A DNA stretch of 64,000 nt from contig JACPFQ010000004.1 of NCBI GenBank assembly GCA_016182875.1, positions 183,556-247,555 on the forward strand. The letters run 5' to 3'. Positions 1 through 64,000 of this stretch are shown piece after piece. Made by a program: the position numbers and the translations under genes. The DNA comes from Candidatus Doudnabacteria bacterium (lineage in GTDB: Bacteria > Patescibacteriota > Doudnabacteria > UBA920 > O2-02-FULL-48-8). How positions within the stretch are numbered: position 1 is the stretch's first letter; each line of letters opens with the position of its first letter. The notes beneath the pieces are model-generated. The model was not told where the DNA came from. It saw only the letters and a program-made list of their open reading frames with translations, and ran no database searches.

Positions 1-2
1 TG

Positions 3-1073
3 TATGAAAAAGTCGTCGCCACACTTGCGACGACTTTCGTTCGGAGCGAGTCGCTGGCGCGTATTCTAGCGCTGGCATTCGAGTCGGGCAAGAACGTGCT
101 CCTCTGGGGACCAGGAGGACACGGGAAGTCGGAGATGGTTCAGGCGGCGCTCGCATGCGTCGCCGAAGAAGCGAACATTTTCGTCCAGTCCTTTGGCGAG
201 GGCATGGACGAGGCGACGCTTTGGGGTGGGTTGGACTTTGCCGCGCTGGAACGTGATAAGCGCCTAGTCTATCACCCCGAGAACAGCTTCCTCAACCGGC
301 CGTACGCCGTGTTCGAGGAAATGTTCGACGCGCCGGCCTCCGTGCTCTTGGGGTTGAAAGACACCCTGACGGCGAGGAAGCTCCGGAAGGGTTCTCAGGT
401 TTTTGCAATGAAGACCAACGTGATCATCGCGATCACGAACAAGAACCCCGACGAGTTGTCGGACATTGGTCCGGCAGCGGCCGCGCTCGTCGAGCGGTTT
501 CCGCTTCAGCTCAAGGTGGATTGGCCGTCTTATAAGTCGGCCGACTACCTGGAGTTATTCCATAAGGTCGCGCCTCGGTTGACGGGCGCTGATCTCAACG
601 GAACAACCGGCGTTCTGGCCGAGGTTATGGCCAAGGCGTCGGAGGGCGGCGAGGTCGTCTCACCGCGTACCGCGGTGCACGCGCTGGGGATCGTCAAAAC
701 CGCGGCCGCGCTGCGCGGCTCGAGCAAGGTCGAGAAATCTGATTTGCTCGACTTGACGTTTCTGCCCGGGATGGAGGCTTTCGCGGCCAACCTCCGGGCG
801 GAATTGGACGCGGCCTACGAGCGATCGCAGGCCGAAGGACGGTTAGTGGAGGCGGAGCGCAAGTTCCAGTCCCTGCTGGCCACGTTCAATGAGGCCGGCG
901 GATCGCCGGTCAAGCTGCTGCAGGTCGCGAAACGTCTGCGCAGTTTTGAGGACGAGGTAGCCGGTCTGAAAGTGACCGACAATCTCGCTGACCGGCGGAA
1001 AAAGTTGCGCGAGGTTACAGCCGAGCGCGCTGGAGCCGCCCAGCAGGCGGCATTCGACAATACCCGCATCTAG
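3..1073 (+). CDS. MoxR-like AAA+ ATPase, 5' end truncated by window edge
   Basis: Frame open from nt 3 with no stop; Walker A-like GPGGHGKS; GC-rich; followed by a vWA-domain gene, the classic MoxR-vWA pairing. Confidence 0.7.
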   Translation, partial: YEKVVATLATTFVRSESLARILALAFESGKNVLLWGPGGHGKSEMVQAALACVAEEANIFVQSFGEGMDEATLWGGLDFAALERDKRLVYHPENSFLNRPYAVFEEMFDAPASVLLGLKDTLTARKLRKGSQVFAMKTNVIIAITNKNPDELSDIGPAAAALVERFPLQLKVDWPSYKSADYLELFHKVAPRLTGADLNGTTGVLAEVMAKASEGGEVVSPRTAVHALGIVKTAAALRGSSKVEKSDLLDLTFLPGMEAFAANLRAELDAAYERSQAEGRLVEAERKFQSLLATFNEAGGSPVKLLQVAKRLRSFEDEVAGLKVTDNLADRRKKLREVTAERAGAAQQAAFDNTRI

Positions 1074-1090
1074 GCGGGAGGAGGCGTACG

Positions 1091-1744
1091 ATGTCGTACT
1101 CGTTTCGGACGTCGCCGCCTCCCACCTATCTTCCGCCGCAAGCGGAGGAGATGCGGGAAGCGGCCAGTAAGGTCGGCCTCAAGTCTTTTAGTCGGGATTT
1201 AGTGGCTGACCTCTGTAACCTGGCGGCTGGTGGGCAAGTAACTCCACCGTCAGGCTACCGCGACACGGTGCGTAGCCGTGTCGAGGAAACGCTCCCACCT
1301 AGGGATGCGAGTGGTCTCTGGTCTATTCCCGCCCGAACGGGTGGGAAGAAGTTCGGAACCATTCGTAGCAAAGACCGCCGCGAGGTGGTCGAAGTCCTGA
1401 CCGAGGAACAGATGAGGTACCACCGCAATGTCTGCGATTTCTTGCAGACGGTGGACCTTCAAAAATTCCCCGGCAATAGTCCGCTGGAGCAGGCGATGAG
1501 TTTGCTCAAATTGTTGTCGAAACAGCAGGGCGGACAGGGCGGCGGTGAAGCTGGGGAACCCCTCCCCATCTTTGCCGAAAATGAAAGACCAGAGGGGACG
1601 GCTGAAGCCCTCCATGATGTCATGGATCAGGTGGATTCGCTCTCCGAGGAAGAGCAGGACATGCTTGATCCCTCCGGCGCGAACCACCCGGTGATCCAGG
1701 ACTCACCGGAGGGCGACGGTCAGCGGACCGGGCACCATCTCCCG
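1091..1744 (+). CDS. Hypothetical protein, probably the N-terminal segment of the downstream vWA protein split by a +1 frameshift
   Basis: GGAGG RBS 5-10 nt before ATG 1091; this frame stays open to 2071 but its translation after ~1745 looks like off-frame GC-rich noise; the vWA frame opens at 1695. Confidence 0.35.
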
Positions 1745-1748
1745 CAAA

Positions 1749-2438
1749 TTGGATCAATTCACCAAGATGCAGGTTCGTCGCCAGTGTCTGGTGGAACCGG
1801 ATCCCACTGGCGAAGAAGTTCGCCAGCGTCCGATCCGGCACTTGGGAGAACTGTCTCGGGTGGCCAAACAGGAATGGGCGACGCGCCAGCAAGCGCCGAC
1901 CTACTTTTTGTACAAAGCCATCTCGGGGCAGCTCCCTGTGCGCGAGCGCGTGACGAGGGTGGAGCGCAAGCAGGCAATCTTCATCCTCGTCGATGGATCC
2001 GGCTCGATGTCGGGCAAGAAGCACTGGAAGGCAACTGGGGTCGTGATGAACCGGTTGAAGTCCGTGCTTGATGGAGACTCGGAAGTTTGGTTGTCGGTTT
2101 TTGACACCAAACTAACCAAAGTCTTCCATGCCACCAACCCGGTGGAGGCCCGCGAACTGATCAAGAAGTTCGCCGCGGGCAACTTCACCGGGGGTGGCAC
2201 TGACATCGCGGCCGCGACTAAGGCCGCGCATGACTATGTTGAGGACCAGATCCAAAAGGGTGCGGCATTATGGCGCCCGGAGGTTGTGGTCCTCACGGAT
2301 GAAGATACTTCCGTGGCCAGTCTCCGCAAGGAGATGATCCCGGGCACGCGTGTGCACGGGTTTGCCATGGAAGTGAAGAACCCCTCGCTCGTCGCGTTCG
2401 CGAAGAGCACGGGCGGGGTCGGCATGGATCAGTTTTAG
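1749..2438 (+). CDS. von Willebrand factor A (vWA) domain protein
   Basis: MIDAS motif ILVDGSGSMSG...TDG-like; TTG or downstream ATG start; partner of the upstream AAA+ ATPase. Confidence 0.7.
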   Translation: MDQFTKMQVRRQCLVEPDPTGEEVRQRPIRHLGELSRVAKQEWATRQQAPTYFLYKAISGQLPVRERVTRVERKQAIFILVDGSGSMSGKKHWKATGVVMNRLKSVLDGDSEVWLSVFDTKLTKVFHATNPVEARELIKKFAAGNFTGGGTDIAAATKAAHDYVEDQIQKGAALWRPEVVVLTDEDTSVASLRKEMIPGTRVHGFAMEVKNPSLVAFAKSTGGVGMDQF

Positions 2439-2878
2439 GAAGGAGACTGAAATGATCCGTGGTCCGCCGAAAATAACAAAGCTTTACCGGTTTTTGCTCA
2501 AAGCTCCTGCGGGAGAAACCGGTCGTGGTTACTCACGTACAAGCCCAACTCTTCGTACCAGGTAAAAGGTAATAAGCGAAGAGAGCTGACATCTCCACTG
2601 TCCCGGAGTCGGCGTTGTCGATCAATAGAAATTCGATCGACGCGTGGTTACGGCTCAGGGAGTGGCGGCCCCAATCAACCGCCGAACTTTACGCGAGTTT
2701 CTGCTTGCAGCGTAAAGAACGAGGAGTAAAATTCTCCTCTAAAGCAGGCACTTGGATTAGGAGAGAATTGGACCGCACATCCAGTTTTCTCCCTTCCTCC
2801 TAAGGTCATGAATCACGTATCACGCAACACGTATCATGGCTTTGGATGGGAGAGAATTCCAAATTGGAGGAGTTAAAC

Positions 2879-3112
2879 ATGGCGAGAGAAGTGGATTTGG
2901 ATGAACTTTTGCTGTCGCCGCGGGCCGTATTCGGATGGCTAGCCAAGGTCCGGGAATCGGCAGTCGCGCTGGAAGGTGTGAATCCGCAGTTGATTCCGGA
3001 TGAACGCGCCCGGATCAATGACGACGGCACGCTCACTATCTTCGTGGAAATCCCGGGGATAATAACCATAAGCATGGAGGTGCCGCGCGGCGATTGGGCG
3101 TATCGCCAGTGA
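2879..3112 (+). CDS. hypothetical small protein
   Basis: ORF with AGGAG RBS before ATG 2879; no recognisable motifs. Confidence 0.4.
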   Translation: MAREVDLDELLLSPRAVFGWLAKVRESAVALEGVNPQLIPDERARINDDGTLTIFVEIPGIITISMEVPRGDWAYRQ

Positions 3113-3263
3113 TAGTTAATGGTTTAGGGTTATCCATTAGATAAAACCCTTACTCTTTCTTATTTTTCTTTCCGGATCTGCCGGGGATACTCTCTCCTTC
3201 AGCCCCAGTTTTTTATAAAACCGGAGCTGAATCCCCGTCAGTTTTGGGAAGGAAATTTGAATT

Positions 3264-3295
3264 TAAAAAAACCGCCTAAATCGAGGCGGTTTTTG
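3264..3295. terminator. bidirectional rho-independent terminator hairpin (ccgcc-N-ggcgg, flanked by A-run and T-run)
   Basis: aaaaaaaccgcctaaatcgaggcggtttttgg. Confidence 0.6.
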
Positions 3296-3518
3296 GTTCG
3301 CTGACGGGCTTGAGCCCTAATTTGTTTTCTATGCGCTTCACCCGGACTTCAAGACTTACATATTCCACGTGCAAGGCTTTGTCTACTTCGGATTCAATAC
3401 GGCTAATGTCAGTTTTGAGTTCATCTTTTAAATCAACCAGATCTTGCCTAGAAGCAGCATTATCAAAGCCGTTTTTGATCATAACAGCCAAATCTTCATT
3501 TGTGACTTGTTTTGTCAT
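3276..3518 (-). CDS. hypothetical 80-aa protein
   Basis: ORF only; charged helical composition. Confidence 0.4.
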   Translation of the reverse strand: MTKQVTNEDLAVMIKNGFDNAASRQDLVDLKDELKTDISRIESEVDKALHVEYVSLEVRVKRIENKLGLKPVSEPKTASI

Positions 3519-3627
3519 ATTTTTCCTTTCTGCCGCGGGTTAAATTCGGTAACTTTTATTTTAATCCCGGAAAATAATCCTGTCAAAAGTTGATAGTTGT
3601 TAGTTAATAGTTTATAATTTTTAAGCT

Positions 3628-3789
3628 ATGCCAGGTACTGAGAATTTGACCCGCGATTATGTTTTTATGAAAAAATCCTCAATCAAAACATATCGCGATA
3701 TAATTTTCGACCAGTCCATCACCGCCGCCGGCATGGGCTGCATGGCGGCCATGGACGCCGAAAAGTATCTGGAAATGGACCACGGCTAG
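3628..3789 (+). pseudogene. thioredoxin reductase C-terminal fragment (53 codons) carried on a repeated sequence
   Basis: Translates to ...YRDIIFDQSITAAGMGCMAAMDAEKYLEMDHG*, matching the conserved TrxB C-terminus (YRQAITAAGxGCxAAxDAEKYL); no upstream TrxB body; first ~87 bp repeated at 32429..32519. Confidence 0.5.
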
Positions 3790-3848
3790 TCGTTGCAAGA
3801 AAAAATAGCTTGTGTTAAATTATGAATAATTAAAATAAACTATGTCTT

Positions 3849-4241
3849 ATGTATACGGAGCGCGAAGGTCCAACACCCGAAGAGCTTGGTCAGACTCCCG
3901 AGGTTAGAAATCCAGTATTGGAACGATACGGACGTGAAATCAGCGGTTTGTTAATTAGGGCCAGAGAAAGATTAGATTATCTTAACAATTTTAATCTAAG
4001 CGACAAGGCAGCTAGAATTCAGGCCGCAGGCAGACTTGCTGATGAGTCGGAAGTTGCAAGCTATCAGAATATTAAACGAGGATCGGCTGTACTCACTAGG
4101 ATGATCGAAGACTTAGAATTGGCTCAGTCAGCGGTGTCTGAGGGAAGAAGTAACGTGAATCCACTAAAACATGTCGAAGATGTTATTAGAAGTGCCAGAG
4201 AAACCTGGAAACGGGAATTTGAACCACCGGATTCAAGGTAG
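3849..4241 (+). CDS. hypothetical protein
   Basis: ORF only. Confidence 0.45.
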   Translation: MYTEREGPTPEELGQTPEVRNPVLERYGREISGLLIRARERLDYLNNFNLSDKAARIQAAGRLADESEVASYQNIKRGSAVLTRMIEDLELAQSAVSEGRSNVNPLKHVEDVIRSARETWKREFEPPDSR

Positions 4242-4311
4242 CTGAAGAAAAAATTGACCGGCGCAAGCCGGTTTTGATTATGCCCCCTTCTTTGCTATAA
4301 TTTTTAAGCTT

Positions 4312-4818
4312 ATGAAAACCGTTATTGTCATCGTCATTGTCATGGTTGCTTTTTTGGGCTTAGGCTTTTTATTGTTTAAGCAATCAAACAAGCCTGAATC
4401 GCCCAAGGATTTGCCAGGCCAAGCCATTGAACTGCAGGGAGCACAACATATCCCAGAAGGTTCCACTGACCATCCACCATATAATTCCAATCCGCCGACT
4501 TCGGGCTGGCACTGGCCGCAGCCAGCAAGCTGGGGCGCTTATAATGAATCCCAGCCGGACGAGCGTCTGATTCATAATTTGGAACATGGCGGCATTTGGA
4601 TTTCATATAAGTCCAGTTTGGATTCCACAACCGTTGAGCTGCTTAAGGACTTTGCCCGCCGATATCGCAAAGTTATTGTCGCTCCCCGGGATGCCAATGA
4701 TAGCCTGATTGCTGTTGTCGCGTGGGGGAGATTGATGAAGTTGGATGGTTTTGACGAAAACCAAATCCTGAAGTTTATCGAAGCGTATTATGACGAGGGC
4801 CCAGAGAAAGCTCCATAG
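4312..4818 (+). CDS. membrane-anchored DUF3105-like protein
   Basis: N-terminal TM; conserved HNLEHGGIWISY block. Confidence 0.55.
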   Translation: MKTVIVIVIVMVAFLGLGFLLFKQSNKPESPKDLPGQAIELQGAQHIPEGSTDHPPYNSNPPTSGWHWPQPASWGAYNESQPDERLIHNLEHGGIWISYKSSLDSTTVELLKDFARRYRKVIVAPRDANDSLIAVVAWGRLMKLDGFDENQILKFIEAYYDEGPEKAP

Positions 4819-4822
4819 CAAT

Positions 4823-6067
4823 ATGCCAAGCAAAATGAATCCATTTAAATCCGCCATGCAGCAGCTGACTGAAGCGGCGGCGGTCATGAAGCTGGATAAG
4901 GAAATCCTATCAGCACTTCGCGAACCAGACCGCACCATAAACGTCAGCCTGCCCGTTCGCATGGATGATGGCCGAATAAAAGTTTTTCAAGGCTACAGAA
5001 TCCAGTACAATGACGCCCGCGGGCCTTATAAAGGCGGAATGCGCTACCATCCGCAGGTAAATATGGATGAAATAAAAGCCTTGGGTTTTTTGCAGACCAT
5101 CAAAAACGCCGTGGTCAATTTGTTTTATGGCGGCGCCAAAGGCGGGATTAGCGTTGACCCCAAAAAATTGTCCAAAGCCGAGCTTGAGCGGCTGTCTCGA
5201 ATGTTCATCCAAAGAATCGCTAAGGACATTGGTCCAGAAACTGACGTTCCGGCCCCGGACGTCAATACCGACTCGGAAATTATGGGCTGGATGGTTGACG
5301 AGTATTCAAAAATCGTGGGTAAATTTACGCCGGCCGCGATAACCGGAAAACCCTTGAGCCTCGGCGGCTCGCAAGGCCGGGAAGAGGCGACTGGCTACGG
5401 CGGCATGGTCGTTTTGAAGCAAATTCTAAAAGAGCAAAAAATCAAAAAGCTGCCGACAGTCGCCGTTCAGGGATTTGGCAATGTTGGCTACTTTTTTGCC
5501 TTATTCGCCCAGTCTTCCAACTTCAAAGTCGTCGCGGTTTCCGACTCGAAGGGCGGAATTTACTCGGCTAAAGGACTGGATGTCAGGAAGGTTCACGAGT
5601 GGAAGAAGCAAATGGGGCAGCTGAAGGGCTACCCGGGAAGCACCACCCTTTCGAACGAGCAGCTGCTTGAGCTGCCGGTTGACGTTTTGGTTCCAGCGGC
5701 CTTGGAAAATCAAATTCACAAAGACAACGCGAAAAAAATTCAGGCCAGGATTATCGTGGAAATGGGCAACGGTCCGGTAACCGCGGAAGCCGACCCGATC
5801 TTGATAAAAAGAAAAATTTTGGTCGTCCCGGACGTTTTGGCCAACTCCGGAGGCGTGGCCACTTCTTATCTTGAATGGTCCCAAAATCGAAGCGGCGTTT
5901 ACTGGTCGGAGCAGGAGGTATTGCAGAAGCTAGAAGCATACATGATTGCCGCAACCCGCAACGTTTTGTCGACTGTTCGCGAATACAAGGTCGCCGATTT
6001 GCGCACTGCGGCCTTTATTTTGGCGCTTAGGCGCATTGCTGATGCAATGCAGGCCAGAGGGCTGTAG
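4823..6067 (+). CDS. gdhA: glutamate dehydrogenase (Glu/Leu/Phe/Val dehydrogenase family)
   Basis: GGxxxGGAKGG-type motifs (FYGGAKGGISVDP), QGFGNVG NAD(P)-binding Rossmann motif. Confidence 0.9.
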   Translation: MPSKMNPFKSAMQQLTEAAAVMKLDKEILSALREPDRTINVSLPVRMDDGRIKVFQGYRIQYNDARGPYKGGMRYHPQVNMDEIKALGFLQTIKNAVVNLFYGGAKGGISVDPKKLSKAELERLSRMFIQRIAKDIGPETDVPAPDVNTDSEIMGWMVDEYSKIVGKFTPAAITGKPLSLGGSQGREEATGYGGMVVLKQILKEQKIKKLPTVAVQGFGNVGYFFALFAQSSNFKVVAVSDSKGGIYSAKGLDVRKVHEWKKQMGQLKGYPGSTTLSNEQLLELPVDVLVPAALENQIHKDNAKKIQARIIVEMGNGPVTAEADPILIKRKILVVPDVLANSGGVATSYLEWSQNRSGVYWSEQEVLQKLEAYMIAATRNVLSTVREYKVADLRTAAFILALRRIADAMQARGL

Positions 6068-6093
6068 TATAATTATTACCAGAAAGGAAAAAC

Positions 6094-6489
6094 ATGAAAT
6101 TTAAATTATTGTTAGTCTTGGCAGTTTTGGTCTTCGGAGCTGCCGCGTGCAATAAAAAAACGGAAAATCCCGCTGCCTCACTGCCTCCCATTAAAGCAAC
6201 CCCAACAGAAGTTGCTCAACAGGAAGTTATCGTTTCGGAAAATGGTTTTTCGCCTTCAGAGATCACAATCAAGAAAGGCAGTGTGGTCACTTTTATAAAT
6301 AAAAGCAGCAAAGCGGTCTGGCCAGCCTCGGATCCCCACCCCACGCACACTGATTATTCCGGTTTTGATCCAAAAAAAGCTGTTGAATCCGGAGCCAGCT
6401 GGAGCTTTACCTTCGATCAGATTGGCGAATGGGGGTATCATGACCACTTATCGCCATTTCGGAAAGGAACGATCAAAGTTACGGATTAA
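6094..6489 (+). CDS. cupredoxin-like lipoprotein
   Basis: Signal peptide plus lipobox AAC; plastocyanin-like segment GSVVTFINKSS...H..H. Confidence 0.5.
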   Translation: MKFKLLLVLAVLVFGAAACNKKTENPAASLPPIKATPTEVAQQEVIVSENGFSPSEITIKKGSVVTFINKSSKAVWPASDPHPTHTDYSGFDPKKAVESGASWSFTFDQIGEWGYHDHLSPFRKGTIKVTD

Positions 6490-7058
6490 GAATTGGCTCT
6501 CTCCACGTATTCACCGCTTCTCGTATCCACCCGGACAATATCGCCTTCTTTGATAAAGAGCGGGACATTTACCGTAATCCCGGTTTCCAGTTTGGCCGGC
6601 TTAGAGCCGCCGGTTGCAGTATCACCTTTGATGCCTGGGGCGGCTTCTACCACCTTCAATTCGATTTTTATGGGCAGTTCCAGCCCGATGGGGCGATCTT
6701 CAAAAAAAATAACAGTTGTCTCACTGCCTTCCTTAAGAAAGCCTTTTTGCTCGGCAATGACGTCCTCCGGCAGCAAAATGGTTTCAAAAGTTTGAGGATC
6801 CATGAAGTTGGCGCCCGACTGGTCGTTATACAAAAACTGCGCTTTTTTTTTGACGATATCCGCGCCCTCCACCTTTTCGCCGAATTTGAACGAATATTCC
6901 ATGACTTTGCCGGTAATCAGATTGCGCATCTTGGTTTGAATAACCGGCTTGCGCTGAGCGGTGCGCATAAAATTAGACCAGATGATTTGATAGGGCTGGT
7001 CTTGGTATTTGATGATTGTCCCGACAGATTTGAGGTCTGAGAAATCGAGAACTGACAT
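6486..7058 (-). CDS. efp: elongation factor P
   Basis: Full-length EF-P similarity (KPGKGxA-like region, three-domain length). Confidence 0.9.
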   Translation of the reverse strand: MSVLDFSDLKSVGTIIKYQDQPYQIIWSNFMRTAQRKPVIQTKMRNLITGKVMEYSFKFGEKVEGADIVKKKAQFLYNDQSGANFMDPQTFETILLPEDVIAEQKGFLKEGSETTVIFFEDRPIGLELPIKIELKVVEAAPGIKGDTATGGSKPAKLETGITVNVPLFIKEGDIVRVDTRSGEYVERANS

Positions 7059-7150
7059 GGAGAATTATAAATTTTAAGTTTTAAATTTGAAATAAAATAT
7101 TTAAATAATAAAATTATATTTAAAATTGCTAATTTATAATTTAAAATTAT

Positions 7151-7372
7151 TTAAGTGCTTACGAAGGGCAGCAGTGCCATATGCCGGGCGCGTTTTAAGG
7201 CTCGCACCACCATCCGCTGGTGGGAAGCGCAGTTGCCGGTGCGCGCGCGGGACAAGATTTTGGCATGCGGCGACATGAACCGCCTGAGAAACTGGGTGTC
7301 TTTATAGTCAGCGTATGAAATTTTTTCCTGGCAGAAGACGCAGGATTTTTTGATTTGCTGTGGTATACCCAT
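7151..7372 (-). CDS. rpsR: 30S ribosomal protein S18
   Basis: CxFCxxK...YKD...L..F motif; rpsF-ssb-rpsR operon context. Confidence 0.85.
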   Translation of the reverse strand: MGIPQQIKKSCVFCQEKISYADYKDTQFLRRFMSPHAKILSRARTGNCASHQRMVVRALKRARHMALLPFVST

Positions 7373-7375
7373 AGT

Positions 7376-7801
7376 TTAGAAAGGGATATCGCTATCCTCG
7401 ATTTGAATGACCGACTCCTCGGGCTGGGACGCTGGCTGTTGGGCCGGCTGTTCGGCTGCTGGGCTTCCGGGAGTAGTCCTGGGCCCAAGCTGAATTTTTT
7501 CAGCAATAATTTCGGTCCGGTTCTTTTTCTGGCCGTCATTGCCGTCCCAGGACCTCGTCTGGAGCCGGCCTTCGACGTAAACTATCGAGCCTTTTTTCAG
7601 GTATTGTTCTGCGATGTCGGCGAGTCTGCGCCAAACCACGACGTTATGGAATTCGACCTGCTCGTGCTTCTGTCCTTGCTGGTCGGTCCAGCGATAATTG
7701 GTGGCCACGCCGAAGGAAGCAACCTTAGCGCCGCTGGGAGTAGAGCGGACTTCCGGGTCGCGGGTCAAGCGCCCAATAATCATTGCTTTGTTTAAGTCCA
7801 T
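7376..7801 (-). CDS. ssb: single-stranded DNA-binding protein
   Basis: OB-fold SSB N-terminus; acidic C-terminal tail ending DIPF. Confidence 0.9.
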   Translation of the reverse strand: MDLNKAMIIGRLTRDPEVRSTPSGAKVASFGVATNYRWTDQQGQKHEQVEFHNVVVWRRLADIAEQYLKKGSIVYVEGRLQTRSWDGNDGQKKNRTEIIAEKIQLGPRTTPGSPAAEQPAQQPASQPEESVIQIEDSDIPF

Positions 7802-7821
7802 AGAATTATTTTTTAATGATT

Positions 7822-7879
7822 AATTTTGAATTTTGATTCAAATTCGAATTTAAGAAATTAGAATATTCATTCGAAATTC
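7822..7879. repeat. 58-bp intergenic repeat, copy 1 (second copy 59266..59323)
   Basis: Identical aattttgaattttgattcaaattcgaatttaagaaattagaatattcattcgaaattc in both rpsF-ssb and der-LCP intergenic regions; contains two short palindromes. Confidence 0.6.
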
Positions 7880-7920
7880 CCGCCGGAGGCGAGGCTCGCC
7901 CAAGGCGGCAAAACTCGAAA

Positions 7921-8370
7921 TTATTTAGTAAGATCCTCTGAGCCTAGTGCCTTGGCAATCTTCTGCTCCAGCTCGGTCTCGGTCAGCTTAATTTCAGGCC
8001 CCGCCGGTTTAACTTCAGGCTTTGGCCTTCTCAGCGGCTTCATTTTTTCTTTATAGGCGGCATCCTTGGCTTTTCTGCGTTCGAGTTCTTCGACATTAAC
8101 GACCAGGTAGCGGATAATCGAGTCCAGGCTTCGCAGCTTATTGTCCAGGGCCGCAAGCTTGGGAGAATCAAAGTTGAAGGTTTGTAAAATATAAAAACCG
8201 TTCCTGGTTTTCTTGATTGGGTAGGCTAGTTTTTTCTTTCCCAGCAACTCGGAAGTCAAGATTGTTCCGCCCTCGTCCTTGATAAATTTGTCTACTTCAG
8301 AATTGATTTGGGGGGCGTCGTTGTCGGAAACGGCTGAAGATAAAATATACATCAACTCATATTTTGGCAT
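7921..8370 (-). CDS. rpsF: 30S ribosomal protein S6 with C-terminal extension
   Basis: MxxYExxxIL S6 N-terminus; operon context. Confidence 0.85.
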   Translation of the reverse strand: MPKYELMYILSSAVSDNDAPQINSEVDKFIKDEGGTILTSELLGKKKLAYPIKKTRNGFYILQTFNFDSPKLAALDNKLRSLDSIIRYLVVNVEELERRKAKDAAYKEKMKPLRRPKPEVKPAGPEIKLTETELEQKIAKALGSEDLTK

Positions 8371-8484
8371 CTTGGGATTGCTCCTTGGGATCAGCCGCCG
8401 TATTTCAGGGGCCGAATATAAAGCTTAAATTGTAGCCCTGCTATTTTAGCAAAAACCACGAGCCTTGGTCAAGGATAGAATGTG

Positions 8485-9549
8485 CTACGGGTTGAACCGG
8501 AAATGGACCACGTCGCCGTCCTCAACTACGTAATCTTTTCCTTCGAGGCGGAGCCAGCCCTTATCGCGCGCGCCTGCATAGCCGCCAGCTTCGAGTAGTT
8601 TATCCCAGGCTATCACCTCGGCCTTGATAAATCCCTTTTCGAAGTCAGTATGGATGACTCCGGCAGCTTGCGGAGCTTTTGTACCCTTCACGATAGTCCA
8701 TGCCTTAGTTTCTTTTGGTCCAGCCGTGAAAAAAGTTATTAGATTTAAAAGTTTATAAGCTGCTCGAGCCAAACGGTCCAAGCCGGATTCGGTTATTCCT
8801 AGTTCTTTCATGTATTCCGCGCGCTCTTCGTCTTTGAGCTCTGCCAGTTCTGATTCGAGCTTGACGTCGATTGGAATAACCGGGCTTGACATAAAAATAT
8901 CGACCGATATTTTTATGTCATTGCTAGCATTAGCTATATAAAGTGTAGGCTTCATGGTCAGAAGCTGCAATTGCTTCACAAGACGCAGTTCTTCCTCGGC
9001 TAAAACCACTGTACGGGCAAGTTTTCCGGCTTCCAAAGAACTCTTGATTTTCTCCAAAGCATTTTTGAGTGCTATAGCCTCTTTGTCGCCGGATTTAACC
9101 TCGCGCACCAAACCTTCAAGCCGCTTGTTGATAGTAGATAAGTCCGCCAGCATCAGCTCCAGGTTGACGACCTCGATATCCCTTTCCGGATTAACCGAGC
9201 CGTCGACATGAATAATGTCCTTGTTTTCAAAAAACCGCACGACCTGAACTATCGCGTCGACTTCGCGGATATGGGATAAAAATTTGTTACCCAAACCATT
9301 ACCTTCCGCCGCCCCTTTGACCAAGCCCGCGATGTCGACAAATTCAATCGAGGTAGGAACCAGCTTTTCGGACTTCTCGAGTTTCGCAAGCTTCTCTATC
9401 CTTTCGTCAGGCACGGCAATCACCCCCACGTTCGGCTCGATGGTGGTAAAGGGAAAATTCGAGGCCGCCGCGGCCTGTTTGGTTAGAGCGTTAAATAAAG
9501 TCGACTTCCCAACGTTGGGAAGTCCAACGATGCCGACAGAGAATGACAT
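8485..9549 (-). CDS. ychF: ribosome-binding ATPase YchF (Obg family)
   Basis: GLPNVGKST P-loop, TGS-like C-terminus. Confidence 0.9.
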   Translation of the reverse strand: MSFSVGIVGLPNVGKSTLFNALTKQAAAASNFPFTTIEPNVGVIAVPDERIEKLAKLEKSEKLVPTSIEFVDIAGLVKGAAEGNGLGNKFLSHIREVDAIVQVVRFFENKDIIHVDGSVNPERDIEVVNLELMLADLSTINKRLEGLVREVKSGDKEAIALKNALEKIKSSLEAGKLARTVVLAEEELRLVKQLQLLTMKPTLYIANASNDIKISVDIFMSSPVIPIDVKLESELAELKDEERAEYMKELGITESGLDRLARAAYKLLNLITFFTAGPKETKAWTIVKGTKAPQAAGVIHTDFEKGFIKAEVIAWDKLLEAGGYAGARDKGWLRLEGKDYVVEDGDVVHFRFNP

Positions 9550-9817
9550 AATTGCTGGATTATTGTATCATTTTAACGAAAGGAAATAAATCAATGGCAG
9601 AAACAGAGTCAAGGCCGCCGATGGAAGCAAAACCGCAGCAGTCGCCTCCCCCTCCTACGCGGGAGCAGAGGAGGGAGTGGGACCGTCCAAAGCCAGGCGA
9701 GCTTGCAGATAACCCCGAACATTGGCGGGAAAAAGACTAAAATTTTGAATCAGTGCTGCGAAAGTCAAAAAGGAGCATCAGGCTCCTCCAGTTTCAGATA
9801 CTTTACAAAAAAAGGAT

Positions 9818-11314
9818 ATGACCAAACTTTATCCCTACATGTTCCGCGATTACGACGTCCGCGGAGTCGCCGGCAAAGATGCCCAGAGTTTTGACCAGAA
9901 AATAGTCGATGAGTATGAACGATGGTATGGCCCCTTTCCGGGCGTGACCCTGACCCTGGATGCCGCAGGGCTCATAGGGCAAGCGTTCGGAACCATCATC
10001 AGGAGAGAGGGTGGAAAGGAAGTGGTGGTCGGGCACGAGCTTCGGCCTTTTGCCGAAGAGCTGACCAATGCCTTCATTGCCGGTGTCCGGAAGTCAGGAG
10101 TTGCCGTGACTGACCTTGGCGTTTCGCTTACTCCGGTTGTTTATTTTGCCACGGCTTATCTCAAATTTGACGGCGGAGTGAACGTCACCGGCAGCCACAA
10201 CGTTTATTTTTTCAACGGCTTCAAGCTTATGAAAAAAGACGTTTATCCGCTGTTTGGCGAAGAACTGCAGAAGTTAAGAAAAATGATTGAAGATAAAGAC
10301 TTGATTACTGACGAGCAGGGCGATTACAAAAAGACCGACGGTTATAAAATATACAGAGAATATTTTTTGAGCCACATTAAACTCAAGAGAAAACTGAAAG
10401 TTGTTTTGGATACTGGCAACGGCAGCGCCGGCATGTTTGCCCCTGAGCTTTTAAAAGAATTGGGATGCGAGGTTATCGGATTATATACCGATGTCGACAC
10501 GAGCTTTCCCAATCACATTCCGGACCCGGAAGTCCGGCAGAGTTATGGTGAGCTTCAGAAAAAAATTGTTGAACACAAAGCCGATCTTGGGATAGCCATC
10601 GATGCAGACGGCGACCGCGTCGGATTTTTCACGGAAAAAGGAGAGTACGTCGACACCGATATGCCGCTCCTGCTTCTGGCCAAGGACGTTTTGACCCGTT
10701 ATCCGGGAAAAAAGATATTGTTTGACGTCAAATGCAGCCAACTTCTTTCCGAGTTAGTGCCTCAATATGGCGGCGTGCCTTTGATGCACCGAACCGGGCA
10801 CGCGCCAATAAAAGCCACCATGCGCAACGACCGCGAGGTGATTTTTGCCGGCGAAGTCTCGGGCCATTTATTTTTCGTGGAAGACTACTTTAAAATCGAC
10901 GACGCCTTGTTTGGCGCGGGCAAAATGCTGGAGCTGCTTTCTAAGTCCAACCAGCCATTTTCCAAACTGTTTGCGGAGTTCCCTCAAAGAGTCCGAACGC
11001 CGGAAATCAAATTGCCGTGCAGTGACGAATCGAAATTCAAGGTTGTCGAGCAAATCCAAAAAACTTTCCAAATTCGCTACCAAATTGTTACTTTGGACGG
11101 AGCCCGGATTCAATTCAGCGAGAAAGGCTGGGGACTGGTGCGGGCCTCAAACACTTCGCCTTATTTGACTATCAGGGTTGAAGCCGAAAAGGAACAGGAA
11201 GTTTTGAAAATAAAAAATATTTTGGCCGATGAACTGGAAAAATTTCCGGAAGTTGCCGATAAGCTGGATCGCTTTAACGTTGCCAGCTTAACGGGCAAGC
11301 TCGGCTGGCTTTAA
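9818..11314 (+). CDS. phosphoglucomutase/phosphomannomutase (alpha-D-phosphohexomutase family)
   Basis: Active-site TGSHN motif, GDGDR Mg-binding loop (DADGDR). Confidence 0.85.
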   Translation: MTKLYPYMFRDYDVRGVAGKDAQSFDQKIVDEYERWYGPFPGVTLTLDAAGLIGQAFGTIIRREGGKEVVVGHELRPFAEELTNAFIAGVRKSGVAVTDLGVSLTPVVYFATAYLKFDGGVNVTGSHNVYFFNGFKLMKKDVYPLFGEELQKLRKMIEDKDLITDEQGDYKKTDGYKIYREYFLSHIKLKRKLKVVLDTGNGSAGMFAPELLKELGCEVIGLYTDVDTSFPNHIPDPEVRQSYGELQKKIVEHKADLGIAIDADGDRVGFFTEKGEYVDTDMPLLLLAKDVLTRYPGKKILFDVKCSQLLSELVPQYGGVPLMHRTGHAPIKATMRNDREVIFAGEVSGHLFFVEDYFKIDDALFGAGKMLELLSKSNQPFSKLFAEFPQRVRTPEIKLPCSDESKFKVVEQIQKTFQIRYQIVTLDGARIQFSEKGWGLVRASNTSPYLTIRVEAEKEQEVLKIKNILADELEKFPEVADKLDRFNVASLTGKLGWL

Positions 11315-11345
11315 AAAAACAGACCCGGGGCAGGAGAACCGGGCC
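11313..11345 (-). terminator. rho-independent terminator for GC-rich ORF 11371..11691
   Basis: cccgg...ccggg hairpin followed by T7 on minus strand. Confidence 0.5.
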
Positions 11346-11370
11346 AGGAAGAAGCCGTGAAGCCGCACGC

Positions 11371-11691
11371 TTAGGCGGCGGCTGCGCGCTCTGCGGCGTA
11401 GTAGGCGCGACGGGCCTCGCGCGGATCAGGAAGCTGAATGCCTGCCTCAAACGTCCCGGCTTCCAGGACACCAGGAAGGGCACGAAGCAGGACCAAATCT
11501 TCTTCTCCACGGAAGTCCGGGAACTCGATGTTCAGCGAAAGCGGATTCTGGTCGCTGGCCTCAGCGGGAAGAATGTCCATACGGCCTGCTCGATCGCGGG
11601 CATCTCCACGGACTCCGATGTAGCACTGACGATAGTACTCCACAGTTTTCCTATCAGTGCAGCGCATGTAAACGAGCTGGCGCCAAGCCAT
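11371..11691 (-). CDS. GC-rich orphan hypothetical protein (106 aa)
   Basis: AGGAGG RBS 5 nt before ATG 11691; own terminator; ~62% GC versus ~43% flanks. Confidence 0.45.
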   Translation of the reverse strand: MAWRQLVYMRCTDRKTVEYYRQCYIGVRGDARDRAGRMDILPAEASDQNPLSLNIEFPDFRGEEDLVLLRALPGVLEAGTFEAGIQLPDPREARRAYYAAERAAAA

Positions 11692-11836
11692 GGGATCCTC
11701 CTTCTCATGCAAAACGAGCCACTCTAAAAGAGTGACTCAGATGTTCGGAAACGGGTCGATATATAATTGCTGTTTGTTTTTGCTGAAGTAAGAAGCATTA
11801 AACGCTCCTTACTTTAAGTATATACCCCTTATATTA

Positions 11837-11972
11837 GCGGTCAAGACCTATCACTGCTTCGCCAAGGCTTCGCAGTGCTAGCACTGCTTAGTTTCAACGG
11901 CGTAGTGCAAGCAGTGTCCTGCGTAGCTTTCTTGTTCTTCGTAGCTTCAGCGAAGAAGAAAGCGAAGCAGGG
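11837..11972. repeat. MITE-like palindromic element flanked by 9-bp direct repeat cttatatta (11828..11836 and 11973..11981)
   Basis: Shares cactgcttcgccaaggcttcgcagtgctagca...gcagtgtcctgcgtagcttt...gcgaagcagg with 60920..60980; internal inverted repeats. Confidence 0.55.
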
Positions 11973-11973
11973 C

Positions 11974-12990
11974 TTATATTAGGCCAATTTTTTCTTTGAC
12001 CTCTGCCAGAGTTTTGCCGGCGATTTTTTGAGCTTTTGAGGCACCTTCCGCCAGAATTTGTGTCAGTTGTTTTTTGTTAGCCATTATTTTTGTTTTTTTG
12101 TTTCGAAATTCCGCGAAGTGTTCGGCGATTTTTTTTGCGAGAGATTCCTTAAGTTCGTTGTATTTAGTAAAATCTTTTACTCGACTGGTGCCCCCGAATT
12201 GTTCGAGCAAGAATTTCAGGTTCTCGACTCCGGGCGAACCTTTTTTGGTATCAGTGGCAGTCACCGCTTTCTTGAGCTTGCGTAAAATTTCTTGGGGGGA
12301 GTCGTCCAGCATCAGCGCTTCATCGCCAGTCTTGCTCATTTTCTTGGTCGGGTCTGACAAGCTCATGATACGCAGCGGCTTTTGTAAGTAGGTCTTGGGT
12401 ATTGGAAATGTTTCGCCGAATCTGTTGTTAAATAATTTAGCTGTGTGTTTTGTTAAATCAATATGAGCTACTTGATCCTCTCCCACGGGTACCAGCGTTG
12501 GTTTGTAAAGTAATATATCGGCCGCCATTAAAGAGGGATAATTCAACAGTCCAGCATTAACATGAAATTTCATGTCGTTCATTGCATTAACTATAAATTG
12601 TCTTCTCGCCGTGACGTTATTTTCTATTTTATATTCTGACAATTTAGCTTTTTCAGTAAATTGAGGCATCCTTAATAATTCACCTAAGGATGTTAAGCAA
12701 TTAAAAATCCAGGCGAGTTCCGTGTGTTCCAAAACTTGGCTCTGCAAGAAGAAAACTGATTTATCTGGGTCAATGCCAGCAGCCAAATATTCCGCAGCGA
12801 CTTCCAAAGTATTTTGAGAAAGCTCTTTGGGTTCAAATGGCGTGGTTAAGGCATGGAGGTCGGCAATAAAAAAGAAGCACTCGTGGCCGCCTGAATTCTG
12901 CAGTTCCACAAATTGCTTCAACGCGCCCAGATAGTTGCCGACGTGAAGTTTGCCCGACGCTCGGATGCCTGAGAGAATTCGTTCTTTCAT
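11974..12990 (-). CDS. trpS: tryptophanyl-tRNA synthetase
   Basis: HVGNYLG (HIGH) and KMSKT (KMSKS) class I motifs. Confidence 0.9.
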   Translation of the reverse strand: MKERILSGIRASGKLHVGNYLGALKQFVELQNSGGHECFFFIADLHALTTPFEPKELSQNTLEVAAEYLAAGIDPDKSVFFLQSQVLEHTELAWIFNCLTSLGELLRMPQFTEKAKLSEYKIENNVTARRQFIVNAMNDMKFHVNAGLLNYPSLMAADILLYKPTLVPVGEDQVAHIDLTKHTAKLFNNRFGETFPIPKTYLQKPLRIMSLSDPTKKMSKTGDEALMLDDSPQEILRKLKKAVTATDTKKGSPGVENLKFLLEQFGGTSRVKDFTKYNELKESLAKKIAEHFAEFRNKKTKIMANKKQLTQILAEGASKAQKIAGKTLAEVKEKIGLI

Positions 12991-13020
12991 GAGAGTATTA
13001 TAGCTTAATTTTATAACCCC

Positions 13021-13099
13021 TCCCAGCCTCCCCTTATATTAAGGGGAGGAGTAATAAATTCCCCCTCTTAAAATAAGAGGGGGCTAGGGGGAGTTATTA
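13021..13099. repeat. C-rich/G-rich twin-hairpin element (cccagccYcccc...ccccctcttaaaataagaggggg...gggggagttat)
   Basis: Related copy 18972..19039 inside uvrC; similar short cccctc/gagggg hairpins at 53798..53822 and 54046..54070. Confidence 0.5.
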
Positions 13100-14845
13100 T
13101 ACCTCAATCACTACCGGTAATATCATGGGCCGGCGTTCGGTGCGCTGATAGAGGAATTCCCCGATTTGGTCGCGGACTTCGGAGCGGATGTAGGCCCAGC
13201 TGGGTTCAGCCTGCTTCATTTTGCTTTTAGTCTCCACGATTTTACGCACTTCGTGCTTGACTTCCTTGAGCAAATCCTCCGAGCCCTTCATATAAATGAA
13301 TCCGCGGGAGATAATGTCTGGCGGTTGGGCCAGCTTTCCGGTGGCGCGCTCCAAGGACATGATAATGACGAACATACCGTCCGTGCTCATAACCTGGCGG
13401 TCACGTAGCACGACCTCGCCGACGTCGCCCACACCCAAGCCGTCCACGAATACATAACCGGTTGGGATTTTGGCTTCTGACACTCGGACTTTGCCGGAAG
13501 GATCGAGTTCCAGCATCTGCCCGTTATCCAGGGTAAAGATGTTTTCTTCCGGCACTCCGACATTGCGGGCTAGATTGGCGTGGGCCACCAACATGTGGTA
13601 TTCGCCGTGAATGGGCATGAAATATTTCGGCCTGGTCAAGCCGATCATGAGTTTCAAGTCTTCCTGGTAAGCGTGGCCAGAAGTGTGGATGTCAAGAATC
13701 TTCATGTAAAGAACCTTGGCCCCTTGTCGGGCTAGGTTGGACAGGGTCGATGAAATCGACCGCTCGTTGCCGGGGATCGGAGAAGCGGAAACAATGACCG
13801 TATCGCCCTTTTTGATTTCAATGGTTTTATGCTCCCCGCGGGCAATGCGGGCCAAGGCCGAAAATTCTTCGCCTTGAGAGCCCGTAGTCAGAATAACGAC
13901 CTGGTTGTCCGGCAGTTTGCGGGCCTGCTCCATTTTGATAATCATGTTTTTGGCCGGCAGTTTGAGGTATCCCGTAGCCAGACAAATTTCAACGCTGTTG
14001 ACTAACGACCGGCCGGTGACGACCACTTTCCGGTTGCTTTTGTCGGCGGCGTCGAATAATTGCTGGACGCGGCCGATAAGCGTTGAGAAGGTTGTGAAGA
14101 TCACGCGGCCCTTGGCATCCATAAGCAGGCGGTCAATGGTTTCGCCCAGCGTTTTTTCGGACATCGAGTAGCCCGGCTTTTCGGCGTTAGTCGAATCAGA
14201 CATGAGCAAGGCCACGCCCTCGCCCCCGAATTTGGCCAATTTATCAAACTCCGTCGGCTTGCCGTCCACCGGCGTGTGGTCGAATTTCCAGTCCGTGGCA
14301 TATACAATCAGTCCGGCCGGGGAATTGATGGCCAGGCCGATGCTGTCCGGAATATTGTGGTTGAGCCGGAAGAATCTGATTCGGAAGTTGCCCAAGGTTA
14401 AAATATCGTCCTTATTGAGTTCGAAAATTTTAGAGCGACCGAGCAGATGAAATTCATCCAGGCGCTTCTTAATGAATTCACCGGTCAGCTTCATGGTATA
14501 GATGGGCGGGTCGCCGATTTTGGGCAGGATATAGGGAATGGCTCCGATATGGTCCAAGTGGCCGTGAGTGACAATCACTCCTTTAATGCGTTTTTTATTT
14601 TCTTCCAGATACTTGGTGTTGGGAATGATGTAGTCGATGCCAGGCATGGTTTCATCCGGGAAACCAAGTCCCATATCGATGACCAAAATATCGTCGCCGT
14701 ATTCCATGATGGTCATGTTTTCGCCGACTTCTTCGATTCCGCCCAAAGGAATGACCTTTAGTGTTTGTTTGGCGTCGAGTTTGACTGCTTGAGCCTGTTG
14801 AGCAGGACGGTTGAGGACCGCAGTTTGCGTTCTACGCATAATCAT
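13097..14845 (-). CDS. rnj: ribonuclease J (metallo-beta-lactamase/beta-CASP)
   Basis: HGHLDHIG motif, beta-CASP and C-terminal domain length. Confidence 0.9.
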   Translation of the reverse strand: MIMRRTQTAVLNRPAQQAQAVKLDAKQTLKVIPLGGIEEVGENMTIMEYGDDILVIDMGLGFPDETMPGIDYIIPNTKYLEENKKRIKGVIVTHGHLDHIGAIPYILPKIGDPPIYTMKLTGEFIKKRLDEFHLLGRSKIFELNKDDILTLGNFRIRFFRLNHNIPDSIGLAINSPAGLIVYATDWKFDHTPVDGKPTEFDKLAKFGGEGVALLMSDSTNAEKPGYSMSEKTLGETIDRLLMDAKGRVIFTTFSTLIGRVQQLFDAADKSNRKVVVTGRSLVNSVEICLATGYLKLPAKNMIIKMEQARKLPDNQVVILTTGSQGEEFSALARIARGEHKTIEIKKGDTVIVSASPIPGNERSISSTLSNLARQGAKVLYMKILDIHTSGHAYQEDLKLMIGLTRPKYFMPIHGEYHMLVAHANLARNVGVPEENIFTLDNGQMLELDPSGKVRVSEAKIPTGYVFVDGLGVGDVGEVVLRDRQVMSTDGMFVIIMSLERATGKLAQPPDIISRGFIYMKGSEDLLKEVKHEVRKIVETKSKMKQAEPSWAYIRSEVRDQIGEFLYQRTERRPMILPVVIEV

Positions 14846-15076
14846 AAGCGCACAAAAACCTTTCTCCCGCTGTGTTAACGGGGATTTAATTTAAAGAAAT
14901 TGGAGCTGTCAGCCAGGGCTGAACCGCTGGGCTTATTGCTCAATTTAACACAACACAAGCTAAAATCTCTCGATTTTGGACTGTATGGTATCAACTTTGG
15001 ATTCATTCCCGCCTAAAGCGGCACGAAAAAAGCTTATATATAGTATAGCTGAGAATTTCAGCGCTGTCAATCGTTT

Positions 15077-15163
15077 TGGTGGGCACGGTGGGAGTTGAAC
15101 CCACACGGACGTAAGTCCACACGCTCCTGAAGCGTGCGCGTATGCCAGTTCCGCCACGTGCCC
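15077..15163 (-). tRNA. tRNA-Leu (anticodon CAG), CCA encoded
   Basis: Cloverleaf with long variable arm; anticodon loop TTCAGGA. Confidence 0.85.
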
Positions 15164-15198
15164 TCGTCGCAGTATTTTATCAATTTTACTGCCTTATT

Positions 15199-16971
15199 TC
15201 AACGGGTTTCGATATACCACTTATTGACGTCAGAAAATCTTTCGGAAGGATGAATAATGGTTGTCTGCTCAAAACCTTTGATTTTTTTCGGAAGGTTGTA
15301 GACAAACACCGCGCTGTCCACGAAAACCGCCGGTATCGCGTCGAGAACGATCGTTTGGAACTGCTGATAGTTGGCGGCCCTGACATTGACGTCATTGGTT
15401 TGGCGCGCGGCCAGAAGCAGTTTGTCCACGTCCGCATTGGCAAAGCCGGAAAGATTCAAGCCTGGATCCCTCGCCTGGGAGGAATGCCAGAACGGAAACG
15501 GGTCAGGGTCAGCGCCGGTGTTTTCGGCAAACAGCAGGGCATCGAAATTTCTTGTTCGGATGTAGTTGGTTTGGAGCTCCGCGGCCGAGACAATCACCAG
15601 ATGGACATTGGCGCCCAAAGCCGACCACTGGCTCTGGAGCATCTGCGCCGTTTTCACGTTGAGCACAAAGTCATTCGTGACCAAGTTGAACTCGAACGGC
15701 CGCTTGTTTTTTATGCGGAGGCCGGCGGCCGGGTCCATGACCCACCCTCCTTTATCAAGAATCGCCGCCGCTTCGCTTAAGTTGTTATGCGTTGCTTCTT
15801 TGACCTTCGGGCTGTAGCCGAGGTTGCCTTCCAGTATCGGGCCGTAGGCTTCTTTGGCGTATCCGGAATAGACTTGTTCAATTATGCTCTTGCGGTCTGA
15901 CGCAAGCCAAAGCGCTTGCCGGACAGCCTTATCGGCGAGCACTGGGTTTTTCGGCAAGTTAAAGAATACCGCCTGGTACTGCGGCAGGCCCAATTGATAT
16001 TGGTTATGCTTTTCGGAGTCTTCGAGAAACAGTTTTTTATCAAACGGCAGATATCCAATGCCTTGAATTTCCTTTGATTGGTAAGCGTTAAGCAAGCCGT
16101 CGTAATCCGGATAGAATTTAAATGTTATGCGTTCGATCCACGCCCGGCCGAAATGATAGTTGCCGCTGGCTTTAAAGACTATTGATTTAATCGTGCCGTC
16201 GGCGGTTTTTTTTATCTCGCGCACGCTGAAGGGCCCGGAGCCGACTGCCTTGAGGTTTTGGTCCGCGAGGCGGAAGTTGGTGGGCGGCAAACCCTCCCAA
16301 ATGTGTTTGGGCAGAATCCCTAAAGTAAAGTTGGTGATGAACGAAGCTGAAACTTCTCTGAGAGTGAAAGTTACGGTCAAATCATCGACTTTTTCCGCTT
16401 TCACGCGGCTGAAATTCCCCCGCAAAGGCGATTCATATTCGGAATTTTGGATTGTTTCAATCGTGAAAATTATGTCGTCGGCCAAAAGCGGCTTTTTGTC
16501 CTGCCATTTTAGGTTCGGCTTGAGCTTGATGGTATAAACTTTTTGGTCCGGCGAGACGGTGGGCAGACTTTCTGCCAGGTCAGGAACCAGCTTTAAGTCT
16601 TTATCGAATTTCAGCAGCTGCGCGTAGGCAATCCTGCTCAAATCCGAATCGACGCTGGACGCGGGAGCGAGAATCGGGTTAATAAATCGCGGCTGGCCGA
16701 CGATGCCCTCTACATATTCGCCGCCGTAATCAGGGGCGTTGTCACCTGGGCTATTCATGCTGTCCGATGCGAGAAGCAGCCCGCTGCTTAGCGTCAAGAC
16801 GAGCAAGATGATTATGGCCATCAAATCTCGTTTTTTGAAGGTTTCCAAATATTTTGGCAGGATTCGCGAATTAAATCTCGGCAGAAACCTAAGCCCGCCG
16901 CCCGCCCTGCGCAGAATTGAAAAAAGACCTTGCAGGGTCTTAGGCAGATTTATTTTGAATTTTAAATTCAT
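15199..16971 (-). CDS. ABC transporter substrate-binding protein, family 5 (Opp/Dpp-like)
   Basis: SBP_bac_5-like length and motifs; N-terminal TM/signal (true start may be the internal Met ~16819). Confidence 0.8.
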   Translation of the reverse strand: MNLKFKINLPKTLQGLFSILRRAGGGLRFLPRFNSRILPKYLETFKKRDLMAIIILLVLTLSSGLLLASDSMNSPGDNAPDYGGEYVEGIVGQPRFINPILAPASSVDSDLSRIAYAQLLKFDKDLKLVPDLAESLPTVSPDQKVYTIKLKPNLKWQDKKPLLADDIIFTIETIQNSEYESPLRGNFSRVKAEKVDDLTVTFTLREVSASFITNFTLGILPKHIWEGLPPTNFRLADQNLKAVGSGPFSVREIKKTADGTIKSIVFKASGNYHFGRAWIERITFKFYPDYDGLLNAYQSKEIQGIGYLPFDKKLFLEDSEKHNQYQLGLPQYQAVFFNLPKNPVLADKAVRQALWLASDRKSIIEQVYSGYAKEAYGPILEGNLGYSPKVKEATHNNLSEAAAILDKGGWVMDPAAGLRIKNKRPFEFNLVTNDFVLNVKTAQMLQSQWSALGANVHLVIVSAAELQTNYIRTRNFDALLFAENTGADPDPFPFWHSSQARDPGLNLSGFANADVDKLLLAARQTNDVNVRAANYQQFQTIVLDAIPAVFVDSAVFVYNLPKKIKGFEQTTIIHPSERFSDVNKWYIETR

Positions 16972-16977
16972 AAGGCT

Positions 16978-17202
16978 TCATTGGATAAACAAAACCACCA
17001 CGCTTAGCGCTACAAAAACAACGGCTAAGATAATCGTGAAGTAATGCAACCCCCAAGCCAACCCCCGCTTCGAGCGGTAAACAGTACCCTCTCCGCCGAA
17101 AACCGTAGAAAGGCCCCCTTCTTTCTGCTGAAGGAGAATGGAGATGGTGAGCATGACGTTGATCCCAATAAGGGCAAAGACTAAAATATCTTTTATTTGC
17201 AT
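16978..17202 (-). CDS. secG: preprotein translocase subunit SecG
   Basis: Two TM helices with LLQQ.KGGGL...FGG motif. Confidence 0.7.
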   Translation of the reverse strand: MQIKDILVFALIGINVMLTISILLQQKEGGLSTVFGGEGTVYRSKRGLAWGLHYFTIILAVVFVALSVVVLFIQ

Positions 17203-17254
17203 GGTAATTTTATGGCCTAGGTAGTTTGCCAGAAAGCTGCCAATTGGTCAAGAT

Positions 17255-19174
17255 TTAAAGACTGGCCTTTATTTTTTCAGCCGCGGAGTTCCCGACAACG
17301 CGCGCCAGCTCTCCCAATGTCGCTTTGCGAATTTGAGCGACAGACCCAAAGGTTGTCAGCAGCATTTTTTTCTTGGCCGGTCCAATGCCTGCGATTTCAT
17401 CCAAAGTCGAGAGGCGCGAGGCTTTGGATCTGAGCTTTCGGTGATAGGTGATGGCAAAACGATGAGCCTCGTCGCGAATGCGTTGCAGCAAAAAAAGCGC
17501 TATGGAGTTAGGTTGTAAGATTAAGGATTTAGGTTGACCAGGCACAAAGATTTCTTCGAGCTTTTTGGCCAGTCCGATGGTTGCTATATTCAGGTTATAC
17601 ATATGTATAACCTTTTTAGCGACAGAGAGCTGACCCTTACCGCCATCGATGAGGATCAAATCGGGAAGGGGCCAGGTCTTGTCATTGCGAGGAGCCGCAG
17701 GCGACGCGGCAATCTCTTTCTGAGATTGCTTCGCTTCGCTCGCAATGACAGAGCGCATAAATCTACGAGTAAGCATTTCCCTCATCATGGCATAATCATC
17801 CGGCGTGTCTTGGAACTTAATCTTAAACCGCCGATAGTCTTCCTTTTTCGGCCGCCCGAAATCAAACACAATCATTGACCCAACCGCGTTTTTCCCCTGG
17901 ATATTGGAAATATCATACGCTTCGATTCTTCCGGGCAGGGTTTTCAAATTGAGGACGCGCTGAAGTTCTTTGAGCGCGCTCATGAGTCTTGCCTCCTCCA
18001 AAAGCTTCTTGTCTGACTGAGATTCCAGATATTGCTTGGCGTTTTCCTGGCCAAGTTTAATAAGCTTAAGCTTTTGGCCTTTTTTAGGCACTGAGATAAA
18101 GGGCACCTTTTTGGTAGAGAACCCTGACAGTAAAGGTGCCCTTTGTTTTACCGGCGCCAAAATTTCTTTCGGCCAGCTCGAAGCCTCCAAATAATACCTC
18201 GGCAGAAATTCGCTAAGGATTTCGGCAATGCTTGCTCCTTTAGTATTTTCAAGAATAAAATTTTCCTGGCGGATGAGCTTGCCTTCGCGGACTACAAAAA
18301 GGTTCACAGCAGCCGCTGTGGCTTCTATGTAAACGCTGAACACGTCCTGGTCAATTTTTTTTGGATAGACAAGTTTCTGCCTTTCGAGCACGCGGTTAAG
18401 CGCATAAATTTGGTCGCGGACTCTTGCCGCTTTTTCAAACAATTTGGCTCGGGCGTAGCCCTGCATCCGCAATTTTAGGTGTTTAAGAATTTCTGACTGC
18501 CGGCCCTGCAGAAATTCCATGATTTTATTTATGTAGTTTTTTCGGTACTCTTCCAAGGAGATTTTGCCTATACATACTCCCGGGCATTTGCCGATATGGT
18601 AGTAAAAACACGGATGGTTGCTGATTTTTTTGTTGCCGCAGTAAGGGAAAATTTTTCTTAGTAGCCGTAGCGTGTCTTTGATGGAAGCGCTGGAAGTATA
18701 GGGTCCGAAGTAGCGCGCCGATTTATCGGCAGATTTTCTCTCATAGCTAATCGTGGGAATTTCGTCGGCCAAATTGATTTTGACGAATAGGTAATTTTTG
18801 TCATCCCGCAGTAAAATGTTGTACTTGGGTTTGAGCTGTTTGATGAAATTGTTTTCCAGAAGCAGGCTCTCCAGCTCATTGTCGGTAACGGTGTAATCGA
18901 AATCTTTGATCTGCGTGATCATGAGCTGGATTCTCGGCGATAACTCCCCCGCTTTGCCAAGGGCTTTGTCACCCAGCCCCCGGCGGGTAGTGAGGGAGGG
19001 AGTTTCTCTTAATTTAAGAGGGGGTTGGGGGGAGTTATAAAAATGCGAACGCACGCGATTCTTAAGATTAATCGCTTTGCCGACATAAAGAACCAGCCCC
19101 TTGGCGTCTTTGAATGTATAGACACCCGGCTTGCTGGGAAGTTCTTTGATTTTGTCAGCTAGAGCTTTTTGCAT
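17255..19174 (-). CDS. uvrC: excinuclease ABC subunit C
   Basis: GIY-YIG (PGVYxFKD...LYVGKA), UvrC homology, RNase H-like/HhH C-terminus; start set at Met 19174 (the upstream 15 codons lie in a repeat). Confidence 0.9.
   Translation of the reverse strand: MQKALADKIKELPSKPGVYTFKDAKGLVLYVGKAINLKNRVRSHFYNSPQPPLKLRETPSLTTRRGLGDKALGKAGELSPRIQLMITQIKDFDYTVTDNELESLLLENNFIKQLKPKYNILLRDDKNYLFVKINLADEIPTISYERKSADKSARYFGPYTSSASIKDTLRLLRKIFPYCGNKKISNHPCFYYHIGKCPGVCIGKISLEEYRKNYINKIMEFLQGRQSEILKHLKLRMQGYARAKLFEKAARVRDQIYALNRVLERQKLVYPKKIDQDVFSVYIEATAAAVNLFVVREGKLIRQENFILENTKGASIAEILSEFLPRYYLEASSWPKEILAPVKQRAPLLSGFSTKKVPFISVPKKGQKLKLIKLGQENAKQYLESQSDKKLLEEARLMSALKELQRVLNLKTLPGRIEAYDISNIQGKNAVGSMIVFDFGRPKKEDYRRFKIKFQDTPDDYAMMREMLTRRFMRSVIASEAKQSQKEIAASPAAPRNDKTWPLPDLILIDGGKGQLSVAKKVIHMYNLNIATIGLAKKLEEIFVPGQPKSLILQPNSIALFLLQRIRDEAHRFAITYHRKLRSKASRLSTLDEIAGIGPAKKKMLLTTFGSVAQIRKATLGELARVVGNSAAEKIKASL
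17682..17750. repeat. ~69-bp palindromic element (GCGAGCGAAGCGAAGCAATCTC core) lying in frame inside uvrC
   Basis: tcattgcgag...gcaatctctttctgagattgc...ctcgcaatga; encodes ...SVIASEAKQSQKEIAAS...; same core at 30043, 57501, 28989, 32062. Confidence 0.55.
18972..19039. repeat. C-rich hairpin element (family of 13021..13099) lying in frame in the uvrC GIY-YIG region
   Basis: cccagcccccgg...ctcttaatttaagaggggg ttggggggagttat; adds ~25-30 residues (SPQPPLKLRETPSLTTRRGLGDKALGKAGE) between RVRSHF and IQLMITQI. Confidence 0.5.
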
Positions 19175-19179
19175 GGAGA

Positions 19180-19240
19180 TAGATTGCTTCGTCGGCTTCG
19201 CCTCCTCGCAAATGCGCATTCGCGAGCGGACGAAGTCCGC
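19180..19240. repeat. ~60-bp repeat, copy A (inverted copy at 23337..23400)
   Basis: tagattgcttcgtcggcttcgcctcctcgcaaatg(g)cgcat... present in opposite orientation 4.1 kb away. Confidence 0.55.
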
Positions 19241-19359
19241 GTGGCGATCTAATCATTGACGCAACTGATTATATCATAGTAAACTTAGCTGTTCTGCGGA
19301 ATGGTTCCGCGGCACCTTACCAGGGCCTGTATTGGCTCAAAGAACCGGAGGGTTCAGGT

Positions 19360-19854
19360 ATGACATTTCAACATTTGTTCGCGATCTTGGGCGGCGAAGA
19401 AGGGTTTGGATGGTTGACGGCCATCCAGAGACCGGACATGGAAGACGGAACGGTTCATTTTGAGTGGTCGACAGATTGGCCGGTCAAGATTGTTCGCGTC
19501 CGTTCCCTCACAAACGATTCGCTCAACCTTCCGAAAGGAAAGAAGTTCAACCTTTTCATCTACGGCTCAACCGTGGCGAAGCGAAGGCCGTGGGGAGTCG
19601 TGCTCGTCAAAGAATTGCCCGTCAATGACGACGGCACGAACGTGTTAAAGGTATTGCAGGCGGAAGTGAAACGACAGCGTTCGCTTTGTGCACTTTGTGC
19701 TGGCGACCAGGAGTTCCGGCTGCATCAAATCGCTGTGGGGGTTTGCCCCGAGAGGTTCGTGCCGGAGCATCTACTTTATCAGCACACCATTGTCTACTTA
19801 CCCCGTAACAAGCGAGTGCGGCTCGACACTCTGCTCGACGAAGCTGCAACTTAG
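19360..19854 (+). CDS. GC-rich orphan hypothetical protein (164 aa)
   Basis: GGAGGG RBS, own terminator; ~60% GC island between uvrC and uvrA. Confidence 0.5.
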   Translation: MTFQHLFAILGGEEGFGWLTAIQRPDMEDGTVHFEWSTDWPVKIVRVRSLTNDSLNLPKGKKFNLFIYGSTVAKRRPWGVVLVKELPVNDDGTNVLKVLQAEVKRQRSLCALCAGDQEFRLHQIAVGVCPERFVPEHLLYQHTIVYLPRNKRVRLDTLLDEAAT

Positions 19855-19867
19855 CTTCGACAAACGC

Positions 19868-19916
19868 CCTCCCTGGCAATTGATCTTTGTCGGTCTTGCC
19901 AGGGCGGTTTTTTTTC
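19868..19916 (+). terminator. rho-independent terminator
   Basis: ccctggcaa...ttgccaggg hairpin followed by T9. Confidence 0.7.
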
Positions 19917-20096
19917 CCGACGCGCAAGCGGTCGGGATCCCGACCTCGATGCAATCGAGCGTCGGGATTTTTTCTGTCTGCCTAAGGCTCTTGCATAGGG
20001 GATAATTTCCGTATATACTGTCCAGGCAATTTTGAACCCTCGAAAACGAGGGTTATCTGACCATCTTTGATTTTCAGACTTAAGAGTGGATACTAT

Positions 20097-22958
20097 ATGA
20101 CAGAAAAGATCACCGTCCGCGGCGCCCGGGTCCATAATCTCAAGAACATCAACGTCGATATCCCCAGGAACAAACTCGTGGTCATCACGGGTCTTTCGGG
20201 CAGCGGCAAATCCTCGCTGGCATTCGATACTATATATGCCGAAGGCCAGAGACGCTACGTGGAGTCCCTCTCTGCGTATGCCAGGCAGTTTTTGGGCTTG
20301 ATGGATAAGCCGGACGTGGACAAAATCGAAGGTTTGTCGCCAGCCATCTCCATTGACCAAAAATCCGCTTCGCATAACCCCCGCTCCACGGTCGGCACGG
20401 TTACGGAAATTTATGATTATTTAAGATTGCTGTTTGCCCGGGCAGGCACTCCTCACTGCGCTGTTTGCGGCAAGCAGATCATCGGCCAGTCCGTAACGCA
20501 AATGGTCGACCAGATTGTATCCTGGCCGCAATCAACAAAAATCGTCATTTTGGCGCCAATGGTTAAGGATCAGAAAGGCGAGCACAAGCATTTGTTGGAG
20601 GAGCTTAAGAAGACCGGCTACCAGAGGGTCCGAGTGGACAGTACGATTATGGATATTTCCGAGGCTCTGAATTTGAACATCGATAAGAAAAAGAAGCACA
20701 CCATCGATGTCGTCGTGGACAGGCTCGCTTTGGATTCCGAAGACCGCGCCCGCATTGCCGATTCGCTCGAAACCGCGCTTGATTTGGGCAATGATGCGGT
20801 CATCGTGCAGAAAGGGGGTAATGGGGATAATGGGAGTAAAGGGCAAGAAATATTGTTTTCTGCCAACTTCACTTGCCCCGATGGCCACATGAGTTTACCT
20901 GAGCTTAATCCCAGGAATTTTTCGTTTAATTCTCCGCACGGCGCCTGCCCTGACTGTACGGGACTTGGCACTAGGCTGGAAATCGATCCCGAATTGGTCA
21001 TCCCAAATCAGAAGCTGACTCTGGCTGAAGGAGCGGTCCGGCCGTGGAGCAAGACGACTTCGCGTTTGAGCTGGTATTCGGAAATCTTGGAGGAACTGGC
21101 TGAGCGGTTTGGCAGTTCGGTGCATACGCCGGTGAAGGATTTGCCCAAAAAATTCGTGGACGCGGTGCTGTACGGCTCAGGTTCATTCGAAGGCGTGATC
21201 AACAACCTCATGCGCCGGTACAAGGAAACCGACTCCGATTACATGCGGTCGGAAATTGAGCAGTATATGAGAATTAAAACCTGTCCGACCTGCAAAGGCA
21301 AAAGACTCAAACCCGAATTTTTGGCCGTAACCGTGTTTAATCGCTCCATTGTCGATTTGGCGAATTTGCACATCGACGACGCGCTGGAGTTCTTCGAAAC
21401 GCTCCCCAAAAAACTTTCGGAAAAGGAACAAAAAATCGCCCATCAGATTCTCAAGGAGATTTCCCTTCGGCTTAAATTTTTGCAGGACGTCGGCTTAAAT
21501 TACCTGACCCTCGACCGCTCAGCCGACACGCTTTCCGGGGGCGAAGCGCAAAGAATCCGGCTGGCGACCCAGATTGGTTCCGGCCTGACCGGGGTTTTAT
21601 ACATTCTAGACGAGCCGTCAATCGGGCTTCACCAGCGGGACAACGCCCGGCTGCTCAGAACGCTTAAAAGTTTGCGTGATTTGGGCAATACCGTAATCGT
21701 GGTTGAGCACGACGAGGAAACGATTAATGCTTCGGATTGGGTGGTGGATATCGGTCCCGGAGCCGGCAAGCACGGCGGGCATGTGGTGGCCGAAGGAACC
21801 CCGAAAGAGATTAGCCGGAACAAATCCTCCTTGACCGGCAAGTACTTGGCCGGAATAGAATCAATTCCACTGCCAGAAGCAAGGCGGCCGGGCAGCAGCC
21901 GGACCCTGAAAATTGTCGGCGCGTCCGAGTTTAATTTGAAAGATATAGACGTCGAAGTGCCCCTGGGCAAGTTTGTTTGCTTAACCGGAGTTTCCGGCAG
22001 CGGTAAATCAACTCTGCTCAACGAAATTTTGGCCAAAGCCTTGTCAGCTTATTTTTACAACGCCAAAGAGTCGCCCGGGGCGCATAAGAAAATTCTGGGA
22101 ATCGAAAACATTGATAAAATCATAAATATCGACCAGTCTCCGATTGGACGCACGCCGCGCTCCAACCCCGCCACCTATACCGGCGTCTTTACCTATATCC
22201 GGGATTTGTTTGCCGCCACGCCGGAAGCCAGAATGCGCGGGTACAAAGCAGGGAGGTTCAGCTTCAACGTCAAAGGCGGGCGGTGCGAAGTCTGCGGCGG
22301 TGACGGCGTAATCAAGATTGAAATGCATTTTTTGCCGGATGTCTATGTGGCCTGCGAGGAGTGCAAAGGCAAGCGCTACAACAAAGAGGCGCTGGACATC
22401 CACTATAAAGGCAAAAATATCTCCGATGTTTTGGAGATGACCGTGGATGAAGCGCATGTGTTCTTCCGCAACGTGCCGCTGATTGCCCGCAAGCTGGAAA
22501 CCTTGTCTCTGGTGGGGCTGGGTTATATGCACCTCGGTCAGCAGGCGACCACGCTTTCCGGCGGTGAGGCGCAAAGAATCAAGCTCGCTACCGAACTTTC
22601 CCGCGCCTCGACCGGCAAGACTTTGTATATTTTGGATGAGCCGACCACTGGCTTGCATTTTGAGGATGTAAAAAGGCTTTTGGGGGTACTTAATCGTTTA
22701 GTCGAAAAAGGCAATACAGTTCTTGTGATTGAACACAACCTCGACGTAATCAAGAATGCGGACTGGGTAATTGATTTGGGACCTGAAGGCGGCGACAAGG
22801 GCGGGGAAGTGGTGGCTATCGGCACTCCCGAGGATGTGGCCAAGGTCAAGCGGAGCTACACCGGCCAATACTTAGTAAGGGTTTTGTCCGCCAAAGGCGG
22901 ATCCGCCTCCGGCGGAAAAGAAAAAGAGAAGGTAAAGGAAAAAGTGAGAGTGAAATAG
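20097..22958 (+). CDS. uvrA: excinuclease ABC subunit A
   Basis: Two ABC ATPase modules ([20 protein letters not shown]), zinc-finger CxxC pairs. Confidence 0.95.
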
Positions 22959-23027
22959 TAAAACCCCCGCCGTCGGCGGGGGTTTTTGTTCTTGACAATC
23001 CTTGTCTTATTGATATATCATACTAGC

Positions 23028-23333
23028 ATGTTAGCATACAGCAGTAAAGACAATAGTTGGAAGAATAAGGATACTGATAAGCTATTTGAGGCTATTTTGA
23101 AGCTCAAGACAGTGGCTGAATGCGAAGATTTTTTTCGCGACTTGCTGACTTTGGCCGAACTCAAAGAGTTTGCCAACCGGTTCAAGATGGCTCGCATGCT
23201 TGCTTATACAAGGAAGCCTTATTGGCGTATTGCTAAGGATGCTCATACTACTACGGCAACCGTAACTCGGGTGGCGCATTGGTTAAAACATGGTATGGGA
23301 GGTTACCGTTTGATCTTAAATAGACTTAGGTAA
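23028..23333 (+). CDS. YerC/YecD-like TrpR-family DNA-binding protein
   Basis: ~100 aa; TrpR-like helix-turn-helix (RIAKDAHTTTATVTRVAHWL). Confidence 0.55.
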   Translation: MLAYSSKDNSWKNKDTDKLFEAILKLKTVAECEDFFRDLLTLAELKEFANRFKMARMLAYTRKPYWRIAKDAHTTTATVTRVAHWLKHGMGGYRLILNRLR

Positions 23334-23336
23334 TAG

Positions 23337-23400
23337 ACTGCTTCGCTAATCGCTCGCAGATGCGCCATTTGCGAGGAGGCGAAGCCGACGAAGCAATCTA
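23337..23400. repeat. ~60-bp repeat, inverted copy of 19180..19240
   Basis: Reverse complement of gtgtttagattgcttcgtcggcttcgcctcctcgcaaatggcgcat... Confidence 0.55.
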
Positions 23401-23544
23401 AACACATGCAAAACATTTTTTCTAAACTTAGCCATCATACCAACCCTTTCCCGCTTGGAGAGGTTGGTTAGGTATGCTTTAAGAAAAATTTTTCTTCCCA
23501 ACCCCTGCAAGCCTGCCGGGGTTTTTAATTAAGCTTGATATTTT

Positions 23545-24807
23545 ATGAGAAAAATTCAAATAGGTGTTATGGGATCAATGGCTGATCTAAACTATTCCAA
23601 AGCTACTGAAAAGCTAGCAGAAGAAGTCGGGTTTTGGATTGCTAAAAATGGAGCGGCACTGATTTTTGGGGCGGAAAAAGATGGCGATAGTCTTTCAACA
23701 GCCGCTTGTCGCGGTGCTAAAAAAACTAAAGGCATAACGATCGGTGTAACCTACGCTAAAGGATTGGATGTTTTTGAAAAAAATAATATTGATGTGGTAA
23801 TTGCAACGGGCTTAGAAAGAGGTGGTGGCCGAGAATTGCCACTTGTCTTAAGTTGCGATGCAGTTATTACTTTAAATGGCGGATCAGGAACTCTTACAGA
23901 AGTTGCAATTGCATATCAAGCTAATATTCCCATAGTTGTCCTAAAAGCAACCGGTGGGTGGAGCGGCAGGTTAGCCGGGCAGTATTTAGATGATAGAAAA
24001 CGTATCAAAGCGGAAATTGCTAACAGTCCCAAAGAGGCTGTTCTAAAAGCGTTAGATTTAATTGCACTAAAGCAAGCAAAACAAAAAGATATTTTGGTAC
24101 TGACTGCTGTCCACGGGGACGAATCGATTGGCGTCAGAGCTATGAGAATAATTGATAAGCGAATTCCTGATAACCGTTTTGCTTGGACAATCGCTAACGA
24201 AAAAGCTTTATCTAAAAATCAAAGATTTGTAGATGCCGACCTGAATCGAGCTGCACCAGGCAATAAAAATTCCAAGCAGTATGAAGTTCGCAGAGCATCG
24301 GAACTGTTGAAGTTAGCAAATAATTATCGCTATGTGTTTGATATCCACGGAACAAGTGCCAACTCGGGGATCTTTACGATTGTCACAAATCCGACCCTGG
24401 AAAATTTAGCGTTGGCTTCAATTCTCCCCATAGATAATATTGTTATTTGGATTTCCCAACCCCGAAAAAAATCAGGGCCAATTACCCAGTTTGTTAAGTG
24501 CGGATTGGAAATTGAATGCGGCTTAAAAAATTCACCAAAAACCTTGAAGCAACTAGCTAAAATTTTGGAGGAGATAAACGGTAAGAGTATCGATTATTCG
24601 AATCTTAACCTGAAAGGAAAAAACTTATTCCAAGTTTATGGGAAGCTGATGAAGTCTGAAATTAATAACAAAAATTATAAAAAACTTAAGGACTTCAAAA
24701 AGACTAAAATCAATACAGAGATTTTCTTCCCTCTTTTAGTAGGTCGGTACCTAGGATTAGCCTGTTATAAAATGCGGAAATTGAACCATCGCGACCACCC
24801 TTTATAA
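23545..24807 (+). CDS. fusion protein: N-terminal LOG/SLOG-like Rossmann domain (TIGR00725-like) + C-terminal AstE/AspA (succinylglutamate desuccinylase/aspartoacylase) zinc deacylase domain
   Basis: N-terminus GVMGS...IATGLERGGGRE...NGGSGTLTE; C-terminus HGDESIG, DADLNRAAPG, DIHGT motifs; low GC like backbone. Confidence 0.55.
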   Translation: MRKIQIGVMGSMADLNYSKATEKLAEEVGFWIAKNGAALIFGAEKDGDSLSTAACRGAKKTKGITIGVTYAKGLDVFEKNNIDVVIATGLERGGGRELPLVLSCDAVITLNGGSGTLTEVAIAYQANIPIVVLKATGGWSGRLAGQYLDDRKRIKAEIANSPKEAVLKALDLIALKQAKQKDILVLTAVHGDESIGVRAMRIIDKRIPDNRFAWTIANEKALSKNQRFVDADLNRAAPGNKNSKQYEVRRASELLKLANNYRYVFDIHGTSANSGIFTIVTNPTLENLALASILPIDNIVIWISQPRKKSGPITQFVKCGLEIECGLKNSPKTLKQLAKILEEINGKSIDYSNLNLKGKNLFQVYGKLMKSEINNKNYKKLKDFKKTKINTEIFFPLLVGRYLGLACYKMRKLNHRDHPL

Positions 24808-24847
24808 GAAGAGATTGGTTGTGTTTGGCTTGGTTACTTAACACCTT

Positions 24848-24873
24848 CAATCCCTTCTTAGAAGGGATTTTTT
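24848..24873 (+). terminator. rho-independent terminator
   Basis: aatcccttc tta gaagggatt + T-run. Confidence 0.6.
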
Positions 24874-24907
24874 ATTCTAAGAAATTTATCAAGATTGAGG
24901 AGGAATT

Positions 24908-25618
24908 ATGAAGCGACTCACAGCAGTGTCGACGTTCGTGGATGATGTCCTGCTTAATGAACAGGAACAAGTGCTCGAAGTTCGCGTAGGCGGCCCGGCA
25001 GAATTCTTCCGGCGGGTGTTTGAAAAAACATCACAACCAGTTCAACTGATTACAGGCCGCCGAATGCAAGTCAGGATCAAGGTAGTTCTAGGCATGCCGC
25101 AAGTTGGGAGGGTTGTTGATGCTGGAGACATGCAATCACTACCCCAAATCAACTCACCGAACTTGCTGCTTTCCAGCTTGGCTCGGGAATGGAATGTTCT
25201 GCCCCTGAAGGATTATCTCGGCAGAGTGTTTCTGGATGTCCAAGGTTTCGTTAGGAATCCCAGCGCTGGATTTGGTCGGAAGCAAGTGTGGAGTGAAATC
25301 GAACTAATCGCTTCGAACTTGTTTTGCATCAAGGCCACCGAACTAGAACTTAGATTTCTGCCGCCGTCGTTCGTGCAAGATCAGATCGAGAACCGTTGTC
25401 TTCTGTTGACCAAGGGTCCGCAAGGGTCAGAGATCTTTTTCCGCGGACAGGCCCAGGTCTACGAACCCGAAGAATCACTTAATCCTCCAGATACCTTGGG
25501 GGCCGGTGATACATACCTGGCGACGTTCACCAAGGAATTCATCCAGCACGAAGACTGGCGAGCCGCAGGTTTGGCCGCCAGTCAAGCAGCGTTCCGTTTC
25601 CTCAAAGCGAAAGGATGA
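24908..25618 (+). CDS. PfkB/ribokinase-family carbohydrate or nucleoside kinase (short form)
   Basis: DTLGAGDTYLATF PfkB signature-2-like motif; GGAGG RBS; GC-rich. Confidence 0.55.
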   Translation: MKRLTAVSTFVDDVLLNEQEQVLEVRVGGPAEFFRRVFEKTSQPVQLITGRRMQVRIKVVLGMPQVGRVVDAGDMQSLPQINSPNLLLSSLAREWNVLPLKDYLGRVFLDVQGFVRNPSAGFGRKQVWSEIELIASNLFCIKATELELRFLPPSFVQDQIENRCLLLTKGPQGSEIFFRGQAQVYEPEESLNPPDTLGAGDTYLATFTKEFIQHEDWRAAGLAASQAAFRFLKAKG

Positions 25619-26151
25619 CAGACATGAAAATCAGAGATCTGACAGCAGCCGATCTTATCGGCGTCCGACAGATTTACCGAGAAGCGTTTGCCGGATTTCC
25701 TTGGTTCGAAACGGTGACAGACGCTGAAATCGATTCGAGGTTTAACAGTGTGATGTCAGGGTTGGTCGCGGTCCAGGACAATTCGGTCGTTGGGGCGACC
25801 TGGTGGGAGGTTATAACGATCGAAAAACTCAGACAAGAACGCGGCGAGGAACTGGTCCGATTCGCCAACACGTTTCGAGAAGAACATCTCAAATATGTCT
25901 GGGTAAGGGAAACCATAGTCTTACCGTCGCATCAAGGTCAAGGAATCGGCTTGATGCTCAAACAGGACTCCATCAAGCGCCTTCACGAGGTCTACAAGCC
26001 AGTAATGATTCTGACACGGATGAGAGATGACAACCTGCCTATCATTCGGATTGCAGAACGATGTGGATTCGCTAGGACCGGAATCAAGGTCCCCGATAGC
26101 CAAGTGCTTGTCAATCATGAGTACTGGTATTACAAGGAGGTAAGTCGATGA
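25615..26151 (+). CDS. GNAT-family N-acetyltransferase
   Basis: HQGQGIG acetyl-CoA binding motif; ATGA overlap with upstream gene. Confidence 0.6.
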   Translation: MTDMKIRDLTAADLIGVRQIYREAFAGFPWFETVTDAEIDSRFNSVMSGLVAVQDNSVVGATWWEVITIEKLRQERGEELVRFANTFREEHLKYVWVRETIVLPSHQGQGIGLMLKQDSIKRLHEVYKPVMILTRMRDDNLPIIRIAERCGFARTGIKVPDSQVLVNHEYWYYKEVSR

Positions 26152-27005
26152 AGCCTTTCGTCATTTCTGAAGACGCTGAAACCCTTCTGCATAAGTGGGC
26201 GGAAGTCCGGGGATTCCAGTTACCGAGTCGAGCATTCTTCGCAGGGCTGCTGGATGAGATGGTGGGAATGCTTGAGAAAATCTTTAGCGAGGTGATTCTT
26301 GCTGAAGAGGCAGCCATCAGCAGCCAGCTTGTCCAATGGGTACATGCAAGCGGATTACCAGCGGTTTCGATGGACGGCGTCTATTTTCAATCCGAACACA
26401 CGATTCAAGTCAACCGCGCTGTAGACCAGTTCGGCAACGATATTGGTTTGTTCCCCAGGCCTGGCGCACCATCGCTTTGTGAGCAGTGTCAAGTCATCAA
26501 GGACCGAGAACTGACTGAGATAGTACTCGTCGACGACGTAGTTTTCAGTGGCCACCAAATCGTCTTGGTAATTGAGGGACTTGCCGATCTGAACGTGCGC
26601 GTAGTCAAAGTGCTTGCCGGGATTTCAATTGGGATGGGAGAAACTCTCCTCGCCGAAAAAGGCGTGGACTACGTATCCGTCTACCCTATCCCTGAAGTTG
26701 TAGACGAAATCTGTCAGCGAGACTTTCTGCCTGGAACACCTCGTTGCGGTCGCTACTTGGCAGGCAGTAAGAATACTGGGCTACCGTATTTACTGCCGTT
26801 CGGCAATCCAGGCAAGTGGGCATCTATTCCAGAGAATTGGCAGTTGCCATTTTCTCAATTCTGTATTGATCGCGCGATTCGGGTTTTCGAAGCGATCGAA
26901 AAAGAGTCTGGGAGGGTGGTTCATTGTTTGGATCTGGATAGAAAAGTATTTTCGTTGCCCAAGGACGGTACACGCTTCGTGGATGCACTGCGGCGTTTGC
27001 TCTGA
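26148..27005 (+). CDS. phosphoribosyltransferase (PRTase type I)-like domain protein
   Basis: PRPP-binding-like motif EIVLVDDVVFSGHQI; ATGA overlap with GNAT gene. Confidence 0.45.
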   Translation: MKPFVISEDAETLLHKWAEVRGFQLPSRAFFAGLLDEMVGMLEKIFSEVILAEEAAISSQLVQWVHASGLPAVSMDGVYFQSEHTIQVNRAVDQFGNDIGLFPRPGAPSLCEQCQVIKDRELTEIVLVDDVVFSGHQIVLVIEGLADLNVRVVKVLAGISIGMGETLLAEKGVDYVSVYPIPEVVDEICQRDFLPGTPRCGRYLAGSKNTGLPYLLPFGNPGKWASIPENWQLPFSQFCIDRAIRVFEAIEKESGRVVHCLDLDRKVFSLPKDGTRFVDALRRLL

Positions 27006-27221
27006 TGGGTGAGGCCATGATTCGGCAACGAGTCCTCTGGCCCTTTTTATTTGCTTAGGCCTTGACCCCGTTAGAAATAAGACGCCAACGGTGTCTGCCG
27101 ATACGCAAGTATTGGATTTCTAACGGGGTTGACATTTTAGTTTTTCTGGTATCTCAAATGAGCGTACCATAAAAGTATACAGAAATTCGTGGTTTAGGTT
27201 CCCAAAAAGGAGGGTAAAGCC

Positions 27222-27923
27222 GTGCCACGAGAGGATCGCATGTTCGGTGATTTCTACGTTGCGCCAGCCAGGAGCGTTCGGCGCGTGACCATTCGAGTGC
27301 TTGTCGGCAGTTTCTGGCTTCTGCTGTTCGTTGCATTTGGTTATAGTCGGGCAGTGGCGATTGACAGTCTGCCAAGGGTGGACACGATGATGAAGATCGT
27401 GCTGCCATCCGCGCCCCCGCCCCCGCCACCAGCTCCGGTCCCGCCCAAGAATCAGCCGGAGCGGCCAGTGGTCAGCAAGCCGGACTTTCCGGTAGAGCCG
27501 CCGACCGGCATTCCGCCCGAGCCGCCGTTCGATGTTCCAAGCGTTCGGAACATTCCCGGTGTCATCGACGGAGTTCCTCCCGGCGAGATTCCGGACTTCG
27601 TTCCTCCGCCACCGCCTCCGCCGCCCAAGCCGGTAGAACCCGTACCGGTCGGAGGCAACATCAGGCCGCCACAGCGGCTTGAGCACGTTCCTCCTGAGTA
27701 CCCGGCTATCGCTCGGACGGCACGGGTGCAGGGAATCGTGATCATCCAAGCCACGATCAACGAGACGGGTCGGGTAGTAGAGGTCGAGGTCCTTCGGTCG
27801 ATCCCGCTTCTTGATCAGGCAGCACTTGACGCGGTACGGCAATGGCGCTATACACCAACGCTACTCAACGGTAAACCGGTGCCCGTCATCACGACGGTCA
27901 CGGTGCAGTTCACCCTGCAGTAG
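27222..27923 (+). CDS. TonB C-terminal domain protein (proline-rich periplasmic spanner + TonB_C)
   Basis: N-terminal TM, PPPPPP linker, C-terminus ...VQGIVIIQATINETGRV...RYTPTLLNGKPV; GTG start after AAGGAGGG RBS; ~62% GC. Confidence 0.7.
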   Translation: MPREDRMFGDFYVAPARSVRRVTIRVLVGSFWLLLFVAFGYSRAVAIDSLPRVDTMMKIVLPSAPPPPPPAPVPPKNQPERPVVSKPDFPVEPPTGIPPEPPFDVPSVRNIPGVIDGVPPGEIPDFVPPPPPPPPKPVEPVPVGGNIRPPQRLEHVPPEYPAIARTARVQGIVIIQATINETGRVVEVEVLRSIPLLDQAALDAVRQWRYTPTLLNGKPVPVITTVTVQFTLQ

Positions 27924-28032
27924 TTTGGTGGACAGTCGTTAAAATTAAATAGGGGTGTTTCCGGCCGGCAGTGCCGACAAACAAAAAACAAACGGCACGC
28001 AAGTAGCCTGGGTAGGAAAACCCCACGACGCC

Positions 28033-28068
28033 CAGCCAGGACTTTCACAAGCCCTGGCCGGTTTTTTT
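28033..28068 (+). terminator. rho-independent terminator after TonB-like gene
   Basis: gccagg...cctggc hairpin + T7. Confidence 0.55.
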
Positions 28069-28146
28069 ATTTCTCAAGCCACCTCTCTGTCCGGTCGACG
28101 ACCGGACATCTCTCCTGGGAGGAGAGAAATAATTTGAAAGTTACAC

Positions 28147-28191
28147 TGGCACTTGACAGGGTTGAGTGCTAGGGTTAAAATATTGGCACTC
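28147..28191. promoter_or_regulatory. CIRCE-like HrcA operator (TGGCACTT-N9-GAGTGCTAG followed by a third half-site TGGCACTC)
   Basis: Resembles the TTAGCACTC-N9-GAGTGCTAA consensus; directly upstream of hrcA. Confidence 0.45.
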
Positions 28192-28211
28192 CTAATGTTT
28201 AAGTGCTAACT

Positions 28212-28943
28212 ATGGATACTCGCAAACAGAGGATTTTAGCAGCAATCGTCAAAGAATACTCCGAAACGGCAAATCCTGTGGGCTCCAAGGAACTGGTAGA
28301 CAGGTATAATTTCACGGAAAGCCCTGCCACCATCCGCAACGAAATGGCTGATTTGGAGAAAGATGGCTATATCTTTCAGCCGCATAAATCCGCCGGCCGC
28401 GTCCCCACAGACAAAGGCTATCGGTTTTTCGTCAACGAATTAATGCGCCGGTTTGAATTATCAGAAAAAGAACGCCGGATGCTTAAACACGAACTCCTGA
28501 AATTGCAGGTTCAACAGGAACAGCTGGGACGTTCCATCTCGAATTTACTGTCCCAGGTTTCAGGCCAAGCCGCGTTCGCGCTTCTGCCCAATCAATCCTC
28601 GGCCACCGGGCTTTCGCAAATTATAGGCGAGCCGGAGTTTGCGGATTCCAAGCAAATGAAGCAAGTAGCCCAGTTGCTTGAGCATATTGATGAGCACGCC
28701 AGCAAATTAATTAAAAAATCAGAGATAACAGCAGAAGCGTTTATCGGGAGCGAAGCCAAGTTCCCGGTGCCCAAGAATTTAAGTCTGGTGGTTTCCAATG
28801 TCAAAATGAAAGACGGCAAGAAAGGCGTCATCGGCATCATCGGCCCCAAGCGCATGGCCTATGCCAAGAATTTGTCCATCATTAATTATTTAGCGAAATT
28901 AATAAGCGGCGCTGCAGTGATAATTTTGATAATTAAAATATAA
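28212..28943 (+). CDS. hrcA: heat-inducible transcriptional repressor HrcA (short form)
   Basis: N-terminal winged-HTH region (RQRxIL..IV..Y..T..PVGSK.L) and operon with grpE-dnaK. Confidence 0.8.
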   Translation: MDTRKQRILAAIVKEYSETANPVGSKELVDRYNFTESPATIRNEMADLEKDGYIFQPHKSAGRVPTDKGYRFFVNELMRRFELSEKERRMLKHELLKLQVQQEQLGRSISNLLSQVSGQAAFALLPNQSSATGLSQIIGEPEFADSKQMKQVAQLLEHIDEHASKLIKKSEITAEAFIGSEAKFPVPKNLSLVVSNVKMKDGKKGVIGIIGPKRMAYAKNLSIINYLAKLISGAAVIILIIKI

Positions 28944-28988
28944 AAATTATGAGCAGACTGCCAATTAATATTGTTGGATTACAGTAAT

Positions 28989-29046
28989 TGTCATCCTGAG
29001 CGAAGCGAAGGATCTCATGAGATTCTTCACTGCGTTCAGAATGACA
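28989..29046. repeat. palindromic element (tgtcatcctgagcgaagcgaaggatctc / gagattc...gcgttcagaatgaca)
   Basis: Variant of the GCGAAGCGAAG palindromic family; supplies the spurious N-terminal codons of the grpE ORF. Confidence 0.55.
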
Positions 29047-29550
29047 AACACGAATATGTCAGACGAGAATAATCAAACCCAGGAAGCTACAGTTGAGGAA
29101 CTGCAGGCTAAGAACGAAGAATTTTTGAATAACTGGAAGCGCGTAGCGGCGGACTTGGAAAACTTCCGCAAACGCCGCGAAGCGGAGAATAAGGAATTGC
29201 TGGAATTCGCCAAGGAAATGGCGGCAATCAAGCTTCTGCCTTCCCTGCAAAGTCTGGAACAGGTCTTGAAGTTCGCGCCGAATGATGAGAAGTACAAAGG
29301 CTGGCTCGACGGCCTCAAAGCTACGATCTTGCAGCTCGAGAAGGCCATGGAAGAGCTGGGCTTGAAAAAAATCAACACGGTCGGCGAGAATTTCGACCAC
29401 GAACTGCACGAAGCCGTGGAAGAAGCGGAAGGAGAAGACGGTAAAGTTTTAAAAGAATTGCAACCGGGTTTTATGCTGCATAACAAAGTAATCATCCCGG
29501 CCAAGGTCGTGGTCGGAAAAAAGTTAAGCGATTCGAATATAGCGAATTGA
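29041..29550 (+). CDS. grpE: nucleotide exchange factor GrpE
   Basis: GrpE coiled-coil plus C-terminal beta domain similarity; start uncertain (29041 or 29056). Confidence 0.85.
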   Translation: MTNTNMSDENNQTQEATVEELQAKNEEFLNNWKRVAADLENFRKRREAENKELLEFAKEMAAIKLLPSLQSLEQVLKFAPNDEKYKGWLDGLKATILQLEKAMEELGLKKINTVGENFDHELHEAVEEAEGEDGKVLKELQPGFMLHNKVIIPAKVVVGKKLSDSNIAN

Positions 29551-29624
29551 CATGCGAAAGATGCGAATCGATTCGTGTCATTCGAATGTCCAATTCGTGG
29601 CTTCGTATCGCTGAAGGAGTAATT

Positions 29625-30035
29625 ATGACACATTTAGTAAGATGGACACCTTTTCGAGAGCTTGAGAAAGCCTTTGAAGATGACTTCTTCTCAATTGCTA
29701 CTCGAATTCATTCGCCTGCGGTTAATCTCTACGAAACGGAGAACGAAGTCGTGGCTGAGGTTTCCATTCCCGGGATCGATCCAAAAAAGGTAAGTGTGGA
29801 AATCGAGAATAACGTGCTTCATATCCGCGGCGAGGAGTCGTCGGAGCAAGAGGATAAAGGCAGAGACTATTACCGGAAAGAAATAAGGTCTGGAATGTTC
29901 GGCCGCTCGATCGGACTGCCGACTGAAGTCGACGCCGATAAGGTTAAGGCGACCTCGCAAAACGGGATCCTAAAGATCGTCATGCCCAAGAGCGAAAAGT
30001 CAAAGCCCAAGCGGGTGGATGTCGAGGTAAAGTAA
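29625..30035 (+). CDS. Hsp20/alpha-crystallin family small heat-shock protein
   Basis: Alpha-crystallin domain (...AEVSIPGIDPKKVSVE...GILKIVMPK); AAGGAG RBS. Confidence 0.8.
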   Translation: MTHLVRWTPFRELEKAFEDDFFSIATRIHSPAVNLYETENEVVAEVSIPGIDPKKVSVEIENNVLHIRGEESSEQEDKGRDYYRKEIRSGMFGRSIGLPTEVDADKVKATSQNGILKIVMPKSEKSKPKRVDVEVK

Positions 30036-30042
30036 GAATTAT

Positions 30043-30131
30043 TGTCTTTGCGAGCGAAGCGAAGCAATCTCATCCCGAGAAAAGAGATTGCTTCGTCGAC
30101 CGGCAATTCGCCGGTCTCCTCGCAAAGACAG
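30043..30131. repeat. 89-bp nested palindromic element in the dnaK 5' region
   Basis: tgtctttgcgag|cgaagcgaagcaatctc...gagattgcttcg|tcgaccggcaattcgccggtc|tcctcgcaaagacag, three nested stems. Confidence 0.6.
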
Positions 30132-30199
30132 CTTGATGAGTCTACGAAAAAGGTTCGCAGATTCGTTTAGCTAAATAATCACGAAAGGACAAAACAAGC

Positions 30200-32053
30200 A
30201 TGGCAAATAAAATAATCGGCATTGATTTGGGAACATCAAACAGTGCAGCGTCGGTAATGGAAGCAGGCAGCGCGGTGATCATCCCTTCTGCCGAAGGGCA
30301 AACCGCATCGGGCAAGGCGTTCCCGTCTTACGTGGCCTTCTCCAAAGACGGCCAGCTTCTGGTTGGCGAACCGGCGAGGAGACAGGCAGTGACCAACCCC
30401 GAAGGCACGGCGTTTGAATTCAAGCGCAAGATGGGCACCACTCAAAAGTTCACTTTGCAGGGGAAAGAATACACACCGGAACAGCTTTCGGCTTTCTTGC
30501 TTCAAAAAATCAAGAAGGACGCCGAGGCTTATTTGGGGCAGCCAGTGGCCAAAGCCGTGATTACGGTGCCGGCTTACTTTGATGATAGCCAGAGGCTGGC
30601 CACCAAGAACGCCGGGGAAATCGCGGGACTGGAAGTGGTGCGCGTGATAAACGAGCCGACAGCCGCGGCGTTTGCCTATGGCATCGACAAAAGCCACCAG
30701 GAGCAGAAAATTCTGGTGTTTGATTTGGGCGGCGGCACGCTTGATGTGACGATCATGGACTTTGGCGAGGAAAAAGGCCAGGCGACATTTGAGGTGCTTT
30801 CGACCTCAGGCGATACGCAGCTTGGCGGCAAAGACATGGATGCGGCTCTAATCAACTTCGTAGCGGAAGAGTTTAAACGGGAAACTGGAATTGATTTGAA
30901 TTCCGACAAAATGGCCATGAATCGCGTGCGCGAAGCCGTGGAAAAAGCCAAAATCGAGCTTTCGACTGTTTTGGAAACTGATCTTAACTTGCCGTTTATT
31001 TCGGCTGACGCGGCTGGTCCCAAGCATCTGAACATGAAAATCACCCGCGCCAAGCTTGAGGAGCTGGTCAAACCCATCATCGAGCGCATGAAGCAGCCGG
31101 TATCGACAGCACTTTCTGACGCCAAGCTGACTCCTCCGCAGATTGGCAAGATTATTTTGGTCGGCGGTCCCACCAGGATGCCGATTGTCCAGAAATTCGT
31201 GGAAGAGTTCATTGGCAAGCAGGTGGAGCGCGGGGTCGACCCCATGGAAGCCGTGGCCAAAGGAGCGGCTATTCAGGCGGGGGTTTTGTCAGGCGATGTT
31301 TCTGGAAAAGAAATTTTATTGCTTGACGTCACTCCATTGACCTTGGGCCTGGAAACTCTGGGCAGTGTGGCTACGCCGTTGATTGACCGCAACACCACCA
31401 TTCCCACTTCCAAATCGCAAGTTTTTTCCACTGCGGCGGACAACCAGACCTCGGTTGAGATTCATGTGGTCCAGGGCGAGCGGCCTATGGCGGCGGACAA
31501 CAAATCTCTGGGCAGATTTCATCTTGACGGCATTCCGCCGGCGCCAAGGGGGGTGCCGCAGGTCGAAGTCACGTTCGATATTGACGCCAACGGCATTCTG
31601 CATGTGACGGCAAAAGACAAGGCGACGAGCAAGTCGCAGAAGATCAGCATCACCGGCTCAAGCAATCTTTCCAAAGATGAAATCGAAAAGATGAAGAAGG
31701 AAGCCGAGATGCACGCCGAAGAGGATCGCAAGCGCAAAGAGACTATAGATATGAGAAATCAGGCTGACACGTTGATTGCGGTTTCCGAACGGACGCTCAA
31801 AGACGCCGGTGATAAGGTAATAGAAGCTGACCGCAAGGCCGTGAATGAAAAAATCGACGCGCTTAAAGCCGCAAAGGGTGAAGACGATGTCGCGGCCATA
31901 AGGAAAGGGATGGACGAACTTTCGGCTGCCATTCAAAAAGTAGGGGCGGCTATGTACCAGAGTCAGAAAACAGATAACAGCAAGCAGGAAACAGGTAAGA
32001 GCCAACAAGGGCCGGTGGATGCTGAATTCAAAGACGTGAGTGATAAAAAGTGA
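30200..32053 (+). CDS. dnaK: molecular chaperone DnaK (Hsp70)
   Basis: [18 protein letters not shown], full Hsp70 length. Confidence 0.95.
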
Positions 32054-32061
32054 CACGAAAG

Positions 32062-32119
32062 TGTCATCCTGAACGCAGTGAAGGATCCCATGAGATTCAC
32101 AGCGAAGCTCAGAATGACA
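32062..32119. repeat. palindromic element (tgtcatcctgaacgcagtgaaggatccc / gagattcacagcgaagctcagaatgaca)
   Basis: Same family as 28989..29046; just 3' of dnaK. Confidence 0.55.
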
Positions 32120-32130
32120 GAAAGGCTTAA

Positions 32131-32427
32131 ATGCAAAATAACCAACCGCAAAACGTCAATATCAAAATCTCAGACGAGATTCTTAAGGGCCAGTATGCGA
32201 ACATGATGATGATTACGCATACCAAAGAGGAATTTGTGCTCGACTTCATGAACGTCCTCCCGCCGCAGGGGATGGTCGTCAGCCGGGTTATCACGAGCCC
32301 CGGGCATATAAAAAGAATTGTCGCCGCACTTTCGGAAAATCTTAAAAAATACGAGGACCAGTTCGGCCAAATCGTGGAAGCGCCAACACCGTCAAATGCG
32401 GAAATAGGGTTCAAGACCCAGGGCTAA
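32131..32427 (+). CDS. DUF3467 family protein
   Basis: ~100 aa; conserved YANMMMITHTKEEFVLDF...PEHAKRLxxAL-like core. Confidence 0.55.
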   Translation: MQNNQPQNVNIKISDEILKGQYANMMMITHTKEEFVLDFMNVLPPQGMVVSRVITSPGHIKRIVAALSENLKKYEDQFGQIVEAPTPSNAEIGFKTQG

Positions 32428-32579
32428 TATGCCAGGTACTGAAATTTTGACCCGCGATTATGTTTTTCAGGTAAAGAACCCTCAATCAAAAACATATCGC
32501 GATATTAATTTTCGACCAGGCATAAGAACAGGCCTTAAGTGGTCGAATAATTAAGTCAAATTTCTAGTACCTGGTATGC
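32427..32579. mobile_element. MITE-like element with ~25-bp terminal inverted repeats; internal copy of the trxB-3'-like repeat
   Basis: Left arm atatgccaggtactgaaattttgacc (32427..32452), right arm gtcaaatttctagtacctggtatgc (32555..32579); interior 32429..32519 ~90% identical to 3628..3714. Confidence 0.5.
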
Positions 32580-33469
32580 AAAAAATTAAGATTTACTCTC
32601 TCGGCGCTGTCTGCCTGCTCTCGCTCTTGTTCGACTGGTGGCTCATCAACCTGGCTTTGTACAGCGGCAGGCCGTTGACTTTTTGGCTCTGGCCAATTCT
32701 ACTAAGCTTGGTTTGGGCCGCGGTTTTGAGTTTATTTTCCCTGGCCAACTACCAGAAGTGGCTGTTCCAAGCCTTGATTGCCGGAGGATTAATCGCCTAT
32801 CTGGCAGTCTTTCCTTCGGATAAATTTGTCTGGTTGGGCGGAATGCTGTTTTTTATCCTAGTTTACCTTTTTGAACATCGAATCAAATCGTTGGGAAAAA
32901 ACCAATCGCATTTTTCCATCAGGCACTTGGTTGGAAGCAGCATCATAATTTTGAGTTACGCGTTTTTGCTTTTATTGGGCTTCAATATTTACCATAATAC
33001 TTCGGAAGACTTCAAGCGGAATCCGGAACAGTTTTATAATCGTCTCGGAGAATCCACCGCCAAAAGCTTCCGGGCATCAGGGCGATTGGGCGAGCAGTTT
33101 AATTTCAACCAGTCACTTGACGAGTTTTTGGTCAAACAGGCAGCAGAGGAAGATCGAGGCAATTTTGATTTAACGGCTACTCGTGAGGAATTATTAAGGC
33201 GATTTGGGATTAATGCTTCCGGTTCAGAAACCCTGGCGGAAATTTTTGCTCGCGCCGCCACTGACCAAGTCAAGGATATTGCCTCCAAATACGAACGCGT
33301 CTTTCCGTTAATCTTTACGGTCGTGGTCATGGCCTTATTGCGAACGTTTGCATTTTTATTTAATTGGCTGGCGATTTTTGTAAGCTGGCTTTTGTTTAAA
33401 ATTTTGCTGGCAGTTAAGTTTTTTAGAATCAGTAAGGTGACGGTCGAAGTCGACAAGCTTGAGATTTAA
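32576..33469 (+). CDS. polytopic membrane protein, unknown function
   Basis: 6+ predicted TM helices; start codon supplied by the right TIR of the upstream element. Confidence 0.5.
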   Translation: MQKIKIYSLGAVCLLSLLFDWWLINLALYSGRPLTFWLWPILLSLVWAAVLSLFSLANYQKWLFQALIAGGLIAYLAVFPSDKFVWLGGMLFFILVYLFEHRIKSLGKNQSHFSIRHLVGSSIIILSYAFLLLLGFNIYHNTSEDFKRNPEQFYNRLGESTAKSFRASGRLGEQFNFNQSLDEFLVKQAAEEDRGNFDLTATREELLRRFGINASGSETLAEIFARAATDQVKDIASKYERVFPLIFTVVVMALLRTFAFLFNWLAIFVSWLLFKILLAVKFFRISKVTVEVDKLEI

Positions 33470-33508
33470 GATTTAAGATTAAGGATTTAGGATTAAGGTT
33501 AACTTACT

Positions 33509-34639
33509 ATGGCCAAGGACTATTATTCAACTTTAGGGGTTTCGAAGACCGCGAGTCCGGAAGAAATCAAACGGGCGTATCGCCGTTTGGCGCATGAGCA
33601 TCATCCGGACAAAGGCAACGGCAATGAGGAGAAGTTTAAAGAAATAAATGAGGCGTACCAGGTGCTTTCGAATCCGGAAAAGAGACAGCAGTACGACCAG
33701 TTCGGGACTGCCTTTGACAGCCGGGCTGGGGCGCAGGGATTTAGCGGTTTCGACCCCAATGACTTCATGCGAGGGTTTGGTTTTTCGGGCTCTGCGGATT
33801 TTGAGGACGCATTCGATATTTTTTCGGACATGTTTGGAAGGCCTGCCAGAACCAGGGTCCGGCGCGAACGAGGCGTCGATTTGGAGATGGAAATCAATTT
33901 GTCTTTCGAGGAAGCCGTTTTTGGAACCGAAAAGGATATTTCCCTGGAAAAGCGGGATGTTTGCCAAAGATGCAAAGGAAGCGGGGCCGAAGTTGGAAGC
34001 AAAGTCAGCACCTGCCCCAAGTGCCACGGAACCGGGCAAATCAGGACTTCCCGAAGAACGATTTTTGGGCAGATTGCGCAGGTTGCCGCCTGCGACGAAT
34101 GTGAAGGAAGCGGCAAAGTCGCGGAAATCGTCTGTTCAGAATGTCAGGGCAGCGGGATAGCAAGGCGAACCAAGCGTTTGAAGGTAAAAATTCCAGCCGG
34201 GGTGGATGACGACTCGAGGCTTCGAATTCCTGGTGAGGGCGAAGCTGGGTACAAAGGTTCAAACTTTGGCGACCTTTACCTGCGAATTAATGTCGCGCCC
34301 CATTCTACCCTGCAGAGAGAAGGGTTCAACATTTTATCCGAGCTGCCTTTGAGTTTTTATCAGGCCGCACTCGGGACTCAAGTGGAAGTGGAAACAGTCG
34401 ACGGCAGAGTCAATCTGAAAATCCCAGCAGGCACTCAGTCGGAGAAGACCTTTAGGTTAAAAGGCAAGGGTGTGCCGATCATGGGCCGGTCCGGCCGAGG
34501 CGACCATTTGGTTACAGTGCACGTAATAACGCCCACGAAACTCACGAAAAAAGAAAAAGAATTGTTCAAAAAGCTGGCGGGAGAAAACGGCGAGTCCGTG
34601 GACGTGGACGAAAGCTTTTGGGGTAAGTTTAAGTCTTAA
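33509..34639 (+). CDS. dnaJ: molecular chaperone DnaJ
   Basis: J domain HPD motif, G/F region, four CxxCxGxG zinc-finger repeats. Confidence 0.9.
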   Translation: MAKDYYSTLGVSKTASPEEIKRAYRRLAHEHHPDKGNGNEEKFKEINEAYQVLSNPEKRQQYDQFGTAFDSRAGAQGFSGFDPNDFMRGFGFSGSADFEDAFDIFSDMFGRPARTRVRRERGVDLEMEINLSFEEAVFGTEKDISLEKRDVCQRCKGSGAEVGSKVSTCPKCHGTGQIRTSRRTIFGQIAQVAACDECEGSGKVAEIVCSECQGSGIARRTKRLKVKIPAGVDDDSRLRIPGEGEAGYKGSNFGDLYLRINVAPHSTLQREGFNILSELPLSFYQAALGTQVEVETVDGRVNLKIPAGTQSEKTFRLKGKGVPIMGRSGRGDHLVTVHVITPTKLTKKEKELFKKLAGENGESVDVDESFWGKFKS

Positions 34640-34692
34640 ATCAATTCACTCTAGAAAAAAACCCGCAAAACGCAGGGTCATGCGGGGTAACT

Positions 34693-35355
34693 TTATTGTT
34701 TCAGAACATCGCGCATTGAATACCATCCGGTCTTGCCGGCTACCCAATTTGCTGCCAACAGCGCTCCTTGTGCGAAGGCTTTACGATCCTTGGCGGTGTG
34801 GGTCAGCTCGATGGTGTCCGACGGACTGTCGAACCCCACCGTGTGGATGCCGGAGATTGAGCCAGCTCGCGTGAATGAGACGTCGATGGCGCGATTGAAG
34901 CCAGCCTGTGTCATGGTGTTGCGAAGCATCAAGGCGGTGCCTGAGGGCGCGTCTCGCTTGGCCGCGTGGTGCGCTTCATATATCCATGCGCCGTATTGCG
35001 GCTGAGCCTGGAGCAGCCTCGCGGCCTCTGCCACGACCATCTGAAAGAGGTTGACGCCAATGGAGAAGTTCGGGGCAGCCACTACGCCCAGCCCGGCATG
35101 TTCTGCCTCGGTGCGCAGTCGGCTTTCATGCTCGGACCATCCCGTCGTCCCGATGACGACGTGCAGTTTCCGTTCCGCGTACTGTCCAAAATTGGCAATC
35201 AGCGCTTCAGCAGTGGAGAAGTCGATTGCCACGTCCGCCCGGTTCCACTCATTCCGTTCTCGGTTGACGCGGCCTACTACTTCGAAACCCTGTTCCGTAG
35301 CCAGCTGATCTATTAGCCGGCCCATCTTGCCGTATCCGACAATCAGGATTTTCAT
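34693..35355 (-). CDS. dapB: 4-hydroxy-tetrahydrodipicolinate reductase
   Basis: MKILIVGYGKMG N-terminal Rossmann, DapB C-terminal domain; GC-rich. Confidence 0.85.
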   Translation of the reverse strand: MKILIVGYGKMGRLIDQLATEQGFEVVGRVNRERNEWNRADVAIDFSTAEALIANFGQYAERKLHVVIGTTGWSEHESRLRTEAEHAGLGVVAAPNFSIGVNLFQMVVAEAARLLQAQPQYGAWIYEAHHAAKRDAPSGTALMLRNTMTQAGFNRAIDVSFTRAGSISGIHTVGFDSPSDTIELTHTAKDRKAFAQGALLAANWVAGKTGWYSMRDVLKQ

Positions 35356-36197
35356 CTTTTGCTCCAGAAAAACGGGGCGCACAGAGGCGGCCGATACACG
35401 GGCTCCATCAGACCCCGCATGCTCATTACCACTTTCACCGGGATGGGGTTGGTCTCCACGAACAGCGCCTGAACGAGCGGGAACAGTTGGTAGTTGATTC
35501 GCCGCGCCGTCGCCCAGTTGCCGTCGAGCGCCGCATACACCATGTCCACGGTTTCGCGAGGCATGGGGTTTGAGATCACGGAGATCACCCCGTGTCCGCC
35601 GATGCTGATGAGCGGCAGCGTGAGCGCGTCGTCGCCGGACAGATACGTCAGGCGGTCGCCGCAGAGCTGGATGTCAGTCATCATCTGATCGAGCTTGCCG
35701 GTCGCTTCCTTGACGCCCACGATGTACGGATGTTCCGACAGCTCGGCCAGGGTCGGCGGCAGCAGGTCCACGCCCGTACGCGACGGGATATTGTACACGA
35801 TCACGGGCAGGCCGACATCGGCAATTGCGCGGAAATGGGCCAGGAGGCCAGCCTGGGTAGGCCGATTGTAGTACGGTGTCACCACCAGGCAGCCGTCAGC
35901 ACCCGCCTCCTTCGCGTGCTGGGTCAGGCTGACTGCCTCGGCCGTGGCGTTTGAGCCAGTGCCGGCGATGACCGGCACGCGACCCGCGGCTTCTTCGATT
36001 ACGATTTCGGTAACCCGCCGCTGCTCGTCGTGAGAAAGCGTCGGGCTTTCGCCGGTCGTCCCGCAAGGGACGAGGAAATCGATACCCTGCGCGATCTGCC
36101 AGTTCACCATGCGCCGCAGGACTGTCTCATCCACCGAAAGATCCGGGTCGAACGGCGTGACCATGGCGGTCCCGCAACCCTTAAATGTGCGCTTCAT
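35352..36197 (-). CDS. dapA: 4-hydroxy-tetrahydrodipicolinate synthase
   Basis: DapA family (GTTGES, active-site Lys region); GC-rich; start set at MKRTFKG. Confidence 0.85.
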   Translation of the reverse strand: MKRTFKGCGTAMVTPFDPDLSVDETVLRRMVNWQIAQGIDFLVPCGTTGESPTLSHDEQRRVTEIVIEEAAGRVPVIAGTGSNATAEAVSLTQHAKEAGADGCLVVTPYYNRPTQAGLLAHFRAIADVGLPVIVYNIPSRTGVDLLPPTLAELSEHPYIVGVKEATGKLDQMMTDIQLCGDRLTYLSGDDALTLPLISIGGHGVISVISNPMPRETVDMVYAALDGNWATARRINYQLFPLVQALFVETNPIPVKVVMSMRGLMEPVYRPPLCAPFFWSKR

Positions 36198-36604
36198 GTT
36201 CTTCCTCCGATTATGGCTCTGCTCTTCGGCAGCGGAGCTGGTGTCCAGAACTCTCAAGCACAAGCTTTATTACTACTTGCGCCGAAGAGACTTTACACCA
36301 AGAAAGCCGCCTTCTTTCGAAGGCGGCTTTAGGTGATTTGATTAGGCTAGAACTGATTAATCAAGACTCACCAAAAAGCTACCTTCAGAGGAAGGCTTCT
36401 TACCGTACTTTTTGCTTGAGAAAGTCTGATTAGTCATCGTTAGCTAATACTAAATTAAAATTCCGTTGTTGTCAATTTGGTGTGGCTTTACAATCACGCT
36501 CGAACGTATTTTAGCAAAAATTTGTAAAAAATGACAGAGAGCCGCGCTATGCGCGGCACAATAGCTGTAATGCGCTCGGGCGCGGCGGAATCCCCCTAAA
36601 TTCC

Positions 36605-36648
36605 AAAAATAAAAACCAGCAACATTTTCTCCTTTCGAGTGTTGCTGG
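36605..36648 (-). terminator. rho-independent terminator for the minus-strand operon 37902->36684
   Basis: ccagcaaca-N15-tgttgctgg hairpin followed on the minus strand by T-run. Confidence 0.6.
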
Positions 36649-36683
36649 CCTTGTGGGAGTTGATTAGGAACGAAACCTCTTCG

Positions 36684-37226
36684 CTATTTACTCGCCTCGG
36701 GCATCCCGAAACGAAGCGCCGGACGGACATAGTTTAGGTTGTCGTCGAGACAGTGCCAGTGCTCACCTAGGGAGCCCCGGTACACACCGAGGTATGGAAC
36801 GAACAGGCGACCGTTGTAGTGCTCGACGACCCAGCGCCATCCGAAGACAGCCTTTCCCAGGAAGTATCTCTCGTAAAATTCTTTTCCCCGAGGCCGAATG
36901 ATTTGGAGTTCGAAGAGACCGGCACAGCCGGCGAGGAGGTCGCCTGCCTTGAGCGCTTCGTACACGGCATGGCCGGTAACCCCAGCGTCAGTGTCTTGGC
37001 CTGGCGCAAGCCAAAGTTCGAACCGGGCTGTATAGAACTTTTTCGGACTGGTTTCTTCCAACTCTCGATGCACCCTCTTTCGTACCCAGCTTGGATAGGC
37101 TGGTCGGAGTACTGGCCTGCGGGATTCAATCACAAGCTCGGCACGATCCTCGCAACTCACCTTGATTTCGACTTCTCGTCGGTGAGGATAGTCGTAATCT
37201 GGAGAAAACGTTGGGTCGATATTCAT
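36684..37226 (-). CDS. GC-rich hypothetical protein (180 aa)
   Basis: ORF, coding-like composition, no recognisable motifs. Confidence 0.45.
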   Translation of the reverse strand: MNIDPTFSPDYDYPHRREVEIKVSCEDRAELVIESRRPVLRPAYPSWVRKRVHRELEETSPKKFYTARFELWLAPGQDTDAGVTGHAVYEALKAGDLLAGCAGLFELQIIRPRGKEFYERYFLGKAVFGWRWVVEHYNGRLFVPYLGVYRGSLGEHWHCLDDNLNYVRPALRFGMPEASK

Positions 37227-37248
37227 GATAATCCTCCTGTCGAAGAGC

Positions 37249-37902
37249 TTACTCGTCCCGCGAGTCCTTGTTGCGTCCGGCTTCCTCTCCGGGCGCGAAG
37301 AGATCGAGAAGCCCGCGCCCGCGAGCGCTTGCTTCCATCACTCTACGCTCCAGCCTTGCGTCCATTTTGTCCAGAGAAGTGGACGAGTTTGCAACTGGTG
37401 CAAGATCATGCGTTTCGAGCACCTCGCATCTTTCAAGCCAGACTAGCGCCGCATTTCGAGGGTCACTCACCCTCGTTAAATCATGTCGCGCTATAATCTT
37501 GGCTGCGTTCCGTTCCTCTCGTGGGAGCGGATAGGCTGTAGAGAGTTCCAGTGGTCGACCACCCGACTCGCAGCGAACGAACCATCCTCCTTCGTGTTTT
37601 CTCAACTCCGTTTTTTTCGTTAACGAGCGATCCTGCCGCTTGCCAACGGACCTGATTGTGTACATCCGTTTAGGCCAGTCTTCCAGACTTTTTCGGAGAT
37701 CCTGCACCTCCTGTTCTGTTGCGCTGAAGCGAAGAGTACTGTCCTCAATGGGTGGCTTTTCCGTCCCCATTTGATCGAGTATGTTCTGAGCCAGAACGAG
37801 GACTTCGTAGAAGGCAAATGGCTCTAGCCGGAGTATGTATTTTCTCCTCGTTGGCTTAAAAACGCCGACCGCGTGGTCGGTGTTTCGTTTGCGATTTGGC
37901 AA
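37249..37902 (-). CDS. GC-rich hypothetical protein (217 aa)
   Basis: ORF; first gene of two-gene operon with consensus promoter upstream. Confidence 0.45.
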   Translation of the reverse strand: MPNRKRNTDHAVGVFKPTRRKYILRLEPFAFYEVLVLAQNILDQMGTEKPPIEDSTLRFSATEQEVQDLRKSLEDWPKRMYTIRSVGKRQDRSLTKKTELRKHEGGWFVRCESGGRPLELSTAYPLPREERNAAKIIARHDLTRVSDPRNAALVWLERCEVLETHDLAPVANSSTSLDKMDARLERRVMEASARGRGLLDLFAPGEEAGRNKDSRDE

Positions 37903-37974
37903 TACGAATTTAGCCGACCACTGGCCGGCTCTTCTTGGTAGAAGATTGCATTTGCAATAAATTCATATGTTGAA

Positions 37975-38003
37975 AGTATAATCAAATGACTTTACACTGT
38001 CAA
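37975..38003 (-). promoter_or_regulatory. consensus sigma70-like promoter (TTGACA-N17-TATACT) reading into 37902
   Basis: Minus-strand ccTTGACAgtgtaaagtcatttgatTATACTttc. Confidence 0.5.
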
Positions 38004-38006
38004 GGC

Positions 38007-38034
38007 TTGAATATTATTGTTAAATCAGTATAAT
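38007..38034 (+). promoter_or_regulatory. putative promoter of tRNA-Lys (TTGAAT-N16-TATAAT)
   Basis: -10 ends 11 nt before tRNA 5' end. Confidence 0.45.
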
Positions 38035-38045
38035 ATCTAAGCACT

Positions 38046-38122
38046 GGGTGCATAGCTCAGCCTGGTAGAGCACCTGCCTTTTAAGCAGAGGGTCGCAGGT
38101 TCGAATCCTGCTGCACCCACCA
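38046..38122 (+). tRNA. tRNA-Lys (anticodon UUU), CCA encoded
   Basis: Cloverleaf; anticodon loop CTTTTAA; T-arm GGTTCGAATCC. Confidence 0.9.
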
Positions 38123-38342
38123 AGTATCTCTTATTCGAATGACAGGGTTATTTGCGATCTTGTTTCGACAAATATAATCAAGCGGTTCGTTTAATTCCGC
38201 TTGTGTAATTCTGCCATCTCGCATGTAAAGTTTTTTGAATATAGTTTTAGCCAAGAGAGCCTTCAATTCTGGTTCTTTTCTGGTGGGGCTGCTGCCGATA
38301 TGTCCACGGCTGCACCTACATGGAAAAGGTGTAAAATCAAAG

Positions 38343-38370
38343 AGCGGATTAAATTCCGCTCTTTTTTTCT
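38343..38370 (+). terminator. rho-independent terminator
   Basis: agagcgga ttaaa ttccgctct + T7; a related hairpin caagcgg..ttaattccgcttg at ~38180..38205. Confidence 0.55.
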
Positions 38371-38610
38371 AATCTGACGGGAATAGCAAGCGAGAGGAAA
38401 ACCCTCTTCGCCTTTCAGCCCTCAATTTTGCTCCAGTTATACTCGGCTGAACTCTTGGTGGATCCGTAAGCCTGGAATTGCTTTTTACCGCACAAGGCGG
38501 ATTTATTGCACAATACTATTTCCAGCCAATAGGCCGAAAAACACCAACTCTCGCCATTCCAAGGGGATTATAACAGGTTTTATAAGCTAGAATATGTGGG
38601 CCAATTTAAT

Positions 38611-39987
38611 CTAGCTAATTGTGAGACATGTCGCAACAGCCTCGTCGCTTCCTTGCCTTAATAATCGCAATCTGGAACCTTGAATTTCTTTTTGCTGTTC
38701 CAAGCTGGTTATTTGCACATTAATCTTAGTTATCATAGTATCCTTCTTATTTCCAAAATTTCTATCCAAATGCTCCAATTCAGACTTATGGGTCGCAAGT
38801 TTTGTATTCAGTTCAGTTGTGTTCTTAGCCAATGTCAGTTCCTGCAAAGTATCAGCCCGTCTTGGCTTTTGACTACGAAAAAGTCCTATTACAAAATGTA
38901 AGATTAACTCTGCAACCATGAGTATGCCGAACACTATCATGGCCAAGGGTAGAAGGACTATCTTAAATGGCGTGAATATGAAATTGAAGCGATGCTCCGT
39001 ACGTATTTTATGTAAGATCAAGCCCACAGCGAATACCAAAGGCACGAACAGAATACGCAACAAGGCATCAATAACAACGCTTTCGTGCCCTTTCATTACA
39101 GGTACCAGAATCACAAGCACATAAGCTAACAACAACAGAAAACCTATACCCAAAATCGCATATAAGGTAAGTTGGTTAATCACATGCACAGAATTCCTGT
39201 AGCGCTTCTCAACGTAATTAATGAGAAAATCAACTAAGGTTACAAACACCAAAGCAATGATGGCGCTAAAAATATAGGCGGACTTTACTGCTATAAAACC
39301 AATCGTAATAGTGCTGCCCACCTGAACTTTCAATACGTCACTGAATATCGCATAGGTTATGAAAAAGTCTCCAATGAATAACAGGACAGCCAGGCCTAGA
39401 TAGAAGTAGTATAGGATGTCCATTTCAACATTCGCTAGTGCAGAGCTTAACTGATTTTTCGCCGCAGTTATAAGCGTGCCCCAACGATTCAAAGTCTTCG
39501 GCTGTTTATCAGGTTGTGCAATTGGGGCCTTATTATCTTGCTCCTGCTGTAATTTACGATATTCTTCCTGCCTTCGTGCCAGTTCCTTTTCGAGATCACT
39601 AATCTCACTAAGCAAATTCCTTTTATCTTCCTGGTGCTGATTCTCTAAGTTTGTCGTTAAAGCACTAATGTCCTGTTTGAGTTCCTTAATTTTTTGGTCA
39701 ATCGTCTCAATTTTAATTTCGCAGTCCTTAGTTTCATTGGAAAAACCTAAATCAAAGATTTTAGCCTGGACTTTTTTTATAACATCTTCCAAAGGTTCGG
39801 TTTCCGTTGCCTTCGCCATCTGTTTTTTCCAGTGATTCTGATTCTTTTTTACTATCTTCTTACCGACTCTGTAGCCAGTCTTGTAAGGATCAGTAGACCT
39901 GCCTGAAAGCCTGTAAAGTAAATACACGGTCACAGGGGCAACTGCTCCAACTAGAATAAGAATTAGGTTATTGCTCCAAGTTCCCAT
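38611..39987 (-). CDS. membrane protein with N-terminal TM, central coiled coil, polytopic core and C-terminal coiled coil; unknown function
   Basis: Hydrophobicity and heptad patterns only; AT-rich. Confidence 0.5.
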   Translation of the reverse strand: MGTWSNNLILILVGAVAPVTVYLLYRLSGRSTDPYKTGYRVGKKIVKKNQNHWKKQMAKATETEPLEDVIKKVQAKIFDLGFSNETKDCEIKIETIDQKIKELKQDISALTTNLENQHQEDKRNLLSEISDLEKELARRQEEYRKLQQEQDNKAPIAQPDKQPKTLNRWGTLITAAKNQLSSALANVEMDILYYFYLGLAVLLFIGDFFITYAIFSDVLKVQVGSTITIGFIAVKSAYIFSAIIALVFVTLVDFLINYVEKRYRNSVHVINQLTLYAILGIGFLLLLAYVLVILVPVMKGHESVVIDALLRILFVPLVFAVGLILHKIRTEHRFNFIFTPFKIVLLPLAMIVFGILMVAELILHFVIGLFRSQKPRRADTLQELTLAKNTTELNTKLATHKSELEHLDRNFGNKKDTMITKINVQITSLEQQKEIQGSRLRLLRQGSDEAVATCLTIS

Positions 39988-40005
39988 AAATTTTAAAGGG
40001 ATTAA

Positions 40006-41238
40006 TTATAAGTTCTTGAACACCACCGTACACGGATTCAGGATTTTTTTATAAAATTTTTCTAAAGCATTTCTGTAGCTAAGATCACCCTTAAAATCTA
40101 CGCCGATAACAGCGAAAGTGTCCTTCTCACTTTTACAAAGGGCATTTTCCGTGATGAATGAACGGGAGCCGTTATTGTAATTTTCTAAAGCCCTATAGTC
40201 GGAGGGCCAAACAAAGGAACTGCCAAACGAAAACGCCCCGTCGTTAACCAACACATAATGATTATTATTATATTTATCCAAGCTGTTATCAAGCACCCTG
40301 GTTAAAAGTTGGTCCAAGAAAGTATCAGTATGGCAGTATCGGCTTGGATTCCCCAAACCTTTGCTATAAAATTCTTGTATTGCCTTGAAGACAACATCGG
40401 CATCGTTCGTAGTTACAACCGAACCATTTTGTGAAATGGCTGGCGGCATTCTTTCGCCTATTTGCACCAGTGCAGTTTTGTCCCTATTGGAATAGACAAA
40501 CTTCGCCTTGTATTCAGGATCGGTGTAATTAACGGTGAGCGTTTCTTTGCACGGATTATCTTGCTGCGCGGGGCCATATAGCCTCACAGTGATTACATCG
40601 CCAGGGGAGAGTGGCTCGTCCTCGGTCAAATATTCCTGCATTTTATTAAAAACAACATCGCTATATTTGATCTGAGCGCCGCGTTCCAGGTCTTGTCGGT
40701 CGAGTGAAGTTACCGAACCTGAAATATCCAAGGATAAGTCAAAATGCCTATTACGTTTATTTTCATTGAAGAGTGTTAGTGGAGTATCGTCCTTGCCATC
40801 GAACCTTTTTGCAAGGTCAACTATATGTTTCCTCAGACTGTTAGGCTCCTCTGTAAGTTTGGCCAGTGGATAAGTTTCATTACCGATCTTTATATACTTA
40901 CAATTCTCATCGCGACAATTTTCTACATTACTTTGATCATCTAGCGCTTCAATCTGAATCGCAACCTCTGCACGCACCCCCTTACCAATTCCTTGAATAA
41001 TTAAAATCAGAATCGGGGATACCATGATCAAAAGCAGAATGATAAAACCTCCTAATAATTTAGGGTTGAATTTGGCTTGAGCAGTATCTCGCTTGTTGGA
41101 TTTTTTCCTCGAACTACTTTCTGATAGCGGATCGAATAAGGATTGGCTAACATGGCTGTTCTTGAAACCGCAAGAATAGCAAAAAGTGTCAGATTTTTTT
41201 ATTTCCACCCCACAATTGAAGCAAAACATAAAGGTCAA
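40006..41238 (-). CDS. Zn-ribbon / TM / extracellular vWA-like domain protein
   Basis: CFNCG...CYSCG zinc ribbon, one TM, MIDAS-like FDLSLDISGSVTS...VLVNDGAFS. Confidence 0.5.
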   Translation of the reverse strand: MTFMFCFNCGVEIKKSDTFCYSCGFKNSHVSQSLFDPLSESSSRKKSNKRDTAQAKFNPKLLGGFIILLLIMVSPILILIIQGIGKGVRAEVAIQIEALDDQSNVENCRDENCKYIKIGNETYPLAKLTEEPNSLRKHIVDLAKRFDGKDDTPLTLFNENKRNRHFDLSLDISGSVTSLDRQDLERGAQIKYSDVVFNKMQEYLTEDEPLSPGDVITVRLYGPAQQDNPCKETLTVNYTDPEYKAKFVYSNRDKTALVQIGERMPPAISQNGSVVTTNDADVVFKAIQEFYSKGLGNPSRYCHTDTFLDQLLTRVLDNSLDKYNNNHYVLVNDGAFSFGSSFVWPSDYRALENYNNGSRSFITENALCKSEKDTFAVIGVDFKGDLSYRNALEKFYKKILNPCTVVFKNL

Positions 41239-41481
41239 TATTATTTTAAACTAAGCTTACCAGTGACAACGTAATAGAACGCCCTTCTAACGCCTTCAAA
41301 AATTACGAATATGATCATGCCACCGACAACGAAACTAAAAACCCTTTGGTTTGAGTCTATAGTCGCAATTAGTAAATTGAATGTCCAGGCAATTATAAGA
41401 CATAAAATATATAGAACTTTCGCAAACTATACCAGGGCTTTTGTTCTAAATCTTCCTTAGTTAAATTCATAACTTGATTTT

Positions 41482-42357
41482 TTAAGGCAAGCTTTCGCAA
41501 GCGACACCGTCATGATCGCCATCTAATCTGTCAAAATTATAACTTGGACTACCTCCACCCGCTTTAAAGTATGCCTGGGCTTCTGCCTGAGTCTTGAAAT
41601 CTCCGCAATCTCTGTCTTGACCAGTAATCGGAGGGGTTAAAACAGGCGCAGAACTGCCAGTTTGTGTACCTGAATCGCAAGCCTCATCTGCCCACATGCC
41701 GCGTTCTGCCGCTATAGCTTCCGCCTCCGCTTGCTTAAACTCACCTTGGTATTTGTAAGGCTTGTTGTAAGTGTATTCTTCGGCATAGCCAAGCCTGATC
41801 ATTTCCTTGCTAACATTCAGGTCGCCTACAAATACATATCGAAGCAAACGATTATATTTGTCCAGGTTGTCCTGGGATGAATCAGCTTCCAACTTAACCT
41901 TTTTGCCACTCATCAACTCCTTGGCTTTATTTGAAGCTTCGGGGCCAAAGCACTCTACAAGGGAATCGGAGTCAACTATTTCTGGCGTATCAAGACCAAT
42001 GAGCCTAACCCTCTGGATTTTATTGTCCAAGCTAATGTCAATGGTGTCGCCATCAACGACTTTGACTACTGAGTATAACTGACTTTCAGAGGTTTGAATT
42101 TTGTCTGGCATTGTCGACTCAGCTTGGGATTGTGAATCTTTTTGCTGTGAGTCGGATACAACTCCCTGAACCGATCCTTTTGGAGAAGCATTGGCGATTA
42201 AGATTACAAAAAATATAGAAGCAATGCCGAATGCTGCAGCTAACCTTTTACGCGACCATTCGAGCTTCAAAAGTCTATGAAGCAACTGCGGCCTAATCAG
42301 GCTCAACCCTAACCCAGCCAAAGAAGCTAACAGGAGTAAAACAAATAATACTTGCAT
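41482..42357 (-). CDS. secreted/membrane-anchored thermonuclease (SNase-like) with C-terminal Excalibur calcium-binding domain
   Basis: SNase core VVKVVDGDTIDIS...RVRLIGLDTPE...YNRLLRYVFV; Excalibur DRLDGDHDGVACE. Confidence 0.75.
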   Translation of the reverse strand: MQVLFVLLLLASLAGLGLSLIRPQLLHRLLKLEWSRKRLAAAFGIASIFFVILIANASPKGSVQGVVSDSQQKDSQSQAESTMPDKIQTSESQLYSVVKVVDGDTIDISLDNKIQRVRLIGLDTPEIVDSDSLVECFGPEASNKAKELMSGKKVKLEADSSQDNLDKYNRLLRYVFVGDLNVSKEMIRLGYAEEYTYNKPYKYQGEFKQAEAEAIAAERGMWADEACDSGTQTGSSAPVLTPPITGQDRDCGDFKTQAEAQAYFKAGGGSPSYNFDRLDGDHDGVACESLP

Positions 42358-42640
42358 ATAGTGAGTAAATTATATTCTCTTTTGCTTGGGCTGTAAATGT
42401 TATCGGCACATGAAAAATGCGTCATAAGTCAACACAAACCCCTTGCCCTGAAGAGAAATAAAAAGGCCCTACCTTCGAAAATCGGCGCAAAACAAGGGTC
42501 AGCGAAAAACCAATCATCCTGCTTGGATTTATGGATACCAATTGCTTATAGCAATTCTCGAAATTTAACACTTAGACAGGTTTAAGTCATTGTGCTAAAT
42601 TGTGGAATGTTCAAATACTGGGCTGTTTAGTCCACCAAGT

Positions 42641-42663
42641 AAAAATCCCTGAAAGGGATTTTT
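42641..42663. terminator. perfect hairpin terminator (aaaaatccct gaa agggattttt)
   Basis: Overlaps stop of 42662..43144. Confidence 0.5.
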
Positions 42664-43144
42664 ACTTATGTAATTGAGTTCTTATCTCAGTAGCTAATCG
42701 TTTCGAAGTATCCCAAATCACGGGCAGTTCCAGGTAGTCAATCAATATCGCCACCCAAGCCGCGATTAGGGGCCAGTGGAACAATTCAATGTGTGTCGCA
42801 AAGCGCTCAATCACCACCTCGTCTGTTATCCAAAGAATGTGAATCCACTGAACATTGAGGAACAAAAGGTAGAGGAAGTTTTTTGCGGTCCATCTTTCCC
42901 GGAGCAGGTGAATGTATAGGATCGAGGTAGAAATGATCGCCGGTATTTCTGAATAATCGATGAAAGTTGAGATTATCCCCCAAATATCAGACAGGCCAAA
43001 ATAGCTCTGCCCTGTGAGTTTTAATAGGACGACGTCGGTCAACATCCAATATAAGTGGAAAATTTGCAACAGGAATAACCCGGTTGCAACCGAGAGGTTG
43101 AGCAAGTAGTGGCGTTGATACCAAACCCAAAACTTGTTAAACAT
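42662..43144 (-). CDS. polytopic membrane protein, unknown
   Basis: 4-5 TM helices. Confidence 0.45.
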   Translation of the reverse strand: MFNKFWVWYQRHYLLNLSVATGLFLLQIFHLYWMLTDVVLLKLTGQSYFGLSDIWGIISTFIDYSEIPAIISTSILYIHLLRERWTAKNFLYLLFLNVQWIHILWITDEVVIERFATHIELFHWPLIAAWVAILIDYLELPVIWDTSKRLATEIRTQLHK

Positions 43145-43158
43145 AGTATAATCATAGC

Positions 43159-43845
43159 ATGCAAGAACGGCTTCAAAAATTTTTATCCTCGGCTGGCGTT
43201 GCCTCGCGGCGCGCGGCCGAAAAGTTGATAACTTCCGGCAAAGTTAAAGTTAACGGCGCAGTAATTACAAAGCTTGGAACAAAAGTTGATCCCGAAATCG
43301 ACCAAGTCTCGGTTAACGGCAAAAAAATCCAAAGTACGCAAAAATTGATTTACCTTGCCCTCAACAAACCCAAGCGGTACATGACCACGCGGTCTGACCC
43401 AGAACGCCGCCGCACCATTTATGATCTTCTGCCGCCTGATTTGAAAAATAAAGTCTGGCCGGTCGGTCGCCTGGACTTCAATACCGAAGGCTTGCTTTTG
43501 TTTACCAATGATGGCGAGCTGACCCAAAAGTTGACCCATCCTTCCAGTGAACATGAGAAGGAATACGAAGTAACCTTGGATAAAGAATTATCCGAGGGCA
43601 AAATGGAAAAAATCAGAAACGGAATGATTTTAGACGGCAAAAAGACCGCCCCTAGTCTAATTCGTACGAATGGTACCACAGTTTATCTCACCATTCATGA
43701 AGGCTGGAAGCGGCAAATCAGAAGAATGTTTTCATTACTTGGATTTACCGTGCGCAATCTCAAGCGGATTAGAGTCGGCAAACTGCGCCTGGGGGATTTA
43801 GAACTAGGAAAATACCGTTTGGTTAATTTGAAAGATATAATCTAA
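43159..43845 (+). CDS. rRNA pseudouridine synthase (RsuA/RluB family)
   Basis: S4 domain plus catalytic VGRLDxxxEGLLL motif. Confidence 0.8.
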   Translation: MQERLQKFLSSAGVASRRAAEKLITSGKVKVNGAVITKLGTKVDPEIDQVSVNGKKIQSTQKLIYLALNKPKRYMTTRSDPERRRTIYDLLPPDLKNKVWPVGRLDFNTEGLLLFTNDGELTQKLTHPSSEHEKEYEVTLDKELSEGKMEKIRNGMILDGKKTAPSLIRTNGTTVYLTIHEGWKRQIRRMFSLLGFTVRNLKRIRVGKLRLGDLELGKYRLVNLKDII

Positions 43846-43896
43846 TGTGCTATAATATATGAGTAAAAATCGCTATTTTAAGAAACAGAGGCCAAA

Positions 43897-44418
43897 ATGG
43901 ATTATCAGGCTTTAAGCGAAAGTCAGAAGAGGTTCCGAATATTCTTGGGAGCCTCTGCTTTTATTTTATTCCTCTCTAGCCAAGGCGCTTTCGCTCACGG
44001 TTTAGTTTATACTTTGGAGAAAGTGGAAGACGATTATCTTATTGATGTTGGCTTGAGCGGGGAAAATATTACAGCGGGCGACGCCGTCCGAATTAGTTTT
44101 GAGCTTTTTGATAATAAAACTAAAAATCCGGCTGAATTTGACGCGGTGTGGGTCAAGCTGGCGCAGGCGGACAAAGTGATGTTTATTGGCACTTTGCAAA
44201 ACGACTCTTCCGGCTTGCTGCGACCCATGACGTATCATTTTCCTTACGGCGGGGATTATGATTTGACTGTCCGCTATGAAAAAGACAACAAAAAATTGGC
44301 CGAAACAGTATTTAACCTCAAGGCGTCGGACGCAAACCAAAGCTCCAGGTTTGCACTTATGTCCGGCGTAGTTGGGCTCATTTTAGGATTTTTGTCAGCG
44401 TGGTTTGTAAAAAAATAA
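43897..44418 (+). CDS. secreted protein with C-terminal TM anchor, unknown
   Basis: Signal peptide, C-terminal hydrophobic helix. Confidence 0.45.
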   Translation: MDYQALSESQKRFRIFLGASAFILFLSSQGAFAHGLVYTLEKVEDDYLIDVGLSGENITAGDAVRISFELFDNKTKNPAEFDAVWVKLAQADKVMFIGTLQNDSSGLLRPMTYHFPYGGDYDLTVRYEKDNKKLAETVFNLKASDANQSSRFALMSGVVGLILGFLSAWFVKK

Positions 44419-44451
44419 AAGTAACGTAAAATTAATCGTATTGAACTAGTT

Positions 44452-45492
44452 ATGGAGAATCTTGACCAAAACCTGCCTTCGGCGGCCCCAGAAGCTTCAT
44501 TGCCCGAAAGCCAGATTCCTTCACCGCAGCCCAGTTCCAAGAAGAACTTGATTATCGGTTCTATTGCTTTGGCCCTGATTTTGTTGGCCGGCGGAGCGCT
44601 GGCTTATTTTTATTATCCGCCTTCTCCCGAGAAAGTCGCGGCTCGAATGGCGAAGATGGTGGCTGATGCCAAGTCCACGGACTTCAGCGTCAAAATGGAC
44701 ATGGAACTGAATGCCGCCCTGGCCCCTGAGTTGGGAGGCGAGAGCAGACAAGTCAAAATATCCGTGGAATTGGATGGAGCTTCGGATTCGTCTGACGCCA
44801 ATAATCCGAAGTTTTATGCGTTAACAAAAGTGTCTGGCGAAGCGCTAGTTATATCTGCAGATGTCAGGGTCATCGGAAAAGTTTTTTATATAAAGTTAAA
44901 TGAAGCTCCCTTCTTGGGCTTCATCGATCCGGGTCAGGTAAAAAACCAGTGGATAAAAGTTGATATTGAACAGCTGAATAAGGATTTGGGGTTGCCTGAG
45001 CAAAGCTACAAAAGCTTAACCGAAGAGCAAAAAAAACTGATTACCGCTCTATACGAGAATTCAAAAATCATCAAGCTAGCGCAGCGTCTAGGTTCGGAAA
45101 AGGTCAACGGGGCGGCTGCCAGCCACTATCGGTTCACTATCGATAAGCAGGAGCTTACGGCATTTATGCGCCGCACGATCGAGATAACCAACGAGGAGCT
45201 GACTGAAGAGATGAAAGCCGAATTCGAGAAAGCAATAGGCCAGCTTGAGTTTGAACCAGGCGAGATATGGATAGGCCGCAAAGATAATCTGCCGTATAAA
45301 ATCGTGATGGCAATGAACATGAACAGTTCTGACGAGAATCCCACGAGCGGCAAATGGACATTTATAATCAACTTCAAAAGCTTTAATCAACCCGTGGGCG
45401 TGGAAGCTCCTTCCAACAGCAAAAGTTTCAATGAGGTATTTGGTGACCTAATGGGGTCAATGAATGCGCAGCCGCCGATTCCGGTAAACTAA
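44452..45492 (+). CDS. membrane-anchored hypothetical protein
   Basis: N-terminal proline-rich region then a single TM. Confidence 0.5.
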   Translation: MENLDQNLPSAAPEASLPESQIPSPQPSSKKNLIIGSIALALILLAGGALAYFYYPPSPEKVAARMAKMVADAKSTDFSVKMDMELNAALAPELGGESRQVKISVELDGASDSSDANNPKFYALTKVSGEALVISADVRVIGKVFYIKLNEAPFLGFIDPGQVKNQWIKVDIEQLNKDLGLPEQSYKSLTEEQKKLITALYENSKIIKLAQRLGSEKVNGAAASHYRFTIDKQELTAFMRRTIEITNEELTEEMKAEFEKAIGQLEFEPGEIWIGRKDNLPYKIVMAMNMNSSDENPTSGKWTFIINFKSFNQPVGVEAPSNSKSFNEVFGDLMGSMNAQPPIPVN

Positions 45493-45515
45493 CGCGCGGC
45501 GGCATCAAGGGGAAA

Positions 45516-46727
45516 ATGAAACAAAATTCACAAGAAAAAAAACACATAGTCATTCTCGGCGGCGGCTTTGCCGGAGTTGCAGCTGCCTTGAATTTGTCAC
45601 AGTATTTGGAGATTGACGATGAGTATGAGATTATACTTGTCGATCGCAGAGATTATCAGCTTTATCACGCCGCGCTTTATGAAGCGGCGACGACCGAGCA
45701 CGGCTACGTCGAAGGAAAGAAGCTCAAGCGAACTTTAACTATCCCGCTTGCCGAGATTTTCGGCAAGACGAAAGTCAAGGTTTTCAAAGGCTACGTGGAA
45801 CGGATTGAGCTTAATGACGGCAAGGTCGTTACCGATTCCCGGATTATTTATTTTGATTATCTTTTGATTGCTTTGGGAAGTGTGGCGGATTTTTACGGCA
45901 TCGAGAGCATCGCACGTTTCGGATTCACTTTGAAAAGTTTGGAAGACGCGATAATGGTCCGCAATAGAATCGAGGATATAATCACCAAAAAAGATTCAGC
46001 ACTGATTGTCATCGGCGGCGGCGGGTTCGCGGGAGTGGAGTTCGCAGCCGAACTTCGCAATCTAATAAAAAAAGAATGCCGGCATCACGGGAAGCGCCTG
46101 GATAGCTTTAAAATTTTGATTATTGAGGGCGCGACGACATATTTGCCGGGTCTTCCCGAAAAAGTTTCTGCTCTAGTGGCCCGCCGCCTAGGCCAAATGG
46201 GGGTGGAAGCCCGATTTTCCACGTTGCTTACTGAAGCCGGCAAGGACTTTGTGCTGCTTAACAATAAGGAGAAACTGGAGTGCGATCTGCTAATCTGGAC
46301 CGGAGGCGTGCGGTCCTGCCGCCTGCCCGTGGACACGGATTTGGAGCGCGACAAAAAAGACCGAACCAACGTCACGGAATTTTTGAATCTCAAAAGTTTT
46401 CCGAATATTTTTTTGGCCGGAGATAATGGCTGCTTCATGGACCCAAAAACCAAAAAACCATTGCCCCAGACCGCGCAAGAGGCCGTTAATCAAGGAAAAC
46501 ACGCGGCCAAAAATATTTTCCGAACCATCAAAGGCAAACCTTTGTGGCCTTACCATTCCGCGTCTTCCCGATTTGTTATTCCGGTTACGGGCAAATGGGC
46601 GATTTTTTATACTCCGAATTTGGTCATTCCGGGCTTCCTGGGCTGGTTGATCAGACGACTGGCCGACTTGCGCTACTTTTTGTCTATTCTGCCCTGGCCG
46701 ACTGCCCTGAATTTTTGTCTTTTTTAA
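45516..46727 (+). CDS. type II NADH dehydrogenase-like FAD-dependent pyridine nucleotide-disulfide oxidoreductase
   Basis: Two GxGxxG dinucleotide folds (ILGGGFAG, VIGGGGFAG). Confidence 0.7.
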   Translation: MKQNSQEKKHIVILGGGFAGVAAALNLSQYLEIDDEYEIILVDRRDYQLYHAALYEAATTEHGYVEGKKLKRTLTIPLAEIFGKTKVKVFKGYVERIELNDGKVVTDSRIIYFDYLLIALGSVADFYGIESIARFGFTLKSLEDAIMVRNRIEDIITKKDSALIVIGGGGFAGVEFAAELRNLIKKECRHHGKRLDSFKILIIEGATTYLPGLPEKVSALVARRLGQMGVEARFSTLLTEAGKDFVLLNNKEKLECDLLIWTGGVRSCRLPVDTDLERDKKDRTNVTEFLNLKSFPNIFLAGDNGCFMDPKTKKPLPQTAQEAVNQGKHAAKNIFRTIKGKPLWPYHSASSRFVIPVTGKWAIFYTPNLVIPGFLGWLIRRLADLRYFLSILPWPTALNFCLF

Positions 46728-46765
46728 AACAACATCTTTACAAAAAATGATTAATAAACAAATGT

Positions 46766-47842
46766 ATGCCTAACACACCCTTGCCAACATTTGGCAACTT
46801 TGAGTTAGCGGGTATTGCAGTATTGGTTGCGGCCCTAGGTCTTTGGATTATTTATCGTTTTCTAGATAAGTTGCCGCGACCTAAGAGCAAACGGTTAACA
46901 GTGGGCCATGAACTTCGGCTGATTAAGCTCAATACGCTAATAATTTTTGCCGCACTTTTTTCGGCATCCTGGGACATTTGGTGGCATCGGGCGGTCGGGC
47001 GAGACTCACTATGGGAGCTTCCGCATATTTTTATGTATTCTCTGGCGACGATTGGAATTGCCCTAGGAATATACATTTGGCGTCATACTCGCGAAAAACT
47101 TTGGAAGAAAATGGTATTGGCATTGATGATAGTGCCACTGTCCGCTCCTTTTGATAACTTCTGGCATATCGTTTTTGGGGTAGAAGACTTATCGCGGCCG
47201 ATTAGTCTTTCGTGGAGCCCGCCTCATATGGCACTGGATATTGCGGTTATTCTGGTGTTAGCTTGTTTGCTGAAAGCCCTCTATCGCCACCACAAAGTTA
47301 AAGACCAAACTTTTTTTGGGACTTTGATTTTTGGAGCGCTTTACGTTCAAGCAACTTTCTTAGTTATGCCATTCCATCCGACCGAGGGATGGGGACAGGT
47401 TTGGGGATTTTGGGGAGCGGGACTGTTGGCATCTGTGTATATTTTTGTCCTTTTAATGGCTCAAAGATGGAGCAAAAGTGGAGTCGCGGCCATTATGACT
47501 TCGATTTTTGGGCTTCTGCTTATGATGACAGCGTATGGCAAAGAAACCGCGCCCCAGATTCTACTTATGCCGCATGACCGGGGCCCCAATTGGATTTATT
47601 TGTTTGCTTACATTGGAACCGCCGCGTTTTTGGATTATACGAGGTTTACGCACAACCTTTGGGCAAGGGGAGCTTTAGCCGGCGGCATTTGGTCGTTGAT
47701 TCTTTTCGGTTCATCATCAAGATTTTTTGCTCCCGAATTTCAATACGGCTGGCCAGAAATAATAATCGCAACTGTTTCGGGTTTAATCGGCGGTTGGCTG
47801 GCAGTAGTTTTGTACGATTATATAGAGAAAAGAAGAAGATAG
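46766..47842 (+). CDS. polytopic membrane protein, unknown
   Basis: ~10 TM helices. Confidence 0.5.
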   Translation: MPNTPLPTFGNFELAGIAVLVAALGLWIIYRFLDKLPRPKSKRLTVGHELRLIKLNTLIIFAALFSASWDIWWHRAVGRDSLWELPHIFMYSLATIGIALGIYIWRHTREKLWKKMVLALMIVPLSAPFDNFWHIVFGVEDLSRPISLSWSPPHMALDIAVILVLACLLKALYRHHKVKDQTFFGTLIFGALYVQATFLVMPFHPTEGWGQVWGFWGAGLLASVYIFVLLMAQRWSKSGVAAIMTSIFGLLLMMTAYGKETAPQILLMPHDRGPNWIYLFAYIGTAAFLDYTRFTHNLWARGALAGGIWSLILFGSSSRFFAPEFQYGWPEIIIATVSGLIGGWLAVVLYDYIEKRRR

Positions 47843-48204
47843 AAATAAAATGCAAAAAATCGTAAGAAATTATTACCTGATGATGTCACCGTTTGTCGTC
47901 GGATATTTAATTTATGCTTTTAAAATTCATTCGACCCAACCCTTAATCATATTCCTTGTTTTTGGGATAGATGGTGATTTAAAAAAACCGGCGGTTAGCC
48001 GATTTTTTTTATGCTGCTATATCCAAGTCTTCGTACTGCTTGTATTGCTCGAGTAATCTGTCACGTTCCGCAGTATTACCTGAAGCTTCAGCCGCCGCAA
48101 TCTTCTGTAGAAGCGCCTGAGCAGCGGATTGCTTTTCTACTCGATCGCTTGCATCACCAATTTGACGTTCAGTTGCCATAGATTAAAGATTAATTAACTG
48201 TATT

Positions 48205-50451
48205 CTATACCTTTTCAATTTCTTTTTCAAAATCGCATTCTTTGTTGGAGCATTTGATAACGCCGTCCTTGGCGTAAACTAAGAGGTCTCCTGACTTCGG
48301 GCATTTTTCGCCCGTGGGTTTTTGGTTGAGCAAAAATTTGCATTGGGGGTACTTGGAACAGGAGTAAAAAATCCCGCGCTTGCTTCGTCTCTCAACCAGC
48401 TCACCTTCGCCGCATTTGGGACACTCCACCCCTGTGCCTTTTTGGATTTTTTTGATGTTTTTGCATTCCGGGTAGCCGGTGCAGCCCAAGAAAGAGCCGA
48501 ATCGGCCGAACTTTACCGCCATGGGCCGGCCGCATTTTTCGCAAATCACGTCCTTGTGTTCGTCCATTAGTTTTTGCTCTTCCGGCATGGGACGGGTAAA
48601 TTTGCACTCCGGATAATTGGAGCAGGCAATGAACTTTCCGAACCTTCCGAATTTTATGACCAAAGGATGCCCCGATTCCGGACATTTTTCATCGAGCTCG
48701 ATTACATGCTTCTCGACTTCTTTTTCTTTGGTCTTAAGATTGCTGTGGAACGGCTCGTAGAATTCGCGTATCACAGGCACCCATGCTTTTTCCCCATTGG
48801 CAATTTCATCCAGTTCGTCTTCCATCTTGGCCGTGAACTGCAAATCAACCACTGCTGGAAAATGTTCAACTAAAATGTCGTTGACAATGAAGCCAATTTC
48901 GGTCGGGTGGAATTTTTTGTCTATCTTGTTGACGTAATCGCGCTCCTGAATCGTGGAAATAGTCGGGGCATAAGTTGAAGGCCGGCCAATGCCTTGTTCT
49001 TCCAAGGCTTTGATTAAGGTGGCGTCGGTGTAGCGCGCGGGTGGCTGGGTGAAATGCTGGTTGGGTATGATTTTTACCACCCTTGGTTCATCGCCTTTTT
49101 TCAACTCCGGCAGCAGCCCCTCACCTTCCCCATTTGCCTCTTCCTCGTCAGTGCCTTCCAGATAGACTTTCATGAAGCCGTCGAACTTGATGACTTGTCC
49201 GGTTGAGCGGAAAGTATATTTCTTTTTAACGCCGGCGATTTCGGTATCGATACTAGTGGCGTCAAACACGGCTTCCGGCATTTGGGTGGCTAGGGTCCGC
49301 TTCCATATTAAATCGTAAAGCCGGTATTGATTTCGATCCAGATGATCCTTGATGCTTTCCGGGTCGCGCATTAGGTCCGTTGGCCGGATGGCCTCGTGCG
49401 CTTCCTGGGCGTTTTTGGATTTAGAAGTATAGCGCCTTGGCTGGTCCAAAACATATTCTTTGCCATAGCGGTCCAGAATAGTTTGTTTGGCAGAATCCAA
49501 GGCAAAATCCGAAAGGTTGACTGAGTCAGTACGCATGTAAGTGATCAAACCAGTTGCTTCGTTTTCGCCAATTTCGACGCCTTCATACAGTTGCTGCGCA
49601 TACATCATGGTTTGTTTGGCGCTAAATCCTAACTTTCGGGCAGCTTCTTGTTGGAGCGTTGAGGTGATAAATGGAGCAGCCGGATTTCTTCTGACTTCCT
49701 TTTTCGTTACCTCAGCTACGACTGCCTGCCGGTTGCGCAAATCGGAAATTATCTTTTGAGCCTGCGTTTCGTTTTTGACTTCGAGTTTATCCAGACTCTT
49801 GCCATCTATTTTGGCGAGCTTGCCGGTGAAATTGGCGTCCTTATTGAAGGTCGCGATAATGCTCCAGTATTCCTGCGGCGCAAATTTCAGAATCTCGCGT
49901 TCGCGGTCGACTATGAGCCTTACTGCCACAGACTGCACCCGGCCGGCAGAAAGCCCGCGTTTGACTTTTTTCCAAAGAAAAGGAGAGAGTTCATAGCCCA
50001 CCAGCCGGTCAAGCACTCTTCGGGCCTGTTGCGCGTCCACGAGGTGCAGGTCAAGCTCTCTTGGATTTTTGAGCGCTTCATCTATGGCAGTTTTTGTTAT
50101 TTCATGAAAAGCTATTCTTTTGACTTTTGACTCTTGACTTTTGACTTTCCCCAGGCCTAAAGCATGCAACAGGTGCCACGCTATGGCTTCGCCTTCCCGG
50201 TCTTCGTCAGTAGCGAGGATTATTTCTTCCGCGTCTTTGGCCAGCTTTTTAAGTTCAGCCACGCGCTTCTTGGCTTTCGGCGGAATGACGTATGTTGGTT
50301 CAAAATTGTGCTCGATATCGACTCCCATTTTGCTTGTCGGCAAGTCGCGGATATGGCCAAAAGAGGCCTGAACTTCGTATTGGTTGTTCAGGAATCTAGA
50401 GATGGTCTTCGCTTTTGTGGGAGACTCTACTATTACTAGGGATTTGGGCAT
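48205..50451 (-). CDS. topA: DNA topoisomerase I with C-terminal zinc-ribbon repeats
   Basis: TOPRIM (VIVESPTKAK, ATDxDREGE), active-site Tyr region, multiple C4 zinc ribbons; start set at MPKSL. Confidence 0.9.
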   Translation of the reverse strand: MPKSLVIVESPTKAKTISRFLNNQYEVQASFGHIRDLPTSKMGVDIEHNFEPTYVIPPKAKKRVAELKKLAKDAEEIILATDEDREGEAIAWHLLHALGLGKVKSQESKVKRIAFHEITKTAIDEALKNPRELDLHLVDAQQARRVLDRLVGYELSPFLWKKVKRGLSAGRVQSVAVRLIVDREREILKFAPQEYWSIIATFNKDANFTGKLAKIDGKSLDKLEVKNETQAQKIISDLRNRQAVVAEVTKKEVRRNPAAPFITSTLQQEAARKLGFSAKQTMMYAQQLYEGVEIGENEATGLITYMRTDSVNLSDFALDSAKQTILDRYGKEYVLDQPRRYTSKSKNAQEAHEAIRPTDLMRDPESIKDHLDRNQYRLYDLIWKRTLATQMPEAVFDATSIDTEIAGVKKKYTFRSTGQVIKFDGFMKVYLEGTDEEEANGEGEGLLPELKKGDEPRVVKIIPNQHFTQPPARYTDATLIKALEEQGIGRPSTYAPTISTIQERDYVNKIDKKFHPTEIGFIVNDILVEHFPAVVDLQFTAKMEDELDEIANGEKAWVPVIREFYEPFHSNLKTKEKEVEKHVIELDEKCPESGHPLVIKFGRFGKFIACSNYPECKFTRPMPEEQKLMDEHKDVICEKCGRPMAVKFGRFGSFLGCTGYPECKNIKKIQKGTGVECPKCGEGELVERRSKRGIFYSCSKYPQCKFLLNQKPTGEKCPKSGDLLVYAKDGVIKCSNKECDFEKEIEKV

Positions 50452-50564
50452 AAGAAATTCAAAAGTCAAAATGCAAAATGCAAAATGACAAAGCAAAATT
50501 AAAAATTATTCTCTTTGCATTTTTAATTACATTTTGATTTTTGAGCTTTGATTTTTGCATTAAC

Positions 50565-51653
50565 CTAATCATTTTTATCTACCAGAATTGCATTTGTCAA
50601 GCCGATCTTCTTGAGGATCGCCAAACTTTCTTCCTCATTTGCCCATCGCGGACAGCAATAATCTTCAATGATTACCGGCTTAAGTTCGATTTTTTTAATT
50701 TTTTCTTTTTCAAAAGTTATTGTTACAGTCAAACCTTCTCTAGTTTCCTGGCTCCACATCTGATCGAACACAAAATTGCCCAAGGAATAAAATATCCATT
50801 TACCCTTATATTGTTCGATGGTTTGAATCCAATGCGGATGGTGGCCGACAAATAAGTCCGCACCCGCCTCAATCGCCTGGTGTACGCGTTCAACATTTAC
50901 GGCGTCGGGCTTTCTTTGGTATTCCGTACCCATATGCGCCGACACAATCACGAAATTAGCTTTTAGTTTAAGGCTTTGAATATCTTGCGCCACCGAGGCT
51001 GTGTCATTCCAATTACACACTAATGGGTTTGATTTTTCGCCCAGCCTCGACTCGCCGTCGAGGCGAGGCGGGCCGCCGTCGTTGAAAGCGGCGTAAGAAT
51101 AAGCCAGGAAACCAAATTTTGTCTCATCCTGAGTAATCAGCACGCCTTCATGACAATTTGCTCCTGTACCAACAGGCAGAATATCATGAGCCTTGAGTAA
51201 TGCATAAGTAAAGTTAAGCCCTTCCTGCCCCTGATCCAAACTATGATTATTGGCCGCGGCCAGAACATCAAAGCCGGCCGCAGTTAGCCCCGCAACGCTT
51301 TTGGGGTCAGCATTGAAAGCCAAGCTGTTCGGGACAAAATGCCGGCCTTCATCATTGAAAGGAGATTCCAAATTCGCAAAGCTTATGTCGGATTGCGAAA
51401 TCTGTTCCAGCACGTTTTTAAACGGCAAGGAAAAATCCCCAGCTTTATAAATTTTATCAGCGACGTTACGCGAAAGCATAATGTCGCCGGCAAAGAACAG
51501 GGTGATAGTTGATGGTTGATAGTTGATAGAGTCCGTAGCGTGCCCATTCATCGGCTCAGGAGAAACCGTGCTCTTAGGTTTGACCAAAATCGCCGCGACC
51601 AGAAGCGCTGCAGTGATGATCGCCGTATAAATTATTTTATCTCGTTTTAACAT
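50565..51653 (-). CDS. CapA/PGA_cap family metallophosphoesterase (poly-gamma-glutamate capsule biosynthesis-like)
   Basis: N-terminal TM; metallophosphatase motifs (GDIM, NLE, GHHPH). Confidence 0.7.
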   Translation of the reverse strand: MLKRDKIIYTAIITAALLVAAILVKPKSTVSPEPMNGHATDSINYQPSTITLFFAGDIMLSRNVADKIYKAGDFSLPFKNVLEQISQSDISFANLESPFNDEGRHFVPNSLAFNADPKSVAGLTAAGFDVLAAANNHSLDQGQEGLNFTYALLKAHDILPVGTGANCHEGVLITQDETKFGFLAYSYAAFNDGGPPRLDGESRLGEKSNPLVCNWNDTASVAQDIQSLKLKANFVIVSAHMGTEYQRKPDAVNVERVHQAIEAGADLFVGHHPHWIQTIEQYKGKWIFYSLGNFVFDQMWSQETREGLTVTITFEKEKIKKIELKPVIIEDYCCPRWANEEESLAILKKIGLTNAILVDKND

Positions 51654-52791
51654 AGTGTGAGCCGCCCAAATTCTTAACCCGGCCCTTCAATTCGAGCATG
51701 GTCAAAAGAGTGTTGACTTCGGCGGCCGGTTTTTTTATGCTGCGGACAAGCTCATCAATATGCGTGGGTTCCTTAGACAGAAGCTCAAGCAACACTTTTT
51801 CTTCGGGCGCAGTTGGTTCAAGGGGCACCGCTTGATTTAAATTCAAGTCGATATTTAGCTCTTGGATTATATCTCGGGCGGAAGTGACCAGCTTGGCGCC
51901 CCGCTTGATAAGCTCGTTGGTCCCCTGGCTGACTTCGGAAAAAATAGAGCCGGGGACCGCAAATACCTCCCGATTTTGCTCCAAGGCGTAGTTGGCGGTA
52001 ATCAAAGCGCCGCTCTCCAGGTCGGCTTCAATGACCAAGGTTCCCAGGCTTAAGCCGGAAATAATCCGGTTCCGAATGGGGAAATTTTGTTTCTGCACGA
52101 CCATCCCCAATGGATATTCGGAAACCAGGCACCCCTGTTGAATAATTTTTTGAGCCAGCAGAAAGTTGGCTCTTGGGGAGATGCTGCTGTTATCAAGGGA
52201 AGACGCGAGCACTGCTATCGGACTTCCGCCGGAGTTGAGAGTCGTGTTATGCGCTTCGGCATCCACGCCAAAAGCCAGGCCCGAAACGATGACCAGATTG
52301 CTTGCCGCCAGAGTTGCCACCAGTTCTTGGGTGATATGTTTTCCATATTGGGTCATTTTTCTCGTGCCCACTACTGCCAGTCCGGGCTGGCGCAGCAGTT
52401 GAACATTTCCCCGTATATAAAGGATGGGCGGCGGCTGGCTGATTTCGGACAGCAGCGGCGGATAATCTTCATCTCCGGTAAGGACGACCTCGATTCCCAA
52501 ACTTTGAAGTTTTTCCCACGATTGTTCTGGCTTGATTTCGTTTCTTTTTGATATAATGGCATCCACGCTCTTTTGGTTAAGCCCGGCCTGCCGCAAATCC
52601 GACCCCGAAGCCTGCCAGGCTGAAGCGTAATCTCCGAAGAAGGCCTGCAGTTTCATGAGGCTTATCGGGCCCAAATCCGGAATCAGGTTAAAAGCGTTGC
52701 CGTAAATTTTTTCCGCCTTCGCTAAAGCTTCGGCGGACAGGGTTTCTTCTTTGGTTTCTTGGTTGACTTTTTCTGGAATTTTTGCTACCAT
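51637..52791 (-). CDS. dprA: DNA processing protein DprA/Smf
   Basis: Rossmann-like DprA core (GxAxGVD..AH), C-terminal winged helix. Confidence 0.85.
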   Translation of the reverse strand: MVAKIPEKVNQETKEETLSAEALAKAEKIYGNAFNLIPDLGPISLMKLQAFFGDYASAWQASGSDLRQAGLNQKSVDAIISKRNEIKPEQSWEKLQSLGIEVVLTGDEDYPPLLSEISQPPPILYIRGNVQLLRQPGLAVVGTRKMTQYGKHITQELVATLAASNLVIVSGLAFGVDAEAHNTTLNSGGSPIAVLASSLDNSSISPRANFLLAQKIIQQGCLVSEYPLGMVVQKQNFPIRNRIISGLSLGTLVIEADLESGALITANYALEQNREVFAVPGSIFSEVSQGTNELIKRGAKLVTSARDIIQELNIDLNLNQAVPLEPTAPEEKVLLELLSKEPTHIDELVRSIKKPAAEVNTLLTMLELKGRVKNLGGSHYVKTR

Positions 52792-53246
52792 ATATTGTTT
52801 TCTATAGAATATACTAGTACTTTGAAAATTAAAAATCGCCCAGTCATTCGACCGGGCATTCTGGTGTTCTTGACCCTACTTCACGAGCGGCGAAAGGAAG
52901 CAGCATCCCTCCTATTGTTTCTGAGTAACCACAAGTTCAGGCTCAAATGGTCTTCCATTTCCGCCTGGCGCTCGTAAGTAGGGTTAAGCACATCACAACA
53001 CGTCCACGGAGGACAGGGGGTTAACATGATTCAGATCGTGATTTTCGGGTCCGCAGCACTGGCTCTTGCGGGCCTCGGTTACTTCGTCGTTCGCGACCTG
53101 ATCGCTCCAAGGCTGGAGCGGTTCGGGGACACCATCCTCAACATGCTCAGGGCAATCGGAAGCCTGCACTGATAGAGGCAGGCGTCAGTCCACCCCGCGG
53201 AAATTTCGCGGACCACCATCACGTGTTCGGATCTTCGGAGGCAACC

Positions 53247-53615
53247 ATGCTAGGTCGTTCACCAAGCAATTCCACCGCCCTGACCAAAGCCAGCGACCTT
53301 CCCGGGCCGCGATTGGTCAAAAACGGTATTGTGTTGGCCAGCCAACCCAAGCCGTCCTACCTTGCGAGAGTCGTCAATGTTGACCATCCCCCGCCGGGAG
53401 CTGAAGCGGTTCCCATGCTGGCTGGCGACATCGATGACGTCCTCAGGCGTATTTTTGGGAGCGATACCAGGCTCTATCACCGCCTCAGTTGCAATGACGA
53501 GGATGGGTCTGAATGCGACTTTCAAAGCGTACTCGCTGAATCCGGCGTGCACTCGAACGAGCCCTTGGCCGAGCGCTTCAGCGACACGATGCGCCGCGTC
53601 CGCTTCGAAAGCTAG
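53247..53615 (+). CDS. GC-rich orphan hypothetical protein
   Basis: GGAGG RBS; ~60% GC island 52990..53700; a 48-codon TM ORF (53026..53172) with GGAGG RBS lies just upstream. Confidence 0.4.
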   Translation: MLGRSPSNSTALTKASDLPGPRLVKNGIVLASQPKPSYLARVVNVDHPPPGAEAVPMLAGDIDDVLRRIFGSDTRLYHRLSCNDEDGSECDFQSVLAESGVHSNEPLAERFSDTMRRVRFES

Positions 53616-53796
53616 CCCGCAAGTCTCATCCCGCCTCGAAATCGGTCTGTTCCCAGCAGACCAAACCTTGCCCAATCCCGCCTGGGCCAGTGGCTACCAA
53701 GTCCACCGCGGTGAACAGGGAGGCCACAAAATTTCAACACTCGCCGGCGTTGCGCTATGCTCGCCGGCGCATTTTTTTATTTGGTTTATCTACAAA

Positions 53797-54039
53797 TTAA
53801 ATCTCCCCTCTCCTCCCAGGAGAGGGGTCGGGGGAGAGGTGGTTAGAGATTACTTGCAAAACACCTTCCAGGTTTTCGTCTATTTCGCTGTTCCAGAATC
53901 TAAGAATCTTAAAACCAGAGTCAGCTAAATATTTTGATCTTTTATGGTCTTTGATTTTGTTTATTCGTTCATTATGCTGACCGCCATCAATTTCGATGAT
54001 GAGTTTTTTCTCAAAGCAACAAAAATCTACTATTGCCAC
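53797..54039 (-). pseudogene. DUF559 (Vsr-like endonuclease domain) C-terminal fragment
   Basis: ...KKLIIEIDGGQH...GFKILRFWNSEI matches the DUF559 core, but the N-terminal half is missing and replaced by a C-rich hairpin repeat at 54046..54070. Confidence 0.5.
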
Positions 54040-54090
54040 CCCACCCTTAATCCCTCCCCTGAAAGGGGAGGGAAATTCTAAGATGTATAT

Positions 54091-54633
54091 TCATCCATTG
54101 AATTTGCTTTGTGCCATATCCAGTCCTTCGGTCATCAAAGTTTCGACCGCATCTTTTGCCCGCAGCAGAACTTCGTTCACAATTTTTTCTTCTTGTACCG
54201 TAAATTTTTGTAAGACATAGTCATCTCCCTGGAGTTGTCCTCGAGTTTCCGAGTTATCAATGCCCAGCCTGATTCGAATGAAATCTTTTGTGCCAAGTTC
54301 GGTGATAATCGAATCCACGCCATTGTGTCCGGCCGCAGAAACGTTTTTTTGTATTCTTATAGTGCCCAGTGGAAAATCCAAGTCGTCGTGGACCACAACC
54401 AGCTGTGCGGCTGGGTAGAATTTCAAAATCTGGTTGATGGATTTTCCCGACAGATTCATAAACAGCTGCGGTTTGGCCAAAATCACCTCGTCCGTTTTCA
54501 AAAACAAGCTGTCATATTTGTTTTCCCAACCTTCAGGGCCTGCCAATAAATCAAGCACTCGAAATCCGAGGTTGTGCCTGGTTTGTTCGTATTGTTTGCC
54601 TGGATTGCCCAGGCCGACGATGAGAAAGTGCAT
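54091..54633 (-). CDS. pth: peptidyl-tRNA hydrolase
   Basis: GLGNPG...HN.GF N-terminal motif. Confidence 0.85.
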   Translation of the reverse strand: MHFLIVGLGNPGKQYEQTRHNLGFRVLDLLAGPEGWENKYDSLFLKTDEVILAKPQLFMNLSGKSINQILKFYPAAQLVVVHDDLDFPLGTIRIQKNVSAAGHNGVDSIITELGTKDFIRIRLGIDNSETRGQLQGDDYVLQKFTVQEEKIVNEVLLRAKDAVETLMTEGLDMAQSKFNG

Positions 54634-54634
54634 C

Positions 54635-55057
54635 TTATTTTTTTCTATTAAATATTTGCAAAAACAGTGCTGGCCGGACAATAGGGATATTTCTAAATTG
54701 TTTTAACTGAGTTAAGTGCCTATCGCCTGAAATAATATATTCAGCCTGAGCAGCATATGCCGTTTCCAGCAGACGATTATCGCTAGGATCATCTTTGATA
54801 ATGTTAACATTGGTATCCGGGTAATAGATCGCAGAAGCGGCAAGTAATTTATCAAGCAGAGCGTCCGTGTTAATTTTTAATTTTTGGGCCTGCTTCTTCA
54901 TGTTGGAATAGTTTACTACGCGAATCAACTCATCAATCGTCTCCGGCGAGAAGCATAGAATTATTTGACGGCGGTTGACCAAAGTAAAAAGCTGCTCGAG
55001 AGATTTGCCCCAAAGCAGCATAGAAATTAGCACATTGGTATCAGCAGCTATCTTCAT
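54635..55057 (-). CDS. PIN-domain toxin (VapC-like)
   Basis: N-terminal D (IAADTNVLI), conserved acidic residues, ~140 aa. Confidence 0.7.
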   Translation of the reverse strand: MKIAADTNVLISMLLWGKSLEQLFTLVNRRQIILCFSPETIDELIRVVNYSNMKKQAQKLKINTDALLDKLLAASAIYYPDTNVNIIKDDPSDNRLLETAYAAQAEYIISGDRHLTQLKQFRNIPIVRPALFLQIFNRKK

Positions 55058-55278
55058 TTGGCCTGGGCTAGGGCTTTTTTTAGGGCAGATTTGGTTATAA
55101 CTCTGCCTAAACGCCGCCAGGTTCGAATTTCGGAAGGAGAATAAATCTTATCTGTTTTTTTTATCTTAGTGATAGTCGCAGTATTTCCAGTAATACGCAA
55201 GAATACCTTACTGCCCCGCCAGGTTTTGGGTAAAGTAATTGAATTAGATTTAATCTTGGTTATTGTAGCCTGAGTCAT
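55054..55278 (-). CDS. AbrB/MazE-fold antitoxin (VapB-like)
   Basis: 74 aa; 4-nt overlap with PIN gene; swapped-hairpin-like ITLPK motif. Confidence 0.55.
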   Translation of the reverse strand: MTQATITKIKSNSITLPKTWRGSKVFLRITGNTATITKIKKTDKIYSPSEIRTWRRLGRVITKSALKKALAQAK

Positions 55279-55297
55279 ATTTCAATTATACTCAGCC

Positions 55298-55326
55298 TTG
55301 ACAGAATCGTCAAAAAGGAGTATAAT
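55298..55326 (+). promoter_or_regulatory. consensus sigma70 promoter TTGACA-N17-TATAAT driving the DGR target gene
   Basis: ccTTGACAgaatcgtcaaaaaggagTATAATat; hairpin cccgtc-atcac-gacggg in the 5' UTR and AAGGAGG RBS follow. Confidence 0.55.
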
Positions 55327-55453
55327 ATATTGTTTCAAGATACGGTTCCGGGTATTGTTAATAATATCTAGAATCGTGTCTTGAGGCATCCCGTCATCAC
55401 GACGGGACAAGCCGAGTTCGGGCGGTCTCCCGGACAACAAGGAGGAACCCACC

Positions 55454-56113
55454 ATGCCAAGTCATGGAACCCCCCTCTCCGCAACGCATTTGGCGCCGTT
55501 TGTTAGTACGGCGACCAAAGCCCTGATCCTGGTCGCGAATGATCTGGGACAGGGAGTCCAGGAAAGCTGGGCGAACCGGAGCGAAGAAATGCAGTCGCTC
55601 TTCCGCCAGGCGTTTCTGCCGCCGCAACAGACGGGCCAGCCGCTCATGGCGCGCTATATCGTGCCGATCCCGAACATCGCGGTGAACTACGACCGCAAGT
55701 TCGTGGACGCGGCAATGGCCGGTGGTCCGCAGACCCCGTCCAACTACGATGTCCTCAAAGTCGGCGACCTCTACGTCGCCCGGCACAAGGGCATCGTCCG
55801 GCGCAACATCACGATCGTGAACTTCGGGCTGGACGTCAGCTCGGAACAGGCGCAGGAGTTCGGGCAGGCGCACAAACTCGGTCGCACGCTCGATCCATGG
55901 GAGTGCTTCTCCATCGGCGAGCACCGGCCCATGCTCAATCGCGAGCTCGGCTTCGACTACATGGCCGTTGTCTCGTTGGAGAAGTGCGAGTTCGGCGGTG
56001 AGTCGCGAGTCTGCAGCTGCTGGTGGGACGAGCGGGAGCGCGAGGCCGCTCTCAACTGGTTCACCGACGGCTGGCACGTCCGCTGCTGGTTCGGTTTCGT
56101 CCGCGAGTCCTAG
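55454..56113 (+). CDS. DGR variable (target) protein; C-terminal ~38 residues encoded by VR
   Basis: C-terminus ...CEFGGESRVCSCWWDEREREAALNWFTDGWHVRCWFGFVRES lies in the VR; GC-rich (~60%). Confidence 0.8.
   Translation: MPSHGTPLSATHLAPFVSTATKALILVANDLGQGVQESWANRSEEMQSLFRQAFLPPQQTGQPLMARYIVPIPNIAVNYDRKFVDAAMAGGPQTPSNYDVLKVGDLYVARHKGIVRRNITIVNFGLDVSSEQAQEFGQAHKLGRTLDPWECFSIGEHRPMLNRELGFDYMAVVSLEKCEFGGESRVCSCWWDEREREAALNWFTDGWHVRCWFGFVRES
55989..56104 (+). repeat. DGR variable repeat (VR), 116 bp
   Basis: Gap-free alignment to TR 56439..56554 with 17 mismatches, every one at a TR adenine. Confidence 0.85.
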
Positions 56114-56130
56114 GGCTCTGGGGATCTTTG

Positions 56131-56163
56131 GGTTTGAAACTCTGACACTTTGAGTTTCAGACC
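56131..56163 (+). other. GC-clamped hairpin immediately 3' of VR (DGR homing-associated stem-loop candidate)
   Basis: ggtttgaaactc-tgacacttt-gagtttcagacc. Confidence 0.5.
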
Positions 56164-56438
56164 CTGGGTCCCTTTTTCTTTTTTTAAAATTTTGATATCA
56201 TTTTTTCAGATATTAGATCAGTCCGCGGCCATGGTTTCGGACAATCGAATTCCGGAGTTTGATCAGCCAGAATGAGATCGGGCACGCTTGATCTTAGTGT
56301 GTTTTTCAAACTTCCCAAAAGATGAAGAAACTCGGTATAAGGCATTGGCGGATTAGTGTCGCTTAGCGAGATGCTATCCCAAATAAAATTCAACCCCAAG
56401 AGCATTTGAGGGGCGGTGGCATAGATGATGCTTTCTAC

Positions 56439-56554
56439 AATTCGGCGGTAAGTCGCAAGTCTGCAACTGCTGGTGGAACGAGCAGAAGCGCAAGGCCAAT
56501 CTCAACTGGTTCACCAACGACTGGAACGACAACTACTGGTTCGGTTTCGTCCGC
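56439..56554 (+). repeat. DGR template repeat (TR), 116 bp
   Basis: See VR; contains 30 A of which 17 differ in VR (13 A>G, 3 A>C, 1 A>T). Confidence 0.85.
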
Positions 56555-56568
56555 TACTTTCTTCGGCT

Positions 56569-56889
56569 TTATCCCGCCTTTGCGGCGGGATTTTCTTTGC
56601 TGGCTTGTCTATACCAGCCGCCAAGCATTTTGCCGATTTCATTCAGCGGTTCAGAAAGAGCGATGTATTTTTTGGTATCCAAGGCTTTAATCTCCCAGAG
56701 AATCTGCAAGAATAGTTTGAGCAAATCGAGCTTGATTATGGTTTTTTGCAAATATGCAGGTTTCTGCGGCTTCGATGAGTATCCAGCGATAAAACTTAAT
56801 TCAATTGTGCTTAGAAACAATATGTCAATTTTTGCGCCAAGAGTATATTTCGAAGATTTTAAAATGTGCGGCATGAAGCCATACCACAT
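56569..56889 (-). CDS. avd: Avd-like four-helix-bundle protein (23S rRNA IVS-protein family), antisense to the rest of the DGR
   Basis: C-terminal ...LNEIGKMLGGW... and FIAGYSS match the IVS-protein/Avd consensus (..NIAEG..R / ..EEIxKMLNGL..). Confidence 0.55.
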   Translation of the reverse strand: MWYGFMPHILKSSKYTLGAKIDILFLSTIELSFIAGYSSKPQKPAYLQKTIIKLDLLKLFLQILWEIKALDTKKYIALSEPLNEIGKMLGGWYRQASKENPAAKAG

Positions 56890-56966
56890 TTTGTAAGCAG
56901 AAATAAGATGTTGCAGAATCGGAAGATTCCGTTGGGGGGGGGGGCGTTAACAGAGGCAAAATTCAG

Positions 56967-58043
56967 TTGGCTCATGGTTTTGACGAGATTATTTCTGTTG
57001 AGAATCTGCTCTTGGCTTGGCAAGAGTTTATCCGCGGCAAGAGGAATAAGCCGGATGTCCAACTCTTTGCTCACGCTTTGATTGATAATATTTTACAGCT
57101 TCACAATGATTTAGCCAACAAGACTTATCGGCACGGCGGATATTACCAGTTTAAGATTTCCGATCCCAAGCCGCGGGATATCAGCAAAGCCTCGGTTCGC
57201 GATAGGCTTTTGCATCATGCGATATATCGAATCCTGTATCCATTCTTTGACCGGACATTTATCGCTGATTCTTTTTCCTGCCGGGTTGATAAAGGCACGC
57301 ACAAGGCGGTCAACCGATTGCTGGCAATGTTCAGAAAAGCAAGCAAGAACAATACCCGCACATGCTGGGTTCTCAAATGCGACATCAGGAAGTTCTTTGC
57401 CAGCATAGATCATGATGTTTTGAAAAATATTTTAGCTAGACATGTTCCTGACATAGATATGCTTTGGCTTCTAGGGAATATTATTGATAGCTTTGGGTCA
57501 GATTGCTTCGTCGGCCGCCAGACTAAACCCCGGCCAGAAAACCGGCCTCCTCGCAATGACATTAAATCTGTCTTTGCGAGCGAAGCGAAGCAATCTCATA
57601 ACCAGGGTCTTCCCTTAGGCAACCTAACCTCCCAGCTCTTCGTCAACATATATATGAACGAGTTTGACCAGTTTGTGAAGCATAAACTCAAGGTTAAGCA
57701 TTATATACGCTATGCCGATGATTTTATAATTCTATCTCCAAGCGAAGAGGAACTCACTGCAATACTGTCACGTATTGCAGTACTCCTCAAGCAAGAGCTT
57801 AAACTGCGGCTTCATCCACATAAAGTCACTCTTAAAACCTTTGCTTCAGGCATTGATTTTTTAGGGTGGGTTAATTTTCCCCATCATAGAGTGCTACGCA
57901 CAGCCACGAAAAAACGGATGCTTAAGCGTATCCGTGTAAATTCAACCAATGAAACCTTGCAATCTTATTTAGGACTTTTAAAGCACGGGAATACTTTTCA
58001 AAAAATTTTCGCCAGCCCGCAGCAATGGCCGCGGGGAAGTTGA
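56967..58043 (+). CDS. DGR-type reverse transcriptase
   Basis: RT motifs: KCDIRKFFASIDH (2), GLPLGNLTSQLFVNIYMNEFD (4, DGR-specific LGNLTSQ), YIRYADDFIIL (5, YADD), GIDFLGW (7); TTG start after AGAGG RBS. Confidence 0.85.
   Translation: MAHGFDEIISVENLLLAWQEFIRGKRNKPDVQLFAHALIDNILQLHNDLANKTYRHGGYYQFKISDPKPRDISKASVRDRLLHHAIYRILYPFFDRTFIADSFSCRVDKGTHKAVNRLLAMFRKASKNNTRTCWVLKCDIRKFFASIDHDVLKNILARHVPDIDMLWLLGNIIDSFGSDCFVGRQTKPRPENRPPRNDIKSVFASEAKQSHNQGLPLGNLTSQLFVNIYMNEFDQFVKHKLKVKHYIRYADDFIILSPSEEELTAILSRIAVLLKQELKLRLHPHKVTLKTFASGIDFLGWVNFPHHRVLRTATKKRMLKRIRVNSTNETLQSYLGLLKHGNTFQKIFASPQQWPRGS
57501..57597. repeat. ~97-bp palindromic element (GCGAAGCGAAG family) lying in frame within the RT gene between motifs 3 and 4
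   Basis: gattgcttcgtcggccgcc...ccggcctcctcgcaatgaca...tgtctttgcgagcgaagcgaagcaatctc; encodes ...GSDCFVGRQTKPRPENRPPRNDIKSVFASEAKQSH... Confidence 0.5.
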
Positions 58044-59247
58044 CCGTAAGCTTGAAGGTTGGCGGTTTGGTTCCTGTCTGCTTTAAATTATAGACTTTTG
58101 GCTCCCGTTGGTCGTCCATTTTGCCCGGCGGATGTTCTGAAAGAATATCATCCAAAAATTTATCGAGGCTTTCAACTCCAATTTCACGTGAGGTGCTTTG
58201 GAAGCTTTTGGCAGCCAAATCCAAAATCAGCTCGAGATTGAGTTTGGTCTTGGCCGAAGCAAAGACCACAGGCAAAAACCATGCCTGAGGGAAGTAATCA
58301 GGCAAGATATTTAAAAGTTTGTCCCGCTCGCCCTCCCCCACCAGGTCAATTTTATTGAGAACGATCACAGCAGGCTTGTTGTGTTCGGCAATTTGCTGGG
58401 CCACGACTTGGTCAGCGACCGTAATTTCGCCGGCAGCGTCCAGGACGAACAGCGCGACGTCGGTCTGCGAAAGAACTCGCAGGGACTGGAAGGCGCTGGC
58501 CGTTTCCACGTCCGAGTCCTGCTTCCATTTTTTTTTGATTCCGGCCGTATCGATCAGCGTGAATTTATTTTGCTCATAGTCAAATGGAATGTCCACTGAA
58601 GATCGGGTCGTGCCGGCCTTGTCATGGACCAGCAGGCGCTCCTGTTTGAGCAGGGCGTTGATGAGGGAGGACTTGCCGACGTTGGGTTTTCCGACGAAAG
58701 CAATTTTAATCCGTTCTTCCTCTTCTAACTGGCGCACCGGAAATTTATCATTTAGTATTTTAACTATTTCATCCAATAAGTCGCCGATCCCGGCGCCATT
58801 GATGGAGGAGATTAAAAACGGCTTGTTGAGCCCCAGTTTTAAATATTCAAAAGCCAAGGTTTCGGTTTTGACGTTTCTCGTTTCAATTTTATTTACGGCC
58901 AAGACCACAGGTTTTTTTTGCTGCGAAAGCCTGCCGGCCACGGTAAAGTCTTTACTTCCGGGAGAAGTTCTGCCGTCAACCATAAGCAGAATCAGGTCAG
59001 CTTCTTCTTGAGCGATCTCGGTTTGTTTTTGGACATCCCGCTCCAGATCCGAGCCGGGTCTGGCGACGCCCGCAGTGTCGATAAGATAAAAACTCCGTCC
59101 GCTCCAGGAAGTTAGGCCGAAATGCCGGTCTCGGGTGGTGCCCGCTTCCGGATAGATTAGAGCCTTTCGGACTCCCAGGATTTTATTAAAAAATGTCGAC
59201 TTGCCGACGTTGGGAAGGCCAATTATGGCAACGAGCGGAGTATTCAT
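57922..59247 (-). CDS. der: ribosome-associated GTPase Der/EngA
   Basis: Two tandem GTPase domains (GLPNVGKST, GKPNVGKSS) plus KH-like C-terminus; 3' end overlaps RT 3' end by ~120 bp. Confidence 0.9.
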   Translation of the reverse strand: MNTPLVAIIGLPNVGKSTFFNKILGVRKALIYPEAGTTRDRHFGLTSWSGRSFYLIDTAGVARPGSDLERDVQKQTEIAQEEADLILLMVDGRTSPGSKDFTVAGRLSQQKKPVVLAVNKIETRNVKTETLAFEYLKLGLNKPFLISSINGAGIGDLLDEIVKILNDKFPVRQLEEEERIKIAFVGKPNVGKSSLINALLKQERLLVHDKAGTTRSSVDIPFDYEQNKFTLIDTAGIKKKWKQDSDVETASAFQSLRVLSQTDVALFVLDAAGEITVADQVVAQQIAEHNKPAVIVLNKIDLVGEGERDKLLNILPDYFPQAWFLPVVFASAKTKLNLELILDLAAKSFQSTSREIGVESLDKFLDDILSEHPPGKMDDQREPKVYNLKQTGTKPPTFKLTVNFPAAIAAGWRKFFEKYSRALKVLNKIARFHWLNLHGYA

Positions 59248-59265
59248 TAGAAATTTAGAATTAAG

Positions 59266-59323
59266 AATTTTGAATTTTGATTCAAATTCGAATTTAAGAA
59301 ATTAGAATATTCATTCGAAATTC
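59266..59323. repeat. 58-bp intergenic repeat, copy 2 (copy 1 at 7822..7879)
   Basis: Identical sequence. Confidence 0.6.
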
Positions 59324-59344
59324 AAAACTCAGAATTTAAAATTA

Positions 59345-60700
59345 CTACAATGCATCCTTCCCCAGAATAATCACAAAATCTGCGGTTGAATTGGTATAGG
59401 GAACGTCGGCGATGTTGAAATTAAAACTATTTTTAAGATAGTCGGCCATGTTGGGAAATTTTCCGCCTGAATTATCATATAATATGGTCCGCTCGTAAGG
59501 GACCCGGCTTTTGAATGTGGTAACTTTCGTGTTGGGGACTACTTTTAGAAGCTGGCCGAGGCCATCGAGGGCATAGGCGTTGCCCGTAGAATTTTGAATT
59601 TCTATGGTCGCGTTTTCTTTTTTCAGCTTGGCAGCCGTAAAAATATTTTCCAGATGTTCATGTACGTCCTGGTAGGTAATGCCTTCGCATGGCTGAATAA
59701 CGTAAGCCCTGGCGGTATAATCCTCTATGATTCCCTGGCAGATTAAGTTTCCATCAGGCTCGAGGGAAAAGGAATATATTTTTTCCGATTTTATGCCTTT
59801 TCCGATTTCGGCCAGCCGCTTCATTTCGTACGGCTCGAGGTTGGTCCGAAAGTGATCTGTAAAGTCGTTAAGAAGGTTGCTGATTTTTTTAAGGTCAATC
59901 AGATTTAGCTTGATGACTTTTTGAGCAAAGGCCGAAATGATTTTTTTCTGCCGTTCACTGCGGGCAAAATCCGAGCCTTCGCCGCTGCTCCCGTGCCGGG
60001 AGCGCGCAAATTGCAGCGCCCGCTTCCCATCCATGTGGTCAAAGCCTTCTTTGAAGCTTACTTCCGGCAGATATCCGTATGTTTCGTCAGGGTAGGTGGA
60101 ATCAGTAAAGCTCCGCTCGACGTAGACATCTAAGCCCCCGACATGATCAACCGCTTTGACAAAGCCTTTGAAGTCCACGACCGCAAAATATGGAATCTCC
60201 CAGCCGGTCAATTTTTCAACGGCTTTTATGGTTGCCTCTCCGCCCGTGCCGCTTCCAGCCTGTTCCGCAAAGGCGTAAGCAGAGTTAATTTTCCGAAAGC
60301 CCGCCGAAGGAAGGCCGACTATGAAGTCCCTCGGGATTGAGAGCAACACTGCTTCTTGGCTTTCAGGGTCAATTTGAGCCGCAATAATCGTGTCAGTCAG
60401 CAGCGGCCCGTCGTGCCCCTCTCCTCCCATCCCCAGGAGCAGAATGTTGACGCGGCCCTCATCTTCGCCGGCCAGTTGCTTATCGCCTCCTATCAGAAGT
60501 TTTCCAAACCGCACGAAAGGATTTTCTTGCCTGCTGAAGATCTGGTTCGTCTTTGACAGCAATTTGGTGGTACCCCAGGTCGCCGCGACAAACAAAATTA
60601 AAAGAAGCAGTAAAAAGAATCGCAGTTTCCTGCGCGGGTGTTTTATTTGAGGAGGCAAACGCCGCACTCCTGGGGTTGAAATTGCGTCAAAAGACCTCAT
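59345..60700 (-). CDS. LytR-CpsA-Psr (LCP) family cell-envelope phosphotransferase
   Basis: N-terminal TM, LCP core (NILLLGMGG...DTIIAAQIDP...LSIPRD). Confidence 0.8.
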   Translation of the reverse strand: MRSFDAISTPGVRRLPPQIKHPRRKLRFFLLLLLILFVAATWGTTKLLSKTNQIFSRQENPFVRFGKLLIGGDKQLAGEDEGRVNILLLGMGGEGHDGPLLTDTIIAAQIDPESQEAVLLSIPRDFIVGLPSAGFRKINSAYAFAEQAGSGTGGEATIKAVEKLTGWEIPYFAVVDFKGFVKAVDHVGGLDVYVERSFTDSTYPDETYGYLPEVSFKEGFDHMDGKRALQFARSRHGSSGEGSDFARSERQKKIISAFAQKVIKLNLIDLKKISNLLNDFTDHFRTNLEPYEMKRLAEIGKGIKSEKIYSFSLEPDGNLICQGIIEDYTARAYVIQPCEGITYQDVHEHLENIFTAAKLKKENATIEIQNSTGNAYALDGLGQLLKVVPNTKVTTFKSRVPYERTILYDNSGGKFPNMADYLKNSFNFNIADVPYTNSTADFVIILGKDAL

Positions 60701-60844
60701 TGTTTAATAATTATAGCCTAAATAGGCATTTTTTGCTACGCCGACGCTGCGGTCGGCGCCCCGACCTTCGACGTTTCTGTCGGAGCGTCGGGGTTGAAAT
60801 GGCGTCGGCACTCTGGTAAACTAATAGGGCATTTTTAAATTTGA

Positions 60845-60921
60845 GGTCACTTAGCTCAGCTGGTTAGAGCGCGTCGTTCACATCGACGAGGCCGCTGGTT
60901 CGAGTCCAGCAGTGACCACCA
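60845..60921 (+). tRNA. tRNA-Val (anticodon CAC), CCA encoded
   Basis: Cloverleaf; anticodon loop TTCACAT; T-arm GGTTCGAGTCC. Confidence 0.9.
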
Positions 60922-60980
60922 CTGCTTCGCCAAGGCTTCGCAGTGCTAGCAGTGTCCTGCGTAGCTTTACGCGAAGCAGG
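60920..60980. repeat. short copy of the MITE-like element of 11837..11972, abutting the tRNA-Val 3' end
   Basis: cactgcttcgccaaggcttcgcagtgctagcagtgtcctgcgtagctttacgcgaagcagg begins within the tRNA CCA. Confidence 0.5.
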
Positions 60981-60991
60981 ACAGCATATTT

Positions 60992-61618
60992 ATGGACGAG
61001 TCTGAATCATCAAATAGCAATACAAGGAACTCTTCCGGCTTGAGCGGTATCTTTGTTTTCGTCTGGGACTTTTTGAAGGTGATTATCATCGCGCTCGCAA
61101 TCATTTTGCCGGTGCGTTATTTTTTATTCCAGCCTTTTATAGTTTCAGGTTCATCCATGGAGCCAAATTTTTCCCACGGCGAGTATTTAATCATTGACGA
61201 AATATCTTATCGGTTCCAAGATCCCACTCGCGGTGATGTGGTCGTGTTGCGCTTTCCCAAGGATCGCAAGCAATTTTTTATCAAACGGATTGTGGGCTTG
61301 CCAGGCGAAACAGTAACCATAGACAACGGCCGGGTGACAATCAAGAATAAGCAGCATCCTCAGGGTGAGGTTTTGGAAGAAAAGTATCTGCCAAACCAGG
61401 GGCTAACCTTCCCTCACAATACCTCACTGGTGGGCGGGAAAAAAAGCCTGACGCTGGGCGCGGATGAATATTTGGTTTTGGGAGACAACCGCTTGGCTTC
61501 TTCCGATTCGCGTGATTGGGGAATCCTGGAAAGAAAAGATATGATAGGGAAAGTTTTTATTCGCGTATTGCCGTTGACCGAGTTTGAGCATTTTAAGACC
61601 CCCGCTTATAGCTTTTAG
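60992..61618 (+). CDS. lepB: signal peptidase I
   Basis: Catalytic SM (GSSMEP), K in RFQDPTRGD region, GDNR...SxDSR box E. Confidence 0.85.
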   Translation: MDESESSNSNTRNSSGLSGIFVFVWDFLKVIIIALAIILPVRYFLFQPFIVSGSSMEPNFSHGEYLIIDEISYRFQDPTRGDVVVLRFPKDRKQFFIKRIVGLPGETVTIDNGRVTIKNKQHPQGEVLEEKYLPNQGLTFPHNTSLVGGKKSLTLGADEYLVLGDNRLASSDSRDWGILERKDMIGKVFIRVLPLTEFEHFKTPAYSF

Positions 61619-61714
61619 ATTAAAAACAGAAAAAAATAGGTGCGCAGTCCGGTCGAATGACCGGACGAGTACGATTTTTTTCTGAGAGGAGTAATAAGTC
61701 GACCGAAGCACATT

Positions 61715-63043
61715 TTGCGAAGCAAAATTGCACAGGTTCGACCAATTACGACGATGGGACGACCCAAAAAAGCCACACCGATTATTGAAAAAGCTCCGCC
61801 AAAAGTGGCCGGAGCCTTTGATGTATTGCCAGAGCAGCATCTGCCCTATGGCTTCTTTTTTGATAAGCTTAATAATTTGGCCCATACTTTCAGCTATTCA
61901 AAAATTGATACCCCGCTGATTGAAGACGCCCGCCTGTTTCGATTTTGGAAAAGCGCGTATCCCAAAGAAAATTTAATAGAAATCATGAGTGATGACGGCA
62001 AATCTTACCTGGCGGTTAAGCCCAGCAACTTGTTCAGTCTGGCCCGCGTTTACCTCGAGCATCATTATTTTGAAAAAGAACGAACCTGCAAATGGTTTTA
62101 TGCTTCACCCACGGCGCACTTTGGGGCAAACAAAGAGCTGCATCAAATCAACGAATGGGGGTTTCAGATTTTTGGCGAGACCTCAGCGATCGCCGATGTT
62201 CAGTTAATGAACCTGCTGCTGAAATTTTTTTCCGACCTCGGCCTGCCGCAGGTAGGCTTGGAAATCAATAATATCGGCTGCCTGGAATGCCTGCCCCCAT
62301 ATGCCGAAGTTTTGAAGAACTTTTTTAAAGATAAAAAATACGACCTTTGTGAAAATTGTCTTGAGGACTTGGAGCACAACCCGTTAAACATTCTGGCCTG
62401 CGACAACCTCTCCTGCACCACCGCCGCCACCGATGCGCCGGTGCTGGTCGATTATTTGTGCGAGGCCTGCCGCAAGCACTTCATCGGAGTGCTCGAGGGT
62501 CTGGATGAATTAAACATCGGATATAATCTCAATCAAAAGGTAATCGGCAAGCCATGGTCGAGAAGGACTGTATTTGAAATTCGCCACAAAACCCCTGACA
62601 ACCAGGAAATGGTTTTGGGATACGGCGGTCATGCGGACGATTTGATTCAAAGCCTCGGCGGCCCCCAGGTTTCCTCTTTAGGATTCGTTGGCTCACAAGA
62701 GCAGGCAATTTTGGCCCTGGAGCATACCAATAACAAATTCGCCACCAAAAGCAAAGTTGAAGTTTTCCTCGTGCCCTTGGGAGAGCTGGCCGCCAAGAAA
62801 TCTCTCAGATTATTCACGGAACTTTGGAACCATAATATCATCGCCTCCGAATTTATCGGCCCTGGTTCGATTAAAACCCAGCTGCGCCTGGCTGAATCAA
62901 ACAAGGTCAGCATCGCGTTAATCATCGGCCAGAAAGAAGCGCGCGAAGGAACGGTAATTTTGCGCGATGTGCCTTCCGGCATGCAGGAGCTGTTTACGGT
63001 GGAGAGGATCATTGAAGAAGTTAAGAAAAGGCTTGGAAAATAG
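61715..63043 (+). CDS. hisS: histidyl-tRNA synthetase (divergent class II aaRS with anticodon-binding domain)
   Basis: FDVLPEQ (RD.LP.E-like motif), class II core, C-terminal anticodon-binding domain (VFLVPLG...); true start may be Met 61754. Confidence 0.65.
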   Translation: MRSKIAQVRPITTMGRPKKATPIIEKAPPKVAGAFDVLPEQHLPYGFFFDKLNNLAHTFSYSKIDTPLIEDARLFRFWKSAYPKENLIEIMSDDGKSYLAVKPSNLFSLARVYLEHHYFEKERTCKWFYASPTAHFGANKELHQINEWGFQIFGETSAIADVQLMNLLLKFFSDLGLPQVGLEINNIGCLECLPPYAEVLKNFFKDKKYDLCENCLEDLEHNPLNILACDNLSCTTAATDAPVLVDYLCEACRKHFIGVLEGLDELNIGYNLNQKVIGKPWSRRTVFEIRHKTPDNQEMVLGYGGHADDLIQSLGGPQVSSLGFVGSQEQAILALEHTNNKFATKSKVEVFLVPLGELAAKKSLRLFTELWNHNIIASEFIGPGSIKTQLRLAESNKVSIALIIGQKEAREGTVILRDVPSGMQELFTVERIIEEVKKRLGK

Positions 63044-63056
63044 GCACGGAAACCAA

Positions 63057-63084
63057 ACACCCCAACCATGCCGGGGTGTTTTTA
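63057..63084 (+). terminator. rho-independent terminator
   Basis: cacccc-N9-ggggtg + T5. Confidence 0.6.
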
Positions 63085-63161
63085 AAATATTGTCACTTAT
63101 AGTATGTAGATGGATTTCGTTCAAAGATATATCATGTAGTCAATAAGTTACCAGACTTTAT

Positions 63162-63368
63162 ATGACCGACATCAAGAAACAACTAGGTCAGAGAATCAAA
63201 GAGCTCCGCCTGAAAGCACAATATTCTCAAGAAGAACTAGCGGCTAAAGCGGGCTTACACCGCACGTACATGAGCGATATAGAAAGAGGCGAGCGCAATG
63301 TCTCTGTTGAAAATATCGAAAAGATAGCTAAAGCACTGGGTGTTAAGTCTTCGGATTTACTGCCGTAA
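63162..63368 (+). CDS. XRE-family HTH protein, likely R-M controller (C) protein
   Basis: 68 aa HTH_XRE (QEELAAKAGLHRTYMSDIERGERNVS) immediately upstream of a restriction endonuclease gene. Confidence 0.65.
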   Translation: MTDIKKQLGQRIKELRLKAQYSQEELAAKAGLHRTYMSDIERGERNVSVENIEKIAKALGVKSSDLLP

Positions 63369-63375
63369 CAATCGT

Positions 63376-64000
63376 ATGAAAAGATTTGATATAAAAACCG
63401 TTCTTGAAGAAGAGATCAATAAGATTGGCCTCGGCTGGGATATAAAAGGCGTTATTGATTCGCAAAAGCGAATTTACACCATCAATAATGACACCAAACT
63501 TATTTCCAAAGTTTTTGAATTAGTTACTACGCCAATAGTTTTAGACATTGCGGAAAAAAACAAACTTAAGCTTGTCGAATCGGACAGGCAAACAGTGTAT
63601 CCAGATTTTACTTTCATAATGTCGGACAAAACAAAAATTGCATTGGATATTAAAAGCACTTACCGGCGAAATGGTGACAGAGTAGCGGGCTTTACGCTTG
63701 GTTCCTATACGGCATATTTGAGGAATCCGACGAAAAATATAATGTTCCCATACCACGAATACAAGGAACACTGGATTTTAGGGTTTATTTATTCGCGAGC
63801 GGCAAACGTTAAAGCCGACATCGTTCCTATCACAAAATTGGACGATATTGTTCCGGTCATCAAGGACATAGAAATAATCGTACAGCCAAAGTATAAAATC
63901 GCTTCTGAAAGACCTGGAAGCGGCAACACCGCAAACATCGGTTCAATATCGGAAATTAAAAAACTTCAAGAGGGTGAAGGACCGTTTGCGAAATATGGCG
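63376..64000 (+). CDS. EcoRV-family type II restriction endonuclease, 3' end truncated by window edge
   Basis: Strong identity to EcoRV: KRIYTINNDTKLISKVFEL, YPDFTF, KIALDIKSTY (PD...D/ExK), GSGNTANIGSI. Confidence 0.85.
   Translation, partial: MKRFDIKTVLEEEINKIGLGWDIKGVIDSQKRIYTINNDTKLISKVFELVTTPIVLDIAEKNKLKLVESDRQTVYPDFTFIMSDKTKIALDIKSTYRRNGDRVAGFTLGSYTAYLRNPTKNIMFPYHEYKEHWILGFIYSRAANVKADIVPITKLDDIVPVIKDIEIIVQPKYKIASERPGSGNTANIGSISEIKKLQEGEGPFAKYG

What the first reader, a model, noticed from the sequence alone, without database searches (positions are those of the whole stretch)
38123..43150. AT-rich four-gene block on the 3' side of tRNA-Lys: surface nuclease, Zn-ribbon-vWA and coiled-coil membrane proteins
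Directly 3' of tRNA-Lys lies a ~5-kb block, all on the minus strand, at lower GC than the backbone. It encodes: a secreted SNase-type thermonuclease with an Excalibur Ca-binding tail (41482..42357); a protein with cytoplasmic zinc ribbon, one TM and an extracellular vWA-like domain with MIDAS-like DISGSV (40006..41238); and two polytopic/coiled-coil membrane proteins (38611..39987, 42662..43144). No integrase is present. Together with dprA elsewhere in the window, this may be a cell-surface DNA capture and degradation module (nucleotide scavenging or DNA uptake). Alternatively it is a tRNA-adjacent accessory island.
Basis: partly seen in the sequence, partly recalled or inferred. Interest (0 to 1): 0.6.

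Follow-up and report, generated by a model that had tools for sequence, protein, structure and literature searches.

The report
Accessory surface nuclease–vWA membrane module
Next to a tRNA-Lys gene in a Candidatus Doudnabacteria genome sits a rare, horizontally acquired three-gene set: a cell-surface DNA/RNA-cutting enzyme, an unannotated metal-site adhesion-type (vWA) membrane protein, and a coiled-coil membrane partner; the three travel together in distant relatives, and their joint function has not been tested.

Summary
The observation mostly holds. The tRNA-Lys gene, the four minus-strand genes, the SNase+Excalibur nuclease, the Zn-ribbon/TM protein and the low GC are all present.

The block has three genes, not four. 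The 160-aa gene (42662..43144) is a core gene that abuts rluB in relatives and has backbone composition.

The trio (38611..42357) is accessory. Eleven related genomes keep dnaJ–tRNA-Lys–rluB, each with different cargo, and none has the trio. There is no integrase and no tRNA repeat.

Elsewhere the vWA protein is always followed by the coiled-coil partner. A surface-anchored SNase lies within 4 kb in six lineages, in varying order. The background was 0 SNase genes in 1.17 Mb.

dprA lies 9 kb away in the core dprA–topA pair and is not evidence of a link.

Most likely this is a cell-surface nucleic-acid capture and degradation module. That function is inferred, not shown. Defence, adhesion and competence readings remain open.

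The parts
38046..38122 (+). tRNA-Lys (anticodon UUU). It is the conserved landmark in the middle of a hypervariable interval between dnaJ and the 160-aa/rluB gene pair.
   Evidence: ARAGORN and Rfam at 72.6 bits. The gene is present in this interval in the 11 related genomes used for synteny, but in either orientation.
38123..38610 (.). Non-coding spacer of 488 bp between the tRNA and the trio. It contains a strong hairpin followed by a T-run at 38339..38364.
   Evidence: No ORF runs the length of the spacer in the three frames read on the minus strand; every frame is broken by several stops. A terminator-like site has 10 pairs. No repeat of the tRNA 3' end occurs anywhere in the window.
38611..39987 (-). 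458-aa membrane partner. It has an N-terminal TM, a coiled-coil region of about 160 aa, a bundle of 5-6 TM segments with invariant D207 and D217, a C-terminal coiled coil, and a conserved end motif LRxG[SC]D[ED]AV. It matches no known family.
   Evidence: Hydropathy scan. Six-sequence alignment A6. Only coiled-coil noise in Pfam, PADLOC, NCBIfam and PDB. It sits directly downstream of the vWA gene in every locus seen.
40006..41229 (-). 407-aa type-II membrane protein: cytoplasmic CxxC..CxxC zinc ribbon, one TM (about residues 56-80), a small beta/alpha pre-domain, and an extracytoplasmic vWA domain. The vWA domain has a complete MIDAS (D168-x-S170-x-S172 ... T303 ... D330) and six conserved cysteines.
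41482..42357 (-). 291-aa membrane-anchored extracellular Ca-dependent nuclease: a two-segment N-terminal hydrophobic anchor, a Ser/Gln-rich linker, an SNase domain with an intact active site, and a C-terminal Excalibur Ca-binding motif (DGDHDGVACE).
   Evidence: Pfam. NCBIfam thermonuclease NucI and EcnA. Alignment to S. aureus Nuc. Hydropathy and K/R-rich loop.
42369..42397 (-). Promoter-like site (TTTACA-17-TATAAT, 11 of 12 matches) just upstream of the SNase start. It is a consensus match only.
42662..43144 (-). 160-aa hydrophobic protein. It is NOT part of the module. It is a core gene paired divergently with rluB (43159..43845) and marks the right edge of the variable region.
   Evidence: tblastn found 53-76% identity at the same position in 9 loci from related genomes. 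GC3 is 0.565. It is absent from all other trio loci.
34693..37902 (-). Second cargo block of the same hotspot, on the 5' side of the tRNA: dapB and dapA (58-62% GC) and two orphan ORFs. It is context, not part of the trio.
   Evidence: Pfam, composition. It is absent from relatives at this position. Contiguity is confirmed in independent Logan contigs.

Best explanation
Window 38611..42357 is a three-gene accessory cell-envelope module. It has been inserted, without any recognisable integration machinery, into a hypervariable hotspot that flanks tRNA-Lys between dnaJ and rluB in Candidatus Doudnabacteria.

The three products are:
1. A nuclease held at the outer face of the membrane, with an active SNase fold and an Excalibur Ca site.
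2. A type-II membrane protein whose ectodomain is a divergent vWA domain with a complete metal-ion-dependent adhesion site, and whose cytoplasmic tip is a zinc ribbon.
3. A polytopic membrane protein with long coiled coils, always encoded directly after the vWA gene.

Proposed mechanism (inferred): the vWA protein and the coiled-coil protein form a membrane complex. Its MIDAS face binds an acidic ligand at the cell surface. That ligand could be the nuclease's acidic linker, a surface polymer, or a partner or host cell component. The tethered Ca-dependent nuclease then cuts extracellular or host-derived DNA/RNA close to the cell. This would supply nucleotides to an organism of a group that generally lacks de novo nucleotide synthesis.

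Shown: gene content, the vWA fold as a confident prediction with structural matches, conserved motifs, conserved gene linkage, and accessory status. Inferred: the physical complex, the ligand, and the physiological role.
For: Accessory status:
- Eleven related genomes keep dnaK-dnaJ-[tRNA-Lys]-(160-aa gene)-rluB-ndh-topA. Each has different cargo on either side of the tRNA, and none has the trio.
- One relative, L020, has no cargo at all.
- The trio's GC3 is shifted while the 160-aa gene's is not.

Rarity:
- 3 clusters in a word-indexed search of 5.8 billion proteins.
- 14 clusters at E<1e-30 among 1.84 billion representatives.

Module linkage:
- The vWA gene and the coiled-coil gene are adjacent, with gaps of about 2-25 nt or a short overlap, in the window, L006-L010, L012, L093, L094, L097, L103 and L104/L105.
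- An SNase lies within 4 kb in six lineages, in three different arrangements: upstream co-directional, divergent, and downstream and operonic.
- No SNase was found in 1.17 Mb of 80 background loci, mostly from related candidate-phyla bacteria.

Surface location:
- Every linked SNase carries a surface-retention device: a TM hairpin, Excalibur, PG_binding_1, a C-terminal TM or a Cys-rich module.
- The vWA ectodomain has six conserved cysteines.

vWA/MIDAS.

Active nuclease.

Group context: Patescibacteria generally lack nucleotide synthesis, and the com system was not needed for growth of a cultivated Saccharibacterium, so how these bacteria acquire nucleotides is an open question (PMC10633639).
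Against: - No experiment, no complex prediction and no expression data exist for this module.
- The module is rare and accessory, so it cannot be a general nucleotide-supply route for the group.
- One lineage (L103) has a non-SNase third gene. Another (L093) shows a PD-(D/E)xK nuclease instead within the short contig.
- In the window the SNase is separated from the vWA gene by 243 bp and may have its own promoter.
- The side of the membrane on which the partner's coiled coils lie is unresolved.
- Linkage counts are not fully independent, because the loci share ancestry.
Confidence: 0.45

Rival explanations
1. The trio is an anti-phage or inter-microbial conflict system. The vWA/coiled-coil membrane pair would sense an envelope event such as phage adsorption, DNA injection or a competitor's contact. 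The nuclease would be the effector. The trio sits in a defence-island-like hotspot.
For: - It lies in a hypervariable locus whose occupants in relatives include what looks by eye like a toxin-antitoxin pair, and a transposase-like gene.
- Distribution is patchy and rare, and composition looks foreign.
- In L093 and L097 a PD-(D/E)xK nuclease that matches PADLOC candidate PDC-S02 (E 1e-34 to 1e-36) lies immediately upstream of the vWA gene.
- The nuclease partner is exchangeable, as effector modules often are in defence systems.
Against: - All linked SNases are built to sit outside the cell. Known defence nucleases act in the cytoplasm.
- PADLOC has no match for the vWA or partner proteins beyond coiled-coil noise.
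- No homologue was found in phage, plasmid or IMG/VR collections.
- The PDC-S02-like genes may be independent neighbours.
Confidence: 0.2
2. The core is an adhesion and host-attachment device for an epibiotic lifestyle. The vWA/MIDAS ectodomain, with an inserted beta arm like those of pilus-tip adhesins, binds a host surface ligand. The coiled-coil partner anchors it or signals. The SNase is a frequently co-selected surface enzyme rather than a mechanistic partner.
For: - The MIDAS is complete.
- Multiple adhesins are required for epibiotic growth in a cultivated Saccharibacterium (PMC10633639).
- L103 has the pair without an SNase.
Against: - SNase linkage persists through rearrangements and includes tight operons with 2-3 nt gaps in the most distant branch. 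This is hard to explain without a functional tie.
- The cytoplasmic Zn ribbon and the large partner protein are not features of simple adhesins.
Confidence: 0.2
3. The trio is an accessory part of the DNA-uptake (competence) pathway. The SNase would act as an entry nuclease like EndA or NucA, feeding ComEC, with dprA downstream in the pathway.
For: - A membrane-anchored nuclease faces outward.
- dprA is present in the window.
- Competence genes are widespread in the group (PMC10633639).
Against: - dprA is 9 kb away in the conserved dprA-topA backbone, which relatives lacking the trio also share.
- No comEA, comEC or comF gene was noticed next to the trio in the loci whose genes were listed. 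This was not searched for systematically.
- SNase is not the fold of the known entry nucleases. This point rests on my own knowledge and was not tested here.
Confidence: 0.1
4. The genes are unrelated neighbours that happen to sit together in a recombination hotspot.
For: - The hotspot collects miscellaneous genes.
- The SNase has a separate promoter-like site.
Against: - The same pair recurs in nine or more loci with different flanks, down to 17-22% identity.
- An SNase recurs in six lineages, against 0 in 1.17 Mb of background.
Confidence: 0.05

Closest known systems
vWA / integrin I-domain superfamily with MIDAS, especially membrane-anchored bacterial vWA proteins (BatB, PDB 3ibs) and pilus-associated vWA adhesins (S. 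sanguinis PilB minor pilin 7b7p, SpaC, GBS104)
   Same: - DxSxS...T...D motif at the canonical ends of beta1 and beta4 and the loop before the next helix.
- Extracytoplasmic and membrane-tethered.
- A beta insertion within the domain, as in adhesin-type vWA domains.
   Different: - No Pfam or PDB sequence-profile match at E<=1.
- N-terminal cytoplasmic zinc ribbon.
- Obligate pairing with a coiled-coil polytopic protein.
- No MoxR, pilin or sortase context.
Staphylococcal thermonuclease family (Nuc, NucI, EcnA) and surface SNase-like nucleases of nucleotide-auxotrophic bacteria such as mycoplasmas (the mycoplasma comparison is from my own knowledge, not tested here)
   Same: - SNase domain with all catalytic and Ca residues.
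- Extracellular, membrane-retained and Ca-linked.
- The host group lacks nucleotide synthesis.
   Different: - Anchored by an N-terminal two-segment hairpin plus an Excalibur tail rather than a lipoprotein or sortase signal.
- Linked to a vWA/coiled-coil pair rather than to an ABC transporter.
tRNA-associated genomic islands
   Same: - Sits immediately 3' of a tRNA gene.
- Present or absent among relatives.
- Deviant composition.
   Different: - No integrase, no direct repeat of the tRNA 3' end, and no mobility genes.
- Cargo differs on both sides of the tRNA, and the tRNA itself flips orientation among relatives. This looks more like a recombination hotspot than a site-specific integration site.
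TcaA-type proteins of Staphylococcus (N-terminal zinc ribbon, one TM, extracellular domain)
   Same: Same N-terminal architecture. There is a weak NCBIfam match over residues 3-70 only (E 1.5e-4, far below the cut-off).
   Different: The ectodomain is unrelated. The match is confined to the Zn ribbon and TM segment.

Membership tests
vWA domain with MIDAS | Alpha/beta vWA (Rossmann-like) fold | tested here: met
   [not shown]
vWA domain with MIDAS | MIDAS residues DxSxS, Thr and Asp in the right loops | tested here: met
   D168 and S170 are invariant. S172, T303 and D330 are conserved in at least 90% of 22 sequences. They lie at the end of strand 161-168, before helix 305-315, and after strand 322-328 of the model. 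The geometry in the model was not measured.
vWA domain with MIDAS | Match to curated vWA sequence models | tested here: not met
   No VWA family appeared in Pfam for any of the 22 members at E<=1. No vWA chain appeared in a PDB profile search at E<=10. This is therefore a divergent, unannotated branch.
vWA domain with MIDAS | Metal-dependent ligand binding | not testable with these tools
   Needs biochemistry.
Staphylococcal nuclease (SNase, PF00565) | Domain match above the curated cut-off | tested here: met
   76.4 bits against a cut-off of 21.
Staphylococcal nuclease (SNase, PF00565) | Catalytic and Ca-binding residues (Nuc D21, R35, D40, T41, E43, R87) | tested here: met
   They align to D104, R118, D123, T124, E126 and R170. 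The Nuc sequence and numbering come from my own knowledge.
Excalibur Ca-binding domain (PF05901) | Domain match and DxDxDGxxCE motif | tested here: met
   33.4 bits against a cut-off of 22. The sequence ends ...DGDHDGVACESLP.
Integrase-mediated tRNA genomic island | Tyrosine or serine recombinase gene | tested here: not met
   No recombinase family matched any ORF from 36684 to 43845, nor dapB or dapA at 34693 to 36263.
Integrase-mediated tRNA genomic island | Direct repeat of the tRNA 3' end at the far boundary | tested here: not met
   The 22-nt and 33-nt 3' segments, allowing up to 3 mismatches, matched only the tRNA itself.
Integrase-mediated tRNA genomic island | Variable presence among relatives and deviant composition | tested here: met
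Known anti-phage defence systems (PADLOC-DB 2.0) | Match of the signature proteins to a system model | tested here: not met
   No hit for the vWA protein. Only weak coiled-coil hits (E>6e-4) for the partner. The SNase matches a generic SNc+LTD model.
Competence (DNA-uptake) machinery | Genomic or phyletic association with comEA, comEC, comF or dprA | tested here: not met
   dprA is 9 kb away beside topA in the conserved backbone. No com gene was noticed beside the trio in the loci whose genes were listed.

The most novel reading that the evidence does not exclude
The vWA/MIDAS zinc-ribbon protein and its coiled-coil polytopic partner form a previously undescribed trans-membrane machine. It would position or control an outward-facing nuclease. 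That could be a dedicated nucleic-acid harvesting or host-feeding apparatus of ultra-small episymbiotic bacteria, or a surface nuclease trap against incoming foreign DNA. The conserved C-terminal G[SC]D[ED]AV motif of the partner, or the acidic linker of the nuclease, could be the MIDAS ligand.
Probability: 0.2. Interest if true: 0.7.

Novelty: new variant of a known kind. Interest (0 to 1): 0.45.

Why it matters
Candidate-phyla bacteria cannot make nucleotides. In the one genetically tractable relative, the competence system proved dispensable for growth (PMC10633639), so how they feed on nucleic acid is open. A surface nuclease that is genetically tied to a metal-dependent binding ectodomain and a membrane partner is a concrete, testable candidate for such a function, at least in the lineages that carry it.

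The work also defines two protein families with no entry in Pfam, NCBIfam or PADLOC. One is a vWA branch invisible to sequence profiles. The other is its coiled-coil partner.

Finally, it documents an integrase-free hotspot around tRNA-Lys in Doudnabacteria.

The module is rare and accessory, so its importance is limited to a niche unless the function proves unusual.

Tried and rejected
- Pfam on the 407-aa protein and on 22 family members, and a PDB profile search, found no vWA. The fold had to come from structure prediction.
- A word-indexed homologue search with the 458-aa protein returned only itself, because coiled-coil words saturated the candidate list. A profile search with A4 in the same database returned only 4 proteins.
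An 8-sequence alignment then worked.
- The afdb50 fold library was not available.
- No relatives were found in IMG/VR, phage or plasmid collections.
- No Rfam family was found in the spacer.
- A search for tRNA-Lys 3' repeats found none.
- PADLOC, PHROGs and NCBIfam gave nothing specific for the vWA protein, the partner, the 160-aa protein or the two orphan ORFs.
- I considered that the contig might be chimeric at the tRNA, because Logan contigs break there. I rejected this because both flanks belong to one syntenic backbone in relatives, and the Logan contigs from one sample overlap by about 38 bp inside the tRNA.
- Two literature searches found no description of this gene set.
Full report
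**What is in the sequence**

ARAGORN and Rfam both place a tRNA-Lys(UUU) gene at 38046..38122 on the + strand. Four minus-strand ORFs follow it:
- 38611..39987, 458 aa
- 40006..41238 from a TTG, or 41229 from the ATG that public gene calls use, giving 407 aa
- 41482..42357, 291 aa
- 42662..43144, 160 aa

A source name attached to the identical 407-aa protein assigns the genome to Candidatus Doudnabacteria. The flanking genes are ordinary housekeeping genes. On the left are hrcA, grpE, hsp20, dnaK, dnaJ, then dapB and dapA. On the right are an rluB-type pseudouridine synthase, an NDH-2-like oxidoreductase, topA and dprA.

**The nuclease**

The 291-aa protein matches SNase (E 2.9e-21) and Excalibur (E 5.7e-8) above Pfam's cut-offs. 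It also matches NCBIfam thermonuclease models. Aligned with S. aureus Nuc (sequence from my own knowledge), the Ca ligands and catalytic residues are all present: D104, R118, D123, T124, E126 and R170.

Its N-terminus has two hydrophobic segments separated by a loop with 6 Lys/Arg in 17 residues. This fits a hairpin anchor that leaves the catalytic domain outside the cell. The C-terminus ends in the Excalibur motif DGDHDGVACE.

**The zinc-ribbon protein is a vWA protein**

Pfam sees only a weak Zn-ribbon at the N-terminus. One TM segment follows at about residues 56-80.

An exhaustive profile search of 1.84 billion representatives found only 14 clusters at E<1e-30. It also found about ten more distant proteins that match the ectodomain alone. 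In a 22-sequence alignment, D168 and S170 are invariant, and S172, T303 and D330 are conserved in at least 90% of sequences. This is the DxSxS...T...D pattern of a MIDAS. Six cysteines are invariant among the eight closer members, which suits an extracytoplasmic domain.

The MIDAS residues fall at the end of strand 161-168, before helix 305-315, and after strand 322-328. These are the canonical positions. Sequence-profile searches of Pfam and the PDB do not find vWA at all.

**The 458-aa partner**

Hydropathy shows an N-terminal TM segment and then about 160 residues with no hydrophobic segment. The start of that stretch is rich in Lys/Arg, so it is probably cytoplasmic. A bundle of five or six hydrophobic segments follows, then a C-terminal tail of about 95 residues.

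Six homologues share this layout. They also share invariant D207 and D217 in the membrane region and a conserved terminal motif LRxG[SC]D[ED]AV. Pfam, PADLOC, NCBIfam, PHROGs and a PDB profile search return only coiled-coil noise. I could not model it, and the side of the membrane on which the C-terminal coiled coil lies is unresolved.

**Three genes, not four, and accessory**

I fetched 80 loci around rluB homologues from species-representative genomes and mapped the window's proteins onto them.

Eleven related genomes (rluB 62-73% identical) share this backbone: dnaK, a 297-aa gene, dnaJ, a gap, rluB, ndh, topA. In eight of these eleven, plus one short contig, the 160-aa gene is present at 53-76% identity, directly abutting rluB as in the window. 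None has a match to the nuclease, the vWA protein or the partner.

tRNA-Lys(UUU) lies in the dnaJ-rluB gap in all eleven, but in either orientation. The gap ranges from 179 bp with no cargo (L020) to about 4.8 kb, and its content differs every time. Read by eye from the ORF translations, and not checked with HMMs, the contents include:
- a transposase-like ORF
- a toxin-antitoxin-like pair with pilin-like proteins
- an ABC transporter with a hydrolase
- a ProC-like gene

In the window both sides of the tRNA are filled. On the left are dapB, dapA and two orphan ORFs, at 54-62% GC. On the right is the trio, at about 41% GC.

Gene-by-gene composition puts the boundary between the nuclease and the 160-aa gene. 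GC3 is 0.42-0.43 for the trio and 0.565 for the 160-aa gene, against a gene mean of 0.544.

There is no recombinase. There is also no copy of the tRNA 3' end anywhere else in the window, even allowing three mismatches. This is an integrase-free recombination hotspot, not a classical integrative island.

Public Logan contigs break inside the tRNA. However, the left and right contigs of one sample overlap within it, and both flanks are syntenic with relatives. I therefore see no reason to suspect a chimeric join.

**The trio is a module**

| Locus | vWA identity to window | Arrangement |
|---|---|---|
| L006-L010 | 38-39% | SNase on the divergent strand, then vWA, then a 449-aa partner; flanks unrelated to the window (NeuB, carbamoyltransferase) |
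| L012 | about 37% | vWA then partner; contig too short to see more |
| L097 | about 34% | SNase with a peptidoglycan-binding domain, a PD-(D/E)xK nuclease, vWA, partner |
| L095 | 45% | SNase with an Excalibur-like tail, 3.8 kb upstream of the vWA gene |
| L093 | about 38% | EVE-PD-(D/E)xK nuclease, vWA, partner |
| L094, L104/L105 | 17-22%, no zinc ribbon | vWA, partner, SNase, with gaps of about 2-25 nt, i.e. an operon |
| L103 | 17% | vWA, partner, then a third gene that is not an SNase |

The vWA-partner pair is therefore invariant. An SNase is linked in six lineages, in three different arrangements.

As a background I searched the 80 rluB loci, 1.17 Mb of mostly related genomes, with three SNase domains and found none. 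Chance adjacency is very unlikely, with the caveat that the loci share ancestry.

Every linked SNase carries some device to stay at the cell surface: a TM hairpin, Excalibur, PG_binding_1, a C-terminal TM or a Cys-rich module.

**What it most likely does**

Shown or strongly supported:
- an active-looking, outward-facing, Ca-type nuclease
- an outward-facing vWA domain with an intact metal-dependent binding site, tied through one TM segment to a cytoplasmic zinc ribbon
- an obligate membrane partner
- horizontal, patchy distribution

Inferred: the two membrane proteins form a complex whose MIDAS binds an acidic ligand at the surface, and the nuclease degrades nucleic acid there. Patescibacteria generally lack nucleotide synthesis, and in a cultivated Saccharibacterium the com genes were not needed for growth (PMC10633639). 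Surface nucleic-acid harvesting is therefore the reading I favour, at about 0.45.

Three other readings stay open:
- Conflict or defence, about 0.2. It is supported by the hotspot context and by the PDC-S02-like nucleases beside the pair in two loci. It is weakened by the extracellular build of the SNases and by the absence of matches in defence, phage and plasmid collections.
- Adhesion, about 0.2. It is supported by the adhesin-type vWA matches and by L103, which has the pair without an SNase.
- Competence, about 0.1. It has little support: dprA sits beside topA in the conserved backbone, 9 kb away, including in relatives that lack the trio.

**Novelty and score**

The parts belong to known superfamilies. 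The vWA branch and its partner have no entry in the libraries searched. Two literature searches found no description of the three-gene set, which does not prove that none exists.

I class it as a new variant of a known kind. It is a real, conserved, rare accessory module whose function remains to be tested, and I rate its interest as moderate at 0.45.

Noticed in passing
window 34693..37902: dapB and dapA (58-62% GC, GC3 up to 0.79) and two orphan ORFs (180 and 217 aa, no family match) fill the 5' side of the same tRNA-Lys hotspot. They are absent from this position in all 11 related genomes used for synteny. This looks like a separate, recent acquisition from a high-GC donor. Logan contigs confirm that the 180-aa ORF, dapA and dapB are contiguous.
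   Followed up: partly
L013-L027 (tRNA-Lys positions): The tRNA-Lys(UUU) gene between dnaJ and rluB is on the + strand in some Doudnabacteria relatives and on the - strand in others. This implies repeated local inversions or re-insertions around it.
   Followed up: no
window 38094..38131; L001-L004, L100: Independent Logan assemblies of several runs (SRR12113420, SRR12113422, SRR12113424) all break inside the 3' half of tRNA-Lys. Left and right contigs overlap by about 38 bp. This indicates a branch in the assembly graph: a shared tRNA sequence with different flanks in the community.
   Followed up: partly
L093 178..1035; L097 1421..2629: A PD-(D/E)xK nuclease (YhcG/NucS-like, fused to an EVE domain in L093) lies immediately upstream of the vWA gene in two lineages. 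It matches PADLOC candidate defence family PDC-S02 (E 1e-34 to 1e-36). It could be a neighbour in a defence island or an alternative nuclease partner.
   Followed up: partly
L006 1702..2589; L097 200..1261; L093 3900..4766: Two linked SNases and one separate secreted Cys-rich protein share an N-terminal module with the pattern HPG..S..GCH.C..C..WG....HCH after the signal peptide. Pfam at E<=0.01 did not identify this module.
   Followed up: no
window 56967..58043: A reverse-transcriptase gene (RVT_1, E 8e-25) overlaps the end of the der/engA GTPase gene on the opposite strand. Its type (group II intron, retron or diversity-generating element) was not determined.
   Followed up: no
window 96..2071: A MoxR-type AAA ATPase (matching the MoxR-vWA-beta-propeller ternary system model) and an unknown 326-aa ORF sit at 60-62% GC, far above the window mean. 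This may be another foreign patch. It is 37 kb from the trio and no link is evident.
   Followed up: no
window 23545..24807: A fusion of a SLOG (LDcluster4) domain with an AstE/AspA-type deacylase domain sits at 39% GC (GC3 0.34, the lowest in the window).
   Followed up: no
window 55397..56113: Overlapping ORFs on both strands in a patch of 63% GC. It is unclear which, if either, is a gene.
   Followed up: no
L104 4593..11339: In one distant lineage the vWA-partner-SNase operon lies just downstream of a ribonucleotide reductase gene and of ftsA and ftsZ. This may be coincidence, but it is a nucleotide-metabolism neighbour.
   Followed up: no

Follow-up and report, generated by a model that had tools for sequence, protein, structure and literature searches.

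A complete, very probably recently active diversity-generating retroelement of the CPR type in Candidatus Doudnabacteria, with a repeat between avd and the reverse transcriptase gene that may act as a switch

Introduction

The locus described here raises three questions: whether it holds a complete diversity-generating retroelement (DGR), whether that element has been active in recent time, and in what respect, if any, it departs from the elements already described. It lies in a 64,000-nt stretch of DNA from Candidatus Doudnabacteria that was analysed as a whole (JACPFQ010000004.1:183556-247555, hereafter the window). An earlier note, written from the sequence alone, had proposed a complete DGR consisting of a target gene, VR, TR, Avd gene and reverse transcriptase (RT) gene, and this proposal was borne out on every test run. 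The features on which the analysis is based are collected in Table 1.

Table 1. Features of the DGR locus and its surroundings, with positions counted from the first nucleotide of the window.
Feature	Position	Strand	Remarks
Mirror-image promoter-like site	55313-55285	-	11/12 consensus matches; inverted repeat; putative; faces MazE/PIN/Pth genes
Sigma-70-like promoter of target, TTGACA-N17-TATAAT	55298..55326	+	12/12 consensus matches; putative
Shine-Dalgarno AAGGAGG	55439..55445	+	8 nt before target ATG; read from sequence
DGR target gene	55454..56113	+	219 aa; ends in VR
VR	55989..56104	+	Last ~39 codons of target
Long hairpin and T-run	56121..56186	+	Starts 8 nt after target stop codon; intrinsic-terminator-like
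TR	56439..56554	+	30 adenines; 7 AAC/AAT codons
avd, ATG-initiated ORF	56569..56889	-	106 aa; bAvd profile positions 15-106 of 107
GC-rich hairpin ATCCCGCC-TTTGC-GGCGGGAT and T-rich tail	56571..56600	+	16 nt after TR; terminator-like
5' extension of avd frame, RPPPQRNLPILQHLISAYK	56890..56959	-	Encodes conserved start of helix 1
Simple-sequence repeat, G11 (RT strand)/C11 (avd strand)	56934..56944		Overlapping 5' ends of divergent avd and RT
DGR RT	56967..58043	+	358 aa; TTG start; PKPR, LGNLTSQ, YADD
In-frame RT insertion, IIDSF/GLPLG junction	57495..57605	+	36 aa; palindromic repeat element of the genome

Results and discussion

The TR/VR pair and diversification in situ

Re-alignment of VR with TR gave a 116-nt ungapped alignment with 17 mismatches (13 A>G, 3 A>C and 1 A>T), in agreement with the count that had been made by hand, and all 17 fell on the 30 adenine positions of TR (hypergeometric P = 1.2e-12). 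When the TR adenines were assigned to codon positions in the VR frame, they numbered 11, 17 and 2 at positions 1, 2 and 3, respectively, so that 28 of the 30 lie in position 1 or 2. The VR ends 9 nt before the target stop codon and has 18 adenine-templated codons, corresponding to a theoretical ~4e16 protein variants. An A-free stretch of 19 nt, CTGGTTCGGTTTCGTCCGC, is the same in TR and VR, with the flanks diverging beyond it (IMH/IMH* comparison). Scanning the 64-kb window with the TR, its adenine positions masked, revealed no second VR or other TR-like copy.

Comparison with a second assembly, which sets two consensus genotypes rather than reads side by side, further revealed that a Logan contig from run SRR12113385 (L001) matches positions 54004-57597 of the window over 3,594 nt with 17 substitutions only, all of them at TR-adenine positions of the VR. 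Since an independent contig differs from the window solely at these positions, we conclude that the element has diversified in situ; two genotypes that differ at TR-adenine positions and nowhere else provide a clean natural example of DGR activity. Both genotypes carry the G11 run and the RT insertion, and the VR changes could in principle predate the present state of the avd frame. An exact look-up of the RT for other assemblies of the locus returned no match.

Identity of the reverse transcriptase

The RT has features of DGR enzymes, including YADD and the motif GLPLGNLTSQ that the earlier note had singled out, in which L217-GNLTSQ223 fits the DGR signature [I/V/L]GxxxSQ as opposed to QGxxxSP (PMC7826257). 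Its PKPR motif holds the equivalent of bRT R74, and bRT was also the top match in the PDB (8ub7_A, 150 bits, E 1e-42), whereas group II intron RTs scored about 67 bits. More than 586 relatives were found in Patescibacteria genomes, over 7,900 proteins matched at E<=1e-60, and an identical RT has been deposited from a Candidatus Doudnabacteria MAG, a CPR host.

It could nevertheless be argued that the enzyme belongs to a group II intron or retron and that the repeat pair is an ordinary duplication differing by chance at adenines, given that the identical protein is named ‘group II intron reverse transcriptase domain-containing protein’ by NCBI and that the top NCBIfam match is a group II intron maturase model. 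That match (TIGR04416), however, fell short of its cutoff (131 against 300 bits), and the retron St85 (48 against 235 bits), Drt2 (72 against 390) and Drt3a (69 against 200) models likewise scored below their cutoffs. The motif is LGxxxSQ and not QGxxxSP, the nearest solved structure is bRT rather than a group II intron RT, Rfam found three tRNAs only and no group II intron RNA in the window, an adenine-only TR/VR pattern has a chance probability of about 1e-12, and the cassette layout is common to 51 relatives. We therefore attach next to no probability to an intron, retron or chance-duplication origin and regard the protein as a DGR RT; the NCBI label, which is group II intron-like, calls for a small annotation correction.

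Two peculiarities of the gene bear on its integrity. The ATG of the MKIQL start that is usual in the clade is GGC in the window RT, and most relatives have 2-6 residues at the site where the window RT carries the 36-aa insertion. The insertion folds strongly as RNA (z -4.9), its repeat arm recurs in the window at 17722-17746 (-) and 30047-30071 (+), and a homologous insertion with 84% DNA identity is present in the RT of the closest relative (L132).

The target gene and its flanking signals

As the earlier note had stated, the target is preceded by a TTGACA-N17-TATAAT promoter sequence and an AAGGAGG ribosome-binding site, both of which are present in the sequence; from its consensus matches, the promoter is a putative one, as is the mirror-image site that faces the opposite way. 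The target gene is indeed GC-rich (63.2% GC; GC3 84%, the highest GC3 among the long ORFs of the window), although the mean GC of the window is 48.2% and not the ~43% previously given for the backbone, and the composition is not unusual for such elements, since GC-rich targets are a clade-wide rule (+9.5 points on average). Depletion of adenines over the whole target was considered as the source of the high GC content and rejected, since the 5' part of the gene has a positive AT skew. A second GC-rich island was observed at 52900-53800; it does not appear to be another target or a paralogue, as an HMM of the target family gave no match beyond the target and, trivially, the TR frame, and neither the ORFs of the island had a Pfam match nor the island itself an Rfam match.

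Structure prediction for the target gave low model confidence over the N-terminal ~65 residues, while residues ~65-219 are predicted to form a C-type-lectin/FGE-like domain onto which the VR maps, in line with what had been suggested for the C-terminus. The modelled domain matches the known DGR target TvpA, and no sequence similarity to TvpA, to other CLec/FGE targets or to any Pfam family was detectable. The surface location presumed in the earlier note gained no support; inspection of the target sequence revealed no obvious signal peptide, lipoprotein signal or membrane segment. The family comprises about 400 representatives and has no Pfam entry, and a small, confidently modelled lectin-fold protein from such a family is useful in its own right.

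The stem-loop reported 3' of the VR at 56131..56163 is present but proved to be longer (about 56121-56172) and to be followed by a T-run, so that it resembles a terminator. It folds as DNA with -16.9 kcal/mol (z -4.0), and a T-run behind a strong hairpin occurs at the post-VR position in 83% of related loci. The same hairpin may also correspond to the one that DGRs carry 3' of the VR.

The hairpin after the TR

The hairpin that follows the TR, which on the opposite strand lies within the last avd codons, probably marks the 3' end of a TR RNA. A perfect stem with a T-rich tail directly after the TR was found in 49 of 52 loci by a per-sequence stem search, which was used after RNAalifold had given no structure for the region, MAFFT having mis-registered the variable 5' arms. 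The stems comprise 46 different sequences and covary; hence what is conserved is the structure rather than the sequence. No promoter for a TR RNA was identified in the window. The post-TR terminator is a clade-wide feature of which we found no mention in the searchable literature; being conserved, it would also fix where the template RNA ends in this layout.

The avd gene

The inverted gene between TR and RT was confirmed as a member of the Avd family, though of PF22296 bAvd (43.4 bits, cutoff 40) and not of PF05635 as had been expected; against NF033474 DivGenRetAVD it scored 56 bits, under the cutoff of 80, and residues 44-122 gave a weak match to the Avd of BPP-1 (4dwl). The ORF proposed for it turned out to be the 3' 106 codons of a longer avd frame of 129 codons, which is broken at the G11/C11 run: between the 5' extension and a TTG at 56959, offset from its frame by one nucleotide, lies the C11 run. 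A tract of G10 or G13 would let the avd ORF read MPLLTPPPQRNLPILQ... and would restore a 129-130-aa Avd, the N-terminus of which has a homologue in a related avd from Doudnabacteria that begins in frame at an ATG (MPITTPPQRN...). At G11, the state that was sequenced, full-length avd is without an in-frame start, and the open form is confined to the 106 aa from the ATG at 56889. On the RT side, G9 or G12 would bring an upstream ATG into frame with the RT.

Relation to known DGRs

Among CPR bacteria, 90% of DGRs have the B3 architecture, TR-(avd)-RT (Wu et al. 2018, PMC5758913). The opposite orientation of the Avd gene, which the earlier note had correctly read and considered unusual, belongs to this published architecture, and avd was inverted between TR and RT in all 71 related loci in which an avd was visible. 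The order and spacing of VR, TR, avd (-) and RT were the same in 51 related Patescibacteria loci, and we are highly confident that the window cassette has the CPR-specific B3 layout of target-VR, TR, inverted avd and RT. It shares gene order and strands with the CPR B3 DGRs (Wu et al. 2018; Paul et al. 2017; ‘DGR clade 2’ of Roux et al.), as well as the single upstream target ending in the VR, the small target without a Pfam domain and the CPR host, and its RT is 57-76% identical to those of hundreds of such elements. The particulars of the window copy are the palindromic-repeat insertion in the RT (also in the closest relative), the loss of the RT ATG and the out-of-frame avd. Notwithstanding these particulars, the cassette is one more example of a very large, already described class, with nothing architecturally different from CPR B3 DGRs.

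The DGR of phage BPP-1 (mtd-avd-TR-brt) resembles the window element in the adenine-specific transfer from TR to VR, the RT signature and R74 equivalent, the four-helix-bundle Avd, the C-type-lectin-fold target with a C-terminal VR and the hairpin 3' of the VR. In contrast to BPP-1, avd is inverted and placed between TR and RT, the element is chromosomal rather than phage-borne, and the post-VR hairpin is long, AT-rich and provided with a T-run. Whereas a spacer of ~140 nt runs into the RT in BPP-1, the window TR is followed by its own terminator-like hairpin, and the TR RNA and RT mRNA are therefore probably separate transcripts. Compared with TvpA of Treponema denticola and other CLec/FGE-fold targets, the window target is much smaller.

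By analogy with the BPP-1 system, the target would be transcribed from its own strong promoter up to the terminator hairpin, and a short RNA would be made from the TR, ending in the separate hairpin and U-tract that follow the TR by 16 nt, at about 56595-56600. RT and Avd would copy this RNA to cDNA with misincorporation opposite adenines, and the cDNA would replace the VR, recoding up to 18 codons on the tip of the C-type-lectin fold of the 219-aa protein. In this scheme, the ends of the RNAs, the way in which cDNA synthesis is primed and the part played by Avd are all presumed from that analogy.

Recent activity or decay

The insertion, the lost ATG and the interrupted avd frame could be read as signs of a decaying relic, in which the RT was crippled by the palindromic repeat, avd lost its frame at the G-run and TR and VR diverged long ago. 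Consistent with this, G11 leaves full-length avd out of frame, the RT carries the 36-aa insertion and lacks an ATG start, and the G-run is the same in both available assemblies. Yet the two genotypes are alike over 3.6 kb, insertion and G11 included, and differ at 17 VR positions that are all TR adenines; as the genotypes share both supposed lesions, the VR must have changed after them. Moreover, the insertion is in frame and has been kept in the closest relative (84% DNA identity), whose RT is 76% identical to that of the window, and there are no stop codons in the RT, the target or the body of avd. Decay thus appears improbable, and we consider the locus to be, very probably, a complete and recently active chromosomal DGR of CPR-standard layout in a Candidatus Doudnabacteria genome. 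The parts of the cassette, the families to which they belong, the confinement of mismatches to adenines and the second natural genotype, different only at TR-adenine positions of the VR, were all observed directly.

The repeat at the avd/RT junction

An apparently unreported feature of the element is the slippery G-run between avd and RT, through which the system may be switched on and off. G11 is the sole such repeat in the 64-kb window. A repeat at this junction was present in about 69 of 80 related loci, with only 4 comparable repeats elsewhere in 665 kb; most lineages have 6-13 nt of G/C there, and others have (AG)n or (TG)n. Length alleles of G10, G11 and G13 were found in one related population (11 contigs, representing assemblies and not reads), while a second related population had G8 (5 contigs) and G9 (11 contigs), with the long Avd and RT frames lost. 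The length was constant in three populations (17 contigs in total), namely G10 in 6/6, G9 in 9/9 and G11 in the window and L001. A scan of JGI metagenome contigs for the flank of the G-run returned no match. The junction repeat is clade-wide and we found no mention of it in the searchable literature; nor did we find there any link between DGRs and homopolymers, simple-sequence repeats or phase variation, although a mention in Paul et al. 2017 is possible.

We propose, tentatively and at somewhat less than even probability, that the junction repeat is a built-in phase-variation switch of CPR DGRs, the length of which sets the translatability of full-length Avd and, in some lineages, of the RT; in ON cells, the Avd of the window would then begin with MPLLTPPPQRN. 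A competing account, to which we give close to an even chance, is that the run is no switch: for avd it would form an unstructured, C-rich 5' leader or help to load ribosomes, and for the RT it would be G-rich and resemble a Shine-Dalgarno element, or else its length differences would be assembly noise at a homopolymer. In about 60% of loci an avd start codon (TTG, ATG or GTG) stands just downstream of the repeat, and gene callers use it; the proportion of loci with an in-frame upstream start, about one third, is that expected at random; the 17 contigs of three populations show no length variation; and short-read data are error-prone at long G-runs, all of which favours this account. On the other hand, three motifs, (G)n, (AG)n and (TG)n, fill the same site as perfect repeats, a canonical in-frame start is absent for avd in 20 and for the RT in 10 of 69 loci, the same length alleles recur across independent assemblies, and the peptide encoded ahead of the run (MPxxTPPPQRN) is shared by different lineages in the frame that the run has to maintain, which argues against this competing account. 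Programmed +1 ribosomal frameshifting at CCC_C was also considered and is not favoured, since roughly as many loci would need an offset of +1 as of -1, and in some lineages dinucleotide repeats take the place of the C-run.

Contingency loci of Neisseria, Haemophilus and Campylobacter undergo phase variation by slipped-strand mispairing. Like them, the junction repeat is a perfect repeat of one or two nucleotides, lies where coding begins or between divergent genes, and differs in length among near-identical genomes (here within two related populations, as seen between assemblies), with a shift of the reading frame. Unlike in contingency loci, what is controlled would be a component of a mutagenesis machine (Avd and/or RT) and not a surface antigen, and in many DGR loci a start codon also follows the repeat.

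Conclusions

A conserved, length-polymorphic repeat between avd and RT would make a simple, testable ON/OFF mechanism and offers a lead on the regulation of DGRs. If the switch is real, targeted hypermutation would be ON in only a fraction of cells, and phase variation and targeted hypermutation, two classic strategies of diversity, would be coupled in a single element.

Adenine-restricted variation within the repeat pair and between two natural genotypes

The cassette is a true diversity-generating retroelement (DGR), complete and recently active, as the earlier note had correctly read it, and the positions which that note called for the target ORF, avd and RT all match. The variable repeat (VR) and template repeat (TR) align over 116 nt without gaps and differ at 17 positions; re-alignment bore out the claim that the mismatches are confined to adenines, since 17/17 lie at the 30 TR adenines (13 A>G, 3 A>C and 1 A>T; P = 1.2e-12 for 17 random mismatches all landing there). 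Read in the frame of VR, the adenines of TR are distributed 11:17:2 over codon positions 1:2:3, seven TR codons are AAC/AAT, and the 18 variable VR codons give approximately 4e16 possible protein variants. No further TR copy was found in the window when both strands were scanned with TR-adenine positions masked.

The strongest single result is that two genotypes differ at TR-adenine positions of VR only. A word-index search of 5.8 billion clusters gave just four relatives of the target protein, the closest of which (94% identity) is encoded on a Logan contig (run SRR12113385; 3,594 nt) that is the same as the window at all bases but 17. All 17 differences are inside VR at TR-adenine positions, and the flanks, TR, avd, G-run and RT insertion are common to both; therefore these two natural genotypes, compared as consensus sequences and not as read-level data, differ at no sites other than those that a DGR would rewrite, which shows that the DGR diversified in situ, after the avd and RT oddities of this copy arose. 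Many metagenome contigs with related DGRs (L086-L089, L092-L095, L108-L109, L112-L113) start ~0.6-1.1 kb upstream of RT, near TR/VR, consistent with the repeat pair, or heterogeneity of the VRs, having broken the assemblies.

Positions of the cassette parts and of other features in the window
Feature	Position	Strand	Remark
High-GC3 ORFs	96-1073; 27120-27842; 35352-36263		GC3 0.69-0.79
Palindromic repeat copy	17718-17752	-	arm at 17722-17746
Palindromic repeat copy	30043-30135		arm at 30047-30071
GC island (~60% GC)	52900-53800		between dprA and DUF559 fragment
DUF559 endonuclease-like ORF	53797-54039		truncated
Span matched by Logan contig	54004-57597		
MazE-like/PIN pair	54635-55278		
Back-to-back promoters	55285-55326		within 18-nt inverted repeat
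Target ORF	55454-56113		
VR	55989-56104		
Stem-loop 3' of VR	56121-56172		followed by T-run
TR	56439-56554		
avd	56569-56889	-	ATG at 56889
Post-TR hairpin	56571-56600		GC-rich, T-rich tail
Upstream RT ATG	56908		
G11 run	56934-56944		
Upstream avd TTG	56959	-	
RT	56967-58043		read from TTG
RT insertion	57495-57605		36 aa
RT/der overlap	57922-58043		122 nt

Avd and the reverse transcriptase

The Avd call was upheld by Pfam, the minus-strand ORF passing the bAvd cutoff (43.4 vs 40). The RT (protein P0005) matches RVT_1 and carries PKPR (equivalent of R74 in bRT, the RT of Bordetella phage BPP-1), LGNLTSQ and YADD; LGNLTSQ fits [I/V/L]GxxxSQ, the DGR RT signature, where group II and retroviral RTs have QGxxxSP instead (PMC7826257). 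Its best solved relative, 8ub7_A (150 bits, E 1e-42), is Bordetella phage bRT, as identified from its numbering (R74, I181), whereas group II intron RTs reached ~67 bits, and the protein is below the NCBIfam cutoffs of the group II maturase, retron and DRT families. A group II intron RT is thus rejected in favour of the DGR RT called in the earlier note. An identical protein has been deposited from a Candidatus Doudnabacteria MAG (327-kb contig), the host therefore being a bacterium of the Candidate Phyla Radiation (CPR); there it bears the NCBI name 'group II intron reverse transcriptase domain-containing protein' and is not annotated as DGR. Rfam searches across the window returned three tRNAs and nothing else.

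The RT contains an in-frame insertion between IIDSF and GLPLG (RT motifs 3 and 4), which consists of a palindromic repeat (RNA fold z -4.9) whose arm recurs at two further places in the window. The insertion is evidently tolerated, because the closest relative (L132, RT 76% identical) has a homologous one in frame. In other Doudnabacteria RTs, the loop between these motifs is also interrupted, but by different insertions. The RT copy and the two others form a REP/MITE-like repeat family in this genome. Downstream, RT and the convergent der (EngA) overlap at their 3' ends, and the ~20 C-terminal residues of Der, beyond its KH-like domain match, are encoded opposite a conserved RT motif, LQSYLGLLKHGN; this suggests that der lost its original 3' end to the cassette. 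Given the DUF559 fragment and the MazE-like/PIN toxin-antitoxin pair just upstream of the cassette, the DGR is in an accessory-gene patch between pth and der.

Target protein and its base composition

The target showed no family match in Pfam or NCBIfam. Exhaustive profile search recovered 412 representative proteins at E<=1e-3 (239 at E<=1e-10), mostly of 160-250 aa, with residues 70-219 of the target as the common region. The AlphaFold model, for which 76 sequences were aligned, had a pLDDT of ~97 over residues 65-219 and low confidence for the first 60 residues. Structural comparison of this model scored 7.6 with the Bd2740 tip domain, 6.1 with SUMF2 (an FGE paralogue) and with Intimin, 5.9 with PvdO and InvE, 5.8 with OvoA, 5.4 with EgtB, 5.2 with the known DGR target TvpA and 5.1 with invasin 1cwv; Foldseek E-values were not significant. 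The model thus supports, at fold level only, the suggestion of a C-type-lectin/FGE-like protein. A surface location is not established, because no obvious signal peptide or membrane segment was seen in the target sequence.

The GC richness of the target, presented earlier as a stand-out feature, is real and is the clade norm: across 48 loci, target GC outside VR averaged 52.2% vs 42.7% in the flanks, a mean excess of 9.5 points (maximum 20; window 15), whereas RT and avd match the backbone (L002-L075). Adenine depletion was ruled out as the cause of this clade-wide excess. In GC3 (0.84; median 0.55), the window target exceeds every other long ORF of the window; some other genes there are also GC-rich, and three further ORFs have unusually high GC3. 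The separate GC island, with overlapping ORFs in several frames, matched nothing in Pfam or Rfam and is not similar to the DGR target family.

Conserved layout and hairpins

More than 586 RT relatives were found when one genome per species was scanned, and the best 80 (56-63% identity, nearly all Patescibacteria) were analysed as related loci. Wherever sequence upstream of RT was available (71 loci), avd lies immediately next to the start of RT on the other strand, and the 51 loci with a TR/VR pair have the order and spacing of the window: VR, 330-400 nt, TR, avd (-), RT. The layout is the same as architecture B3, TR-(avd)-RT, which makes up 90% of the CPR set of Wu et al. 2018 (PMC5758913). 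The inverted avd noted earlier is therefore present but not unusual.

The target promoter proposed earlier matched 12/12 consensus positions, and its mirror partner on the minus strand (11/12) points towards the MazE-like, PIN and Pth genes; the two near-consensus promoters stand back to back within an inverted repeat. The stem-loop 3' of VR was likewise found, but does not stand out, since a strong hairpin plus T-run is found here in 83% of relatives; it is best read as the putative terminator of the target and may also serve the DGR. A second hairpin is directly 3' of TR, overlapping the last avd codons on the other strand. In 49/52 loci, TR is followed by an equivalent perfect stem (6-11 bp) and T-rich tail, at a distance of ~0-16 nt in nearly all; the stems covary and have 46 different 5'-arm sequences, so that the structure and not the sequence is conserved. 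The template RNA of B3 loci therefore probably ends just after TR, separate from the RT mRNA, whereas in BPP-1 a spacer joins TR to brt. For the TR RNA itself, no promoter was found. By analogy with BPP-1, RT-Avd would copy the template RNA, misincorporating opposite adenines, and the cDNA would then replace VR.

A length-variable repeat at the avd/RT junction

No repeat other than the G11 run was found when the 64-kb window was searched for G/C runs >=8, dinucleotide repeats >=7 units and A/T runs >=10. By the same measure, 69/80 related loci have a repeat at the avd/RT junction, with only four elsewhere in their 665 kb. The motifs are mostly G-runs of 6-13 nt, with (AG)n in one sublineage and (TG)n in another at the same place, between or within the overlapping 5' ends of the divergent avd and RT ORFs. 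A canonical in-frame start is absent for an Avd with intact helix 1 in 20/69 loci and for RT in 10/69.

In the window, the avd frame upstream of its ATG reads, after a stop, RPPPQRNLPILQHLISAYK-MWYGF, where RPPPQRNLPILQHLISAYK corresponds to the start of helix 1, conserved across the clade alignment, and this frame has no in-frame start; the upstream TTG is one nucleotide out of frame, across the C11 run. The peptide encoded upstream of the G-run, MPLLTPPPQRN, is homologous to MPITTPPQRN... of the Avd at a Rifle Doudnabacteria locus, and the usual RT start of the clade, MKIQL (ATG), is GKIQL here. When the run was edited in silico, G10 or G13 placed Avd from the TTG in frame (129-130 aa) and RT from the upstream ATG out of frame, and G9 or G12 did the reverse; at the observed G11, both are out of frame.

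Two natural populations, with contigs that are 99.4-100% identical apart from the repeat, are polymorphic for its length: G10 (1 contig), G11 (7) and G13 (3) at an Uhrbacteria locus, and G9 (11) and G8 (5) at a Rifle Doudnabacteria locus, where G9 gives a 130-aa Avd from ATG together with an in-frame long RT and G8 breaks both. The repeat may possibly be a phase-variable switch, a reading which we hold tentatively and lean slightly against: three other populations (17 contigs) had no length variation, in ~60% of loci a start codon closely follows the repeat and is used by gene callers, in-frame states are no commoner than chance, and the length data are all from assemblies and not reads. Outside Paul et al. 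2017, which our literature search did not cover, no paper linking DGRs to such repeats was found.

Within the known CPR B3 class, the window DGR is an ordinary member rather than an unusual variant; what it newly contributes is two clade-wide features, the putative post-TR terminator and, above all, the polymorphic junction repeat.

Follow-up and report, generated by a model that had tools for sequence, protein, structure and literature searches.

A palindromic repeat within the reverse transcriptase (RT) gene of a diversity-generating retroelement (DGR) raises the question of whether the enzyme accommodates the additional residues or has been inactivated by them. Such an element is present in a Candidatus Doudnabacteria contig, within a 64-kb stretch of DNA that was analysed as a whole (the window) and whose relevant features are listed in Table 1. 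The original prediction left both alternatives standing. The evidence favors the first: most likely the RT tolerates the insert.

Table 1. Features of the DGR locus and palindromic elements in the window
Feature	Position	Strand	Description
DGR target gene	55454..56113	+	VR at 3' end (55991-56104); no Pfam match
Template region (TR)	56441..56554	+	114-nt repeat with VR, 86% identical
bAvd-like accessory gene	56569..56889	-	Pfam PF22296 bAvd, E 5e-11
DGR reverse transcriptase, 358 aa	56967..58043	+	TTG start; RVT_1, E 8e-25; GLPLGNLTSQ (motif 4) and YADD
In-frame palindromic element	57500..57596		encodes ~33 extra residues (RT residues ~178-211)
der (EngA GTPase)	57922..59247	-	Pfam MMR_HSR1 (two) and KH_dom-like
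Same-family element	17681..17750		in frame inside uvrC; fold and family match
Same-family element	19167..19251		directly upstream of uvrC start codon
Same-family element	23336..23413		intergenic
Same-family element	30043..30131		intergenic, between hsp20 and dnaK; copy cited in the original prediction
Related-family element (TGTCATCCTGAGCGAAGCGAAGGATCTC...)	28986..29047		between hrcA and grpE
Related-family element, second copy	32059..32119		after dnaK

The locus has the hallmarks of a DGR: a DGR-clade RT, a TR/VR pair with adenine-only differences, a VR at the 3' end of the target gene, and an Avd-type protein. All 16 TR/VR mismatches replace an adenine of the TR with another base in the VR, at codon positions 1 or 2. 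The RT is 100% identical to one NCBI Candidatus Doudnabacteria protein, and its closest match in the PDB, both by sequence (E 1e-42) and by fold of the model (E 2.8e-21, TM 0.73-0.79), is bRT, the RT of a Bordetella phage DGR (8ub7; bioRxiv 10.1101/2023.10.23.563531). The two enzymes share fold and motifs, and Avd, TR/VR and adenine mutagenesis are common to both DGRs. They differ in that the post-motif-3 helix of bRT runs straight into motif 4, whereas the window RT has ~35 extra residues there. In addition, the window avd gene, unlike that of the bRT DGR, is inverted with respect to the target gene, TR and RT, an arrangement also found in three related loci (L081, L082 and L084).

The palindrome in the RT gene is 97 nt long and nested, with outer arms AGATTGCTTCG / CGAAGCAATCT and an inner hairpin at 57550-57580 (CTCGCAATGAC-N9-GTCTTTGCGAG). 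It folds stably both as DNA (-24.2 kcal/mol, z -4.88, 0 of 200 shuffles in the control) and as RNA (-42.4 kcal/mol, z -5.58). Two TGTC-tagged REP-like hairpins (TGTC-ATTGC...GCAAT-CTC) are joined head to head in the element: a minus-oriented unit with its own internal stem-loop (57500-57561) is separated by a 7-nt spacer from a plus-oriented unit (57569-57597). One arm (57569-57599) is identical at 31 of 31 positions to 30043-73 in the intergenic copy near dnaK and 94% complementary to 17718-52 in uvrC. The RT copy (unit-/unit+) and this intergenic copy (unit+/unit-) are circular permutations of each other. The window contains five same-family copies, all inverted dimers and two of them in frame in genes, together with two copies of a related family. 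Scanned against Rfam with gathering thresholds, the entire window yielded three tRNAs only, and the element had no match. The existence of the nested palindrome and its kinship with the intergenic copy, both proposed from the letters alone, are thus borne out, and the element belongs to a palindromic repeat family that is dispersed and non-autonomous.

Comparison with known systems places the TGTC element as a divergent relative of the CGTC-REP/Ssn-related-motif superfamily, to which Neisseria dRS3 and Rickettsia RPE-4/-6 belong, the latter classed as CGTC REPs (PMC3733652). CGTC REPs carry a terminal unpaired tag, CGTC, with TGTC or CCTC allowed (Di Nocera, De Gregorio, Rocco 2013; PMC3733652), and the window units, which start TGTCTTTGCGAG or TGTCATTGCGAG, have the TGTC variant at their 5' end. 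An AT-starting stem and the formation of larger hairpins by head-to-head dimers are also shared, and some intragenic CGTC/TGTC dimers are translated, into 20-30 aa. Furthermore, such dimers occur in genes of DNA synthesis and repair (Uvr proteins and polymerases), and uvrC and the RT gene are the hosts in the window. In the published families the stem measures 8-9 bp, the loop 4-5 nt and the CCA-like tail 3 nt (PMC3733652, Table 1), whereas the window units combine a 5-bp ATTGC/GCAAT stem with a variable interior of 12-45 nt and a CTC tail. That survey took in no CPR phyla.

In their full-length form, elements of the CGTC-REP/Ssn-related type enclose, between two hairpins, a gene for a ~90-aa GIY-YIG single-strand nuclease. 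The exact 24-nt core of the window unit was found on both sides of ~90-aa GIY-YIG genes in three metagenome contigs (L187, L200 and L202; PF01541, E 1e-13 to 1e-17). One of the encoded proteins is 45% identical to that of an N. gonorrhoeae locus with NTS repeats downstream, and homologous genes of cultured bacteria are flanked by GTCAT...ATCC hairpins. The same organization characterizes the SRM/NTS and SsnA family, in which inverted hairpin pairs (GTCAT...ATCY) surround a ~90-aa single-domain GIY-YIG gene (Nat Commun 2025, PMC11893778). The association of hairpins with GIY-YIG genes is not new, as the 2025 description of the Ssn family already covers it. The window units do not match the published SRM pattern HGTCWYN(0-2)YYVSBRHN(0-5)WNVSBRGN(0-2)RNCYNB, to which NTS, Rhizobium and Azospirillum controls conform, and tblastn detected no Ssn-like gene in the 64-kb window. 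The published work differs also in its subject, dealing with intergenic clusters and natural transformation (PMC11893778) rather than in-frame coding copies.

Other classes of repeat fit less well. REPINs, which are mobilized by RAYT transposases of the IS200/IS605 type (PMC3116915), are likewise non-autonomous long hairpins of two inverted REP-like units with a short spacer, but their tag is GTAG rather than TGTC; they are almost wholly extragenic (PMC3116915). The element is not a MITE, as it is wholly palindromic and the RT, uvrC and intergenic copies have no consistent flanking direct repeat. Literature searches with the element's DNA words and typical peptides gave chance matches only.

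Within the RT, the element lies between motif 3 (KFFASIDH) and motif 4 (GLPLGNLTSQ), and the open reading frame continues through it in frame (...SFGSDCFVGRQTKPRPENRPPRNDIKSVFASEAKQSHNQGLPLGNLTSQ...), as the original prediction had it. The insert lies three residues upstream of motif 4, which is in contact with both template and incoming dNTP. Alignment with related DGR RTs demonstrates that the segment is an insertion. The motif 3-motif 4 spacer has 64 residues in the window RT versus 29-35 in 63 of 113 homologues, a baseline exceeded by the other 50; a conserved segment of equal length, the observation named as a refutation of the original prediction, is not a feature of these homologues. 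The element itself is absent from most of them, including close relatives (P0008, P0010 and P0013). An ancestral subdomain akin to the RT3a insertion of group II intron RTs was ruled out because most homologues, and bRT, lack the segment and because it matches an intergenic repeat base for base. Intron-like removal at the RNA level was rejected as unsupported, since all the spacers compared across loci keep the frame.

The AF2 model of the RT is confident except at residues 181-210 and 349-358 (pLDDT <50 in both), and the insert is modelled as a disordered, floppy surface loop. The repeat would have landed in, or been copied into, the short loop joining the post-motif-3 helix to motif 4. As its length preserves the frame and the frame used contains no stop codon, the element would simply be translated, adding ~33 residues at the surface of the protein.

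The RT gene is one of several hosts. In the window, uvrC (17255-19174, minus strand) carries an in-frame copy (...SVIASEAKQSQKEIAASPAAPRNDK...) that also folds as DNA (-25.9 kcal/mol, z -4.85). UvrC homologues have two loops with variable inserts, and the window copy sits in such a loop. PrmC of a related locus (L083) contains two in-frame copies. The in-frame repeats in uvrC point to a genome-wide habit rather than a peculiarity of the RT, and permissive loops of UvrC and PrmC may have been colonized in the same manner as that of the RT.

The RT loop is, in addition, a hotspot, hit again and again by hairpin repeats of many unrelated kinds. Of 75 species-level loci, 21 show an extended spacer, and 16 of these 21 inserts fold at z <= -2 and belong to unrelated sequence families. 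All 76 spacers (the window and the 75 loci) are multiples of 3 and use one frame. The original prediction missed both the hotspot and the habit of in-frame insertion. The loop may be one of few places in a compact RT that take extra residues, and hairpin repeats are plentiful in these small genomes with very short intergenic spacers, so that different hairpin families would have colonized related RTs independently. In a neighbor-joining tree of the RTs, insert families are patchy among close relatives, a pattern suggestive of gain, loss and replacement at one site, although the tree is too star-like to count independent gains. This patchiness leaves room for an insertion-site preference, whereby a DNA feature of the RT gene, rather than selection for a permissive loop, draws hairpins to it, and every junction does lie 2-4 codons after a conserved SF and 2-4 codons before GLPLG. 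Such a preference is nevertheless unlikely. The flanking codons vary by locus (GGGTCA, AAATCA, GAAGTA), neither a target-site duplication nor a shared target motif is found at the RT, uvrC and intergenic copies, and unrelated hairpin families would all need an identical preference. Other proteins, moreover, have hotspots of their own, in variable loops.

The closest precedent for in-frame insertion is provided by the Rickettsia palindromic elements (RPEs; reviewed in PMC10969869), dispersed palindromes that are translated in frame in unrelated genes, leave host proteins apparently functional and are thought to occupy surface loops, as in the window RT. Copies in frame within coding genes are found here in the RT gene and uvrC of the window and in prmC of L083, with retained function suggested by dN/dS and TR/VR comparison. 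By description the window repeat and the RPEs are probably different sequence families, with the CGTC/TGTC tag in common (PMC3733652). The present case differs in its host, a member of the CPR, in the gene concerned, a DGR RT, and in that one RT loop has been struck repeatedly by many unrelated families across species. A literature search on CPR and palindromic repeats within coding genes found nothing relevant.

The central issue is whether the RT still works. The RT ORF, GLPLGNLTSQ and YADD are all intact. Inserts of the same family occur at the same site and in the same orientation in three related loci from other samples (L081, L082 and L083; 66-76% identity), and comparison of the core of the RT gene between the window and L081 (pS 0.69, dN 0.16) gives a dN/dS of ~0.09, indicating purifying selection. 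Six further DGRs whose RTs carry hairpin inserts have adenine-derived mismatches at frequencies from 14/14 to 17/18. Tolerance is favored because most homologues are insert free, the motifs are intact, the gene is under purifying selection, TR and VR differ at adenines only, and the loop is expanded in DGRs that apparently work. The whole explanation, that the element is a tolerated passenger in a permissive loop and that enzyme and DGR keep working, is accordingly considered very probable, and the present-day RT is probably active.

The alternative, that the element inactivated the RT and the DGR died so recently that its VR has yet to gather ordinary mutations, draws on the proximity of the insert to catalytic motif 4 (three residues), on the non-native, low-confidence C-terminal tail of the RT (residues 349-358), and on the argument that adenine-only differences would persist for a while after recent inactivation (PMC3521204). 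It is, however, highly improbable. Relatives have the same insert at the same site at near-saturated synonymous divergence and low dN/dS, all species loci with an expanded spacer are intact and in frame in a family where long spacers are common (50/113), and the other six insert-bearing DGRs retain adenine-derived mismatches. Of the two outcomes raised originally, tolerance thus gains from the intact motifs, the dN/dS ratio and the 16/16 adenine mismatches, and inactivation is disfavored.

One observation sits less easily with the passenger interpretation. The inserts of the window and L081 are 80% identical though synonymous sites are near saturation, and a purely neutral passenger does not predict such slow evolution of the element boxes, which calls for gene conversion by other copies, for selection on the DNA or RNA, or for repeated re-insertion. 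An insert kept for a function could act as a hairpin, in RNA or DNA, that holds down RT expression (an RNase III site, or a translational or transcriptional pause), as a nuclease site (for binding or cleavage by an Ssn-type nuclease, with single-stranded TGTCATTGCGAGCGAAGCGAAGCAATCTC as a candidate) or as a peptide loop that modifies the polymerase. Boxes ~8-fold more conserved than synonymous sites between the window and L081, an RNA hairpin of -42 kcal/mol and the presence of a hairpin at one site in ~30-45% of related RTs are what such a function would lead one to expect, and the clustering of intragenic REPs in genes of DNA synthesis and repair was deemed unlikely to be fortuitous by Di Nocera et al. 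(PMC3733652). Retention for function is nonetheless doubtful: sequence, length and encoded peptide are unrelated among RTs, many close relatives have no insert, and UvrC and PrmC follow the same pattern. The boxes are found unchanged in intergenic copies, so that their conservation belongs to the repeat family as a whole, and the RT insert itself may be selectively neutral.

A more specific and slightly less probable proposal is that Ssn/CGTC-REP hairpins are kept in the RT loop and UvrC for action in cis, adjusting how strongly mutagenic and repair polymerases are expressed or how active they are. Such action could operate through DNA or RNA structures or through sites for an Ssn-type single-strand nuclease. 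If true, it would explain both the conservation of the boxes in situ far beyond synonymous sites and the concentration of intragenic REPs in DNA synthesis and repair genes.

The 3' end of the RT gene presents a separate anomaly. A tail-to-tail overlap of ~120 bp with der had been proposed; at the level of ORFs it is real (122 nt), but it is not an ordinary overlap, as the family-homologous parts of the two genes overlap by only ~15-20 nt and the Der end is lost. The alignment of Der to B. subtilis EngA ends at residue 419 of 441, and positions 57922-57990 encode a 22-residue Der tail that lacks Der homology and is antisense to the conserved RT C terminus. The closest Der homologues end ...FEKQFRFKFGLEGTPIQIKY, whereas the window Der reads ...FEKYSRALKVLNKIARFHWLNLHGYA. 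The overlap therefore appears to be a truncation junction: the final ~20 residues conserved among Der proteins are missing from the window Der, which instead runs on into antisense RT sequence. The native C-terminal tail of the RT is also lost at this junction. A tblastn search with der in RT-related loci revealed no conserved DGR-der synteny, the relatives having other neighbors.

The overlap, and possibly the truncation of Der with it, might instead have arisen as a chimera during assembly of the MAG. One assembly alone supplies the RT protein cluster (one member, one contig), the junction falls in an A/T-rich low-complexity stretch (ACTTTTCAAAAAATTTTCG), Der is without a highly conserved terminal motif, and the DGRs of relatives occur in other genomic contexts. 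Yet neither ORF is interrupted at the junction, the contig extends over 327 kb, and the shared microhomology of 4-6 nt is too short to mislead a k-mer assembler, which makes a chimera improbable. Either der is likely damaged or the MAG is misassembled there, and users of the MAG should check this region.

The RT insert is a fresh example of a known phenomenon, and roughly one in three related enzymes has a comparable insert. "Selfish DNA inside proteins", known from Rickettsia RPEs and intragenic REPs, is now extended to the Candidate Phyla Radiation, and in-frame inserts in uvrC, prmC and the RT gene are linked to a hairpin superfamily partnered with Ssn single-strand nucleases. Annotators should not call insert-bearing DGR RTs pseudogenes. 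The surface loop of DGR RTs between the post-motif-3 helix and motif 4 takes 10-60 extra residues in nature, and the presence of an insert there in ~30-45% of sampled CPR RTs makes it a useful site for engineering tags or fusions into these enzymes.

A complete diversity-generating retroelement (DGR), with target gene, variable region (VR), template region (TR), bAvd-like accessory gene and reverse transcriptase (RT) gene, surrounds the palindromic insert. The RT matches an NCBI protein at 100% identity, from a Candidatus Doudnabacteria (CPR/Patescibacteria) MAG in which it is encoded on a contig of 327 kb. The palindrome, predicted at ~97 bp, is real: it folds as a significant nested hairpin both as DNA (-24.2 kcal/mol, z = -4.88, a stability reached by none of 200 shuffles) and as RNA (-42.4 kcal/mol, z = -5.58). 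It is built of an inverted pair of units, the first reading GATTGCTTCGTCG-[internal stem-loop]-CTCCTCGCAATGAC and the second, beyond a 7-nt spacer, TGTCTTTGCGAGCGAAGCGAAGCAATCTC. Its proposed kinship to an intergenic copy is borne out, as the second unit is identical at 31/31 positions to 30043-30073 in the hsp20/dnaK spacer, where both units occur in reversed order. The RT ORF is open through the element without a stop, and the in-frame insert separates motif 3 (KFFASIDH) from motif 4 (GLPLGNLTSQ), as had been described. Related palindromes lie at three boundaries of the hrcA-grpE-hsp20-dnaK cluster, and a weaker, separate palindrome lies at the grpE/hsp20 junction. The longest grpE ORF begins within a repeat, and this start is therefore probably mis-called.

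Features of the DGR locus and palindromic repeats in the window
Feature	Coordinates	Strand	Remarks
uvrC	17255-19174	-	
Repeat, family of RT palindrome	17681-17750		in frame in uvrC
Repeat, family of RT palindrome	19167-19251		
Repeat, family of RT palindrome	23336-23413		
Repeat, sister family	28986-29047		hrcA/grpE boundary
Weaker palindrome	29524-29615		grpE/hsp20 junction
Repeat, both RT units	30043-30131		hsp20/dnaK boundary
Repeat, sister family	32059-32119		after dnaK
DGR target gene	55454-56113		
VR	55991-56104		3' end of target gene
TR	56441-56554		
bAvd-like gene	56569-56889		strand opposite to target, TR and RT
RT gene	56967-58043	+	TTG start
Palindrome in RT gene	57500-57596		
der/engA	57922-59247		convergent to RT

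Alignment with other DGR RTs shows that the segment is an insertion. The spacer between motifs 3 and 4 is 64 residues long in the window RT, versus 29-35 in 63 of 113 homologous RTs, 39-44 in 17 and 45-92 in 33. In the Bordetella phage enzyme (bRT; PDB 8ub7), about 20 residues separate the aligned blocks on either side, compared with about 55 here, so that bRT lacks an equivalent of the insert. No conserved segment of equal length was found across the 113 homologues and bRT.

The original prediction offered two outcomes, an RT tolerant of the loop or an inactivated DGR, and several independent lines of evidence favor the first; the insert-bearing RT is very probably still functional. The ORF is unbroken and retains the DGR-diagnostic SQ motif and YADD. 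An AlphaFold2 model (33 homologues) has a confident polymerase body whose best PDB match is bRT (E = 2.8e-21; TM score, 0.73 to 0.79), with pLDDT of <50 only at residues 181-210, the insert modelled as coil, and in the last ten residues. Relatives from other samples (loci L081, L082, and L083/L084; 66 to 76% identity) carry the same repeat family at the matching codon position and orientation. Between the window and L081, the RT core has a pS of 0.69, a dS of about 1.85 (near saturation), a dN of 0.16 and a dN/dS of about 0.09, indicating strong purifying selection on insert-bearing genes. All 16 TR/VR differences in the window replace a TR adenine with a non-adenine, at codon position 1 or 2, with zero non-adenine differences over the 114-nt repeat. 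Adenine-derived mismatches likewise predominate in six other DGRs with hairpin inserts in the RT loop (L081, 17/18; L083, 14/14; L002, 14/15; L015, 17/18; L071, 17/17; L018, 16/19). A very recent inactivation, the argument made in PMC3521204, is a formal but unlikely alternative.

The insert itself is 80% identical in nucleotide sequence between the window and L081, compared with 74% for the RT core. As synonymous sites are near saturation, the repeat boxes change at only about one-eighth of the neutral rate. Possible causes are gene conversion from other copies, consistent with the identity of one RT arm to the intergenic copy, constraint at the DNA or RNA level, and re-insertion.

The loop has also received inserts repeatedly. 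When one genome per species was scanned, 80 loci with related RTs were recovered, in 75 of which both motifs could be paired. All 76 spacers, including that of the window, have a length divisible by three and keep the two motifs in one frame; since the sample is biased towards intact genes, this argues strongly, though not free of bias, for selection on the reading frame. Outside the window, 21 of the 75 loci have an expanded spacer (114 to 225 nt versus a baseline of 87 to 108), and 16 of these 21 inserts fold at z ≤ -2. They belong to many unrelated sequence families, e.g., GTCATTCCCGCG...GGGAATCC, GTCATCCTGAGCG...GGATCC and AT-rich hairpins encoding NSAIAE or PIYAMAEM, for which a single-event origin is not possible, and the loop has therefore been colonised many times. 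Insert families are scattered among close relatives in a neighbour-joining tree that is too star-like for counting events.

In-frame hairpin inserts are not specific to the RT. The uvrC gene contains an in-frame dimer of the same family (...SVIASEAKQSQKEIAASPAAPRNDK...; -25.9 kcal/mol, z = -4.85), and the corresponding loop holds varied repeat-like peptides in 19 of 86 Doudnabacteria-like UvrC proteins, with a second loop doing so in 11. The prmC methyltransferase gene of L083, a related Doudnabacterium, has two in-frame hairpin-repeat inserts, FVFASGAKQSHSRVEIASSLRSSQRQ and IARSEATRQSFIRSPRDLRSLAMV (12392-13351, minus strand). On the simplest reading, hairpin repeats would be numerous in these genomes, intergenic spacers very short, and the surviving copies those that landed in frame in insertion-tolerant loops. 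Window uvrC has a further lineage-specific insert in frame, PQPPLKLRETPSLTTRRGLGDKALGK (~18950-19033; UvrC residues 48-74, within the GIY-YIG domain), with outer arms AACTCCCCC/GGGGGAGTT; its fold is not significant (z = -1.28), and it occurs only in the window protein among the 86.

At least 120 metagenome contigs (L085-L204), with G+C contents of 0.36 to 0.69, contain the exact 24-nt core TTGCGAGCGNAGCGAAGCAATCTC, so that the family extends far beyond CPR bacteria; this spread is unusually wide for an exact non-coding word. In L187 (~2000-2400), L200 (397-777), L202 (~1800-2200) and partly L132, a single-domain GIY-YIG gene of ~90 aa (PF01541; E = 1e-13 to 1e-17) lies within an inverted unit pair, and in L187 and L200 its stop codon is the TGA of TGAGATTGC. 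Small Ssn-type GIY-YIG genes also lie exactly between inverted hairpin units in L207, L208 and L211. GTCAT...ATCC hairpin units also flank the homologues from cultured bacteria, on both sides in Rhizobium, Sinorhizobium, Azospirillum, Novosphingobium and Aeromonas and seen only downstream in Neisseria gonorrhoeae; the Azospirillum cassette lies between sufB and sufC. The architecture is already published: the enclosed gene belongs to the Ssn nucleases, a family that acts on single-strand DNA site-specifically and has "Ssn-related motifs" (SRMs) on its flanks (PMC11893778). No Ssn-like gene was found within the 64-kb window.

The hairpins correspond to the CGTC/TGTC-tagged REPs, a superfamily that counts Neisseria dRS3 and Rickettsia RPE-4/-6 among its members and occurs as head-to-head dimers, which within genes, notably those for DNA synthesis/repair, encode 20 to 30 residues (Di Nocera et al. 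2013). The window units share the TGTC tag, AT-first stem, outer frame GTCATT...AATCT and dimer habit but differ in that their closing stem has 5 bp and surrounds a long interior of variable sequence, and they do not match the published degenerate SRM pattern, whereas Neisseria, Rhizobium and Azospirillum controls do. The window units are therefore best regarded as a divergent family within the CGTC/TGTC-REP/Ssn-related-motif superfamily.

The predicted tail-to-tail overlap of RT and der exists at the ORF level (122 nt, 57922-58043) but not as an evolved overlap. Alignment of Der to Bacillus subtilis EngA and nearly all of the 150 best homologues stops at residue ~419-423 of 441. In the closest homologues (63% and 58% identity) the sequence goes on as ...FEKQFRFKFGLEGTPIQIKYIKRI, whereas window Der ends ...FEKYSRALKVLNKIARFHWLNLHGYA, the antisense of the conserved RT C terminus SYLGLLKHGNTF. 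Der thus has 22 antisense-RT residues (57922-57990) in place of the conserved C-terminal QFRxxFGxEGTPIxIxY of its KH-like domain. Conversely, the RT tail beyond HGNTFQKI, of low model confidence, is the antisense of Der's conserved FPAAIAAGWRKFFE. The family-homologous parts meet inside ACTTTTCAAAAAATTTTCG (~57991-58010), and the DGR adjoins other genes in relatives. The contact is a junction arising from deletion or insertion, or possibly misassembly, which took away the last ~20 conserved residues of Der; either der, an essential gene, is damaged at its 3' end or the assembly is in error.

Elsewhere in the DGR, the inverted orientation of the bAvd gene is shared within this clade of CPR DGRs by L081 (633-980), L082 (2896-3159) and L084 (7649-7978), so that the RNA 3' of TR is antisense avd. 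Just 5' of the RT start lies a tract of 11 G (56934-56944). Many RT homologues have a conserved (V)GGG at the matching place in the upstream reading frame, so that the run is conserved as DNA; it might form a structural element of the DGR RNA or be prone to slippage. GGC replaces the canonical Met codon of MKIQL... in the window RT.

Other repeats in the window include a 70-nt A/T-rich direct repeat (93% identical; 7810-7879 and 59254-59323), whose second copy lies just 5' of der, between der and a LytR-like gene (59345-60700). A pair of adjoining conserved blocks, TATGCCAGGTACTGA...TTGACCCGCGATTATGTTTTT then AAAACATATCGCGATAT (95% and 91% identical), recurs 28.8 kb apart (3627-3707 and 32428-32511) and might represent a promoter or operator common to both places. 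Another repeat, hairpin-like and 35 nt long (97% identical), occurs in 11852-11916 and at 60920-60954, one copy directly 3' of a tRNA gene (60845-60918).

The RT insert works in the manner of a Rickettsia palindromic element or an intragenic REP dimer, as a selfish hairpin repeat whose translation adds a surface loop. New for such selfish in-frame hairpins are the host gene, a DGR reverse transcriptase, and the host lineage, CPR bacteria, as is the finding that one loop of the DGR RT family is a natural hotspot for hairpin inserts.
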